NCBI GenBank assembly: GCA_039683575.1 | Contig: JBDKRC010000278.1 | Coordinates: 1-40,795, forward strand | Length of the DNA stretch: 40,795 nucleotides | Direction of reading: 5' to 3' | Source of the DNA: Armatimonadia bacterium | GTDB lineage: Bacteria; Armatimonadota; Zipacnadia; Zipacnadales; UBA11051 | Part shown: piece by piece, positions 1-40,795 of the stretch | How the letters are laid out: each line of letters begins with the position of its first letter | Position numbering within the stretch: position 1 is the stretch's first letter | The notes under the pieces: generated by a model | Databases searched by the model: none | The model's input: only the letters and a program-made list of their open reading frames with translations | What the model was told of the DNA's origin: nothing | Translations under genes and position numbers: made by a program

Positions 1-2
1 TT

Positions 3-251
3 GAGGATGAAGCGGGCGGCCGTCACATCATAGTGGCGGAAGACGCGCATCCCTTCCCCGCACAGGCGATCCGGCCGGTCATCACCATCAACCTTCCGGA
101 CCTGCAGGCCGGCGATATCCGGTGCGACAGAGAGTTCACGCTCATCTCGCAAGATGAGCGCGGAGTGCGGCTACGTCTGCGCCTCGATCCCGACGAATTT
201 GCGATCATCAGTCTCTCTGCGGCTTCCGAGCCGTGCTCCCGAAGCACCTAG
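3..251 (+). CDS. 3' end of a gene entering from the left edge (hypothetical protein, partial)
   Basis: The frame is open from position 3 (EDEAGGRHIIVAEDAHPFPAQ...LRLRLDPDEFAIISLSAASEPCSRST) to TAG at 249-251. It has protein-like beta-strand composition and ends 14 nt from the stop of the convergent gene. Confidence 0.55.
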   Translation, partial: EDEAGGRHIIVAEDAHPFPAQAIRPVITINLPDLQAGDIRCDREFTLISQDERGVRLRLRLDPDEFAIISLSAASEPCSRST

Positions 252-265
252 CGCCGGAGTTCTCC

Positions 266-3115
266 CTACTCCAACTCCCGCAGCTTCACCTCATCCACCC
301 AGTACTGGCCCGGACCGTGGAAGAACACCGTCACGGCCACCCGCGCCGTCCCCGGCAGCGTCTTGAAGTAATACGAGGCCTCCTGCCAGTCCGCTGTCGT
401 GGCCGGTACTCGGAATGAACCCCACTGGTATCCCGTCGTGTCTGTCAGTGACTTGCCGTCCGCTCCCTGGAAAATCACCCGCAGGGCAGGCGTGTTCTTA
501 ATCGTGGGATGTGGCTTCACATCCTTGGTCTGGTAGCGGAACGAGAAGGCGTAACGTCGTTCAGATGCCACGGGGCACGCAACTTGAACTGAGCGATGGT
601 TACCTTCGCCCTCGGCAACTGTTATGCTCAGGCTGTGCGCGGACTGGTATCCCCTGTCCCCCACTACGGCAGACTTCGCGTCTCCCTGCCCGTTGGCGCT
701 CACGTCGCCCATGTCCGGTTCAAAGGAACCATTCAGTATCAGGTTCGGGCTCTCGCTCCCCAGGATCAGCAACGATGGCTTCCACAGCCCACCGGCGCCG
801 CTGCGGTCCTCCACCCGCACCGCCAGCACGTTACGCCCCGCCTTAAGCCTGCCGCTGATGTCAAAGTCCAGCGGCTTCTGCCAGCTCTCCGGGTCCTTGT
901 CAATGTCGAAGGTGAAGGAGCCGACGAGCTCACCGTTCAGCCATACCTTGCAGCTTTCGTCCACAGCGCCCAGCCGCAGCACGATCGGGTTGGCCTGCGC
1001 CCGGTCCGCCGGGACCTCAAAGCTCATCCGATACCAGCCGAAGCCGTCGAAGCCCTGGTGGCCCTGCTTCTCCCACGGCTGGTTGGTCTTAAGTGTCTCC
1101 CAGCCACTGTCATCGAAGTCCGGCCGCGGCCAGTCTTGCGGTTGCTTCTGCCCTTCATCTTCAATATGGAAGCGGGCCTCCAGGGGCAGGGCCAGGTAGC
1201 GTCCCGCTTCATTCACCAGCACCTCGTAGCGGGTCTCGAGCTGTTCCGTCCAGCGGCCACGGCTTTCTTGCTCCACTAGCGCCGGGGTATGCACCACCGG
1301 CAGCCCCTGCTGGCCGTTGATGATCTCCCAGCGCCGCTTATTGAGGTCACGTGCTTCCTTTAGCATCGCCATGAACTCCGGCTCAGTGGGCGCTGCGGTC
1401 AGTCTAGCAGGCTCCAGCGGACTGAATGACATGCCTGCGGCGTTGAGTTTCTGTAACAGCCCCAGTAGGCGTGACGTCACTTCGGTATATTCCAGACCCA
1501 TCTTCACAAAGTCCAGCCGCGCCTTGGTTTGCTCGTCAATCTGTCGCGTATAGCCCCGCTCGAGCGCCTTTCGGGCCGCTGCGAGGGTCGCGGCGTCGAA
1601 CTGCGTCGCCAGCGAGCTGATGTTGGAGCTGCCCGTCCCCGCCGCCGCAGGGCCCAGATCAGCCAGCCGCCGCTCGAACACGTCGTAGTAGTCCTCAACA
1701 TCCTTCGCAGCGGCTCCAAACCCCGCCTGATAGTACTCATCCAGCACCTGCCGCCGCGTCAGCGAGGTGTCCCACAGCATCCGCGCCGCCAGGTAGTAGT
1801 TGGGCCCGTGGGTAGCGAAGTCCCGGCATATCTCGCTGTTCAGGCCCACAAAGCCCCGCGCCTTGAGGTACTTGATATCCTCCTCGATCAGCCTCGTATG
1901 GACGTTCGGCATCCCATGCCAGTAGATCAGCCCATAGTATTCGCGCGACACCATCGGGTTGCCGAACTTGAACCAGCCATCGATATAACCGCGGCATTGC
2001 TTCTTGATCTCGGGATCCCGGAACCAGTGGCAGCCCTGGGTGAAAAAGAGCACCAGGTTGTCGCTGAGGTCCGTGAGGCGTGCCGGCGGCTGTTTGAAGA
2101 ACGTGTAGCAGAAGTGCCCCAGCTTCTTCTCCGGCTGCTCCTTCGCCACCCGCCGCGCGATCTCGTTGGCGAAGGTGAAGATGCGGTCGGTCAGCGCCAC
2201 CATCGGCTTGCCGTCCCAGTCGATCAGATTCGTCGGCACATCCAGCGCCCGGCACTTCTCGCACTCGCAGAACAGCCCGCCATCGTTGGGTGACAGGGAC
2301 ACGATGTCAGCCTTGCTGGCGAGCGCACTCTTGGTGCAGATATCTATCACGTCGGGGTTGGAGGTGCAGATCTGTCCCGACGTGGCGCCCTCGCCGTAGA
2401 ATGCTTTGCGCTGGCCGCCAACCATCGAGTAGTATTCCGGGTGGGTCTCAAACCACTTATTGCCGCCCAGCAGGGAGTTGTACGCGTGGCCTGACCCGCC
2501 GCTCCAGAGCTGCCCCTGACCGGTGCGCCGCTGCCAGAGGATATGCTCATCTTTGATCTCGTTGGAATTGCGGTAGGTGAGCCAGAGACTGCGAATGGCG
2601 AAGTCAGGCTTGACGGTCCAATTCAGTTCGTCCGGTACCGACAGTGTCGCGGCCTTCGGCACTACCGTACCGAGGTCCCCCGGCCACAGCCAGCGCACCG
2701 CGGCGAAGCGGTGGAGGAACTGATATACACCATAGAGCGTGCCCGTGCGCGTTGCTGAACCCATTGGCGGGCCATCGCTGTCCCCGCCAACTATGAAGAG
2801 GTCGCCGTTAATGACACGTACGACGAACTGCTCCTGCGGTGGAACAGCGATGCCGGCTTTGTCAGCCGCTGCGCACGGCCCCACGAAGACGCGCCTGGCA
2901 ACCGGGGCTTTGTCCTCGGTAACCACGGGCAATTCCGCCCCCGTCACGCGTCGAACGTACTCCTGAAGCTCCTTGGCCGCCATCATGGCGGTTGGCGACG
3001 GTGCGGCCGCCGTGACTATGACGTAATCAGTCTGCCCACCCTTGGCCAACTCCAACGCCAGCGCCGGTCGGACAAAGCACGCCAGGATCAGACCTATTTC
3101 GAGAATACGCTTCAT
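266..3115 (-). CDS. Secreted DUF4838-domain protein with a GH2-N/beta-galactosidase jelly-roll sugar-binding domain and a C-terminal CBM4/9-like domain (about 949 aa)
   Basis: Signal peptide MKRILEIGLILACFVRPALA. GH20/GH67-like N-domain (AAKELQEYVRRVTGAELPV, GTLYGVYQFL, VRWLWPG). DUF4838 motifs HPEYYSMVGG, QICTSNPDV, SLSPNDGGLFCECEKC. Jelly-roll motifs PDFDDSGW, GFGWYR, LGAVDE..VWLNGELVG, GRNVLAVRV, GAGGLWK. Then NLILNGSFE...YWVDEV. Start moved to ATG 3115 because GGAG lies 10 nt upstream; the ORF track starts at 3145. Confidence 0.85.
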   Translation of the reverse strand: MKRILEIGLILACFVRPALALELAKGGQTDYVIVTAAAPSPTAMMAAKELQEYVRRVTGAELPVVTEDKAPVARRVFVGPCAAADKAGIAVPPQEQFVVRVINGDLFIVGGDSDGPPMGSATRTGTLYGVYQFLHRFAAVRWLWPGDLGTVVPKAATLSVPDELNWTVKPDFAIRSLWLTYRNSNEIKDEHILWQRRTGQGQLWSGGSGHAYNSLLGGNKWFETHPEYYSMVGGQRKAFYGEGATSGQICTSNPDVIDICTKSALASKADIVSLSPNDGGLFCECEKCRALDVPTNLIDWDGKPMVALTDRIFTFANEIARRVAKEQPEKKLGHFCYTFFKQPPARLTDLSDNLVLFFTQGCHWFRDPEIKKQCRGYIDGWFKFGNPMVSREYYGLIYWHGMPNVHTRLIEEDIKYLKARGFVGLNSEICRDFATHGPNYYLAARMLWDTSLTRRQVLDEYYQAGFGAAAKDVEDYYDVFERRLADLGPAAAGTGSSNISSLATQFDAATLAAARKALERGYTRQIDEQTKARLDFVKMGLEYTEVTSRLLGLLQKLNAAGMSFSPLEPARLTAAPTEPEFMAMLKEARDLNKRRWEIINGQQGLPVVHTPALVEQESRGRWTEQLETRYEVLVNEAGRYLALPLEARFHIEDEGQKQPQDWPRPDFDDSGWETLKTNQPWEKQGHQGFDGFGWYRMSFEVPADRAQANPIVLRLGAVDESCKVWLNGELVGSFTFDIDKDPESWQKPLDFDISGRLKAGRNVLAVRVEDRSGAGGLWKPSLLILGSESPNLILNGSFEPDMGDVSANGQGDAKSAVVGDRGYQSAHSLSITVAEGEGNHRSVQVACPVASERRYAFSFRYQTKDVKPHPTIKNTPALRVIFQGADGKSLTDTTGYQWGSFRVPATTADWQEASYYFKTLPGTARVAVTVFFHGPGQYWVDEVKLRELE

Positions 3116-3131
3116 CTGTCCCATACTCCGT

Positions 3132-6100
3132 TCAAAGTTCCTCAATGCGAATCTCGTCTACCCAGTACTCGCCCGGATGGTGGAAGAACATCGTGTATGA
3201 GATCTGTGTGGTTCCCTCGGGCGTAGTGAAGACATGCGGGGTCTGACGCCACTGATCCAGCTTCTCAGTGGCCTTTGCGCCGTCCCAGGAGTAATCCTTA
3301 GTCTCGGTGACCGCTTTGCCCGTGTCGTCACGACAGATGACGCGGGTAATGGGCGCCTGATCGCGAACCGAAGGGTTGATTGTCACGGCGGTGTTGTAGT
3401 GGGCAGCGACGATGCGGTAACCGGTCTTGGGCTTGACCGCAGCGGTGAGGGTCAGGGCAGCCAGGCCGCCCTGGGGGACCTTGAGATGCAGCGCTTGCCC
3501 GCCACACCACGCCCTGTCGGTGACTATCTCGGCGGTCGCGCCCTGCGAGACCTGAAGGCGCAGACGCTTCTCAGCCTCGGCGGGCAGAAGGTTGTCCATG
3601 GTGCCGAAATCGAGAGTAACCGGCTTGGCGGGAGCGGTGAAGCTCAGCGGGGCGAAGCGGTTCGGGACGTGATAGCCGCCGAAGGTGGGATTCACCGCCG
3701 TATACTCATCCGGTTCGGCGTTGCCACGGCGCGTGCGGAAGATGTTGAGCTTCCAGCCCTCGCCCGGAGCGACGCCGAAAGAGGCGAACGGGATGGCAAG
3801 TTCGGCTGACCAGCCAGCCTGGTCAATCTTCGTCGCCACCTTGGCGCCGGATTCCCACTTCACATCCCCCTGAGACGCGTCGCCTGTGGGGTACGCGCCG
3901 TCGTACAGCCCACCACCAGCCCCGACAGCAATCTGGTAGTAGGCCTGGGTGCCGGAGGGCTGGATGAAGACCTCCACGGCGTCGTCATCGAAGACCTTGG
4001 TACTATCGTGCGCCGTGGTGGCTTTGGCGATCTTCGCCGGGTCCTGTTCGCGGCCCGCGATGAACACGTAGAGGTTATCCTTGTCACACGCCAGGCTGGC
4101 CCGCGCACCCAACTCGGTGGGAACAGCGCTTTTGGCCAGGAGCATGTAGTACGTTGGGGCCTGCCGCCAGATCGCGTCGGTACCAAGACCATCTACGGTG
4201 ACGGGCTTGTCGGTAGGCGTGGCTACCAGTTGCAGCGGCTTAGCATTGCGAGTGAGCTGGTAGAAGGCGCCGTCGGTGGTGACGCGGGCAGTCTCGGACT
4301 TGTCGGCTTCCACCAGGTACTCAGCCATCGTGGGAGCATGGACCGCGAGGCGCGCCTTGGCCGCTTCCCGCTGATCTACCGCCGCCTTGAGCATGGCAAC
4401 GTCCTGCTCGTTGAAGCTGGCCTGGCTTTCCAGACGGCCAGCAGCGATCATGCCGCGGACCGTCGAGACCATGTAGTCATGATGGTCACGCAGGCGGGCC
4501 AAGCGCTGCTTCTCAAGGTCGGACACGGGCCGCGCTTCGGCCTGCTTGATGATCTTCTCAGCTTCCCCGAGAATGGGCCAATAGGCCGCAAGCATATCAC
4601 CGGCGCACATCATGCTCTCATAGCGGGTGGTGAGGGCTTTGACGGCGGGCTCATCAACCGTCTCGTTACCCAGCAGAACCTTGCGCAGGCGGCCTTCGAG
4701 AAGGTCATAGTATTGCTTGACGTCGGCCGAGGCCGGGCCATAGAGGGCGTCGTAGTACTGTTTCTCGAGCTTGCGGGCGTCGGCTTTGCCGTCCCACATG
4801 AGGCGCGCCATCAGGTAGTGCGCCGCACCAAGCTGCTCATAGGCCTGCCCCATGTAGAGATAGCCGCCGTGCAGCCCAATGGCCTGCTCGGCTTTGAGGC
4901 GCTCAATGGCGTGGGTGGTCAGCGGGGCCATCATGTGCAGCGCCGGGCCGCCCAGGTAGTAGATGTCGTACTTATCGAAGTGTTGGGTCAGCGCAACCCA
5001 CTTCTTCTCACCCTCGTGCTCTTCGGGCCAGCCCTGGCCCTGTCCGAAGGCGCTGTTGGTCGCCTGAACCAGGTAGAGCATGGGATGGATCTTCTTCTCG
5101 CGGATGGGCGGGCGCTGATAGTAGCTGTAGACGTAGGCCCCCAGCTTCTTGTCGGGGTAGACCTTGGCCACCTTTTCGGCGATAGCGTTGTAGAAATGGA
5201 TCATGCGGTCGGTCATGACTGGTATGGTTGGGTCGGCCTTGGTGAACTCGCCGCCGTCAAGCGCCCGGCAGTTGTCACACTCGCAGAAGCCGCCGCCGTC
5301 GTTGGGTGACAGCGAAAACATGTCGCGGTCGGGGTACAGCTTGAAGTAATCGATAGCCGCCTGAGCAAAGAGGTCGATGACGGCGGGATTGGAGGTGCAG
5401 ACCTGGCCGCCGTGATGCCCCATGTAGTGCCTGGCCTGCCGTTCGCCTTTGACGAGGGCATAGTACTCGGGATGCTCGGCCCCGTACTTCTCCACAGGCA
5501 GGATCTGGAACCAGTTGTGGCTGTGCTGGACGGTGAAGGCGACGCCCAGACGCAGGCGACGGCCATAGAGGGCGTAGGTAGCTTTCTCGGGGCTGTAGGA
5601 CAACGCCCTGTAGGCCCAGGCGGGGTTTTGGGTAACATCAGTGGCGGGAATCGTCACCGTCTCGCGATGAGGAACCACCGTACCGAGATCATCGTGCCAC
5701 GCAAAGACCACGCCCAGGAAACGTTCGAGGAAGTCATATACCGCAGTCAGCGTGCCCGTCTGGACGGGGTAGTTAGTGCTGATCTTCGTGGGGTCACCAT
5801 CTGTGTCGCGGCCCACAAGGTGGATATCCTGGCCGACAACCTTGAGATGGAAGCCCTCGGGCTTGAGATCGTCTGGTTTGACGCCCACGGCGGCCGAGGC
5901 CTCACTGGGGCCAACAAAGAGGTGCGGCTTGTCGGGGCTGGCAAGCTTCACGATCGGAAGCTTGACGCCAGTGGAGCGCTCTACGAACGACTGCAATTCG
6001 GCGGCAGCGAATCTGGCCGGACGAGTAGCGTTGTCAGGCACCACGATCTCATACTTCGATGCGCCGTTCTGGACGAGTGTGAGGTCATCAGCGGCGACCG

Positions 6101-6146
6101 GCGGTATAGCGGCAATGATCAGGGCAAGTGCGGCGATGAAGCGCAT
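3132..6146 (-). CDS. Secreted DUF4838-domain protein with CBM9-like (DOMON) and C-terminal CBM4/9-like domains (1004 aa)
   Basis: GGAGG RBS and signal peptide MRFIAALALIIAAIPPVAA. DUF4838 motifs HPEYYALVKG, QVCTSNPAV, SLSPNDGGGFCECDNC. CBM9-like motifs VDGLGTDAIW, DKDNLYVF, DDAVEVFI, WSAELAIPF, WKLNIFR. C-terminus FFHHPGEYWVDEIRIEEL parallels the downstream paralogue. Confidence 0.85.
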   Translation of the reverse strand: MRFIAALALIIAAIPPVAADDLTLVQNGASKYEIVVPDNATRPARFAAAELQSFVERSTGVKLPIVKLASPDKPHLFVGPSEASAAVGVKPDDLKPEGFHLKVVGQDIHLVGRDTDGDPTKISTNYPVQTGTLTAVYDFLERFLGVVFAWHDDLGTVVPHRETVTIPATDVTQNPAWAYRALSYSPEKATYALYGRRLRLGVAFTVQHSHNWFQILPVEKYGAEHPEYYALVKGERQARHYMGHHGGQVCTSNPAVIDLFAQAAIDYFKLYPDRDMFSLSPNDGGGFCECDNCRALDGGEFTKADPTIPVMTDRMIHFYNAIAEKVAKVYPDKKLGAYVYSYYQRPPIREKKIHPMLYLVQATNSAFGQGQGWPEEHEGEKKWVALTQHFDKYDIYYLGGPALHMMAPLTTHAIERLKAEQAIGLHGGYLYMGQAYEQLGAAHYLMARLMWDGKADARKLEKQYYDALYGPASADVKQYYDLLEGRLRKVLLGNETVDEPAVKALTTRYESMMCAGDMLAAYWPILGEAEKIIKQAEARPVSDLEKQRLARLRDHHDYMVSTVRGMIAAGRLESQASFNEQDVAMLKAAVDQREAAKARLAVHAPTMAEYLVEADKSETARVTTDGAFYQLTRNAKPLQLVATPTDKPVTVDGLGTDAIWRQAPTYYMLLAKSAVPTELGARASLACDKDNLYVFIAGREQDPAKIAKATTAHDSTKVFDDDAVEVFIQPSGTQAYYQIAVGAGGGLYDGAYPTGDASQGDVKWESGAKVATKIDQAGWSAELAIPFASFGVAPGEGWKLNIFRTRRGNAEPDEYTAVNPTFGGYHVPNRFAPLSFTAPAKPVTLDFGTMDNLLPAEAEKRLRLQVSQGATAEIVTDRAWCGGQALHLKVPQGGLAALTLTAAVKPKTGYRIVAAHYNTAVTINPSVRDQAPITRVICRDDTGKAVTETKDYSWDGAKATEKLDQWRQTPHVFTTPEGTTQISYTMFFHHPGEYWVDEIRIEEL

Positions 6147-6291
6147 GAGAGACCTCCGGGGGAGTTGGGGTAGCTGGTGGCATCCGCACCCGCACCTGCC
6201 GGGTCTTCAGAGAGATGACCACGGGGTACGGCGCCGCAGACGAGGGTTGGGGCGTCGAGCAGATCCGACAGGCGCCACCTGGCGCGAGTTC

Positions 6292-7026
6292 CTATAGTAT
6301 CTTGCTAATGACGACCTTTGACAAGCAGCAGCAAGTGAAGCCAAAACCACTTTCACTTGGGTAGACACTAACCTCGTCTTCGAGGTCCTGTGGGTTATTG
6401 GCCTCCCACACGAACGTCCACCGGTCCCCGCCGGAATCGACATTGGAGACTGCTGTCTGCATGCCTGCCCCGCTCTTGAAGAAGCGCGGCTTGGCGACGG
6501 AGTTAGGCCAGAGGTCCTTCATGAAGCACGTGACCAGGTAGACCCCGGTCGAAGGCCACTTGGCCTCGACCCAAAAGAGTGGGTCGCTGTTGCTGGCCAC
6601 ATTCAGCCACAGGAGCGGCGGATTCTGACTGGAACTGGGCAACGGGGAGAAAGGGGACAGCCAGGCGGCACGGGTCTGCAGGGACAGCCGGAAGCTGTCA
6701 TAGGTCGCGTTGGCGGGAAAGAGCGGCGTCAGCGGCGCCACGGTTATGCCTGATTGCCATGGGTCATTGCCCATGGGATGAGTCTCGACCCCGACCCCGA
6801 GTTGCTGCAGCCGCGCCGCGATGCTCGGGTCCGTCCGCAGTATCTTCAACTGCTGCGTCTGGGTGATTGTGCCTGCGAGGCTCTTCCGGGCGGGGCCTGA
6901 CAGCGAGGCCCGCATGTTGCGGAGCGCGCTAGCAGAAACCCCGATGCGCGGCATTGAGTTCTCTCCGGCCGCCATTGCCCCATGCACGCACAGCAGGACG
7001 CCGCAGATGATCGGTAGGCTTCTCAT
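6292..7026 (-). CDS. Hypothetical secreted protein (244 aa)
   Basis: GGAGAG RBS. Signal-peptide-like N-terminus MRSLPIICGVLLCVHGAMA. Fills the gap between co-oriented genes. No family recognised. Confidence 0.65.
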   Translation of the reverse strand: MRSLPIICGVLLCVHGAMAAGENSMPRIGVSASALRNMRASLSGPARKSLAGTITQTQQLKILRTDPSIAARLQQLGVGVETHPMGNDPWQSGITVAPLTPLFPANATYDSFRLSLQTRAAWLSPFSPLPSSSQNPPLLWLNVASNSDPLFWVEAKWPSTGVYLVTCFMKDLWPNSVAKPRFFKSGAGMQTAVSNVDSGGDRWTFVWEANNPQDLEDEVSVYPSESGFGFTCCCLSKVVISKIL

Positions 7027-7266
7027 TGTGTCTCTCCGCTGGATGGCTCTGGCGCCCTAATCGCCGGGCCCAAAAGGCGCTCGTGCCGCCGGTATTACAG
7101 CCATGATGCGGTTCCGTGATCAGGCGGCTGATTCCTTCCTGATCCTGGGCATTCCGGTCGACACCGCGCCAACCTCGCAGAGAGCCGGCCCCCCGGTGCG
7201 CGGGGAGATCAGGCCGACCTGACCCGTCCTCAGCTTTCCCCATCCAGCGGATACCCGGCGTGGCAG

Positions 7267-8100
7267 CTAACTGACATCCCGCGCATATACTCGCACGTAG
7301 TCAACTTCGAAGTCGCGAGGGTACGTCATGTTCGGATCGATGTCACCAATCCATCCTGAGTACTGGAAGAGTGCCATCAGGATGAACATCCTCTCCTGAG
7401 GGGTGGGGCCGGTGTAGGTCCCGATGACCTCGCCGTCCAGGTACCAGTCAATCCGCCCCTCCTGCCACTCCATCGCCCAGACGTGGAAGTCCTCGGAGGC
7501 GTCTATCCCCACCTCCGGCTGATGGTGGGCATCGGGGGTGAAGTGGACGTTGAGGTCCACTTTGCTCGCGCTATCGCCGATGTTCCGCCCCTGCAGTTCG
7601 ATGATGTCAATCTCCACCACGCCGTCCCCAATCTCCCGCCTCCGGCCCTCAGGAGTGTACTCCTGTTTGGTAGGATCGCACTGGTGCAACCAGAAGGCGG
7701 TCAGCAGCCCTTCCCCCCGCGGACACCGGCACCTGATCTCGAACCAGCCGTACTTCTGCGCGAACTTGTCGAGGATCTGATACTCGCTGGTGGTCGCCCC
7801 AAAGCGGTGATCCGAGGTCTGGATGCAGCTCACGCACGGCGTGCTCTTGTCCGGGCGGAAGGGCAGCGTCTCATCAATCCGCAGCTTCAGAATGCTGTCT
7901 TCGATGACATAGTGCGCGTTGTGATCGACCCATCTGCTCTGCCCGCCGGTTCGCTTGAGATAGTCCTTGCGTCCCGAGCGGTAGGCCGCGAACCAGTACA
8001 TGTCATTCAGTTGGGGCCGATCGAATTCATCATGGAACGTGAGCTTCCATCCGGGCTTCTCGAGCGCTGGTGCATCCGCACCCATCAAGCTACTCATCAC
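7267..8100 (-). CDS. Glycoside hydrolase family 16 protein (277 aa, no obvious signal peptide)
   Basis: WKLTFHDEFD start, KYGWFEIR, AFWL, catalytic ExDxxE motif EIDIIE, DFHVWAMEW, WYLDG, and FEVDYVRVY at the end. Confidence 0.9.
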   Translation of the reverse strand: MMSSLMGADAPALEKPGWKLTFHDEFDRPQLNDMYWFAAYRSGRKDYLKRTGGQSRWVDHNAHYVIEDSILKLRIDETLPFRPDKSTPCVSCIQTSDHRFGATTSEYQILDKFAQKYGWFEIRCRCPRGEGLLTAFWLHQCDPTKQEYTPEGRRREIGDGVVEIDIIELQGRNIGDSASKVDLNVHFTPDAHHQPEVGIDASEDFHVWAMEWQEGRIDWYLDGEVIGTYTGPTPQERMFILMALFQYSGWIGDIDPNMTYPRDFEVDYVRVYARDVS

Positions 8101-8320
8101 AACACCCCATCAGGGACGGTATTTCGTGTCTTTCCATGGCGGAATCCCGCCTAGTAGCGGCTATGGTTGACCGCCTTGCGCAGCGGCTGAAGCGTGCATC
8201 GGGAGCAAGGCGCAGACTGTGAGCACAATGCAGTGGTACCGCATGACTTCTCCTGTCCAGGGGCGTACTGGGCACACCCACCCCCGAAGTGAGCTTCAGC
8301 CGCCCCACCAACTCCGCTGC

Positions 8321-11300
8321 TCACATGGACAGCAACTGCGGGGACGCCTGCAGCCCGCTGGACGGGTAGACCGGCGGCTTCGCGCCGGCGTACGTTCCCA
8401 GGATGATGTTCCCCAGAGTGTTGCTGACGCGGATCTCCAGATCGTTGTCCCCCTCGCGCAGCAGCCCGGTCAGGTCGAATACGTACGGCGGCCACGCCGT
8501 CTGGCCGGCCGACTCTCCGTTGACCAGGACCTCGACGGCGTCCATGGTCTCGGGCAACCGTAGCCAGAGCTTCTTCCCCGCCTCCGCCGCGAACTGCCGC
8601 CGGTATACGCCTACCCCTGCAATGTGCGGCATGCCCTGCGCTTCCCAGGGCCGATCCACGCGCACCTGCGGCACTGGCGCGAGCAGCGTCTGCCCTTGAA
8701 CGCGGAAGTCTCCAAGCAGCACCACCGGCTGCAATATGCGGTCGGCAGCGCCGCCAAGCGGCGCTATGCGCGCGTCGTTGTACTTGCTGGTCAGTACTCT
8801 GATATGAATCGTGTTGTCGCCTTCGTGGAGCAGCCCCTCTACATCATAGTGCAGATTCTCCTCTGTCCATAGCGGCGTGCACGCCACCTGCTCGGCCGGA
8901 CGGCCGTTCACGAAGACCTCAAGGAAGCTCGGGTTGTCCACCACGATCCGCTTCGGGTGCGCTCCGGCCTCACACTTCACCTCGGTCCGCAGCCAGTACC
9001 ACGGCGCGTCCCCCGGGCGGATTGCTTCGGGCAGCCGGTCGTCTTCCGGCGTAATCCAGCCCGCCTCGCTTGTGTCATGCTGCCACCCCTCCGCCGCGCC
9101 GGCATTCTGGGGGTCGGGTTTTGCCTGAACCGCCAGCCGTAGCATGTTGCCAGGCAGCAGGTCGAAGTCCCATTCCCCATCCAACTCAACGACGTTTGGC
9201 GCCTGCTGCCAGACGGGCAGCGCCGGCAGGTCCTCGCCCAACGCCACAGCGGCCGGGCCGCTAACGAGCAGGTAGCCCTGCCAGGGAGCGAAGCGCCAGC
9301 GGAACCCGCCCACTTCAACAGCGGGGCGGAAGGCCTGCAGGCTGAAGGGGTCAACTATGGCGAATGGCCCGTCGAGCGTCGTGTGGATGGTAACCTCGGC
9401 CTCTTGCCGGGCCATGTTCGCGAGGAACACCACGTCGCTGCCTGCGATCCTCCGCCACGAACTCACGAACTCACGGCGGCCTTCGCCCTCCAGCACCACC
9501 GGGGGCTGCGACTGGGTTGCCAGCGCCGCGCGCACCTCCGCGCCCGTCGCTCCGACCTGCACAACGTTGGCCTGAGCCAGCAGTTCACTGACTCCGTCAC
9601 CAAGGCTATCCAGGCTCTCCGCTTCATACTCCGGCAATGCCCCGCTGAAGACTACCCGTCCACCCGCTGCGGCGAACTGCTGCAGCACCTGCAGGCACCG
9701 CGCAGGCAGCCACTTGGCCGAGGGTACCACGATCACGCGGTACCGGCAGTTCTCAGTCACCAGTTCGTCCCCCTCCACCCGCGCCTCCGCGAGGATCGGC
9801 TCAAAGACGAAGTCGAACGTCCACTGCTCGCGGATCAGTTCGTCAAGCAGGTCGTAAACCTGCTCCTGCAGTGCTGCAAGTGGGTGCTGGGCCGGCAGTT
9901 CGAGCCAGCTCCTGCCTACCATCTGCGCATCCGACTGAGCCCACAGTGCCGAGCGCGGGTACAGGACGGCCACCTCGGCCACCGGCTCGCCCTCCGCGTG
10001 CAAGGCAGCCAGCCGCGCATTGTAGTCGGCATAGAGCTTGTAGTGCTGCCACCACGGCTGCGTGAAGTGCTTTCCGGCGATGGCGTACTTGCGGAAGTCG
10101 GCGATTGATGTGACCAGTGAATTGTCGTTGAACAACGTCACGCCGAGAGCCACCTGATAGTGGAAGCCTCGCTTCTGCCGCAGCAGGTTCATGCCCCAGT
10201 CGCACACCCCATACGCCTCGCTCATCATCTCCCTGGAGCCGTTGTGCCGACAGATGCTGTGCACGTACTTGCAGGTCAGGTGAAACGCCCGGCGGTCCAC
10301 TTGACCATAGAAGGTCATACTCTCGGGGTAAGTGAAGCCATCGGCATTGGCGAGCATGTCTATGCCCGGGATGGTGTAGTGCTTCATGGCCTCCCACAAG
10401 TCACCTTCCATCCTGACGTGCAGCGCTAGGGCCTCTTCGCCCAGACAGTGCCCTGTGAACGCCACTCCTTGCTCGTCGCACCAGCGCCGGATTGTGCCCG
10501 CGTAGCCCTCACTGTAGCGCTCCGCAACCAGCCGCCAGTAGTGGCACCTCGTCTGGGGCGCAGTCGGGGTGTCAGCCAGGAGATCGCCCAGGCGGTCCCT
10601 GAGGTCGTAGCCGTAGCGGCGCTGGAAGTCCTCGAACAGGTCATGGGTGTACGGGAAGGACAGCCACCCCTTCACCATGCGTGAGTTCGTGAAGCCCGGC
10701 TCATCGGTGAAGAAGCCAGGAATAGTCTCCGGGAACATCTCCGGGGCGTGGGCCAGGTACTTGCGGTGGGTGCTGTCCAGGAACCGTTCGCAGGCCTCCG
10801 CGCTCATCATGTCCAGATAGCCTGTCATGTTGGTGACCCAGTCACCATACCGGGCACTTGTGCGCCCCGCCTGTCCTTCGGCGGTGGCCCACTCGGCTCC
10901 GCCGGTATGGGACGTTTGTGTCACCTTTGGCGGCAGCCCCGGCGCTTCTGCGCTGTCGGCCTCGTCCCGCAGCCAGAGCAGGTGCTCGCGGGCCTCCGGG
11001 TGGTCGCGAATGAGTGTCCCCCCGCAGATGCCGCTGGGCCAGTTGTACTCGTCGTAAATCCAGCACTTCATGCCCGTGGCGCGGCAGTGCTCCAGGGTCT
11101 GCTTGACGCGCTCCCAGTATTCCAGCGACATGTACGCAAACTCCATGCCGTAGATCGGGAACAGGAAGAACTCAGTGATGCCTTTGGCGCGCATGTCGTC
11201 CAGTTGCGCCCTCAGGTCCTCCCAGTGCAAGTCTCCGGTCCAGGCCAGCCAGGGCACCGGCCGATAGCGATCAGGGGGGGTGGCGAGGGCCGACATCAGG

Positions 11301-11347
11301 TTCTGAGGCTGCAGCTTATCCCATAGAGGGGGGCGAAGGACACTCAT
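8321..11347 (-). CDS. GH106-like (alpha-L-rhamnosidase-like) glycoside hydrolase with C-terminal GH2-type sugar-binding domains (about 1008 aa)
   Basis: Motifs YRPVPWLAW, WIYDEYNWPSG, GFFTDEP, GHCLGEE, IPGIDML, MSEAYG..W, VAVLYP, and C-terminal VNGESAG..WPPY.FDLT...GDN.LEIRVSNTL. Start at ATG 11347 with GGGAGA RBS; the ORF track starts at 11416. No signal peptide. Confidence 0.8.
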   Translation of the reverse strand: MSVLRPPLWDKLQPQNLMSALATPPDRYRPVPWLAWTGDLHWEDLRAQLDDMRAKGITEFFLFPIYGMEFAYMSLEYWERVKQTLEHCRATGMKCWIYDEYNWPSGICGGTLIRDHPEAREHLLWLRDEADSAEAPGLPPKVTQTSHTGGAEWATAEGQAGRTSARYGDWVTNMTGYLDMMSAEACERFLDSTHRKYLAHAPEMFPETIPGFFTDEPGFTNSRMVKGWLSFPYTHDLFEDFQRRYGYDLRDRLGDLLADTPTAPQTRCHYWRLVAERYSEGYAGTIRRWCDEQGVAFTGHCLGEEALALHVRMEGDLWEAMKHYTIPGIDMLANADGFTYPESMTFYGQVDRRAFHLTCKYVHSICRHNGSREMMSEAYGVCDWGMNLLRQKRGFHYQVALGVTLFNDNSLVTSIADFRKYAIAGKHFTQPWWQHYKLYADYNARLAALHAEGEPVAEVAVLYPRSALWAQSDAQMVGRSWLELPAQHPLAALQEQVYDLLDELIREQWTFDFVFEPILAEARVEGDELVTENCRYRVIVVPSAKWLPARCLQVLQQFAAAGGRVVFSGALPEYEAESLDSLGDGVSELLAQANVVQVGATGAEVRAALATQSQPPVVLEGEGRREFVSSWRRIAGSDVVFLANMARQEAEVTIHTTLDGPFAIVDPFSLQAFRPAVEVGGFRWRFAPWQGYLLVSGPAAVALGEDLPALPVWQQAPNVVELDGEWDFDLLPGNMLRLAVQAKPDPQNAGAAEGWQHDTSEAGWITPEDDRLPEAIRPGDAPWYWLRTEVKCEAGAHPKRIVVDNPSFLEVFVNGRPAEQVACTPLWTEENLHYDVEGLLHEGDNTIHIRVLTSKYNDARIAPLGGAADRILQPVVLLGDFRVQGQTLLAPVPQVRVDRPWEAQGMPHIAGVGVYRRQFAAEAGKKLWLRLPETMDAVEVLVNGESAGQTAWPPYVFDLTGLLREGDNDLEIRVSNTLGNIILGTYAGAKPPVYPSSGLQASPQLLSM

Positions 11348-11422
11348 CGGGTTGTCTCCCTTAAGCGATCGTGGCGGTGCGGATTGATACCGCACGCCCT
11401 GCGATTGGGTACTCAAGTGCGG

Positions 11423-12190
11423 CTACTCGCGGCTCACCAGGCGCACCTGCAAGTCATACCGGTCCCCGCGCCACAAAGACCTCGAGTACTCTACCGGCGT
11501 GCCCTGCGCGTCGGCCAGGACGCCGGTGATGACGAATACCGGGTCACCGGTACGCACGGTCAGCAGGCCGGCCTCCTCGGCATCGGCGGCCCGGGTGCGG
11601 ATGGTCTGCTCAGAGGTCTTCAGGTCAAAGCCGTAGCGCGAGCGAAGGGTCTGGTAGAGAGACGCCGTCAGGTCGGCCGTTTGCAGGTCGGGGACCAGGC
11701 GGCAGGGGATGATGGAGGTTTCCGCGCTAACCGGCTCACCGTCCGCCAATCGCAGCCGTCGAACCTCCCACACCTCTTCCCCTTCGGTCAGCCCCAGCGC
11801 CCGTTGCGCCTGTGGACGCGCAGGGCCGCGGTCGAGACCCAGCAGCCGATATTCAGCGGCCCAGTGCTGGTCGCGCATGTGGCCGGCAATGGAGGACAGC
11901 TCCGTAAGGTTCAGTTCCACCCGCCTGCGGCGCATGAACGTACCGCGACCCTTCTCGCGGTAGATGAGCCCCTCGCGTTCAAGTATCTCGAAGGCATGGC
12001 GAACCGTGCCACGCGTCACCTCGAACTGCTCGGACAGCGCCGGTTCGGAGGGTAGCGCGATTTCCTCGCCCTCAGCGGCGCCCGCGCTGACGTCGTCCAT
12101 TGCCTCGCGCAGAATCTGGGCGAGCTGGTAGTAGTAGGGGATGGGGCTGTCCTTGTTGAGCTTGCGCCCGGCCAGGAGTTCATCTATCAT
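11423..12190 (-). CDS. GntR-family (HutC subfamily, UTRA domain) transcriptional regulator
   Basis: wHTH motifs PYYYQLAQIL, LPSEPALSEQFEVTRGTVRHAFEIL..EGLIYREKGRGTF. UTRA-type C-terminus RLRLADGEPV, SLYQTL, PVEYSRSLWRGDRY. Confidence 0.93.
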   Translation of the reverse strand: MIDELLAGRKLNKDSPIPYYYQLAQILREAMDDVSAGAAEGEEIALPSEPALSEQFEVTRGTVRHAFEILEREGLIYREKGRGTFMRRRRVELNLTELSSIAGHMRDQHWAAEYRLLGLDRGPARPQAQRALGLTEGEEVWEVRRLRLADGEPVSAETSIIPCRLVPDLQTADLTASLYQTLRSRYGFDLKTSEQTIRTRAADAEEAGLLTVRTGDPVFVITGVLADAQGTPVEYSRSLWRGDRYDLQVRLVSRE

Positions 12191-12207
12191 GGGTGTTCAC
12201 CTGTACT

Positions 12208-12221
12208 CTTCTCTGTACAAG
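12208..12221 (-). promoter_or_regulatory. Degenerate second HutC-type operator (CTTGTACAGAGAAG on the - strand) at the regulator's own promoter
   Basis: 11/14 match to the perfect palindrome at 12293-12306. It overlaps the end of the leftward -10 element. Confidence 0.6.
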
Positions 12222-12248
12222 TAAACACTGCCGCTGAGAAGATGTCAA
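12220..12248 (-). promoter_or_regulatory. Leftward sigma70-type promoter for the gntR-GH106 unit
   Basis: TTGACA on the - strand (12248-12243), 17-nt spacer, then TTTACT (12225-12220). Confidence 0.55.
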
Positions 12249-12255
12249 CAAGCGT

Positions 12256-12284
12256 TTGACAAGCACAAAGGGCTGTGTTAGCAT
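12256..12284 (+). promoter_or_regulatory. Rightward sigma70-type promoter for the catabolic operon
   Basis: Perfect TTGACA (12256-12261), 17-nt spacer, extended -10 TGtTAGCAT (12276-12284). Confidence 0.75.
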
Positions 12285-12292
12285 CAGGCCAG

Positions 12293-12306
12293 CTTGTATA
12301 TACAAG
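12293..12306. promoter_or_regulatory. HutC/GntR-type operator palindrome CTTGTATATACAAG
   Basis: Perfect 14-bp AT-rich palindrome just downstream of the -10 box, next to a HutC-subfamily regulator. It matches the TTGTA-TA-x-ACAA pattern known for HutC-type sites. Confidence 0.85.
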
Positions 12307-12329
12307 TGACCAAGCTCCGGAGGTGCCCC

Positions 12330-13304
12330 GTGGAGTCCGACCTGAGAATTGATGCCGCCACCACCAGCTTCAGCACCTGTGCCGACCGTTTCGTCAAGAG
12401 CGGGTACAAAGAGACCATATCCTTCCCCCGCCAACTGGAACTGCTGGCCTCCGTCCCCGGCATTACCGGTGTCGCGCTCGACTATCCTTCCCAATACGAT
12501 GATCCCGTCGCGCTGCGGGCGCTGCTAGACCCACTGGGACTCGAACTGGGCATGACCGAGATCGATATGTACTCCAGCGTGCGCTGGCAGTACGGCTCCC
12601 TCTCTTCCCTTGACGACTCCACCCGTACCGAGGCCATCGCGCTTGTGAAGTCTGGTATCGACGCCGCCGTCGAGGCACGGGGGGCTGACGTGCAGCTTTG
12701 GCTGGGACAGGATGGCTACGAATACCCCTTCGCCACTGACTACAACGAGGCATGGGCACGACTGGCCGACGCCGTGATCGAGATTGTCGAGTACCGCCCG
12801 GACATGAAGATCACCATCGAGTACAAGGCCAAGGAGCCCCGAACCAAGTGCTTCATCTCCACCGTCGGGCGGGCGCTGTACCTGTGCGAGCGGGCTGGCA
12901 AGGCCAACGCGGGCGTCACGCTGGATGTGGGGCACTCGCTCATGGCCGGCGAGAACCCTGCCGAGGCGGCGGTGATGGCTCTGCAGCGCGGACGGCTGTT
13001 CCACTTGCACCTGAATGACAACTACCGCGACTGGGACCACGACATGATCCCCGGCACGGTCAACCTTTGGGACAGCATCGAACTGTTCTATTGGCTCGAG
13101 CGCCTGGGGTTTGATGGCTGGTATGGCATCGACGTCTACCCGTACCGTGAAGACGGGGCAGCGACCCTGAATCGCACCGTGCAGAGCATCTACCGGTTCC
13201 GGGAGATTGCGCGGCGGCTGATCGCGGCGGGGCTGCCGGCGTTGCAGACGGGCGAGCGGGCGATTGAGGTTATCGATCTCGTTATGGCTGAAGTACTGAA
13301 GTGA
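12330..13304 (+). CDS. Xylose-isomerase-like TIM-barrel sugar isomerase (324 aa)
   Basis: GTG start at 12330 after GGAGGT. Motifs WLGQDGYEYPF, EYKAKEPR, TLDVGH, GENPAEA, FHLHLNDNYRDWDHDM, GIDVYPYRED, which carry the XylA/RhaA-type metal ligands. Confidence 0.85.
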   Translation: MESDLRIDAATTSFSTCADRFVKSGYKETISFPRQLELLASVPGITGVALDYPSQYDDPVALRALLDPLGLELGMTEIDMYSSVRWQYGSLSSLDDSTRTEAIALVKSGIDAAVEARGADVQLWLGQDGYEYPFATDYNEAWARLADAVIEIVEYRPDMKITIEYKAKEPRTKCFISTVGRALYLCERAGKANAGVTLDVGHSLMAGENPAEAAVMALQRGRLFHLHLNDNYRDWDHDMIPGTVNLWDSIELFYWLERLGFDGWYGIDVYPYREDGAATLNRTVQSIYRFREIARRLIAAGLPALQTGERAIEVIDLVMAEVLK

Positions 13305-13314
13305 GGTGACCGGT

Positions 13315-14649
13315 ATGGACCCGGTTTTGGAGCAAATCTATTCGCTTGATAGTGCCGCGATAGAGCAGTGCGGCCGACATGTGATGCTCGGAGGCGGCAC
13401 CCGCGGCGGCCCCGTGTTGGTGCGTGGCAAGGGCGTGCGTGTGTGGGACACGGCGGGCAAGGACTACCTCGACTGCACCTCGCAGAGCTGGGCGCTGTAC
13501 CTGGGCTACGCGCACGATGGTATCAACTCGGTCATCCGCGAGCACATTGAGAACCTGACCCACACCCATCAGGGCTTCGACACGCTCCCCCGCTTCTATC
13601 TCGCGCGGCGGCTGGCCGAACTGGCGCCCGGCGACTTGAACCGCGTCTCCTTCACCGTCGGCGGCGGGCCGGCGATTGAGGCGGCGATGAAGATCGCGAT
13701 CAAAAACACCGAACTGGCCCGCGATTTTGTGTGCCTGTACGACAGCTACCACGGTACGACGCTGGGCACGATGGGCGCCTCGTGGATCTCAACCCACGCC
13801 GCCGGGAGCTACGTAGGTGGTAGCCGTTTCCTGGGCCTGACCCGCCCCTTCATTCGCATACCCAACCCCTACACCTACCGTAACCCGCTCGGCATGGGGG
13901 CGGAGGAATACACCAGCCTTTGCCTGGCGATGGCGCGGGAGACCTTCGAGCGCGGCATCGCGGGGCGGCCCGCCGGTGTGATAGTGGAGCCTATCCAGGC
14001 CAGCGCCGGGCAGATCATCCTGCCCAAGCGCTATCTGCAGGGCCTGCGCGAACTCTGCGATGAGTTCCAGACGTTACTGATCTTCGATGAGATACAGACC
14101 TTTGCCCGCATTGGCGAGATGTTCGCCGCGGACTATTTCGGAGTGACGCCGGACATTCTCGTGCTCGGCAAGGGCCTCGGTGCCGGGCTGCCACTGGCAG
14201 GGATCATCATCCGCGACGGGCTGGAGGGCTTCGCTCCGGACAGCGAAGAGCTTCATACCTTCGCTAACCCCTCCCTCTCGATGGTCACGTCGGCCAAGCT
14301 CCTGGCGCTGCTGGAAGAGGGTGTCCTGGCGAACTGCCGGGAGATGGGTGGTTACCTGGGGGCGGGCCTGAAAGCCATGATGGCTGACTTCCCCGAGATC
14401 GGGGACGTGCGGCAGGCGGGACTGCACATCGGCGTTGAATTCGTCCGCGATCCCGAGACCCGCGAGCCGCTGGAGCAGCAAACCGTGGCCATCCGCAACG
14501 AGGGCCTGGAACGCGGGGTCATCTTTGGTCTCGGCGGCGTGCGCAAGAACGTGCTCAAGGTCAAGCCCCCGCTGATCGTCGACCGCGCCGAAGCGGACGA
14601 GATTCTGGAGCGTTTCGCAGCCTCGGTGCAGGCGGTACTGCGGGCGTAG
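13315..14649 (+). CDS. Class III PLP-dependent aminotransferase (444 aa)
   Basis: ATG at 13315 after GAGGTG. Motifs GKGVRVWD..GKDYLD, AIEAAMKIA, SYHGTT, IVEPIQ, LIFDEIQT, PDILVLGKGLGAGLP, GDVRQAGL.IGVEFV, KPPLIV. Confidence 0.92.
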   Translation: MDPVLEQIYSLDSAAIEQCGRHVMLGGGTRGGPVLVRGKGVRVWDTAGKDYLDCTSQSWALYLGYAHDGINSVIREHIENLTHTHQGFDTLPRFYLARRLAELAPGDLNRVSFTVGGGPAIEAAMKIAIKNTELARDFVCLYDSYHGTTLGTMGASWISTHAAGSYVGGSRFLGLTRPFIRIPNPYTYRNPLGMGAEEYTSLCLAMARETFERGIAGRPAGVIVEPIQASAGQIILPKRYLQGLRELCDEFQTLLIFDEIQTFARIGEMFAADYFGVTPDILVLGKGLGAGLPLAGIIIRDGLEGFAPDSEELHTFANPSLSMVTSAKLLALLEEGVLANCREMGGYLGAGLKAMMADFPEIGDVRQAGLHIGVEFVRDPETREPLEQQTVAIRNEGLERGVIFGLGGVRKNVLKVKPPLIVDRAEADEILERFAASVQAVLRA

Positions 14650-14659
14650 GAGGTCCATC

Positions 14660-15430
14660 ATGCTGGCGATCGAGCTCAGCGGAGCAGTGACTCTGGTTAT
14701 CGGCGGCTCGCGCGGCATCGGAGCCGCCATTTGCCGCAGCGCGGCGCAGGCGGGCGGGGACGTGGCCTGGACCCATACCGATAGTCCCGCCGGCCTCGCC
14801 GCCAGTGAGGCGCTTGAGGCCGAAATCGCGGCGACGGGCCAACGGTGCGTCCATGCCGCCGTCGACGCCTGCGACGAGACTGCCACCGCCAGCTTTGTGC
14901 AGCGGGTTATTGCCACTCTGGGGCGACTCGACCACCTCGTCTACAATGCTGGCTATACCTCGCCGGTGCCCCTCGCCGACCTCACCGTCAGTGAGTGGCG
15001 GCAGAACGTGGACCTGAACCTCACCGGCGCCTTCATCGCCGTCCAGGCCGCCCTTCCCGAACTGCGCCAGCGGCGCGGCAGCATCGTTCTGATCGGCTCC
15101 GCCGCGATCTATACCGGAGGCGGCGGGCGAGCCGACTATGTCTCTGGCAAGGCCGGGTTGGAGGGACTCTGCCGTGCCATCGCGAAGGATATGGCGCCCG
15201 CGGGGGTGCGCTGCAACGTCGTGCACCCGTCGCTCGTAGAGACCGACCTGCTCACAGTCCGCTACCCCGACCCCGCCGACCGGGAGAAGGTGGCTGCGCA
15301 GGTCCCGTTGCGGCGTCTCGGGCAACCGCGTGATATCGCCGCTCTGACCGTCTTCCTGCTCTCAGACCTGGCCTCCTACATAACCGGCCAGTCGGTACTG
15401 GTAGACGGCGGACGGACTTTCCATCGTTAG
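14660..15430 (+). CDS. SDR-family NAD(P)-dependent oxidoreductase (256 aa)
   Basis: GGAGG RBS. Motifs GGSRGIG, NAG, YVSGK (YxxxK), GVRCNVVHP, ASYITGQSVLVDGG. Confidence 0.92.
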   Translation: MLAIELSGAVTLVIGGSRGIGAAICRSAAQAGGDVAWTHTDSPAGLAASEALEAEIAATGQRCVHAAVDACDETATASFVQRVIATLGRLDHLVYNAGYTSPVPLADLTVSEWRQNVDLNLTGAFIAVQAALPELRQRRGSIVLIGSAAIYTGGGGRADYVSGKAGLEGLCRAIAKDMAPAGVRCNVVHPSLVETDLLTVRYPDPADREKVAAQVPLRRLGQPRDIAALTVFLLSDLASYITGQSVLVDGGRTFHR

Positions 15431-15439
15431 GTGATAACC

Positions 15440-16915
15440 TTGAGCAACTCGTCAGTGACTCTCGCCGCCATCGATCTAGGGGCCAGCAGTGGTCGCGTAA
15501 TCGTCGGTCAGCTTGCCGGCGGACGCCTGGACCTGACGGAGGTCCACCGCTTTGGCCATGAGCCGCAGCAGGTGGGCTCGACTCTCCGCTGGGACTGGGC
15601 AACCTTGCTGGCGGGCGTGCACGCCGGTCTGCGCGAGGCCACCGAACGCTTCGGCCCCCCGGCCGCAGTCAGTTGCGACTCGTGGGCCGTGGACTTCGGT
15701 CTCCTCGACGCCGCAGGCAAGCTGCTCGAACCGCCCGCCTGCTACCGGGATCAGCGCACCAACGGCATGCCGCAGAGCTTCTCGGATATCATCCCCCCCG
15801 ATGATCTAGTCGCGCGCGTGGGCGCGATGGCCCTGCCGATCATCACGCTATGCCAATTGCGGTATATGGCGCAGTACGAGCTGGACACACTGACGCAGGC
15901 ACGCTCTCTCCTGCACATCTCCGACCTCATTCACCAGGACCTCACGGGCGTGGCCGCCACCGACCGCACCATGGCGACCGCCTCGGGCCTCCGCAGTCTC
16001 GCGGGCGACGACTGGGATCGCGATCTGCTGCAGTCCCTGGGCATTCCCACCCATTTTCTGCCCTCCTGCCTGGACCATCCGGCCATCCTGGGCACGATCC
16101 CTGCCGACCGCGCGCCGCACCCAGACCTGGCCGGCCTGCCCGTGATCTCGACCGCCGGGCACGACACCGCCGCGGCCTCGGTAGTCTCCCCGCGCGAGGA
16201 TCATGTCTTTCTCAGTTGCGGTACCTGGTCGATGCTCGGCACGCTCAGTGCCCAGCCGGTCGTCACCCCGACCATGGCCACAGACATGCTCGAGAGCATC
16301 GGCGCGGGCAACGGCGGCTGGCTGCTAATGTGCCCCCTGACGGGGCTATGGCCCTTGCAGCAGTGCATGCTGCAGTGGCGCAAGTCGGGCGAGGCGGATT
16401 CGTGGGGCGAGCTAATCGCGGCCGCAGGGGCGATCACTGGGCCGATCTCGACGCTTGTAGATGTTGGCCACCCGCTCATCACCGGCCCTGGCGACATGAT
16501 TGCGGCGATCGCCAACTACTGCTCGCGCACCGGCCAGACCGCCCCTTCGTCCGCACCCGAGATGACCCGGGTACTCCTGCAAAGCCTCGCCCTCGAACAC
16601 TTCCTGGGCGTCGAGAGCCAGCAGCGCACCACTGGACGGCAATTCACGGCCATGCGACTGGTCGGCGGCGGCAGCGCTAACGCGCTGCTTTGCCAGTGGA
16701 CTGCGGATGCCATCGGCCTGCCAGTGATCGCCGGCCCCATGGAAGCCACAGCACTGGGCAACATGCTCCTGCAGGCCCAGGTGCTGGGCCTGATCGGTGA
16801 CGACGTCTCCGGCATCGTCGAGGCCTCTGCACCCGCCATGGTCTATCAGCCGCAGGCTGCACCCGACGCAGGGCTCGTAGCCCGCTACCGCGACCTGAAG
16901 GAGAAGCAGGCCTGA
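15440..16915 (+). CDS. Rhamnulokinase/fuculokinase-like FGGY carbohydrate kinase
   Basis: Motifs AIDLGASSGRV, DSWAVDFGLLD, YRDQRT, GHDTAAA, FLSCGTWSMLG, VGGGSANALLCQWTADA, AGPMEATALGN. Start is TTG 15440 (AGGTGA upstream) or GTG 15431. Confidence 0.88.
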   Translation: MSNSSVTLAAIDLGASSGRVIVGQLAGGRLDLTEVHRFGHEPQQVGSTLRWDWATLLAGVHAGLREATERFGPPAAVSCDSWAVDFGLLDAAGKLLEPPACYRDQRTNGMPQSFSDIIPPDDLVARVGAMALPIITLCQLRYMAQYELDTLTQARSLLHISDLIHQDLTGVAATDRTMATASGLRSLAGDDWDRDLLQSLGIPTHFLPSCLDHPAILGTIPADRAPHPDLAGLPVISTAGHDTAAASVVSPREDHVFLSCGTWSMLGTLSAQPVVTPTMATDMLESIGAGNGGWLLMCPLTGLWPLQQCMLQWRKSGEADSWGELIAAAGAITGPISTLVDVGHPLITGPGDMIAAIANYCSRTGQTAPSSAPEMTRVLLQSLALEHFLGVESQQRTTGRQFTAMRLVGGGSANALLCQWTADAIGLPVIAGPMEATALGNMLLQAQVLGLIGDDVSGIVEASAPAMVYQPQAAPDAGLVARYRDLKEKQA

Positions 16916-18354
16916 TGCATACTGGCGAGGCCCTGCAGCGGGTGGGAGAGCTTAGGAACACGTACGGCAGCGCCACCGCGGCGCTGCCGTGGCTGGATGC
17001 GTGCCGCGATGAGGACGATCCGCCGGCATTTCCTACCTATGCGACGGACCTCCGCCTGCCAGCGGTCCCGAGAGTGCTCGCGGGTACAGCGCTGCCCTCG
17101 TCTGGGCCGCTGCTGGCCGTGTATGCCCCGCAGTGCGGTCCGCTGGAAACCGTGGCGGCGGACTGCGCGCGAACCCGGACACCACTCGTCATTCGCCATA
17201 CGGATATTGACCTCCCGCGCCTCGGTGATTTAGCGCAGGTGCATCCTGCCCTGCCTCTGGTCATCGAGTCCGGCCCCCTGAAGCTCCTGTACCACATTGC
17301 GGTTATTGAGAGGCTCCTCCAGGCCAACCCCAACCTCTGGCTGTGCACCTACAACCTCTGTAACTGGCTGGGGCTGGAACGCCTCTGTGCTGCCGGAGTG
17401 GGAGACAGGCTGCTTTTTGGCACGCATGGACCACGTTACGACGCCCATGTCTCGATGGCGCCGGTGGCGCTGGCACAGTTGACCTGGGATCAGAAGTGTG
17501 ACCTGGCGGGGAACAACTTGCGGCGTCTGCTGGGTTTGTCAGCGGTGTCCGCGCCGCAGCCCTCCGCTGCCATCTGTGACGCGCCTGCGGCGTTTATCAT
17601 CGACAGCCACGGCCACAACGGCCCGCCCGGCAAATTCCCCACTCCCGATGAGCACTTCGCGCCGGCAGACTGGCTGCGGTTCATGGATGGCTCCGCCATC
17701 GAGCGTCTCTACCTCACGCCCATGGCAGCGATTGATGACCCGGCGGGCAGCAGCCGGCAGGCGACCTCGGCTCTGCTTGAGGCGGCCCCGGATCGTTTCC
17801 GGTACTATACGGTGTTCCATCCCGGTGGAGACGTGGAGGAGTTGGGGGCTGAGGTTGATAACCCCCTCTGCGCTGGCATCAAGATCCACCCTTCGATGCA
17901 CGGGGTGCCCGCGGACGACCCCGCCTACCGCGCGGCCTTTGAGGTGTCTGCGCGCGTCGGCAAGCCGGTGCTAACCCACTCCTGGGAGAACTCGCCCACC
18001 AACCCGACGCAGCACCTATCTCACCCGAAGCGGTTCGAGGTCCACTTGCGTGCTTGTCCGGGAGCTCGGCTGATCCTCGGCCATGCCGGAGGCCGTCCCT
18101 CTACCGCCGAGACAGTGGTCGACCTGTGCAGGCGCTACCCCCAGGTCGTCGTGGACCTGGCGGGCGACTACTTCGACAGTGGTCTGGTGGCAATGCTGTG
18201 CGACCGCATCGGCCCACGGCGCGTGCTGTTCGCCAGTGACATGAACTGGATCGATCCGCGCTGCCTGCTCGGCGCAGTGTTAGGGTCGCGATTGTCAGAT
18301 GACGACGTCATGGGCTGCCTGCGCGGCAATGCCCTGGCCTTCTTTGGTCAGTGA
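16915..18354 (+). CDS. Amidohydrolase_2-family protein with tandem (degenerate plus intact) TIM-barrel domains (479 aa)
   Basis: TGATG overlap with the kinase stop. The N-half ends in DRLLFGT..P...GNNLRRLL. The C-half has IIDSHGH, GIKIHP, VLTHS, ILGHAGG, RVLFASD, GNALAFF. Confidence 0.8.
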   Translation: MHTGEALQRVGELRNTYGSATAALPWLDACRDEDDPPAFPTYATDLRLPAVPRVLAGTALPSSGPLLAVYAPQCGPLETVAADCARTRTPLVIRHTDIDLPRLGDLAQVHPALPLVIESGPLKLLYHIAVIERLLQANPNLWLCTYNLCNWLGLERLCAAGVGDRLLFGTHGPRYDAHVSMAPVALAQLTWDQKCDLAGNNLRRLLGLSAVSAPQPSAAICDAPAAFIIDSHGHNGPPGKFPTPDEHFAPADWLRFMDGSAIERLYLTPMAAIDDPAGSSRQATSALLEAAPDRFRYYTVFHPGGDVEELGAEVDNPLCAGIKIHPSMHGVPADDPAYRAAFEVSARVGKPVLTHSWENSPTNPTQHLSHPKRFEVHLRACPGARLILGHAGGRPSTAETVVDLCRRYPQVVVDLAGDYFDSGLVAMLCDRIGPRRVLFASDMNWIDPRCLLGAVLGSRLSDDDVMGCLRGNALAFFGQ

Positions 18355-18384
18355 CGCCGGGGTGCTCCCTGCGGCCAGAAACAC

Positions 18385-19539
18385 TCAACGCGCTCTCGCC
18401 TTGGCATCAATCTCCCCGATCTTGAACCGAACACTCATGATGAACGGCTCCTCGCCCTCAATCCAGTGCCCGTAGGTTGTGACCACGAACGTCCCGTCGG
18501 GCAATAGCTCGACTGCGGGGTAGGCGCAATCGCCGCCCTGCTTGTTGTCCATCAGACGCACGCGGTACTGTCCCTCCCGCCCCTCGACGATGTCCTCATA
18601 GGTGCCTATCCAGCCGACCCAATCACCCTGTGTGGGGCTCTGGCGTGTCGTGTCGCGGAAACTGACGAATAGCCGCCCGTCAGGGGCATACAGCGCCTGG
18701 TGGCGGTCGCCCGTCAGTGCCGCCGGTAGTTCGCGCGGCGGGGTCCACGTGCTGCCCTCGTCGTTGCTAAAGATGACAAAGGAGTTGTAGCGCCGGCTGT
18801 TTTCACGCAGCAGCAGGGCGATCTGGCGCCCGTCGGGCGACCTCACCGCGCCGGGCTCGCAAAGGTGAGCGGCCGGATGCTCGGCGATCGCGGCGGGCTC
18901 GCCCCAGGTCAAGCCGCCGTCGCTGGAGAGGGTCTTGTACACGCGAAACCGCATATCCGTGCCCTGGGCCTTCAGGAAGCGTCCGTCGTCGTGGAAGAAG
19001 GCCATGTAGCGTCCGTCCAGCAGGCGAAGGCAGTCGGCCATGGCGACGATGCCGCCGAAGTCGCCGACGGGCGCCAACGGTGACCAGGTCTCACCTTCGT
19101 CCTCGGAGACGGCCATGCGTATGGGATACAGTCCCGAGAACATGATCAACCGTCGGTTTCCCTGGGGATCGACCGTCGGATAGACTGTCGGGACCTCCAG
19201 CGAGGTGGCCCAGTTCTCCGGCACCGGCAGACGGTCGCTCCAAGTGAGGCCACCGTCAGCGCTCCTTTTCATCATGATGGCGCCGCGCCCGTGCCCCTTT
19301 GGGTAGACTGCGATGAGCGTTTTCCCATCCTCCAGGAGCACCGTCGTCGGGTGGCCGAGGTACTGGCCGGGCTCGCGGTCCACAATGACCTGCCGGGCAG
19401 TCTCATCCGCGAGGTCGATGAGAGGGATTGTATAGCCAGGCGCCTGAGTCGAGACAGGAGCGTCACTGCTTTGTGCAGGCATAGGAACCTCCAGGGTCAA
19501 GCAACATACAATCGATGCGCGGATTGCGGCCGCCATCAT
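18385..19539 (-). CDS. BNR/Asp-box beta-propeller, sialidase-like protein
   Basis: YLGHPTTVLL, Asp boxes SADGGLTWS, SEDEGETWS, SSDGGLTWG and SNDEGSTWT, LCEP, DCAYP. Start is ATG 19539/19536 (signal-peptide-like) or ATG 19482 (own GGAGG). Confidence 0.85.
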   Translation of the reverse strand: MMAAAIRASIVCCLTLEVPMPAQSSDAPVSTQAPGYTIPLIDLADETARQVIVDREPGQYLGHPTTVLLEDGKTLIAVYPKGHGRGAIMMKRSADGGLTWSDRLPVPENWATSLEVPTVYPTVDPQGNRRLIMFSGLYPIRMAVSEDEGETWSPLAPVGDFGGIVAMADCLRLLDGRYMAFFHDDGRFLKAQGTDMRFRVYKTLSSDGGLTWGEPAAIAEHPAAHLCEPGAVRSPDGRQIALLLRENSRRYNSFVIFSNDEGSTWTPPRELPAALTGDRHQALYAPDGRLFVSFRDTTRQSPTQGDWVGWIGTYEDIVEGREGQYRVRLMDNKQGGDCAYPAVELLPDGTFVVTTYGHWIEGEEPFIMSVRFKIGEIDAKARAR

Positions 19540-19568
19540 CTTCCCCTCTCCCCCGCTCGCCTATCCGC

Positions 19569-20378
19569 TCACACAAACATCTCGTTGGGGCGCTCGACGG
19601 GCTCGTAGACCGAGACGTCCAGACGTGCCAGTTGCTCGAGCGTGGGCACAAGCACGCCCAGAGCGCCCTCGATCATCCTCTCACCGGCCTCCGCGGTCGC
19701 CAGCTTCGGGTCGCCCACATAGCCGTGCCCGCGGGTGACCCAGCACCAGTCGGGGAAGATGCTGGCCTGGGCCGGCGCCTCGAAGGCATAGCGCCGGGCC
19801 TCGTTCTCAGGTGGGTTGGTCTCCATCCACGTGTACTGCGGGTTCAGCGCCAGATTCAGCGACGTCTCGGAGGCGCAGCCGTGCCCGCAACTCTTCTCCC
19901 CGAATCCGCCCCAGTTCATGCCGGCGGTGACCATGTAGTGGAAGCAGTACAGGCCCGGGTATTCGCGCTCCAGGCTGTGGGCGATCACCGGAACGATTGA
20001 GCTGTTGCCGCCATGCATGTTGAAGATAAGCAGCTTGCGGAACCCGTCACGCGCCAGGCAGCCGGCGATGTCCATGAACTGTGCCATGAGCGTGCTCTCG
20101 GTAACGCCGATGTTGCCCGGGTAGACAGGATTGCGCTCGTGGCCATGTTGCAGCACGATGGCGTACTTGATGGTGGGCAAGATGACGAGGTTAGCGTCGG
20201 TGGCCACGCGGTCCGCGGCGCGTTGCAGAACCCCCTCCCCCACCAGCGGGTCCGCGCAAAGCGACAGGTGTGGCCCGTGGGTCTCGATGGAGGCGACCCC
20301 GATTACAGCCGTGTCGCAGGTCTGTAGGAACTTCTCGTACTCGGGTGAACTGAAGGACTCGACATAGCGGGCAGGCAT
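19569..20378 (-). CDS. Creatininase-family amidohydrolase (269 aa)
   Basis: GAGG RBS. Motifs SIETHGPHL...D, FNMHGGN, GHGCASETS, GYVGDP.LATAEAGE. Confidence 0.88.
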   Translation of the reverse strand: MPARYVESFSSPEYEKFLQTCDTAVIGVASIETHGPHLSLCADPLVGEGVLQRAADRVATDANLVILPTIKYAIVLQHGHERNPVYPGNIGVTESTLMAQFMDIAGCLARDGFRKLLIFNMHGGNSSIVPVIAHSLEREYPGLYCFHYMVTAGMNWGGFGEKSCGHGCASETSLNLALNPQYTWMETNPPENEARRYAFEAPAQASIFPDWCWVTRGHGYVGDPKLATAEAGERMIEGALGVLVPTLEQLARLDVSVYEPVERPNEMFV

Positions 20379-20592
20379 GGTCGTACCTCTCGTGGTGATA
20401 TAGCGGTAGTCTGACGGCGTCTGGGGCTGACCCCAGCCCCGGCTTGCAGTGACACGAGCCGTTCGATGCGGCTCACAAAGCCATCTTCTTCATCGCAACA
20501 GCGAGATACCTTCTCGGTGGTGATGAAGACGTAGCGGGCGGCATAGAGCGGCACCACGGCGTCGATCCCGTTCTATGCTACCCATGGGACAG

Positions 20593-23196
20593 TCAGGGCA
20601 GCTTCTGGCGCTCCAGAATGACGATCTCGCCGCGCTCCAGGGGGACATCCCAGACGTTCCCCTTGCCGACCCTCCTGGGCGTCAGGTTCAGCCTGCTCTC
20701 CTTGCCCTCCGCATCGTAGTGCCATGCGGTCGCCTGGCTCATGTCGCCCCAGCCGTATTGGCCAGGCTTGCTGGTGATGATGCGCTCCTCACCGACCAGC
20801 CAGCCGGAGTGCAGTTCGCGGGGGGTGAAGGGGAACATGCGATTGACGCAGCCGTAGTCATAGCCCAGCGGAATGCTGTAGTAGTAGTACACGCAGCCGT
20901 ACTTGAGATTCTCCACCACATCGGCGATGAAGCCCCTGGCGTTGCGCTGGTCCTGGGGCATCTGGCCCATCGGCATGCCAAGGGCGATCGGGGTGTAAAG
21001 GTGCGTGCCACAGTCGTAGCGGGCGCCGCCGCCGGTCTCCACGAAGCGGTTCAGGCGCACCTGGCGCATGTTCCTGGTGCAGGGCTCACTGTTCGCGACC
21101 ACCACGCCGCCGGCAGCCTGGATGCGGCGGACGATCCGCTCCTGGGCGGCTGCCGAGAGGAGGCTCAGGTCGGCGTACTTGCGGGTGATCCGGTGGGTCC
21201 GGGCGTCGAGGTCCACCGTGTGGCCATCCCAGCGATCGTAGGTATAGCGGGCCCAACTGCGCGAGCCGCCATAGGAGAAGCAGTCAATGTACATTCCGTT
21301 GGCGCCACAGTCCTTCATGGCGAAATCCACGTCGTAATCAAGGTACTTCATCCAGCTATTAGTCACTATTGGCACCGGTCGGAAATCCAACCCGCCGGCC
21401 ACGATGCTGGCCAGCGGCGGATTCTGCCTCGCCAGAGGCGAAACGGTCACGTCAGCTTTGGCGACGTCGTTCGCCGGGACCATCGGGTACCTCCACACCA
21501 GCCGATAGCCGGCCGCGAAGTCATCCTTACCCACGTAGGCCGGGCTGTAGTTCAGATCATAGGCCGGCTTGCCATCGGCATTCAGGACGATGCTGTCGCG
21601 ATAGGGGTCCTGGTCCCAGGTGTCCATGTGAACGCGGCTTTCCAGCGGCGGCTCCATCATCACGAGCGTCCGGATGGTCGGGTCTACCGCGTGGATCTTG
21701 GCAGAGGCTTCCTGCCACCAGCGCTTGTGGTCCTCGCGGCTATAGGGGTACTGGTAGTTGGTCCAGGGGTGCATACAAGCCAGCTGGACGTGCCTGTCCT
21801 TCGTCCGGCCGCGGATACTCTCAACGCTCTCCCTGGCGACCGAACTGACGTGCCCAAAGAACGCGAAGGGGCCCGCGATGGGGAAGTTCACATGCCAATC
21901 CCGGCGCACCTGATTGATGAAATCCCAGTAGTCATTGTTCGAGCGTGGGTAGAGTGTCCACTCCATCGTATAGGCTGCCTTGGGGGGCAAACCGAAGTTG
22001 ATCGAGAACACGGAGGTCTGGCCCTGGGCGTGCCGCACACGGGCCTGCGCACGCAGCAGATCATCTTCCGCCAGCCAGCCCAGGCCGGTCTTCTCCTGAC
22101 CTGAAAAGACCGTGGGGTTCATGTCAATGCTATCGGCGTAGTTGTTGCCGGGGTCGCCATCGCCGCCGATGTAGAGTACCGGCAGGGGCCCACCAGTACT
22201 CACGTCATAGGAGAACTGCAGCCCGAGGTCCGCAGGCGTGAGGTTCTCGATCTTCTCGCTCACCCGCACTCGCGGCCCGTCCAGCTTGAGAGTCCGCGTC
22301 AGCCGGTAGTATCTGCCCTCGGCCACGACCAGGCCGCCCTGGGCGGTCAGGTCAGCCTTGAGTATCCTCCATTCCTGCGGCTTGCCACCCAGGTCTCGAT
22401 CCGGGCAGGCCAGATAGTTGAGGTTGCCATCGGGCCAAGTCAATGAAGTCTCCAGCACGTAGTACTCGCTACCCATCTGCACTGCCAGCGCCCCCGTCGG
22501 GGTCATCAGGAGACTGTAGCCCTCGCCCTGGACGCGCTTGCCTTTGGGGAGCGGGCGGGTGCGGGCCTGGTTGGCGGCAGAACGGTAGCTGACGGGCAGA
22601 TAGCCGACGGTAACGTCACCCAGGACAATCGGGAGGTTCTTGCCGCCGAACCATACCGGCAGGGCCACGTTGGCGAGGTGAAGCTTGTTCTCCCTGTCAC
22701 CCGAAAGCAGATCGGAGACGTCCATGACCGACCAGAAAACCTCCTCACCCTCGTGGGCCAGGCGCTGGTCAAACTGTTTGAAATCCGGGGCGAAGACCAC
22801 GTTGAGCTTGCTATCGCGCATGATTAGCTCTTCGTTCTCCATGCCCGGCACTTTCCACTGCACGTCACGGTTGAGGTTTCGCGCAGGGGAGTTGCGCAAG
22901 CCGCCAAGGCTCGGAGAGACCTTCTGCCCATTGATATCCAGGGCCAGAAAGGTGTTCCAGCCGCTGTTGGGGGTAGACGTGTCCAGGCGGGCCTGCATCC
23001 GAAGCACTCGCAGGAAGCCTTCCTTGGCCGGAATCGCCGGCACGGACAACTCAATTCCCTGCCCCATGGCAAGGCTCAGGGGAAGCTCCCGAGCCTGCCA
23101 GACCGGCTCGACCCCAATCCTCACCGAGGGGTCAGCCGCCCAGAGCGCAGTGGCCAGGACGATGAGCATGGCGACAAGGCAAACGGTGCGCTTCAT
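20593..23196 (-). CDS. Secreted hypothetical protein, putative unclassified TIM-barrel glycoside hydrolase (867 aa)
   Basis: AGGAGG RBS and signal peptide MKRTVCLVAMLIVLATALWA. Beta-sandwich region followed by DYWDFINQVRRDW, GANGMYID, WDGHTVDLD, THLYTPIALG. The GH role is inference. Confidence 0.7.
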   Translation of the reverse strand: MKRTVCLVAMLIVLATALWAADPSVRIGVEPVWQARELPLSLAMGQGIELSVPAIPAKEGFLRVLRMQARLDTSTPNSGWNTFLALDINGQKVSPSLGGLRNSPARNLNRDVQWKVPGMENEELIMRDSKLNVVFAPDFKQFDQRLAHEGEEVFWSVMDVSDLLSGDRENKLHLANVALPVWFGGKNLPIVLGDVTVGYLPVSYRSAANQARTRPLPKGKRVQGEGYSLLMTPTGALAVQMGSEYYVLETSLTWPDGNLNYLACPDRDLGGKPQEWRILKADLTAQGGLVVAEGRYYRLTRTLKLDGPRVRVSEKIENLTPADLGLQFSYDVSTGGPLPVLYIGGDGDPGNNYADSIDMNPTVFSGQEKTGLGWLAEDDLLRAQARVRHAQGQTSVFSINFGLPPKAAYTMEWTLYPRSNNDYWDFINQVRRDWHVNFPIAGPFAFFGHVSSVARESVESIRGRTKDRHVQLACMHPWTNYQYPYSREDHKRWWQEASAKIHAVDPTIRTLVMMEPPLESRVHMDTWDQDPYRDSIVLNADGKPAYDLNYSPAYVGKDDFAAGYRLVWRYPMVPANDVAKADVTVSPLARQNPPLASIVAGGLDFRPVPIVTNSWMKYLDYDVDFAMKDCGANGMYIDCFSYGGSRSWARYTYDRWDGHTVDLDARTHRITRKYADLSLLSAAAQERIVRRIQAAGGVVVANSEPCTRNMRQVRLNRFVETGGGARYDCGTHLYTPIALGMPMGQMPQDQRNARGFIADVVENLKYGCVYYYYSIPLGYDYGCVNRMFPFTPRELHSGWLVGEERIITSKPGQYGWGDMSQATAWHYDAEGKESRLNLTPRRVGKGNVWDVPLERGEIVILERQKLP

Positions 23197-23560
23197 AGAA
23201 AGCCTCCTGAGTACCGTGGCGGTTGGAAACTGTGCCTCCCGGAAGCCCGCAGGGTCCCGAAGCTAGCCTGCAGAGGCTGCAGAGCCCTCAGACTTCAGTT
23301 ACAGAGTCTGCCACCGTGCTGTTGACTTCTACCTTTTCTCACGTCATCCTCCCCGGATACTCCTGCATCTCATGCTTTCACTGCGCAGCTACTTGAGCTA
23401 CTACCCCAGAATCCCAACTGCCAGGAGAGAGCGGCTGCGGAAGGGAAGCAGAAGCAGGGCGAGGAAGGAACAGCTCGAGGACGCCAGGCTGGAAAGCACC
23501 CTCTAGACGGTCGAAGAGCATACTGGATGGATTCTATGAATATGATGGAGGTGTCAGCAG

Positions 23561-24664
23561 ATGGGCGGCTCTCTTCAGGCTGAGCATGGGATCATCTGTC
23601 GTTTGCCGGGGGAGCGTTTGGGGTATTTCGGTTGGCCTACAGTAGCCCGCATGGACGATGGTATGCTGGTGGTGGCCAGTTCTGGGCTGCGCTCGGAGCA
23701 CGTGTGCCCCTGGGGCAAGACCGTCCTCAACACGAGTACTGATGACGGCCGCACCTGGTCACCGCCGCGGGTGATACAGGATTCGCCGATTGACGATCGT
23801 GATGCCGGCGTGGTCAACCTCGGCGGCGATAGTCTGCTCACAACGTGGTTCCGCTCCGACACCCGCGAGTACGCCGCAGCCTCCTGGCTTCCCGAGGCCG
23901 AACGCGCAAGCTGGACCGAGGTCCTGAGCACCTGGACCGATGAGATGGTAGACGCGCTGCTCGGCTCGTGGGCCATGCGCAGTGAGGACAAAGGCGTCAC
24001 CTGGAGCGACCCCATTCGCGTTCCGGTGACGACACCACACGGCCCGATCCGGCTGCGGTCAGGCGATTTGCTTTATCTGGGCAAGCTGTACAGTTATTGG
24101 GAAGAGCGGGTGGAGGGCATGGTCGCCGCCTGCCTCAGCCGCGATCAGGGGCTGACGTGGGAGATTCTGGGCACTGTGCCGGTGCACCCGGACACAGATC
24201 CAGTCAACTACCATGAGCCTCATGTGCTGGAGCTGCCGTCCGGGCGCCTGCTGGGGGTAATTCGCATTCAGGACCATAGTGGCAAGACCCTCGACACTGC
24301 GGGCATACCCAACTTCAGCATGATGCTGACCGAATCGGACGACGGCGGCCGCACTTGGACCACCGCGCGCCCCCTCGGCTTCCACGGATCGCCGCCGCAC
24401 CTCCTGCGCCACTCCTCGGGCGTCATCATCCTTACCTACGGCTACCGGCTCGCTCCGTGGGGACAGCGCGTAGCCTTGAGCCACGACGACGGCGCCACAT
24501 GGGACCACGACTGGATCATCCGCGACGATGGCCCGGACAGTGACCTGGGGTACCCCTCGACTGTACAGATGGCGGACGGCTCGCTGTTCACCGTCTGCTA
24601 CCAGAAGGTGCCTGGGGACGCTAAGTGCTCCCTGCTATGGTCGCGTTGGGAACTGCCGGGCTAG
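23561..24664 (+). CDS. BNR/Asp-box sialidase-like protein, cytoplasmic (367 aa)
   Basis: GGAGGT RBS. YFGWPTVARM, five Asp boxes (STDDGRTWS, SEDKGVTWS, SRDQGLTWE, SDDGGRTWT, SHDDGATWD), HEPH, DLGYPS. Confidence 0.88.
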   Translation: MGGSLQAEHGIICRLPGERLGYFGWPTVARMDDGMLVVASSGLRSEHVCPWGKTVLNTSTDDGRTWSPPRVIQDSPIDDRDAGVVNLGGDSLLTTWFRSDTREYAAASWLPEAERASWTEVLSTWTDEMVDALLGSWAMRSEDKGVTWSDPIRVPVTTPHGPIRLRSGDLLYLGKLYSYWEERVEGMVAACLSRDQGLTWEILGTVPVHPDTDPVNYHEPHVLELPSGRLLGVIRIQDHSGKTLDTAGIPNFSMMLTESDDGGRTWTTARPLGFHGSPPHLLRHSSGVIILTYGYRLAPWGQRVALSHDDGATWDHDWIIRDDGPDSDLGYPSTVQMADGSLFTVCYQKVPGDAKCSLLWSRWELPG

Positions 24665-24687
24665 CCATTTAGTACGAGGAGACCAAG

Positions 24688-25923
24688 ATGAAGCTGCGAC
24701 CCGATCTGCTGGACGCTCGATCCCCCCGGGGTCTTCAGGTAATTCAGCTCACCACGGAGCCTGACGTGCCTGCTTCGCATATCTACATGGAGGCCCAGAT
24801 CTTCACCCCGGACTCCCAGCGGTTCGTCCTGCATCGCTCGGCTCATGCCCACGGGAGCTCCAAGGACGATCCTCTTCACCAGTATCTACTGTGCGACATC
24901 GCAAATGGCTGCGAGTTAACGCCACTGACCACCGAGACGGGGGCTACGGGCCCGTCAGTCTCGCCCGACGGGGAGTTCCTGTACTACTTCGTCAACGAGA
25001 CCGAGGTCAATGGGGGGCGATTGACGCTAAAGCGCGTGCGATTGGACGGCACGGACCGCCAGACGCTGATGGTCGTGGACGCGGCTCTGCCCGGTACAAA
25101 CTATCGCCCAAGCCGCATCTACCCGCTCTCCAGCATCTCGCCCGATGGTCGGCGGATTGCAATTTCATGCTTCCTGGGCGATGGACAGACTGAGAACGCG
25201 CCCTGGGGCCTCCTGGTCTTCGACCTCGCGGAGGCCAGCGTCAACTGCATTACCGAGGGGCAGAGCTGGTGCAACATGCACCCGCAATACAGCCGCTCAC
25301 AGGATCCCGAACAGGGCCATGACATCCTGATCCAGGAGAACCATGGCAATGTCACCGATGCCGAGGGAGTCGTCACCCTCCTGGTCGGAGGAGATGGCGC
25401 CGACATCCACGTCATCCGCGACGACGGCACGAACTTCCGCAACATGCCGTGGGGACGGGATGGCAACGAGTACTGCCAGGGGCACCAGTGCTGGCGGGGT
25501 CGCAGCGAGTGGGCGATTACAAGCACGGGCACCAAACAGCCGCCAGAGGCGCAACTCATCGAGGGCAGGGCAGTGCCACATGCGGGGCACGTCGGCCTCA
25601 ACTCGCCCGGCGCAGTGCGCAACGACCTGAGCCGGGAGTTCGACAACCCGCACTTCTACCACTTCGCCACTGACATTGCCGGGAAGCGGCTCATCACGGA
25701 CTGCGGGCCGCTCAACGAGCAGGCTACCATCTGGGCGGCGGAGCTAGGGAATGCCGGAATGGACCCGCTGACCGGCTGGACGTACCTGCTCAGTCCCCGC
25801 TCGACCTGCCTGAAGGGCGCCCACATCCATCCCTTCCTTTCGCCGGATGGGACAACGGGCTTCTTCAATTCGGACGAGTCGGGTCTGCTGCAGGCGTACA
25901 TGGTCACCGGTCTCGGCCGATGA
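24688..25923 (+). CDS. Oligogalacturonate lyase (PL22)-like beta-propeller protein (411 aa)
   Basis: GAGGAG RBS. QLT...HIYMEAQIFTPDSQRFV, HPQYS, GHQCW, and C-terminal HIHPFLSPDG..GFFNSDESG..QAY, typical of the Ogl-like family. No signal peptide. Confidence 0.7.
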   Translation: MKLRPDLLDARSPRGLQVIQLTTEPDVPASHIYMEAQIFTPDSQRFVLHRSAHAHGSSKDDPLHQYLLCDIANGCELTPLTTETGATGPSVSPDGEFLYYFVNETEVNGGRLTLKRVRLDGTDRQTLMVVDAALPGTNYRPSRIYPLSSISPDGRRIAISCFLGDGQTENAPWGLLVFDLAEASVNCITEGQSWCNMHPQYSRSQDPEQGHDILIQENHGNVTDAEGVVTLLVGGDGADIHVIRDDGTNFRNMPWGRDGNEYCQGHQCWRGRSEWAITSTGTKQPPEAQLIEGRAVPHAGHVGLNSPGAVRNDLSREFDNPHFYHFATDIAGKRLITDCGPLNEQATIWAAELGNAGMDPLTGWTYLLSPRSTCLKGAHIHPFLSPDGTTGFFNSDESGLLQAYMVTGLGR

Positions 25924-25959
25924 TCACCTGTCCCTCCCGAGAGGTCAAGCGCCACGTCT

Positions 25960-28900
25960 TTAGGAGGGGGGCCCGAGCAGCACACGGACTTGGTGGGTGG
26001 CACCATCGTCCACGCGCCGGATCCGTCCGTCTGGCAGAGGTTCACCGTCCAGCCAGACAGCAACCACACCGCGATTGACCCCCTCGGGGTTCTCCACCGC
26101 AATCTCATAGGTGGTGGAGAAGAAATGGTTAGTGACGGTGAAGCCGTGCCAGAGGCGCGGGATGCAGGGATCGACGAACAGGTCCCCGCCCTCGAGACGA
26201 AGCCCCAGCAGGTTCTCGATAGCCACTCGGTACATCCATGCGGCCGAGCCGGTGTACCAGGTCCAACCCCCACGTCCGGTGTGGGGCTCGGCGCCATAGA
26301 TGTCCGCGGCCACGGCATAGGGCTCCACGCGGTACAGGGCGACTTCCTCGGGCGTCCGGGCGTGGTTGATCGGGTTGATGAGCCCGAAATACTCGGCTGC
26401 GCGATCACCATCTCCGAGCAGGGCCGCGGCCTTCACGGTCCAGGTCGCGGCGTGGGTGTATTGGCCACCGTTCTCGCGCACACCGGGGACGTAGCCCTTG
26501 ATGTAGCCCGGCTCCAGCGGTGACTTCTCAAAGGGCGGCGTCAGCAGCAGCAGCAGGCGTTCGAGACGCTTGACTAGCTGCCGGTCAACAGCTTCCATAG
26601 CGTGGCGGGCCCGCTCGGGCGAGCCGGCTCCGGAGATGACCGCCCAGGATTGGCTGATGGCGTCAATACGGCATTCCTCGCCCTGAGCGGTGCCCAGGGG
26701 CACGCCCTCATCTGTATACGCGCGACGGTACCAGTCTCCGTCCCATGCCTCCTTCTCGATGGCAGCGACGAGTCTGGTAGCGGCGCCCTGGAAATGCAGG
26801 GCGCGCGCCTCCTCGCCGCGGGCCGCGCAGAGAGGCGCAAACCGGTTCAACGCGGTCGCGAGGAACCACGCCAGCCACACGCTCTCGCCCTTACCCCCTT
26901 CCCCCACGAGATTCATGCTGTCATTCCAGTCACCGGAGCCCATGAGCGGCAGGCCGTGTTCGCCCACGAGGGGCACCGCCCGCTCCAGGGCCTTCACAGC
27001 GTGCTGGTACAGCGTCTCGTGCAGTGGGGAGACCTCGGGGACATTGGCGCGGTCTCCCTCCCTGGGCTCAAGAGGCCTGTCCTGCAGGTAAGGCACGGGG
27101 TCGTCGAGCACCCCGCTGTCACCGGTGGAGGTGACATAGTCGGCGGTCACGTAGGGCAGCCATATGTAGTCATCGGAGCAGCGCGTGCGCACCCCGAGGC
27201 CGGTTGGCATATGCCACCAGTGCTGCACATCGCCTTCGAGGTACTGGCGCGATGCTGCCCGCAGAATCTGCTCGCGGGTCATGTAAGGCGCTGCATAGAC
27301 GAGCGCCATGACGTCCTGAAGCTGGTCACGGAAGCCGTAGGCGCCGCCGGACTGGTAGAAAGCGGCCCGGGCCCAAAGGCGGCTGGAGACGGCCTGGTAC
27401 AGCAGCCAGCGGTTGAGCAGCAGATTCATGGCCGGTTCGGGGGTCTCCACAGATACAGTGCCCAGCAGAGTATTCCAGAAATCGTGGACGCCGCGGAGCG
27501 CGTCCTCCGCCGCCCCGGGCGTGCGGAAGCGCTCGGCGAGGGCACGGGCCTCCTCGATGGACCCGGTCTCGCCGAGAACAAAGAGCAGTTCCGCGGTCTC
27601 CTGGGGCTCCAGGCTGAGCTTAACCTGGCACGCTCCGCAGGGATCGTAGCCGGCCCCCATGCGTCCCGACAGATCCACCCGGTACAGGGCGGCGGGGGCA
27701 GAGAGGCGGCCGTTGCGGCCGATGAATTCGGTGCGGTCGGAGGTTATGGTGCGGGACGGCACACCGACGACATCGAGAAAGGCGAGGCGGCTGGCGAAGG
27801 CCTCGTCGCGATAGGCATTAGTAGCTGTTTGAAGCCCGCTCTGCAGGTCTACGTCGGTGACAATGAACTGACGGCTGCGCTCGCGCTGCACCCCCAACAC
27901 CCATTCGGCATAGAACGTGGCTGATAGCGACCGCCGTCGCGGGCTGTCATTGCGAAGACGCAGGCGATAGATCTTCACCGGGGCGTCCACGGGGACGAAG
28001 ACGAGCAGTTCCTGGTCCAGGCCCTGGCTGTGGTGCTCGAACACGGAGTACCCCTGACCGTGCCGAATGACATAGGGCTCGGGCTCGCGGACGGGCAAGG
28101 GGGTTGGGGTCCAGAACTCCCCGGTCTCTTCGTCGCGCAGGTACACGATCTCCCCGGGGGGATCGCTGACGGGGTCATTGGCCCACGGAGTGAGACGGTT
28201 TTCCCGGCTGTTGAGCGACCACGTACCCCCGGAGCCGGCCTCTGAGACCAGGCAGCCGAAGCCGGCGTTGGCCAGCACGTTGATCCACGGAGCCGGGGTC
28301 TGCTGTTCGCCCTGCAGCGTAATCTGATACTCATGGGCATCCTGGGTGAACCCTCCCAGGCCGTTGAGGAAGAGCAGGTCCCGGGGCTGCAGGGGCGGGG
28401 AGGGATGGGCTTCCTTGAGCCGACGCCAGCGGGACCGCTCGGCCAGCGGCAGTTCGAACAGTCTCCTGTCCAGTTCCTCTCGCCGGGCGCCGGCAAAGGC
28501 CAGGGCAGGCACTCGTGTGAAGGTCTGCAGCAGCGTGTGCTCCTGCGCCAGGATGCGGGGCAGTGAGAGCTCGTAGAGCTTGGCCTCGAGTTGGCGCTTG
28601 AGCGAGCCGGCGGCGCCGTTGAGCGTCACGAGGGCCACGGCTTGCAGCAGCACGCGCTCGTCCTCACTCATGGCTTCGCTGCGGTGGCTGAAGACACCAC
28701 CCGGTTTGTTCGCCAGCGGCCGCTCGTCGCTACTCTCGATCTGTGCCCGGATCTGCTCTTGCAGGGACAGGGTGTACTCGGTGCGATGCTCGTTGACGAT
28801 GACCAGATCGGTGACAAGGCCCTTGAGCCGCATGAACTGGTGAGCCTGCAGGGCGTCGCGGACCAGGTCCAGTTCCTCCTCGCGGCTGACGCGGACGAGC

Positions 28901-31900
28901 AGTATGGGGTAGTCGCCAGAGATTCCCAAGCCCCACAGGCCCGGCTGGCCCTTGCGGTTCCTGGCGATCATGTCGCGGCGTGTCTGCAGCGAGAGACCAG
29001 GGTAGCACATGCGGGAGGTCAGTTGCTGGAGCAAGTGAGACTGATGGATGCTCAGGCGCAGATGCCGTAACTCCAACTGGCTGTGGGTCCAGGCGTGGAC
29101 GAAGGCATGCTCGGCGGCAATGACGGTGTGGTAGAGACTTATCAGTTGGAGGGCTTGCTCGCGCGTTTCGGCCAGCGCGGTGGTAAAGGACACCTGGATG
29201 GTCTCGCCGGGGGCGAGATGGACGGTGGTACAAATGCTCAGGATCGGGTCGAGCACCGCGCCGACGGTACCCGAAGGCTCCTGGCCGGGGTCGAGCATAA
29301 GCGGATTGGCGGGCGTCCGGCCACGGCCCACGAAGCGGCTGCGGTCGGTCTCATAGCGCGTGGGGACGGACGACTTGCTCTCGCACGCCACGACGTGAAT
29401 CAAGTATGGCGGCGACTCGTCGGGGGTGCGCCGCCGGCGCGAGCACAGCAGGGCGTCCCGGTCAGCGATGATCTCGGTTTCCACGAAGAGATTGCTGAAG
29501 GCGGGATGGTCCAGGTCGGCGGCGGCCGGGCCCAGCACGACCTCCATGTAACTGATTAGCTCCAACTCGCGCGGCACGCGTCCGTGGTTGGTCAAGGACA
29601 GGCGACGGATTTCGGCATTGTGCTCGGGCGAGACCACAACCTCGAGATGCGACTCGATGTCCTCGACCCGCCGAATGAACTCCACCCGCTCGGCGGCGAA
29701 GATCACGCTATCGCTCTCCGGCTGCGTCACCGGCTCGGCGTAGCTGCTGCCGATGGGCTGGTAGGAGGCCGACCAGACCTGCCCATTCGTCCGATCACGG
29801 AGGTAGAAGAACATGCCCCAGTGATCCTGCGTGAAGTCCTCGCGCCAGCGGGTGATGGCAGTCTTGCCGCAACGGCTGAAGCCTGCCCCCGTGGTGGTGA
29901 CGAGCACCGAGTAGGTGCCGTTGGAGAGCATGTGGCCGGTGGGCTCGATGGTGTGCGGGGTGGCGAAGTGGCGCATGATCGGCACTTCCACCGGCGTGAT
30001 CGCGCGATAGGCCCGCTTCTCCTCGGTCGGAGGGCGCTCGAACGAAGTGGCGCGGCGCGGCAGCTTTTCCTGGAGCAGGAGTTCGGTGGCCTGAACCATG
30101 CGCTCGGCGTGGAAGCGGGTCTGCATCACGTTGGCGTTGATCGCGTTGTGCATGGCGACCAGGCTCATTCCCTGGTGGTGGGCCATGAAGCTACGAACGA
30201 TCTCGAATCTCTGCCCTGGCTGCAGCCGCTCAGGCGTGTAGTCCACTGCTTCATAGAGGCCATAGCGCCCTTCCATGCCCTTGCTGACCAGCATGCGCAA
30301 GTTTCTCACAGCCAGCGCCGGATCCACGGCGAGGGCCAGCATGCTGGCATAGGGGGCCACTACCCTGTCGGAAGACAGAGCGCGGCGCAGACCGAGGCTG
30401 GGCACGCCGAAGGCGTAATACTGGTAGTTGAAGTGCAAGTCGCGGGCGCTGAACCCCGATTCGGAGACGCCCCAGGGCAGTCCCAGGTGTTGGCCATACT
30501 CCCGCTGCCGGTGGACGACCGTGGAATAGGTCTCATCCAGCAGCGTGTGCCCGAAGTTGCGCATCATGAGCAGCGGCATCAGGTACTCGAACATGGTGCC
30601 ATTCCACGACGCGAGGGCGCGGCGGCCACCCAACTGCCGCACGCCCCGGCCCAGGCGGAACCAGTGTTTCTCCGGCACGTCCCCCTTGGCGATGGCCACG
30701 AAACTGGCAATGCGCGCCTCGGAGGCCAGCAGATCATAGTATGAGGTGTCCAGTTGCCCGGCAGTGGCGTGATAGCCGATGAAGAAGAGGTGGCGCTGCG
30801 GATCGTAGAGGAACGAGAAGTCCGTGGCGGTTGCGAGAGCCTCCAGACGCGAGACCACGTCGCGGCAGCGCTGCTGGTACTCCTCGGCGGCGCCAGCGGC
30901 ACCGGCGTCCTGGGGATCCAGGCCCAGTTCCACCCTCAGGGTGTGGGCCGGCAAGTCTAGCAGTTCCAGTATCCCCTGCTTCACGACAAGCAGGCTGGCG
31001 ACCAGATTACCGCTGTCCGCGGTGGAAACGTACCGTGGCTCCAGCGGCGCCAGGGTCTCGGTGTCGTACCAGTTGTACAAATGACCCAAATGGCCCGGCA
31101 GGCCCTCCATCGTGGCCAGAGTGCGCTCAAGGCGTTCCAGCATCTCCAGGGGTGTGATGAAACCGAGGTCGTGGGCACTGAGGACGGAGAGCAGGTACAT
31201 TCCTATGTTCGTGGGTGAGGTGCGGTGAGCGATGGTGCCCGGGCCGCTCTGCTCGTCTGGCTCTGCCGTTTCCTGGTAGTTGTCCGGCGGCAAGTCGTGG
31301 TCGGCGGGCCCGACGCAGTCTGCGAAGTAGCGCCAGGTCTTCTCGGCCAAACGGATGAGGTCGCGGCGGTCTGCAGCGTTCAGGGCCGAGGTCCGCGGTC
31401 GCTCGGGTTGGCTGATCCACCAGGCGACCAGAGGTGAAACAATCCACAAGGTGGCGACGGGAGTGGCCCAGAGCAGGCGCTCCGGAGCCCACACGAGGGC
31501 CAGAAGCGCGAGCGCCGCGCCAAGGGCCGAGGCCGGCCACATCCCTGCCAGATAGCTCGCAGGCGTCCTGCCCTGCCGCCGTTCGACTGTGGCCGCTGTT
31601 TCCCACTCCAAGAGCAGCCGGTGGGTGACGCAAAGCCGCACCACAGTACGCACCGCGGCATCGCTCGCCAAGTACGCATGGTGCGCCAGTTGGACGAAGG
31701 TGAGCACTATCTGACGTACGATCAGCCCCAGGTCGGGCAGGAACCAGGACAGCGACCCTTTGAGGCAAAGACGCAGGCTGGCGACCGTATCGTCGGCCAG
31801 GTGGACGATAATGGGCAGGGCGATCCCGAGCACGGCCAGCGTCAGCCATAGTCCCGGGTTGCCCGGTAGCACCGTCAGGCCCAGGAACAGCAGCAGAAAC

Positions 31901-34386
31901 AGGGCCGGGGCCACCAGGCTGCGCCGCAGGTTGTCCAGCATCTTCCAGCGGGAAATGAGGCGCAGCGGATTGCGCACGCGCGCGCCGGAAGCATTGCGTA
32001 CCAGCGGCAGCAACCACGGCAGCAGTTGCCAGTCGCCGCGCACCCAGCGGTGCGTACGGCGCGCAGCGGCCAGGTAAGTGGCTGGAAAGCCGTCCACCAC
32101 CTCGACATCAGTCACGATGGCGGCGCGAACGTGGGTCCCCTCCAGCAAGTCGTGGCTCAGGACCGCATTCTCGGGGAACTGGCCCTCCAGCACCGCAGAG
32201 AAGGCATCGACGTCGTAGATGCCCTTGCCCATGTAGATGCTCTCGCGGAAAACGTCTTGGTAGACATCCGAAACGGCGGTGGGGTACGGATCCACTCCGC
32301 CCTGGCCGGCGAAGGTGCTGGCGAAGAGCGAGCGTCCGGAGATCTCAGCGGTGACCGACACCCGCGGCTGGAGCACGCCATAGCCCTCAACGACGCGGGT
32401 CTTCTGGTCGTTGAGGCGCGGGCAGTTCAGAGGGTGGGCGAGGGTGCCGACCAGCCGGTGGACGGCCTCGCGCGGCAACTGGGTGTCCTCGTCCAAAGTG
32501 ACCACGTAGCGGACGGGCGACAGTGCCCCCAGTTCCTCGGGACCATTCATGAAACTCGTGGCCTGGTCGCCGCGTAGCAGGCGGTTGAACTCCTCCAGCT
32601 TACCCCGCTTGCGTTCCCAGCCCATCCATTTGCCCTGTGCCGGGTTGAAGAGCCGCCGGCGGTGGAAGAGGTAGAAGACAGGTTGGTCGGCGGGATAGCG
32701 GGCGTTGAGGGCGGCCACCTCTTCATGTGCCCGAGCGAGCAGCGCCTCGTCGCCCGGCAGCGTCTCCTCGGCCGCGTCGAGGAAGTCAGAGAGCAGGGCG
32801 AAATGGATGTGCTGATCCTGGTTGGCGAGATAGCACACCTCCATCCGCTCGACCATCTCCACGAGGTGTTCCTTTGTGGACAGCATGGTCTGGATGACCA
32901 CCATAGTGTGTAGTTCAGGTGGCAGGCCGTCCTTGAGTTCAAGTTTGGGCAGCAGACGGGGGTGGCAGAAGCGCGTCAAGAAGCGGTTCAGCAACTGGAT
33001 TGCCATTTCGCTGGCGGGAATCAGGAGCAACAGCGGTAACAGCACCCAGGCCACCGCGGAGAGGCCACCGCTTTCCTGCGCGGCGAGGCACGTGACGAGC
33101 CCTGCGAGCGCCGCCGTACCGGTGAGGATGGCGCCGACGTACAAGGCGGAGGGGTGCCTGCTGAGGCACCGCGAGGCCCGCTGTCGCCAGGTCTGCCGCA
33201 GCCTGAGGCGCTCAGCCAGTTGGTCTTTGCCGCTGTCAAAGAGATAGTATCCGAGGTGCCGGCGCTTCGGAGGCACCTGCCCCTCGCGGGCGGCCTCACC
33301 GGCGAGTCGCACGGCGTGTTTGGCCACATGGGTCTCGACGATCTTCGAGGCCTTGGCCAAACGCTCGATTTCGTGGCGGTAACTGTCGCGCGTCGGGAAG
33401 TCCATGCGCGGGTAGGTGCCGTCCGGGTCGGTCCGGAGAATCTGCTCGATGCGGCTTACCTGCTCGAAAAACTCCGGCCAATCGTAGCCGCCGATGAAGC
33501 GCAAGGTCGCGATACAGTTGCTCACCGAGGTCACGTTGGCGGCTTCCTCCTGGTGAACGAGGCGCGTCACGTCGTCGATGTTCATGCCCTGGCGGCCGAG
33601 ACGCTCCTCGAGCCACTCAAGGAGGTCGGCGGTACACGGGCCCTGATCCATGAAACGTTGCAGAAGCTGGACGGCATGCGCCGGCTCCAGCTTATCCAGG
33701 CGACGGTCATGGCGGACCGAGATGTGCGCCGCACCTGGTTGGCACTTTTGCATGTCGCCCAGTACCCGGTCGGCCCAGGCGTCGGCCTCCGACCGAAGGC
33801 GCTGGTTGCGGACGATCTCGCTACTGAGGCGCTGCAGGTTGAGAATGATGGCCATCTGGCACATGATCGGCAGTGCCCACACTTCGCCGCTGGTCAAGAG
33901 CGTTTCGCGCTGGTAGGCGTTGACGAAGCTGGTCAGACGCTCCTCATTGAGTTGCGCGTTGGTGTGAGCAATCAGTTCGATGGCAATGGCATAGACGCGG
34001 GGATAGCCGGCCAACGGCTCGCTGACCAGTTTCGGTAGCGCGCGGTAGAAGCCCTGGGGCAGGTTATGGCGGATCTGCTGGGCCTGTTCCTGAATCAGGT
34101 ACGAGTTGTCCAGGAGCCACTCGGCGGAGCGGATCAGAGGGGCGCTGGCCTGGGCCCAGGAGGCGATGGCCCGCAGCGATTTGTGCAAAACCTTGTAGTC
34201 CTGCTCGAAGGAGGCCAGCAGCCGCGACGCTCTTTGCGGCGTGGAGGACACCACATGGAGGATCGCCACGGCCCTGGCGCATTTGTCTAGCTCTTCAGGC
34301 CCCAGAAGCACGTCACGTATCGGCGCCTTGGCGGGGAGGCCTTCGCGCAGTCTCAGGTGGCGCTCTAGCAAACCGGATAGGCTCAT
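25960..34386 (-). CDS. ndvB: Cyclic beta-1,2-glucan synthase (Cgs/NdvB/ChvB: GT84, glucoamylase-like transglycosylase and GH94 phosphorylase domains), 2808 aa
   Basis: EWLLDN, WMGWERKRGKL, TLDEDT, GKGIYDVDAF, LSHDLLEG, HRWVRGDWQLLPW, transmembrane segments, LPPDNYQE, RTSPTNIG, YDLLASEAR, PWGVSES, MAHHQGMSL, APWINVLAN, FYQSGGAYGFRDQLQD, GDWND, GVRENGGQYTHAA, GRGGWTWYTGSAAW. Confidence 0.93.
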   Translation of the reverse strand: MSLSGLLERHLRLREGLPAKAPIRDVLLGPEELDKCARAVAILHVVSSTPQRASRLLASFEQDYKVLHKSLRAIASWAQASAPLIRSAEWLLDNSYLIQEQAQQIRHNLPQGFYRALPKLVSEPLAGYPRVYAIAIELIAHTNAQLNEERLTSFVNAYQRETLLTSGEVWALPIMCQMAIILNLQRLSSEIVRNQRLRSEADAWADRVLGDMQKCQPGAAHISVRHDRRLDKLEPAHAVQLLQRFMDQGPCTADLLEWLEERLGRQGMNIDDVTRLVHQEEAANVTSVSNCIATLRFIGGYDWPEFFEQVSRIEQILRTDPDGTYPRMDFPTRDSYRHEIERLAKASKIVETHVAKHAVRLAGEAAREGQVPPKRRHLGYYLFDSGKDQLAERLRLRQTWRQRASRCLSRHPSALYVGAILTGTAALAGLVTCLAAQESGGLSAVAWVLLPLLLLIPASEMAIQLLNRFLTRFCHPRLLPKLELKDGLPPELHTMVVIQTMLSTKEHLVEMVERMEVCYLANQDQHIHFALLSDFLDAAEETLPGDEALLARAHEEVAALNARYPADQPVFYLFHRRRLFNPAQGKWMGWERKRGKLEEFNRLLRGDQATSFMNGPEELGALSPVRYVVTLDEDTQLPREAVHRLVGTLAHPLNCPRLNDQKTRVVEGYGVLQPRVSVTAEISGRSLFASTFAGQGGVDPYPTAVSDVYQDVFRESIYMGKGIYDVDAFSAVLEGQFPENAVLSHDLLEGTHVRAAIVTDVEVVDGFPATYLAAARRTHRWVRGDWQLLPWLLPLVRNASGARVRNPLRLISRWKMLDNLRRSLVAPALFLLLFLGLTVLPGNPGLWLTLAVLGIALPIIVHLADDTVASLRLCLKGSLSWFLPDLGLIVRQIVLTFVQLAHHAYLASDAAVRTVVRLCVTHRLLLEWETAATVERRQGRTPASYLAGMWPASALGAALALLALVWAPERLLWATPVATLWIVSPLVAWWISQPERPRTSALNAADRRDLIRLAEKTWRYFADCVGPADHDLPPDNYQETAEPDEQSGPGTIAHRTSPTNIGMYLLSVLSAHDLGFITPLEMLERLERTLATMEGLPGHLGHLYNWYDTETLAPLEPRYVSTADSGNLVASLLVVKQGILELLDLPAHTLRVELGLDPQDAGAAGAAEEYQQRCRDVVSRLEALATATDFSFLYDPQRHLFFIGYHATAGQLDTSYYDLLASEARIASFVAIAKGDVPEKHWFRLGRGVRQLGGRRALASWNGTMFEYLMPLLMMRNFGHTLLDETYSTVVHRQREYGQHLGLPWGVSESGFSARDLHFNYQYYAFGVPSLGLRRALSSDRVVAPYASMLALAVDPALAVRNLRMLVSKGMEGRYGLYEAVDYTPERLQPGQRFEIVRSFMAHHQGMSLVAMHNAINANVMQTRFHAERMVQATELLLQEKLPRRATSFERPPTEEKRAYRAITPVEVPIMRHFATPHTIEPTGHMLSNGTYSVLVTTTGAGFSRCGKTAITRWREDFTQDHWGMFFYLRDRTNGQVWSASYQPIGSSYAEPVTQPESDSVIFAAERVEFIRRVEDIESHLEVVVSPEHNAEIRRLSLTNHGRVPRELELISYMEVVLGPAAADLDHPAFSNLFVETEIIADRDALLCSRRRRTPDESPPYLIHVVACESKSSVPTRYETDRSRFVGRGRTPANPLMLDPGQEPSGTVGAVLDPILSICTTVHLAPGETIQVSFTTALAETREQALQLISLYHTVIAAEHAFVHAWTHSQLELRHLRLSIHQSHLLQQLTSRMCYPGLSLQTRRDMIARNRKGQPGLWGLGISGDYPILLVRVSREEELDLVRDALQAHQFMRLKGLVTDLVIVNEHRTEYTLSLQEQIRAQIESSDERPLANKPGGVFSHRSEAMSEDERVLLQAVALVTLNGAAGSLKRQLEAKLYELSLPRILAQEHTLLQTFTRVPALAFAGARREELDRRLFELPLAERSRWRRLKEAHPSPPLQPRDLLFLNGLGGFTQDAHEYQITLQGEQQTPAPWINVLANAGFGCLVSEAGSGGTWSLNSRENRLTPWANDPVSDPPGEIVYLRDEETGEFWTPTPLPVREPEPYVIRHGQGYSVFEHHSQGLDQELLVFVPVDAPVKIYRLRLRNDSPRRRSLSATFYAEWVLGVQRERSRQFIVTDVDLQSGLQTATNAYRDEAFASRLAFLDVVGVPSRTITSDRTEFIGRNGRLSAPAALYRVDLSGRMGAGYDPCGACQVKLSLEPQETAELLFVLGETGSIEEARALAERFRTPGAAEDALRGVHDFWNTLLGTVSVETPEPAMNLLLNRWLLYQAVSSRLWARAAFYQSGGAYGFRDQLQDVMALVYAAPYMTREQILRAASRQYLEGDVQHWWHMPTGLGVRTRCSDDYIWLPYVTADYVTSTGDSGVLDDPVPYLQDRPLEPREGDRANVPEVSPLHETLYQHAVKALERAVPLVGEHGLPLMGSGDWNDSMNLVGEGGKGESVWLAWFLATALNRFAPLCAARGEEARALHFQGAATRLVAAIEKEAWDGDWYRRAYTDEGVPLGTAQGEECRIDAISQSWAVISGAGSPERARHAMEAVDRQLVKRLERLLLLLTPPFEKSPLEPGYIKGYVPGVRENGGQYTHAATWTVKAAALLGDGDRAAEYFGLINPINHARTPEEVALYRVEPYAVAADIYGAEPHTGRGGWTWYTGSAAWMYRVAIENLLGLRLEGGDLFVDPCIPRLWHGFTVTNHFFSTTYEIAVENPEGVNRGVVAVWLDGEPLPDGRIRRVDDGATHQVRVLLGPPS

Positions 34387-34513
34387 GCTGCCTCTCTATT
34401 CTTGATGTGGTCCCGTTAGCGGGCATACGGAAACGACCGTGGCGCGCGCCGCAGTCGCCCTCCGGGGGCCGGGAGGCTTATAGCCCGCGCGTCACCTGGG
34501 CGCCACGGGGTCC

Positions 34514-35596
34514 TCAGAACATCCGAATCTGAGCCATGTCTCCGAGAATCACGTTCAGCGGGCCAAGCATCGGCTCGCCGCCCACTATTTTGACGCTTTC
34601 GCCCAGAACTGATGACGCAAGTCCGGCTGCAAGGTGCGATATCTGGCAGTTGTGCTGGATCACGCAGTCTTCAAGGAGGCTGTCGCTGATGGCACAGCCG
34701 TTGCCCAACATAACGTAGGGTTCCAGCGTGGAATTCTCGATCACACAATTCTGCCCGATCAGGCAAGGGCCAATGATCCGGCTGTTCACGATGCGCGTCC
34801 CCTTGCCGATGTGGACTACGCCGGAGATAACGCTATCGGCGCTGACCCTGCCCTGCATCTGACCAGCGATCAGGTCCAGGTACTTGCGGTTCGCCCGCAA
34901 GAGGGCCTTCGGCTCACCGGCGTCCTCCCAGAAGCCACTCAGCACACGGGCGGTCACGCTCGCTTGCTGTTCGACCAGGTACTGGATCGCGTCCGTGACC
35001 TCCAACTCACCACGCGCCGAGGGTTTTATGTTAGCGATGGCGTCGAAGATGGCTGAAGTGAAGGCGTAGACGCCGACGACCGCCAGGTTGCTCGGTGGGT
35101 CAGCGGGTTTTTCCACCAGCCGCAGCACGCGCTGCTGGGCGTCGAGCACGACCACACCATACCGGCGCGGGTCCTCGACCTCCTTGAGCAGCAGCGACGC
35201 CTGTGCGCTGCCGGCGCGAAAATCGGCAACGAATTCCGCAATGCCGTCTTCTAGCAGATTGTCGCCCAGATAGACTATGAACGGGTCAGCGCCGACGAAC
35301 TCGCGCGTTTGACCAATCGCGTGAGCGAGGCCGAGCGGCTGCGCCTGGGTGATGTAGGTGGCAACTATCCCCCACGGCGACCCGTCTCCCACATAGCGCT
35401 GGACGGCCTCTGGATGATGCCCGACTACGAGTGCGACCTCGTTCAGCCCCGCGCTGGCCAGCGCCTCCAGCACGTGCCCGAGTATCGGCTTGCCTGCCAC
35501 GGGCAGCAGGTGCTTGGGCTTGGAGAACGTCAACGGTCGCAGCCGGGTGCCTTCCCCCGCGCAAAGTACGACTGCCTTCAGGTTGTCAGTTGACAT
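34514..35596 (-). CDS. rmlA: Glucose-1-phosphate thymidylyltransferase, long form (RmlA-like, with C-terminal left-handed beta-helix)
   Basis: GGAGG RBS. AGEGTRLRPLT..KPKHLLPVAGKP, QAQPLGLAHA, YLGDN, LVEKP, KPSARGELEVTDAI, WEDAG, and a hexapeptide-like tail. Nucleotide specificity is uncertain. Confidence 0.85.
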   Translation of the reverse strand: MSTDNLKAVVLCAGEGTRLRPLTFSKPKHLLPVAGKPILGHVLEALASAGLNEVALVVGHHPEAVQRYVGDGSPWGIVATYITQAQPLGLAHAIGQTREFVGADPFIVYLGDNLLEDGIAEFVADFRAGSAQASLLLKEVEDPRRYGVVVLDAQQRVLRLVEKPADPPSNLAVVGVYAFTSAIFDAIANIKPSARGELEVTDAIQYLVEQQASVTARVLSGFWEDAGEPKALLRANRKYLDLIAGQMQGRVSADSVISGVVHIGKGTRIVNSRIIGPCLIGQNCVIENSTLEPYVMLGNGCAISDSLLEDCVIQHNCQISHLAAGLASSVLGESVKIVGGEPMLGPLNVILGDMAQIRMF

Positions 35597-35835
35597 GGTG
35601 AAACCTCCGCGTGCGGCAACCTCGCGATCGGCTCTGGTTTCCGGAGCACAGCTGCTTTGCCACTACATGATGGTGGAATCATAGCGCGATAAGCGCGAGC
35701 CCGCCTCCACCCTTCGGGCGGGCTCTCCCTCTATCTTTAGGCAGACCCGGTTGGAGCACCGTGAGAGACGGAGGGGGGCCGCATTTGGACTGCTTTCCCC
35801 ACTTGACCTGCCTCCCTGAAACGGGGTTAGCCGGT

Positions 35836-36114
35836 GTGTTCGACTGGAATCTGCTCTTCCTGCGGACTCTCCAGGAGGCCGGCAGGTTCACGGACTTGGG
35901 TCGATGCTTGGTGCGATTGCTGGTGGACATCGGCGGCTTCTCCGTGCTGAGTCCGTCCGCGCAGCTTCAGTGCGTCATCAGCCTGGACGGTTGCGTGAGG
36001 GTGGCCGCCCGCCGGACGCACCCCTTCGTCAAGCCGGGGGCCTCAAGCTGCGACAGGGCGGGCGCACACCGACCGGGTAGACAAGGGACATCAGCCCCCG
36101 CTGGCGAACCATGA
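35836..36114 (+). pseudogene. Possible remnant of a class III nucleotidyl cyclase domain
   Basis: The short ORF contains LLVDIGGFSVLSPSAQLQCVISLDGCVRVAA, resembling the first Asp strand and helix of adenylate/guanylate cyclases. It has no in-frame GD motif. Confidence 0.3.
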
Positions 36115-36167
36115 GGCTGGTGGTATGAACTCCCGCGTGCCAGACAGGCCAGAAAGGGAACCTGCTG

Positions 36168-39100
36168 ATGTATATGAAGATGATGCGGATCGCGCTGTTT
36201 GCTGCCCTCGCCGGGGCAGGATGGCAGCCAGCCAGCGCCGCCCCCCTCAAGCCACCCGTCAATCTCGTGGCCAATCCTTCCTTTGAGCAAGCTGCCGATG
36301 GCAAGGAGCAGGCCGCACGTGGCTGGAGTCTTTACCAGTGCGGATACACCCGCACCCGCGAACGAAGCTATGCGCCCGATATCGGAGGGCCCTGGAGTTG
36401 CCGCATCAGTGGCACCGGCCAGGCCGATGAGAAGGGCATGGGGGGCACCAACACCGCCGTAGCGGACCTGCCGGCCAGGGGCACCTTCGCCGCCACTAAC
36501 AGCATCTACGTCGACTCCTGCAAGCAGGGCAGCATCTATGGCGCGTACGTGACCTGTGGCTATGACGATGGCACCAGCAAGACGTACAGCTTTACGCTCA
36601 GCGACGCGCAGATCAAGGCGAATCTGGGTAAGTGGAAGACCTATCGCCTGAGCTTTACCAGCGATGCTGACAAGAAGCTGAAGACCATCACGTACTGGTG
36701 CCTGGTGTGGTCGAAGGGCGAGCAGAAGTTCATCGGGACGGTCTATTTCGACGAGGTGGAACTGCGGCAGGTACCGACCGATGGGCAAGCCGAGGCCGCG
36801 GTCCCTTTTGCATTGGCCCCGTACACTCAAACGCCTCCGCGCATTGATGGGGCGAGCGATGACGAGTGCTGGCAGCGCTCGTCCGACCTGTCGCCGTTTC
36901 TGCTCAGCGGGGGCGTGGAGGCTGCCGCGGAACAGACGAGGGCGCGGCTGGCGTATGACAAGGACAATCTCTACCTGTTCCTGGAGTGTTACGAGGCGGC
37001 GCTGAATCCGGTGCTGCAAAAGCGCGCTTCCTTCAAGGCCGATCAGACTGAGCATGACTCCAATGTCTTCCGTGACGATGCGGTGGAGTTGTTCCTGCAG
37101 CCCTCGCAAGCGGAGGGCACGTACTACCACCTCGCGGTCAACAGCCGCGGCGCGCTCTATGACGCCCGCTGCGAGGCCAGCGGCGTCAACGACAAGAGCT
37201 GGGATTCGGGCGCAAAGGCGGCCGGGAAGGTTGGGGAGCGCTCCTGGACGGTGGAGGTGGCTATTCCCCGCGAGCAGTTGGGCGCGATGGAGTTCACCGC
37301 GACGGAGGGCTGGCGTCTCAACCTTTGCCGCAGCGAGAAGCCGTCGGGGGAGAATTCCTGTTGGTCGCCCACGGGGGGGCCGTTCCACACCCCCTCGCGC
37401 TTTGGACTGGTCGCCTTCGGGCCGCCAGCCATTAGCGGCGGCGCGGTGGACCTCGGGCCCTTGCGCAAGGGCAACAACCGCCTGCAAGTGACCGTCGGCA
37501 ACCCCGCCGCTGAAGCTTGTACTGTCACCGTCACTACTTCGGTCGCCCAGGGCAACGGGGCGAGCGAGGTCGGACGGGCTTCCGTGCGACTGGCCCCCGG
37601 GAAGACTGAGACGGTGGACGTTGAGTATGACGCGCCGTCCGGCGATGGGGCGTTGCGGTATGAGATCGCCCAAGACGGGCGGATCCTGCTGCTCTCTCCG
37701 AGCTATCCGCTGCAGTCAGACAACCCCTTCATCGCCTGGGTGAACGTGCTGGACAAGCCCAGCAGCCATGTCATCACGAGCTTCAGCGTGGCGCAGGGAG
37801 AGACGCTGGCCGTGCCGCTGGTGCTGCTGGCGGGAATTGAGGAGGAGCAGTTCAAGGAGGCGACGGTGACGCTGGAAGTGCCCGGCTTTCTGCGCCTGGT
37901 AAGCCCGCTGAGTGGGCCGCGGCGCTGTCCGACGCCGCTGCGTGTGAAGGAAGAGGCGATTGAGCGCGAGGGGGAGCCGTACCGCCGCGTCACCATGGAA
38001 TTCGGCCCCAAGAGCGTGACCTTTGCCCGGGCGCGCGAGGAAAGGATGTATGTCGAGAACCCGCTCCTATTCCGGGCGGAGTATGTCGGACAACCCCAAC
38101 AGACCAGTTTTCCCCTTACGTACGATGTCTATCTCAACGGCCAGAGCAGAGCCAGCGGGAGCGTGCCACTGTCCCTTCTGCCGCCACTGTCCCGCAAATC
38201 GCCACGCGAGGTGGTCGTCTGCAACTGGCCGTGCGGCAGCACTTACTTCAACGCCTTCCTCAACCGTCTGAGCGAGACGGAGCAGGAGGCTATTCTCGAT
38301 TCCTGGATCCACACGGGCTTCAACCTGTACACACACTTTGGTCTGGCGAAACAGCGGGGGCTGAAGACCGCGCAGGGCCTGCCGGCCACCCTGCAGGACC
38401 TCTGCGGCAGCGCGACCGGCCTCAGCGACTACTTGCGCGCGAATCCGCAGTACCAGGATGCCACTCTCGACGGCAAGCCGCTGCCGACCTCGATTTCGCC
38501 GGCGCACCTGCTGGAGGAAAGCTGCCCCGCGCGGGCGATGATAAAGGAATACGTGGGCAAGCAGGCCCGGCAGCAGCCGGTGCTGAGCTGGGACTACGAG
38601 GTGCCGGTGGCCTATCCGCAGTCTATCGGCTTTGGTGCCCACAACCTCGCCGCCTTCCGCAAGTTCGCCAAGATACCAGATAGCGTGGAACTGACCCCGG
38701 CGGTCGCGGTGCGCGACTATCGGGCTCAGTGGATAGACTTCCGCTGCCGGCAAAACGCCGGGGTCGTAAAGCTGCTGCAAGAGGGCATCAAGGCCGCCAA
38801 TCCGGCCTGCATGTTCTTCGTCTACAGCGGCTACCAGGGCGAGCACACCCGAGAGACCTACGGAATCAACTGGGAATACGTGGCGCCTCACCTCGATCAG
38901 GGCTGGTGCGGCTACGGCCGGCCCGTGGAGCAGACGCGGGACACGCTCAGGGCACTGGGGGGCAAGCCGCTGGTGAACGGAGAACTGGTCTGGCTTGGGG
39001 ATGGCAACTCTTATCCGCTCGATGACACCGAGGCTAACCTCATGCGCCGCCTGACCGACTGCGCCGGTGGTGTCATGGTCTACTATGACTGGTTCGTGGA

Positions 39101-40505
39101 CGGACGTTTCTACAGCGGGCTCTCCCGCACCGCGGCGGTCGCTGCAGACTTCGAACCCTTCTTCCTCAAGGGCCGGCGCGATGACGCCCTGGCCACGGTT
39201 GAAGCCGGTGGCGAGGGCAATGTCGTGGTCTATTCCCTCGGCGCCGAGCGGCTGGTCTTCCTCTTCGGCACCGCAGCAAGCCCACAGCAGTTCCGCGTGC
39301 AGTTGAAGGACCTCCCCGCCGGGGCCGTGGCGCTGGACTACTGGACAAAGAAGCCACTGCCCCTCTCCCCCGCCCTGGTGGCTGACGTCCCGGCGCACGG
39401 GGTCAAGGTCATCCATGTGCGCCCGTCCGCCAACATGGCAGCGCCGGTGGCTCCACGGCTGGTCAGCCCGGTGGATGAGACGGTGTCAGACCGCCGGCCG
39501 CTCCTGGTATGGGATCAGGCGGGCGGAGGTGACTGCCGCTACCGCGTGGAGGTCTCGCCGGATCGCGCTTTCGCACCGGCCTCTACCATCGCCGCTGATC
39601 TTGCGGCCAATACCCATGTCATCACCGAGCCGCTGGACGACAACGGCGCCTACTTCTGGCGGGTACGGGCCGTGGATGCCCACAATGGCCAACAAAGCGC
39701 GTGGTCTCCCGTAGGGCAGTTCAGGGTTGGTGTGCTCGCGGTTGCGGTGCAGCCGTCTGTTTTCTCACCCAACGGCGACGGAGTCTATGACACTGTGTCC
39801 CTGCAAGCCGAATTGCGCACCGAGGCGCCGTGGACAGTCACCGTTTCCGACGCCGCCGGGGGCAAGGTCAGGGCCTTCTCGGGCAGAAGCACGCAACCAG
39901 CGGCCATCTGGGATGGCAAGAATGCCGCAGGCAAGCCGGCACCCGATGGCAACTACAAGTTGCTTCTGGAGGTCAAGGGCAAGCAGGTCGCCGCCGAGAC
40001 GGTCGAACTCAACCCGCGCTTCGGCCTGCCCAACCCCGAACTTGAGCGCTGGTGCTTCTGGCGCCCGCAGGCGCTTGAGGGCGGCGCCACCGAGCAGGAC
40101 TACCATGTGTTCGCCGCCAAACTGCCTTACTCGTTGAAGCTGACCGGCGACGGGCCCGAGGCGAAGGCTTACTGGTCGAACTACCGTAGCGGCACTGAGA
40201 TCCCGATCACGGCGGGGAAGACATACACCTACAGCGGCCTGGTGAAGACCGCTCTGGCCGCCGACGCACAGGCCACTATTGGCCTTCACTTCTTCACCAG
40301 GGACGACCGCTGGGCGGCCATTCCGGGCCTCGGGGCGGAGTGGGAGGGCATTGTCGCCGCTGCCACAGGCAAGCAGGACTGGAAGCGCCTGACGGTCTCA
40401 TGCCAGGCGCCCGAGAATGCCGCAAAGGCCGTGCTCTTCTTCTCGATCAAGGGTAAGGGCAACGCCTGGCTGGGCTCGGCGGAGTTTGGCGAGACCCCGC
40501 AGTAG
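36168..40505 (+). CDS. Large secreted modular carbohydrate-binding/active protein (CBM4/9-like, CBM9, putative TIM barrel, FN3/Ig-like, FlgD-Ig, CBM), 1445 aa
   Basis: Signal peptide RIALFAALAGAGWQPASA. NLVANPSFE...VYFDEV. CBM9-like PPRIDG..DDECW, YDKDNLYL, DDAVELFL, WTVEVAIP, WRLNLCR. Central WDYE and WIDFRC segment. APRLVSP...RPLLVW...YFWRVRAVD. FSPNGDGVYD...IWDGKNAAGKPAPDGNY (FlgD-Ig). Confidence 0.85.
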   Translation: MYMKMMRIALFAALAGAGWQPASAAPLKPPVNLVANPSFEQAADGKEQAARGWSLYQCGYTRTRERSYAPDIGGPWSCRISGTGQADEKGMGGTNTAVADLPARGTFAATNSIYVDSCKQGSIYGAYVTCGYDDGTSKTYSFTLSDAQIKANLGKWKTYRLSFTSDADKKLKTITYWCLVWSKGEQKFIGTVYFDEVELRQVPTDGQAEAAVPFALAPYTQTPPRIDGASDDECWQRSSDLSPFLLSGGVEAAAEQTRARLAYDKDNLYLFLECYEAALNPVLQKRASFKADQTEHDSNVFRDDAVELFLQPSQAEGTYYHLAVNSRGALYDARCEASGVNDKSWDSGAKAAGKVGERSWTVEVAIPREQLGAMEFTATEGWRLNLCRSEKPSGENSCWSPTGGPFHTPSRFGLVAFGPPAISGGAVDLGPLRKGNNRLQVTVGNPAAEACTVTVTTSVAQGNGASEVGRASVRLAPGKTETVDVEYDAPSGDGALRYEIAQDGRILLLSPSYPLQSDNPFIAWVNVLDKPSSHVITSFSVAQGETLAVPLVLLAGIEEEQFKEATVTLEVPGFLRLVSPLSGPRRCPTPLRVKEEAIEREGEPYRRVTMEFGPKSVTFARAREERMYVENPLLFRAEYVGQPQQTSFPLTYDVYLNGQSRASGSVPLSLLPPLSRKSPREVVVCNWPCGSTYFNAFLNRLSETEQEAILDSWIHTGFNLYTHFGLAKQRGLKTAQGLPATLQDLCGSATGLSDYLRANPQYQDATLDGKPLPTSISPAHLLEESCPARAMIKEYVGKQARQQPVLSWDYEVPVAYPQSIGFGAHNLAAFRKFAKIPDSVELTPAVAVRDYRAQWIDFRCRQNAGVVKLLQEGIKAANPACMFFVYSGYQGEHTRETYGINWEYVAPHLDQGWCGYGRPVEQTRDTLRALGGKPLVNGELVWLGDGNSYPLDDTEANLMRRLTDCAGGVMVYYDWFVDGRFYSGLSRTAAVAADFEPFFLKGRRDDALATVEAGGEGNVVVYSLGAERLVFLFGTAASPQQFRVQLKDLPAGAVALDYWTKKPLPLSPALVADVPAHGVKVIHVRPSANMAAPVAPRLVSPVDETVSDRRPLLVWDQAGGGDCRYRVEVSPDRAFAPASTIAADLAANTHVITEPLDDNGAYFWRVRAVDAHNGQQSAWSPVGQFRVGVLAVAVQPSVFSPNGDGVYDTVSLQAELRTEAPWTVTVSDAAGGKVRAFSGRSTQPAAIWDGKNAAGKPAPDGNYKLLLEVKGKQVAAETVELNPRFGLPNPELERWCFWRPQALEGGATEQDYHVFAAKLPYSLKLTGDGPEAKAYWSNYRSGTEIPITAGKTYTYSGLVKTALAADAQATIGLHFFTRDDRWAAIPGLGAEWEGIVAAATGKQDWKRLTVSCQAPENAAKAVLFFSIKGKGNAWLGSAEFGETPQ

Positions 40506-40626
40506 CCTCATATCGCGGGAGACGGCTCTGAGACGGCGGGCGCGGCAGCAGGAATGCTGGCAGAGACCGTGGAACATGATCTATGTTTGTCATCCCATAT
40601 GTGAGTGAAGAACAAGGAGGCTCGAC

Positions 40627-40683
40627 ATGACACGTAGAGGTTTCACGCTGATTGAGCTCTTGGTCGTGATTGCGATCATGTAG
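40627..40683 (+). pseudogene. Type IV prepilin-type N-terminal cleavage/methylation leader, truncated after 18 codons (MTRRGFTLIELLVVIAIM*)
   Basis: Perfect AAGGAGG RBS at 40614-40620, ATG at 40627, canonical G|FTLIELLVVIAI motif, TAG at 40681-40683. The usual IAILAAILFPV continuation is absent in all three frames. Too short for the ORF track. Confidence 0.85.
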
Positions 40684-40795
40684 CCGCTGAACAACCGGCC
40701 CTTCTCGTGCGTTGAAGTTCAGCTTTGACTTTCGGAATCTGCTTTTTTGCCGGATTTTGGCTCCAGAAGCCCTCTACAGCCCGTTTCGCGCCCCT
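40680..40795. mobile_element. Candidate end of an inserted element (IS or integrative element) interrupting the prepilin gene
   Basis: Abrupt loss of pilin coding after ...GCGATCAT. The junction GTAGCCGCTGAACAA resembles the GC(T/C)GCTGAAAAA-type ends I recall for IS5/IS1182-like elements. The sequence is more AT-rich and runs off the window. No transposase is visible. Confidence 0.35.

Follow-up and report, generated by a model that had tools for sequence, protein, structure and literature searches.

We describe a five-gene operon in an Armatimonadia bacterium that, together with a divergently transcribed regulator and glycosidase, we tentatively read as a repressor-controlled catabolic module for an amino-bearing sugar. 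The operon lies in a 40,795-nucleotide stretch of contig JBDKRC010000278.1 (hereafter the window). Its genes are tightly packed, recur as a set across several phyla, and encode proteins that each belong to a recognizable family and fold.

A tight operon with a divergent regulator and glycosidase

The window contains the following features:

266-3145 and 3132-6146, minus strand: two DUF4838 glycosidase-like genes (Pfam DUF4838, E 2.7e-45 and 6.2e-45)
8321-11416, minus strand: GH106-like glycoside hydrolase (Pfam GH106, 30.9 bits, borderline against a cutoff of 29)
11423-12190, minus strand: GntR/HutC-type regulator with a UTRA effector domain (Pfam UTRA 6e-42, GntR 1.7e-13)
12208-12221, no strand: degenerate copy of the palindrome below, three mismatches, adjoining the regulator start
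12256-12284, plus strand: sigma-70-like promoter, TTGACA-17-TAGCAT with TG extension (consensus match only)
12293-12306, no strand: perfect 14-bp palindrome CTTGTATATACAAG, just 3' of the -10 element
12330-13304, plus strand: predicted two-metal sugar isomerase (Pfam AP_endonuc_2 / xylose-isomerase-like TIM barrel, E 2.6e-25)
13315-14649, plus strand: class III aminotransferase, AT (Pfam Aminotran_3, E 6.6e-72)
14660-15430, plus strand: SDR oxidoreductase (Pfam adh_short_C2, E 8.8e-55)
15431-16915, plus strand: RhaB/FucK-like FGGY kinase (Pfam FGGY_N and FGGY_C)
16915-18354, plus strand: tandem Amidohydro_2 protein (Pfam Amidohydro_2, PF04909, E 1.8e-17, residues 229-478 only)

Five co-directional genes fill positions 12330-18354, separated by 0-10 nt except at a single TGATG overlap. 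Direct reading of the junctions places the isomerase start at GTG 12330, with GGAGG 7 nt upstream. Its stop codon (13302-13304) is followed by a 10-nt gap carrying GAGGTGA and the AT start (ATG 13315), which gives a protein of family-typical length (444 aa). Another 10-nt gap separates the AT stop (14647-14649) from the SDR start (ATG 14660), which is preceded by GGAGG; the SDR stop (15428-15430) directly abuts the kinase GTG at 15431 (in-frame alternative starts at 15440 and 15455), and the kinase stop (16913-16915) overlaps the Amidohydro_2 ATG at 16915. The open reading frames, Pfam domains and junctions bear out the tight operon of the original prediction, which had given gaps of at most 10 nt and a TGATG overlap.

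The regulator and GH106-like genes are consecutive on the same strand and thus form one divergent unit. The regulator scores under every NCBIfam equivalog cutoff (PhnF, HutC, TreR). The palindrome CTTGTATATACAAG would fit the GntR-family operator form and is a candidate HutC-family operator. Two matches were observed where 0.21 would be expected, a number that 3 of 100 shuffles reached. The single sigma-70-like site, against 1.0 expected in shuffles, is weak alone.

The aminotransferase falls in a sugar-linked clade

The signature gene of the cluster encodes a class III (fold-type I) PLP enzyme. Beyond aminotransferases, this class includes lyases, racemases and a decarboxylase, as passages of PMC8154272 describe. 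The AT scores under all NCBIfam cutoffs (best 245 against 574 bits; GabT 188-200 against 507-676), and so belongs to none of the curated GABA, ornithine, diaminobutyrate and BioA families. Its own family keeps more than 70% identity across proteins whose source labels are Armatimonadota, Planctomycetota, Phycisphaerae and Cyclobacteriaceae.

The best PDB matches, dialkylglycine decarboxylase (DGD) and Ala/Ser racemase, are enzymes of alpha-amino acids. In alignment, the PLP lysine of the AT coincides with that of DGD (presumably K272), and the carboxylate-binding Arg of DGD (which we take to be R406) is replaced by Lys. This Lys, in the motif N-V-x-K-x-K/R-P-P-L, is common to the AT, sugar-associated and azasugar clades. 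Among loci with the motif, it occurs in 27 of 27 at 32.4% identity or above, except one with Glu, and Arg occurs in 17 of 17 at 31% or below; in 31 of the 76 sequences our search pattern did not find the motif.

We built a quick, midpoint-rooted tree of 76 rows. The clade that contains the window AT comprises 20 rows (SH-aLRT 99), of which seven (37-42% identical) adjoin FGGY, SIS, GH20-like or Zn-ADH genes or, in locus L019, sugar ABC-transporter genes and an SDR. Under the same rooting, the sister clade (SH-aLRT 93; 14 rows) holds the ATs of the azasugar three-gene cluster, to which the window AT is 32-36% identical. In eight of its rows the gene immediately downstream of the AT encodes an IMPase-family phosphatase, and a Zn-dependent dehydrogenase gene lies within 5 kb; in six of them it follows the phosphatase directly. 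Excerpts of PMC8382821 give AT, phosphatase and dehydrogenase as the three-gene signature of azasugar biosynthesis, and describe the AT of that cluster, GabT1, as aminating fructose-6-phosphate. The VPxPYCxRC part of the azasugar-AT consensus is full in the Paenibacillus locus L008 and partial in the window AT (IPNPYTYRN); the entire consensus occurs in none of 14 ATs tested, and even L027 deviates, in spacing. By descent, the AT is akin to sugar-phosphate aminotransferases.

Rhamnose-like signals in the partner enzymes

The isomerase matches 3ktc (1.4e-47), Streptomyces xylose isomerases (1e-20) and the P. stutzeri L-rhamnose isomerase (1e-11). All metal and catalytic positions of xylose isomerase are filled in the alignment: E181, K183, H220, D255, D257 and D287 are retained, and E217 and D245 are replaced by D and H. 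The resulting metal-ligand pattern (E, D, H, H, D, D, D) is, we presume, that of the P. stutzeri enzyme. By sequence, the protein belongs with the two-metal aldose-ketose isomerases that have a TIM barrel of the xylose/L-rhamnose isomerase type. The SDR has its best PDB matches in entries 7b81 and 7do5-7 (8.8e-42), which we take to be L-rhamnose 1-dehydrogenase, with FabG slightly behind, and scores 179 bits against the NCBIfam model for L-rhamnose 1-dehydrogenase Lra1 (cutoff 400). The kinase matches RhaB (2cgj, 7e-60) and FucK (4c23, 5.9e-59) far ahead of gluconate kinase (2.8e-11), which assigns it to the rhamnulokinase/fuculokinase branch of the FGGY family; against TIGR02627 it scores 290.5 bits (cutoff 528). 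Isomerase, kinase and SDR all fall under the cutoffs of the NCBIfam rhamnose-pathway models.

The GH106-like frame spans 1031 aa, its probable true start being ATG 11347, and its N-terminus as read carries no obvious signal peptide. Against the NCBIfam BT4145 rhamnosidase model it scores 77.5 bits (cutoff 1300). Its AF2 model (pLDDT 90.8) finds the GH106 rhamnosidase 6q2f as top Foldseek match in the PDB (E 7.6e-40, TM 0.59), followed by the GH106 rhamnosidase BT_0986 (5mqm, 1.2e-32) and GH42 (1e-18). Structure comparison thus upholds the predicted GH106 rhamnosidase-like identity, borderline by Pfam. Together, this fold, the RhaB/FucK-near kinase, the SDR and the isomerase metal-ligand pattern constitute rhamnose-like signals.

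The two DUF4838 genes are context only as regards the operon's pathway. This HexNAc-type glycosidase domain occurs near the operon in the window, and three copies adjoin the AT cluster in L003. According to passages of PMC10570127, GH163 and GH185 have DUF4838 as their catalytic domain and use the 2-acetamido group of the substrate itself in catalysis.

The last gene of the operon had been called an amidohydrolase that deacylates the sugar. We rejected a NagA-type identity: the protein is an Amidohydro_2 member whose catalytic C half (residues 229-479) follows a degenerate N half (1-228), which language-model features liken to Amidohydro_2 (score 0.93). L008 and L031 encode the two halves as separate genes. 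D230, H232, H234, K323, H325, H355, H390 and D442 are invariant in 42 sequences. The proposed N-deacylation is without support, because the structures nearest to the AF2 model (pLDDT 95.2) in Foldseek are ACMSD-type decarboxylases, LigJ and LigY, that is, decarboxylases, a hydratase and a C-C hydrolase. We know of no deacylase precedent in the family, which does hold L-fucono- and L-rhamnono-lactonases. The NCBIfam fuconolactonase model (FuconLaconase) does not match the window protein and gave insignificant matches only, to two short paralogues (E 0.085 and 0.12). The protein is a metal hydrolase for which deacylase, lactonase, C-C hydrolase and phosphoester hydrolase activities are all candidates.

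The gene set recurs in several phyla

We compared 16 loci (labelled L with a number) whose AT is at least 44% identical to that of the window, a small sample drawn from the best 80 of 601 stretches; six of them sit on contigs shorter than 5.4 kb. All counts are of genes listed at these loci. An SDR homologue is present in at least eight and adjacent to the AT in at least six; L004, an assembly in which the AT frame is broken, has a GFO/IDH/MocA oxidoreductase directly upstream of the AT instead. At least seven carry an isomerase, either the TIM type (four) or an AraA-like enzyme that replaces it (three: L003, L005 and L009), never both. This non-orthologous replacement argues that the aldose-ketose step is required. 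At least four have a RhaB-like kinase, at least four an Amidohydro_2 gene, and at least four a GH106-like gene, which lies beside the AT in L004, L007 and L008 and is truncated in L003. Binding-protein or ABC-transporter genes occur in at least five (L002, L006, L008, L010 and L031), DeoR regulators in at least six, and a GntR/UTRA regulator in at least one.

L009 and L031 have all five functions; L003, L005 and L008 have four. In a wider comparison, 11 of 120 listed AT clusters have a longest contig of exactly the length recorded for one of 113 Amidohydro_2 matches, which is indirect support for the association. The set recurs in several phyla, in favour of the original prediction, and most partners recur in AT loci. 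Every AT-clade locus with annotated flanks has a sugar or amino-sugar gene neighbourhood, except L011 and L013, where no sugar isomerase or kinase lies next to the AT. L002, whose AT is 68% identical, carries SIS, cyclase-family, DHDPS and 2-hydroxyacid dehydrogenase genes instead, with an XylB-like FGGY kinase (GntK/XylB-like). Apart from L002, the loci listed show a SIS protein only where the AT belongs to a more distant clade.

Of the 37 window ORFs of at least 200 aa, the length range to which scanning was confined, 19 were scanned with Pfam and none of these encodes an aldolase; the related loci listed show none apart from the DHDPS-type gene in L002.

A proposed route and its alternatives

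We infer a catabolic direction, an amine substrate, a 6-deoxy-L character and an order of steps as follows. Acting in the cytoplasm on an imported oligosaccharide, the GH106-like glycosidase would release the substrate, most likely an amino sugar of the 6-deoxy-L-hexose type or its N-acyl derivative; perosamine, viosamine, Ara4N and the other residues named in the original prediction are speculative candidates. The amine would be exchanged for a carbonyl and then a hydroxyl by the AT with its partner oxidoreductase, or the two would work the other way round on a reduced intermediate; the AT usually adjoins an NAD(P) oxidoreductase, as such a swap would need. The RhaI/XylA-like isomerase and RhaB/FucK-like kinase would deliver a ketose 1-phosphate, whose fate is unexplained because no aldolase was found in the scanned window ORFs. 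The AT may instead act on the kinase's phosphorylated product, since its nearest functionally known relatives use fructose-6-phosphate. A phosphorylated intermediate would release the HutC-type repressor (DeoR-type elsewhere). The amino-sugar idea as predicted is partly supported: the recurring gene set, the sugar-linked AT clade, the adjacent oxidoreductase and the GH106 fold of the glycosidase speak in its favour, and the deacylase role has no support. Against a catabolic module, the sister AT clade aminates, the biosynthetic direction, and contexts vary among loci; the Amidohydro_2 protein is unlike deacetylases, and class III also includes enzymes other than transaminases.

That the AT's relatives aminate a sugar phosphate allows either kinase before AT in breakdown or synthesis of an azasugar or aminopolyol from salvaged sugar, the latter of which we consider unlikely. 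From a (6-deoxy) aldose of glycan origin, isomerase and kinase would make a ketose phosphate, and the AT would aminate this at its keto group, much as GabT1 treats fructose-6-phosphate; the metal hydrolase would strip the phosphate, and SDR oxidation of a hydroxyl would lead to cyclisation to a glycosidase-inhibiting iminosugar. The sister position of the AT clades (SH-aLRT 93, quick tree), their common Lys-for-Arg, the VPxPYCxRC segment (full in L008, partial in the window) and the parallel of AT, dehydrogenase and hydrolase with AT, dehydrogenase and phosphatase all fit this. However, none of the 14 ATs carries the full consensus, the AT is no more than 32-36% identical to those of the three-gene clusters, and the operon has neither an IMPase-type phosphatase nor a Zn-dehydrogenase. 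To our knowledge no Amidohydro_2 protein is a phosphatase, and the core family comes with transporter genes (at least five loci), catabolic glycosidases and DeoR, GntR or LacI repressors, as is typical of catabolism.

The rhamnose-like signals could alternatively mark an unusual operon for L-rhamnose, or another neutral 6-deoxyhexose, with the AT in a side role; we think this quite unlikely. The glycosidase would free rhamnose, isomerase and kinase would yield rhamnulose 1-phosphate, and SDR and Amidohydro_2 protein would replace the aldolase by C4 oxidation and beta-diketone hydrolysis to DHAP and lactate. The lack of an aldolase in the ORFs scanned and the C-C hydrolase LigY among the structural relatives suit this scheme, and the LRA5/LRA6 steps of the non-phosphorylative pathway are an analogue. 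Yet that diketone chemistry is a hypothetical construction, the three enzymes fall under the rhamnose-pathway cutoffs, and no task would be left for the AT, which defines the cluster, is its best-conserved gene (its family exceeds 70% identity across source-named phyla) and is directly adjoined by an SDR homologue in at least six of the 16 loci listed. An oxidative amino-sugar route is improbable: after oxidation of a 2-amino sugar at C1 by the SDR, the Amidohydro_2 enzyme would open the lactone, and the AT would deaminate the 2-amino-aldonate, an alpha-amino acid, to a 2-keto-aldonate for reduction and phosphorylation. The SDR's likeness to sugar 1-dehydrogenases, the alpha-amino acid enzymes among the AT's best PDB matches, the lactonases of the Amidohydro_2 family, and L002, with its 2-hydroxyacid dehydrogenase and GntK/XylB-like kinase, point this way; but it is hard to see what an aldose-ketose isomerase, present as either of two unrelated types, or a RhaB/FucK-type 1-kinase would do with aldonates, and the AT lacks the carboxylate-binding Arg.

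Relation to known systems

Like the azasugar cluster of Bacillus and Streptomyces (GabT1 aminotransferase, Yktc1 phosphatase and GutB1 dehydrogenase, in excerpts of PMC8382821), the operon groups a class III AT, presumably acting on a sugar skeleton, with an NAD(P) dehydrogenase and a hydrolase, and the AT clades are sisters sharing Lys-for-Arg and part of VPxPYCxRC. In contrast, its dehydrogenase is an SDR rather than a Zn-MDR and its hydrolase Amidohydro_2 rather than IMPase-type; it adds a sugar isomerase, FGGY kinase, glycosidase and catabolic-type repressor, related loci have binding-protein/ABC-transporter genes, and its AT probably works in the deaminating direction.

With phosphorylative L-rhamnose/L-fucose catabolism (RhaA/RhaI, RhaB, RhaD; FucI, FucK, FucA) it shares an isomerase, a RhaB/FucK-branch kinase, an adjacent GH106-fold glycosidase and, in related loci, DeoR-type regulators; it differs in that no aldolase appears in the ORFs scanned, in adding AT, SDR and Amidohydro_2 genes, and in that three of its enzymes score well under the curated cutoffs. 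An Lra1-like SDR beside an Amidohydro_2 protein recalls the non-phosphorylative L-rhamnose/L-fucose pathway (Lra1 dehydrogenase, Amidohydro_2-type lactonase), although the operon has no dehydratase and no KDR aldolase or hydrolase, and its SDR reaches 179 bits against the cutoff of 400. NagA/NagB (and AgaS) catabolism has what is presumed to be the same task, stripping a glycan-derived amino sugar of its N-acyl and amino groups, and its NagR/DasR regulators are of the HutC/UTRA type, as here. The 19 window ORFs scanned contain no match to the NagA, NagB or SIS-deaminase Pfam families; deamination in the operon would instead be transamination plus reduction.

Our literature search found no described pathway for this gene set, which the original prediction had likewise been unable to match to one. 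The route thus appears to be undescribed in the literature found, and would most likely be one of amino-sugar breakdown.

Operon architecture and control region

Direct reading of the locus bore out the operon first described. Five co-directional genes with short gaps and a TGATG overlap lie divergent from a regulator and a GH106-like gene:

8321–11416, minus strand: GH106-like gene, 1031 aa, after the GntR+UTRA gene
11423–12190, minus strand: GntR+UTRA regulator
12208–12221: degenerate copy of palindrome CTTGTATATACAAG
12256–12284, upstream of the operon: TTGACA-17-TAGCAT site with TG extension
12293–12306: perfect 14-bp palindrome CTTGTATATACAAG
12330–13304, plus strand: xylose-isomerase-like TIM barrel
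13315–14649, plus strand: class III aminotransferase (AT)
14660–15430, plus strand: classical short-chain dehydrogenase/reductase (SDR)
15431–16915, plus strand: FGGY kinase
16915–18354, plus strand: Amidohydro_2 protein
18385–19539 (minus), 19569–20378 (minus) and 23561–24664 (plus): BNR/sialidase-like and creatininase-family genes

The window has a G+C content of ~63–66%. Intergenic gaps within the operon are 10, 10 and 0 nt, the last junction being the TGATG overlap, and a Shine-Dalgarno-like GGAGG or GAGGTGA precedes the gene starts. The TTGACA-17-TAGCAT pattern was found once, and shuffled sequence also yields one such site. The palindrome has two matches against 0.21 expected, a count reached in 3 of 100 shuffles. 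The regulator's winged helix and UTRA domain place it in the GntR/HutC subfamily.

An aminotransferase with lysine in place of the carboxylate-binding arginine

The AT is a full-length PF00202 protein of PLP fold type I (Pfam 242.8 bits, residues 38–439) whose best PDB matches are dialkylglycine decarboxylase (DGD; 2e-53) and then archaeal amino-acid racemases. The lysine of its LGKGLGAG motif aligns with that of LSKTLGAG in DGD, which we take to be the PLP lysine K272. It lacks the arginine that precedes the PPL motif and binds the alpha-carboxylate in typical class III transaminases (R406 of DGD), reading NVLKVKPPL versus VFRIAPPL in DGD, with lysine instead. This lysine is present in all members of the core family, the AT's close relatives, in which the motif is detectable.

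The AT touched 69 NCBIfam families and reached the cutoff of none, among them GabT (188–200 versus 507–676), ArgD (193 versus 410), DABA-AT (209 versus 671), BioA (206 versus 405) and the PbfA lyase (236 versus 525). The taurine transaminase family is absent among the 25 of these 69 matches that were listed, and the PDB taurine:2-oxoglutarate aminotransferase 6jix matches only at 1.3e-41. Since the curated models are all under cutoff and the neighbourhoods are sugar-related, we reject a GABA-, ornithine- or taurine-type transaminase, the grouping that the original prediction had named as its possible undoing. The AT belongs to a sugar-directed class III branch distinct from these types.

The family is strongly conserved, with the 120 best clusters 70–100% identical. 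The few source-labelled clusters among them come from Armatimonadetes, Planctomycetota, Phycisphaerae and Cyclobacteriaceae, and one homologue labelled 'Armatimonadetes' is 79% identical. A plasmid collection searched by tblastn held no close relative with annotation, the best match having 37.9% identity. A 1048-aa marine sediment metagenome protein (P0256) was considered as a fusion clue and discarded: only its residues 1–304 correspond to the AT, the remainder matches nothing in Pfam or the locus set, and it is probably a faulty gene model.

A genome scan with the AT listed 80 loci (given handles such as L001), a sample of carriers. A quick maximum-likelihood tree with a midpoint root took in the window and 75 of these loci (76 rows); L001, L004, L005, L012 and L076 were left out as short or interrupted matches. 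Here a 20-row clade (SH-aLRT 99) unites the window's family with other sugar-context ATs; it is sister (93) to a 14-row clade (100), and the remaining 42 rows lie on the other side of the midpoint-rooted split. The lysine-for-arginine exchange follows that split. The motif was found by pattern in 45 of 76 loci, with lysine in all 17 motif-bearing loci at 36.7% identity or above, lysine in 10 of 11 and glutamate in one at 32.4–36%, and arginine in all 17 at 31% or below.

The 14-row sister clade links the family to azasugar biosynthesis. According to PMC8382821, a set of AT, phosphatase and dehydrogenase genes is the hallmark of this biosynthesis, the AT aminating C2 of fructose-6-phosphate, and a consensus for such ATs is given as SGNxFRxxxFPNxxxxxxxLxVPxPYCxRC. 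In eight of the listed loci, at 32–36% identity, the AT gene is followed at once by one for an IMPase-family phosphatase; a Zn-dehydrogenase gene lies within 5 kb and in six of the eight comes right after the phosphatase gene. These loci (L023, L026, L027, L029, L030, L032, L033 and L035, the only ones among the listed loci by tblastn with L027 queries) all fall in the sister clade, and their hosts are Streptomyces spp., a Pseudonocardiaceae MAG, Anaerobacterium chartisolvens DSM 27016 and Bradyrhizobium jicamae. A GH35/GlmA-like gene lies after the cluster in L027. The window AT resembles the azasugar enzymes in its lysine-for-arginine exchange and in a partial consensus end, IPNPYTYRN, for the VPxPYCxRC that is complete in L008 (from the cultured Paenibacillus eucommiae DSM 26048) and L019. 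Unlike the three-gene clusters, the window has neither an IMPase-family phosphatase nor a Zn-dependent dehydrogenase among its Pfam-scanned ORFs. The full consensus was found in none of 14 ATs tested, the window's included.

Other relatives have further sugar-related neighbours. L016 and L020 (41% identity) carry GH20-like and apiosidase-like glycosidases, an NAD epimerase/dehydratase-family protein and a Zn-dehydrogenase near the AT; L014 and L015 (37–38%) an FGGY kinase, SIS or M20 proteins and a DegT aminotransferase; L017 and L018 an SIS protein; and L019 (42%) a sugar ABC system and an SDR.

A conserved but variable neighbourhood

Sixteen of the 80 listed loci carry an AT at least 44% identical to that of the window, 6 of them on contigs shorter than 5.4 kb. 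Partner counts rest on tblastn, on Pfam annotation of 98 ORFs from 12 related loci, and on all-against-all clustering. SDR homologues occur in 8 of the 16; six of them sit next to the AT, that of L003 with a 4-nt overlap. In L004 a GFO/IDH/MocA oxidoreductase directly upstream of the AT replaces the SDR, and L002 has a 2-hydroxyacid dehydrogenase two genes downstream of its AT. An isomerase occurs in 7 of 16, either of TIM type (L008, L010, L012, L031) or AraA-like (L003, L005, L009), and no locus has both. RhaB-like kinases (L005, L008, L009, L031), Amidohydro_2 proteins (L003, L008, L009, L031) and GH106-like proteins (L003, truncated; L004, L007, L008) each occur in four, and L002 has a XylB/GntK-like FGGY kinase. 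Regulators are DeoR in six loci and GntR/UTRA in one. Binding-protein or ABC-transporter genes accompany five (L002, L006, L008, L010, L031); the L010 binding protein is ribose-binding-protein-like, which indicates a ligand of monosaccharide size and nothing more.

The gene set recurs, though not uniformly. L009 and L031 have all five functions together, and L003, L005 and L008 have four of them, but partners vary, and L011 and L013 have no operon partners next to the AT. Indirect support comes from 11 of the 120 listed AT clusters, whose longest contig has the same size as that of one of 113 Amidohydro_2 matches.

Individual loci add further detail. L002, whose AT is 68% identical, also encodes an FrlB-like SIS protein, a cyclase-family hydrolase and a DHDPS-type aldolase. 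The L004 AT (10001–11334) matches at 78% over residues 1–443, but its open frame ends at 11071 (356 aa), an interruption that is a frameshift or assembly error. A URO-D/MtaA-like methyltransferase-like gene adjoins the AT in L010 (1218–2477, minus), L022 (3377–3913, plus) and L031 (7716–8819, minus); the window has none.

Partner enzymes of the operon

The isomerase's nearest PDB entry, 3ktc (1.4e-47), is uncharacterised; Streptomyces xylose isomerases (1e-20) and Pseudomonas stutzeri L-rhamnose isomerase (1e-11) come next. The isomerase falls below the curated NCBIfam cutoffs of xylA_Arthro (91 versus 447) and RhaI_grampos (70 versus 531). At xylose isomerase positions E181, K183, E217, H220, D245, D255, D257 and D287 it has E, K, D, H, H, D, D and D, so that all metal or catalytic positions within the alignment, which stops short of the N-terminal catalytic histidine, are filled. 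The D and H substitutions presumably correspond to the ligand set of L-rhamnose isomerase. The kinase is equally near Escherichia coli RhaB (7e-60) and FucK (5.9e-59) in the PDB, with other FGGY kinases distant, and is under the rhamnulokinase cutoffs (TIGR02627, 290.5 versus 528; PRK10640, 266 versus 639). For the SDR, matches to PDB 7b81/7do5-7, which we take to be L-rhamnose 1-dehydrogenase, score just above FabG, and its NCBIfam Lra1 score is 179 versus a cutoff of 400 bits.

The Amidohydro_2 protein has a homologue, 96% identical, labelled 'Armatimonadia bacterium'. It matches Pfam PF04909 (64.5 bits) over residues 229–478 only, no NCBIfam model at all and, in a single-sequence search, no PDB entry. 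In a 42-sequence alignment D230, H232, H234, K323, H325, H355, H390 and D442 are invariant, and the metal ligands HxH...H...H...D of the family are present as H232, H234, H355, H390 and D442. A structural model (pLDDT 95.2) confirms the fold of the family, with ACMSD-type decarboxylases, the LigJ hydratase, the LigY C–C hydrolase and uncharacterised Amidohydro_2 proteins as neighbours; PDB sequence and fold neighbours, only remote matches in the profile search, also include LigI. With decarboxylases, LigJ, LigY and LigI as neighbours and no deacetylase homology, nothing links this protein to the proposed deacylation of an N-acyl amino sugar. Its N-terminal 228 residues may be a second, degenerate Amidohydro_2-like unit, a lead only. 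Paenibacillus (L008) has a separate gene for this unit and an Atribacterota MAG (L031) has two, so the enzyme is a two-part unit whose parts are fused in the window.

The divergent glycosidase and other genes of the window

The proposed GH106 rhamnosidase-like identity of the divergent gene holds for the predicted fold, while the sequence match is marginal. Its Pfam GH106 score is 30.9 versus a cutoff of 29 bits, with no single stretch passing alone; NCBIfam BT4145 gives 77.5 versus 1300; and phmmer against the PDB matches the C-terminal jelly roll alone. An AF2 model (pLDDT 90.8, alignment of 47 sequences) has as its best Foldseek matches two GH106 rhamnosidase structures along their whole length, 6q2f (E 7.6e-40, TM 0.59) and 5mqm (1.2e-32, TM 0.53), at 12–14% identity; the next match is GH42 (1e-18). 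The modelled protein thus has the overall multidomain GH106 fold. Its likely start is ATG 11347, and the N-terminus has no obvious signal peptide. The family is large: a threshold of E 1e-30 takes in 1892 representatives.

Just downstream of the operon are two propeller genes of BNR/sialidase-like type and one gene of the creatininase family. That family includes amide hydrolases, so its member here is another candidate for the deacylase step; the gene matches creatininase, MftE and IolN, each under cutoff, and tblastn found no counterpart in related loci. An 867-aa protein without Pfam or NCBIfam match (20593–23196, minus) recurs at 23% identity near the AT in L004 (1792–4611, plus) and may be another uncharacterised glycan-active enzyme. 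A 2808-aa ORF (25960–34386, minus) combines a GH94 catalytic domain and two GH94 supersandwich stretches with a glucoamylase-like domain, and presumably resembles cyclic beta-1,2-glucan synthases. A 1445-aa ORF (36168–40505, plus), overlapped by an opposite-strand ORF (35967–37673), carries CBM9, a Rha78A-like Ig domain and C-terminal domains of FlgD_ig/CHU_C type, a type IX secretion signal per the Pfam description. DUF4838 glycosidase domains occur twice in the window and three times in L003; according to PMC10570127, characterised members of this family (GH163, GH185) depend on the substrate's 2-acetamido group.

Proposed function and competing readings

We tentatively read the operon as a route for catabolism of an amino (deoxy) sugar, plausible though short of probable. 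Importers, cytoplasmic glycosidases and DeoR, GntR or LacI repressors favour this direction. The AT and an NAD(P) oxidoreductase would exchange amine for ketone and ketone for alcohol, which fits their usual pairing. Replacement of one isomerase type by another among the loci argues that an aldose–ketose step is required. Similarities of the kinase, isomerase and SDR, together with the GH106 fold, point to an L-rhamnose-like (6-deoxy-L-hexose) geometry. Because the sister clade holds the three-gene cluster ATs, the AT may act on the phosphorylated product of the kinase.

That same sister relationship in the quick tree supports synthesis of an azasugar or aminopolyol from the released sugar, which we consider unlikely. 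It is likewise improbable that glycan degraders of several phyla convert a 6-deoxy sugar freed by the GH106-like enzyme into an aminopolyol or iminosugar that blocks competitors' glycosidases, through an extended relative of the azasugar cluster induced by that sugar.

The canonical phosphorylative 6-deoxyhexose pathway has a class II aldolase (RhaD/FucA), whereas a Pfam scan of 19 window ORFs found no aldolase family; RhaD/FucA is also absent among 98 ORFs of 12 related loci, where the DHDPS of L002 is the sole aldolase. This would be accommodated if the SDR and Amidohydro_2 protein stood in for the missing enzyme in a route for a neutral 6-deoxyhexose, a reading to which we give little credence. 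The chance of an oxidative route via a 2-amino-aldonate is slim. Class III enzymes include lyases and racemases (PMC8154272), and such a role for the AT falls within whatever probability these readings leave over. As a caveat, given the known versatility of the family, a kinase with a class III lyase could form a phospho-lyase system, as for ethanolamine phosphate.

Each enzyme family of the operon is already known, unlike their combination and the implied chemistry. As originally noted, the gene set matches no pathway described in the open full-text literature (as distinct from subscription-only papers and supplements). Nor did the same literature yield a route by which fucosamine, quinovosamine, rhamnosamine or perosamine is broken down, or one for any free amino sugar beyond GlcNAc, GalNAc, ManNAc and sialic acids.

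Rare amino sugars, 6-deoxy forms included, are common in bacterial surface glycans, which constitute a large carbon and nitrogen pool in dead microbial biomass. If our reading is true, a transaminase-based route would fill a gap in rare amino-sugar catabolism, and would give a function to a very widespread AT family now labelled 'aspartate aminotransferase family' or 'GABA aminotransferase-like' and roles to the large GH106-like family. If the biosynthetic alternative is true, iminosugar production would extend far beyond the known Bacillus and Streptomyces clusters. Under either reading, the lysine-for-arginine signature is a simple marker of sugar-directed class III aminotransferases.

Follow-up and report, generated by a model that had tools for sequence, protein, structure and literature searches.

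A DUF1559-type pilin-like gene broken within its leader near the end of an Armatimonadia contig

Near the right-hand end of a 40795-nt contig from an Armatimonadia MAG, the whole of which was analysed and is referred to here as the window, lies the genuine 5' end of a gene for a small (~200-270 aa) DUF1559/H-X9-DG pilin-like protein, equipped with its own ribosome binding site (RBS) and cut short after 17 codons. The arrangement has the appearance of a commonplace gene disruption or of an assembly edge. The likeliest single explanation, to which we would give a probability of roughly 0.45, is that a repeated element has inserted in the pilin-like gene and that the contig ends about one k-mer into that element. 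The original prediction for this locus had been more ambitious: it held that the leader DNA is a recurring target of a site-specific element, or else a fixed leader that is joined to alternative pilin bodies, and that either arrangement might serve as an on/off switch. As set out below, we regard that proposal as very improbable.

The gene that precedes the truncated reading frame (positions 36168 to 40505, plus strand, ending in TAG) encodes a 1445-aa secreted sugar-binding protein with CBM9, Ig-like, FlgD-Ig and CBM4_9 domains. The only contig on record for this protein measures 40795 nt; the window is therefore the whole contig and position 40795 a real contig end, so that the end that had been remarked upon, 112 nt after the stop codon of the truncated frame, is a true one. 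The contig is rich in glycan-active genes (DUF4838, GH16, GH106-like, BNR, a 2808-aa GH94 protein and the CBM9/Ig protein itself), and no transposase, integrase or recombinase family was found among its 58 open reading frames (ORFs) of at least 150 aa. Two tandem paralogous genes on the minus strand (266-3145 and 3132-6146, encoding 959 and 1004 aa, both DUF4838) overlap by 14 nt and contain DNA segments that are ~80% identical at a spacing of ~3.0 kb (repeat families D1 and D2). The 2808-aa protein (25960-34386, minus strand) combines two GH94 supersandwich stretches with GH94 catalytic and glucoamylase-like domains, and we take it to resemble the giant enzymes of the cyclic beta-1,2-glucan synthase type. 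Among the glycoside hydrolase genes there are two further minus-strand ORFs (20593-23196, 867 aa, and 6292-7026, 244 aa) whose N-termini resemble signal peptides and to which Pfam assigns no family at E <= 1e-5.

Between the stop of the 1445-aa gene and the start of the truncated frame lie 121 nt of spacer and 5' untranslated region (40506-40626, plus strand, GC 0.57), in which the AAGGAGG motif that had been read as an RBS is indeed present at 40614-40620, followed by a 6-nt spacer and an ATG at 40627-40629. The ORF itself (40627-40683, plus strand) consists of 18 codons and a TAG at 40681-40683, and its product, MTRRGFTLIELLVVIAIM, is as originally described; reading past the TAG yields PLNNRPFSCVEVQL and then a TGA, a run of 14 residues unrelated to the family discussed below. 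A consensus scan found no sigma-70-like promoter and no terminator in the spacer and 5' untranslated region or in the DNA that follows the ORF.

Short as it is, this 'stub' is recognized by PF07963, by TIGR02532 and by a hidden Markov model (HMM) of its own family. The translation of 40609-40680 scores 32.8 bits against PF07963 (N_methyl; curated cut-off 21.2), over profile positions 3-19 of 27, and 31.9 bits against TIGR02532 (curated cut-off 16.3), over positions 1-16 of 24. The features of a prepilin-type N-terminal domain are all there, in the form MTRR-G-F-T-L-I-E: a short basic leader, glycine at -1, phenylalanine at +1 and glutamate at +5, so that the cleavage/methylation motif (G5, F6, E10) is accompanied by 12 residues of the hydrophobic helix. 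Both profile matches, however, end at the last residue before the TAG, 8 profile positions short, and the complete hydrophobic N-terminal helix that the full PF07963 and TIGR02532 profiles describe is not reached. Nor does the window contain a DUF1559 body, which would occupy ~180-250 residues after the leader. Because it falls short both of full length and of a DUF1559 body, in spite of its N-terminal domain scores, the stub is best classed as a fragment of a DUF1559 family member and not as a member.

The family was identified by a search in which the broken gene was read through, with an X at both stops, against longer proteins only (99-2000 aa). Five proteins of 199-233 aa were returned, from sources other than the sister MAGs considered below; all five begin with the same 17 residues as the stub and carry PF07963 together with PF07596 (DUF1559). 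A profile built from these five finds at least 7999 members at E <= 1e-20 (of 8000 candidates scored), and among the members listed (at least 120) those for which the source supplies a name are called DUF1559 or prepilin-type/H-X9-DG proteins, many of them derived from MAGs of Armatimonadota. The 121 members that were retrieved are 193-271 aa long (median 217), and 19 of them share the first 17 residues of the stub, none of these 19 coming from NCBI. The motif GFTLIELLVVIAI is present in 115 of the 121, every one of which continues with IAILAAILF, while the remaining 6 lack it within their first 40 residues; 22 leader residues are common to all 115 motif-bearing members, an invariance that is in part a selection effect, since members were retrieved through shared words. 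On sequence grounds, then, the family of the stub is that of the small DUF1559/H-X9-DG pilin-like proteins of Armatimonadota.

The stub resembles the DUF1559/H-X9-DG proteins known from Armatimonadota and the PVC phyla (which carry PF07963 and PF07596) in its 17-residue start and its G-F-T-L-I-E motif, and the stub gene resembles theirs in having a strong RBS and glycan-degrading enzyme genes nearby; it differs in that it covers only 18 of 215 family positions, with the DUF1559 body and its H-X9-DG motif absent from the whole contig. The expectation that prepilin/DUF1559 genes are multicopy holds for the family, which is very large; the window itself contains one leader. According to passages in the literature, the largest gene families of Planctomycetes include the DUF1559 proteins (PMC4807772), and Planctopirus limnophila has 68 DUF1559 paralogues (PMC10632474). 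Three of the retrieved family proteins (P0012, P0026 and P0088) share a longest contig of 25451 nt (ENA), and two others (P0022 and P0086) share one of 6190 nt, figures which suggest that several DUF1559 paralogues may lie on one contig in related organisms.

The point at which similarity to pilin-like genes is lost can be placed at 40677-40680, both from DNA matches and from the protein, in which a methionine, followed by the stop, occupies position 18, a position that is isoleucine in 115 of 115 motif-bearing family members. In a blastn search of plasmid sequences, all 12 matches covered the leader only (conserved leader DNA amounts to just ~43 nt) and ended at 40677-40679, so that the break lies within 40677-40680; the junction that had been placed between GCGATCAT and the G that follows it is thereby upheld. 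An 8-nt perfect inverted repeat, ACATGATC / GATCATGT, occurs at 40574-40581 and 40674-40681, its second arm spanning the breakpoint; it was considered as a possible signal and set aside, being near chance level in 236 nt (an estimated ~0.4 expected).

The rest of the gene is not elsewhere on the contig. The family HMM (121 members, 215 positions), applied with all filters off and E <= 10 to a six-frame translation of the whole window in 1400 pieces, has its sole match at 40627-40680, corresponding to positions 1-18; the remaining 197 of 215 positions are absent from every frame and strand of the window. A degenerate search that allowed up to 3 mismatches gave 0 matches to the next motif of the family in the window, and no second leader motif was found there, the one leader being that of the stub. 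Taken together, the HMM and motif negatives indicate that the missing part of the gene is not on the contig in any frame or orientation. Two simple accounts can thus be dismissed, as they had been at the outset. A frameshift would have left the gene body in another frame of the window, and no frame resumes pilin sequence; amber read-through would give a product that has no family match, and TAG is moreover an ordinary stop on this contig. It ends 8 of the 19 genes of the window, and the TAG of the upstream gene falls at the same point as the ends of its orthologues, on which grounds a recoding of TAG is rejected.

What follows the stub is a tail of 112 nt (40684-40795) that reaches the contig end and has no match in protein, RNA, plasmid, phage or genome searches. 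It had been described as more AT-rich, which is correct as a figure (GC 0.554 against 0.641 for the window) but not distinctive: a GC as low as this is found in 4% of 112-nt windows, and values between 0.495 and 0.70 occur in native spacers of the contig. The low-GC stretch, furthermore, begins at 40501, upstream of the stub. Because it starts there and lies within the native-spacer range, the composition of the tail is no mark of foreign origin. In codon terms, the open frames of the tail have a third-position GC (GC3) of 0.49-0.61, as against 0.77-0.86 in 19 genes, which argues that the tail is not native coding sequence. The tail probably either is non-coding or represents the opening stretch of an inserted element.

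Searches for a second copy or a relative of the tail were negative throughout. A repeat search found no other copy in the 40.8-kb contig and no junction repeat longer than 8 nt in the window; blastn-short against the rest of the window and against the two nearest orthologous loci described below gave chance matches of 10-11 nt only; and an exact 28-mer had 0 matches among representatives of 185,579 species, a collection that excludes the source genome and its close relatives. Rfam gave 0 matches on the tail at E <= 1, no phage match was found, and plasmid DNA matches cover the leader only. Folding of the tail is no better than that of shuffled sequences (z-scores +0.37 and +0.66), and the window as a whole has 0 tRNAs and 0 tandem repeats.

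Just one frame is open across the entire tail, namely a minus-strand frame of 39 aa whose stop is at 40676-40678, and an open frame of 39 codons is unsurprising, being expected ~0.15 times per frame in random sequence by our own arithmetic. As a candidate transposase C-terminus it was rejected, the best Pfam or NCBIfam match having E = 0.22 and 11.4 bits (cut-off 27). A phmmer search of 1.84 billion representatives with this 39-aa query, which is short enough to miss a family member of ~50% identity, returned 2 matches at E ~1e-4, both to internally repetitive proteins; the ESM Atlas had no usable match, and tblastn against plasmids gave only E values of 4 to 7. The plus-strand frames of 35 aa and 28 aa were likewise without a plasmid match and without a Pfam or NCBIfam match, respectively.

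Comparison with relatives was possible through the upstream 1445-aa protein. Only two orthologous loci were found, one in a Candidatus Zipacnadia MAG of the Armatimonadota (73% identity; locus L001) and one in an Armatimonadia MAG (71%; locus L002), and neither has a pilin leader. When L001 (positions 6153-18749) and L002 were set against window positions 23000-40795, the 1445-aa gene was all that was held in common, with no shared flanking gene on either side; these loci therefore say nothing about the ancestral state after the leader.

Closer to the window are five partial copies of the same protein (P0004-P0008) in sister Armatimonadia MAGs, at 97-99% identity. They span residues 1-122, 5-329, 379-1445, 759-1445 and 1-1424, and are thus cut at five different positions, which suggests that the population is strain-diverse and that the locus of the 1445-aa gene assembles badly in it. 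Three of the copies are broken inside the gene, each at a different place, and because sister contigs break at many places within this neighbouring gene, contig breaks in the population need no repeats. The other two copies, MEN6304566.1 (on a contig of 3641 nt) and MEN6548550.1 (on one of 10682 nt), include the natural C-terminus, and their contigs continue past the upstream stop for ~1.58 kb and ~7.5 kb, where the window has 290 nt. These contigs, at 98% protein identity, pass the locus at which the window ends, so that the break is specific to this assembly or strain, as is expected of a polymorphic insertion. A sister-MAG allele of the pilin-like gene was not among the members of the family listed (at least 120), none of which comes from the 3641-nt or the 10682-nt sister contig.

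Against this background, the insertion of a repeated element would account for the observations as follows. An insertion sequence (IS) or similar repeated element would have landed in the pilin-like gene in the strain that dominates the assembly; the assembler would have followed the repeat for roughly the length of a k-mer (112-119 nt), at which point the graph would branch and the contig would end. In its present state the gene would be dead, its 18-residue product (13 residues after cleavage) being unable to form a pilin, and the position of the break inside the conserved leader would be a chance landing site and no proof of targeting. We infer that the tail represents one end of a repeated mobile element. 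When a de Bruijn assembler finishes at a k of ~99-141, a contig that runs into a repeat retains roughly k bases of it at its end, and many DDE transposons end in TG. The abrupt loss of homology, together with a contig end 112-119 nt after the break, supports such an insertion, as does the non-native character of the tail in codon terms; weaker support comes from the TG that directly follows the last pilin-like base. That SPAdes contigs have overlapping sequences at their ends, and that repeat contigs have several connections, is described in part of PMC5481147.

The comparison with IS-interrupted genes at the ends of short-read contigs is close in its outline (abrupt homology loss, unrelated DNA of about k-mer size, then the contig end), but the window has no demonstrable transposase, inverted repeat, target duplication or second copy. 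Only one end of the putative insertion is on the contig, and inverted repeats and a target duplication need both. The reading is further weakened by the lack of transposase similarity in any tail frame and of any plasmid or phage match, by the absence of the tail 28-mer from the species representatives and of a second copy from the contig, and by a tail GC that lies within the native-spacer range in a population whose fragmentation needs no repeats.

Several of the same observations can be read differently. The last ~115 bases might be a chimeric tip, or the assembler might have followed the wrong branch where the sequence varies between strains or is repeated, the gene being intact in the organism itself. 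We consider this unlikely, although the break does fall within 120 nt of a contig end, in a population that is strain-diverse and hard to assemble (all five sister copies are partial, with five break positions), and the tail matches nothing. The leaders of paralogues are in addition nearly identical (the 22 shared residues, with the bias of retrieval through shared words), so that graph tangles are to be expected exactly at the leader. A wrong branch taken through a common leader, however, should lead into another pilin paralogue, and the tail has no pilin-like frame; the ~43 nt of conserved leader DNA are also exceeded by the final k values in usual use, and the remainder of the 40.8-kb contig is coherent. 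A similarly doubtful alternative is that a deletion or rearrangement has taken away the pilin body and brought the leader up against native non-coding DNA unrelated to it, leaving a single-copy remnant, and that the contig end has nothing to do with it. The GC of the tail fits native spacers, and the low-GC stretch starts before the stub; the tail is without coding signal or mobile-element signature; the two nearest species do not preserve the gene order on either side of the upstream gene, from which it follows that the region does rearrange; and contig breaks free of repeats are common in the sister MAGs. What such a remnant would require is a coincidence, in that the break happens to lie ~115 nt before the contig end, and neither a partner sequence nor a deletion scar can be shown. 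Hardly credible, finally, is a functional 18-codon ORF that acts as a leader peptide or as a decoy substrate of the prepilin peptidase. Its attractions are a perfect RBS at ideal spacing and an intact cleavage motif, but all 121 retrieved relatives have 193-271 aa, the search among proteins of 99-2000 aa returned full-length DUF1559 proteins only, and the ORF ends at the exact point of the homology break, as is typical of truncation.

Recurrent targeting of the leader, or its use as a fixed expression site, is an addition to plain insertion that the evidence does not support. In its favour, the break lies inside the invariant stretch of a multicopy family (at least 7999 members at the threshold given above; the 68 paralogues of Planctopirus limnophila in the passage cited from PMC10632474), and there are precedents for both recombination within pilin genes and site-specific insertion of the IS110/IS492 type. 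Recurrence, on the other hand, is not demonstrable from a single junction, and an insertion into the first 57 nt of a gene of ~650 nt is no rare event, with a chance of ~1 in 11 by our own arithmetic from the median length of the family members. The window is also without a second leader, an inverted crossover copy, a pilin cassette, a recombinase or a transposase. More specifically, the proposition that an Armatimonadota element or recombinase acts at one fixed nucleotide (40677-40680) of DUF1559 leaders, and in doing so switches glycan-associated pilin-like genes, is in our estimation a shade less probable still than the broader proposal.

The known systems with which the locus might be compared make the same point. 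Inversion by Piv in the pilin genes of Moraxella and the Rci shufflon of plasmid R64 both involve recombination inside a pilin gene whose constant N-terminal part stays at the expression site, and both employ inverted copies of a crossover site, alternative pilin bodies and an adjacent recombinase gene, with the leader being joined to another pilin body in either orientation. The would-be likeness to the window is the constant N-terminal part retained at an expression site. Of the parts of a switching system, the 40.8 kb upstream contain one leader, no pilin body and no recombinase among the 58 ORFs; inverted crossover copies are absent as well, and the leader is joined to non-pilin DNA where the inversion systems join it to a pilin body. 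Elements of the IS110/IS492/IS1111 type, which insert into a defined repeated sequence, would likewise produce one fixed junction inside a conserved multicopy sequence, but the 112-nt tail gave no sign of an IS110-type protein or RNA, and recurrence is without evidence. Narrow literature searches (prepilin with insertion sequence and Armatimonadetes, DUF1559, Zipacnadia) found no account of an element that targets pilin leaders in the material they returned. In the main text of two papers on Armatimonadota, the words pilin, pili, pilus and transposase have 0 occurrences (PMC10290634), as do pilin, prepilin, pseudopilin and methylation (PMC11535203).

A truncated gene ~115 bases from the edge of a MAG contig is a common sight. 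As it stands, the observation is that, among the many small DUF1559 pilin-like genes of an Armatimonadia bacterium, one is broken, whether by nature or by the assembler; its by-products are the assignment of the stub to a family and the recognition of two public sister contigs (those encoding MEN6304566.1 and MEN6548550.1). If the same junction were to recur at other leaders, it would imply an element or recombinase whose target is the DNA that a large paralogous family conserves most strongly, and with it a route to the switching of the poorly understood DUF1559 pilin-like proteins.
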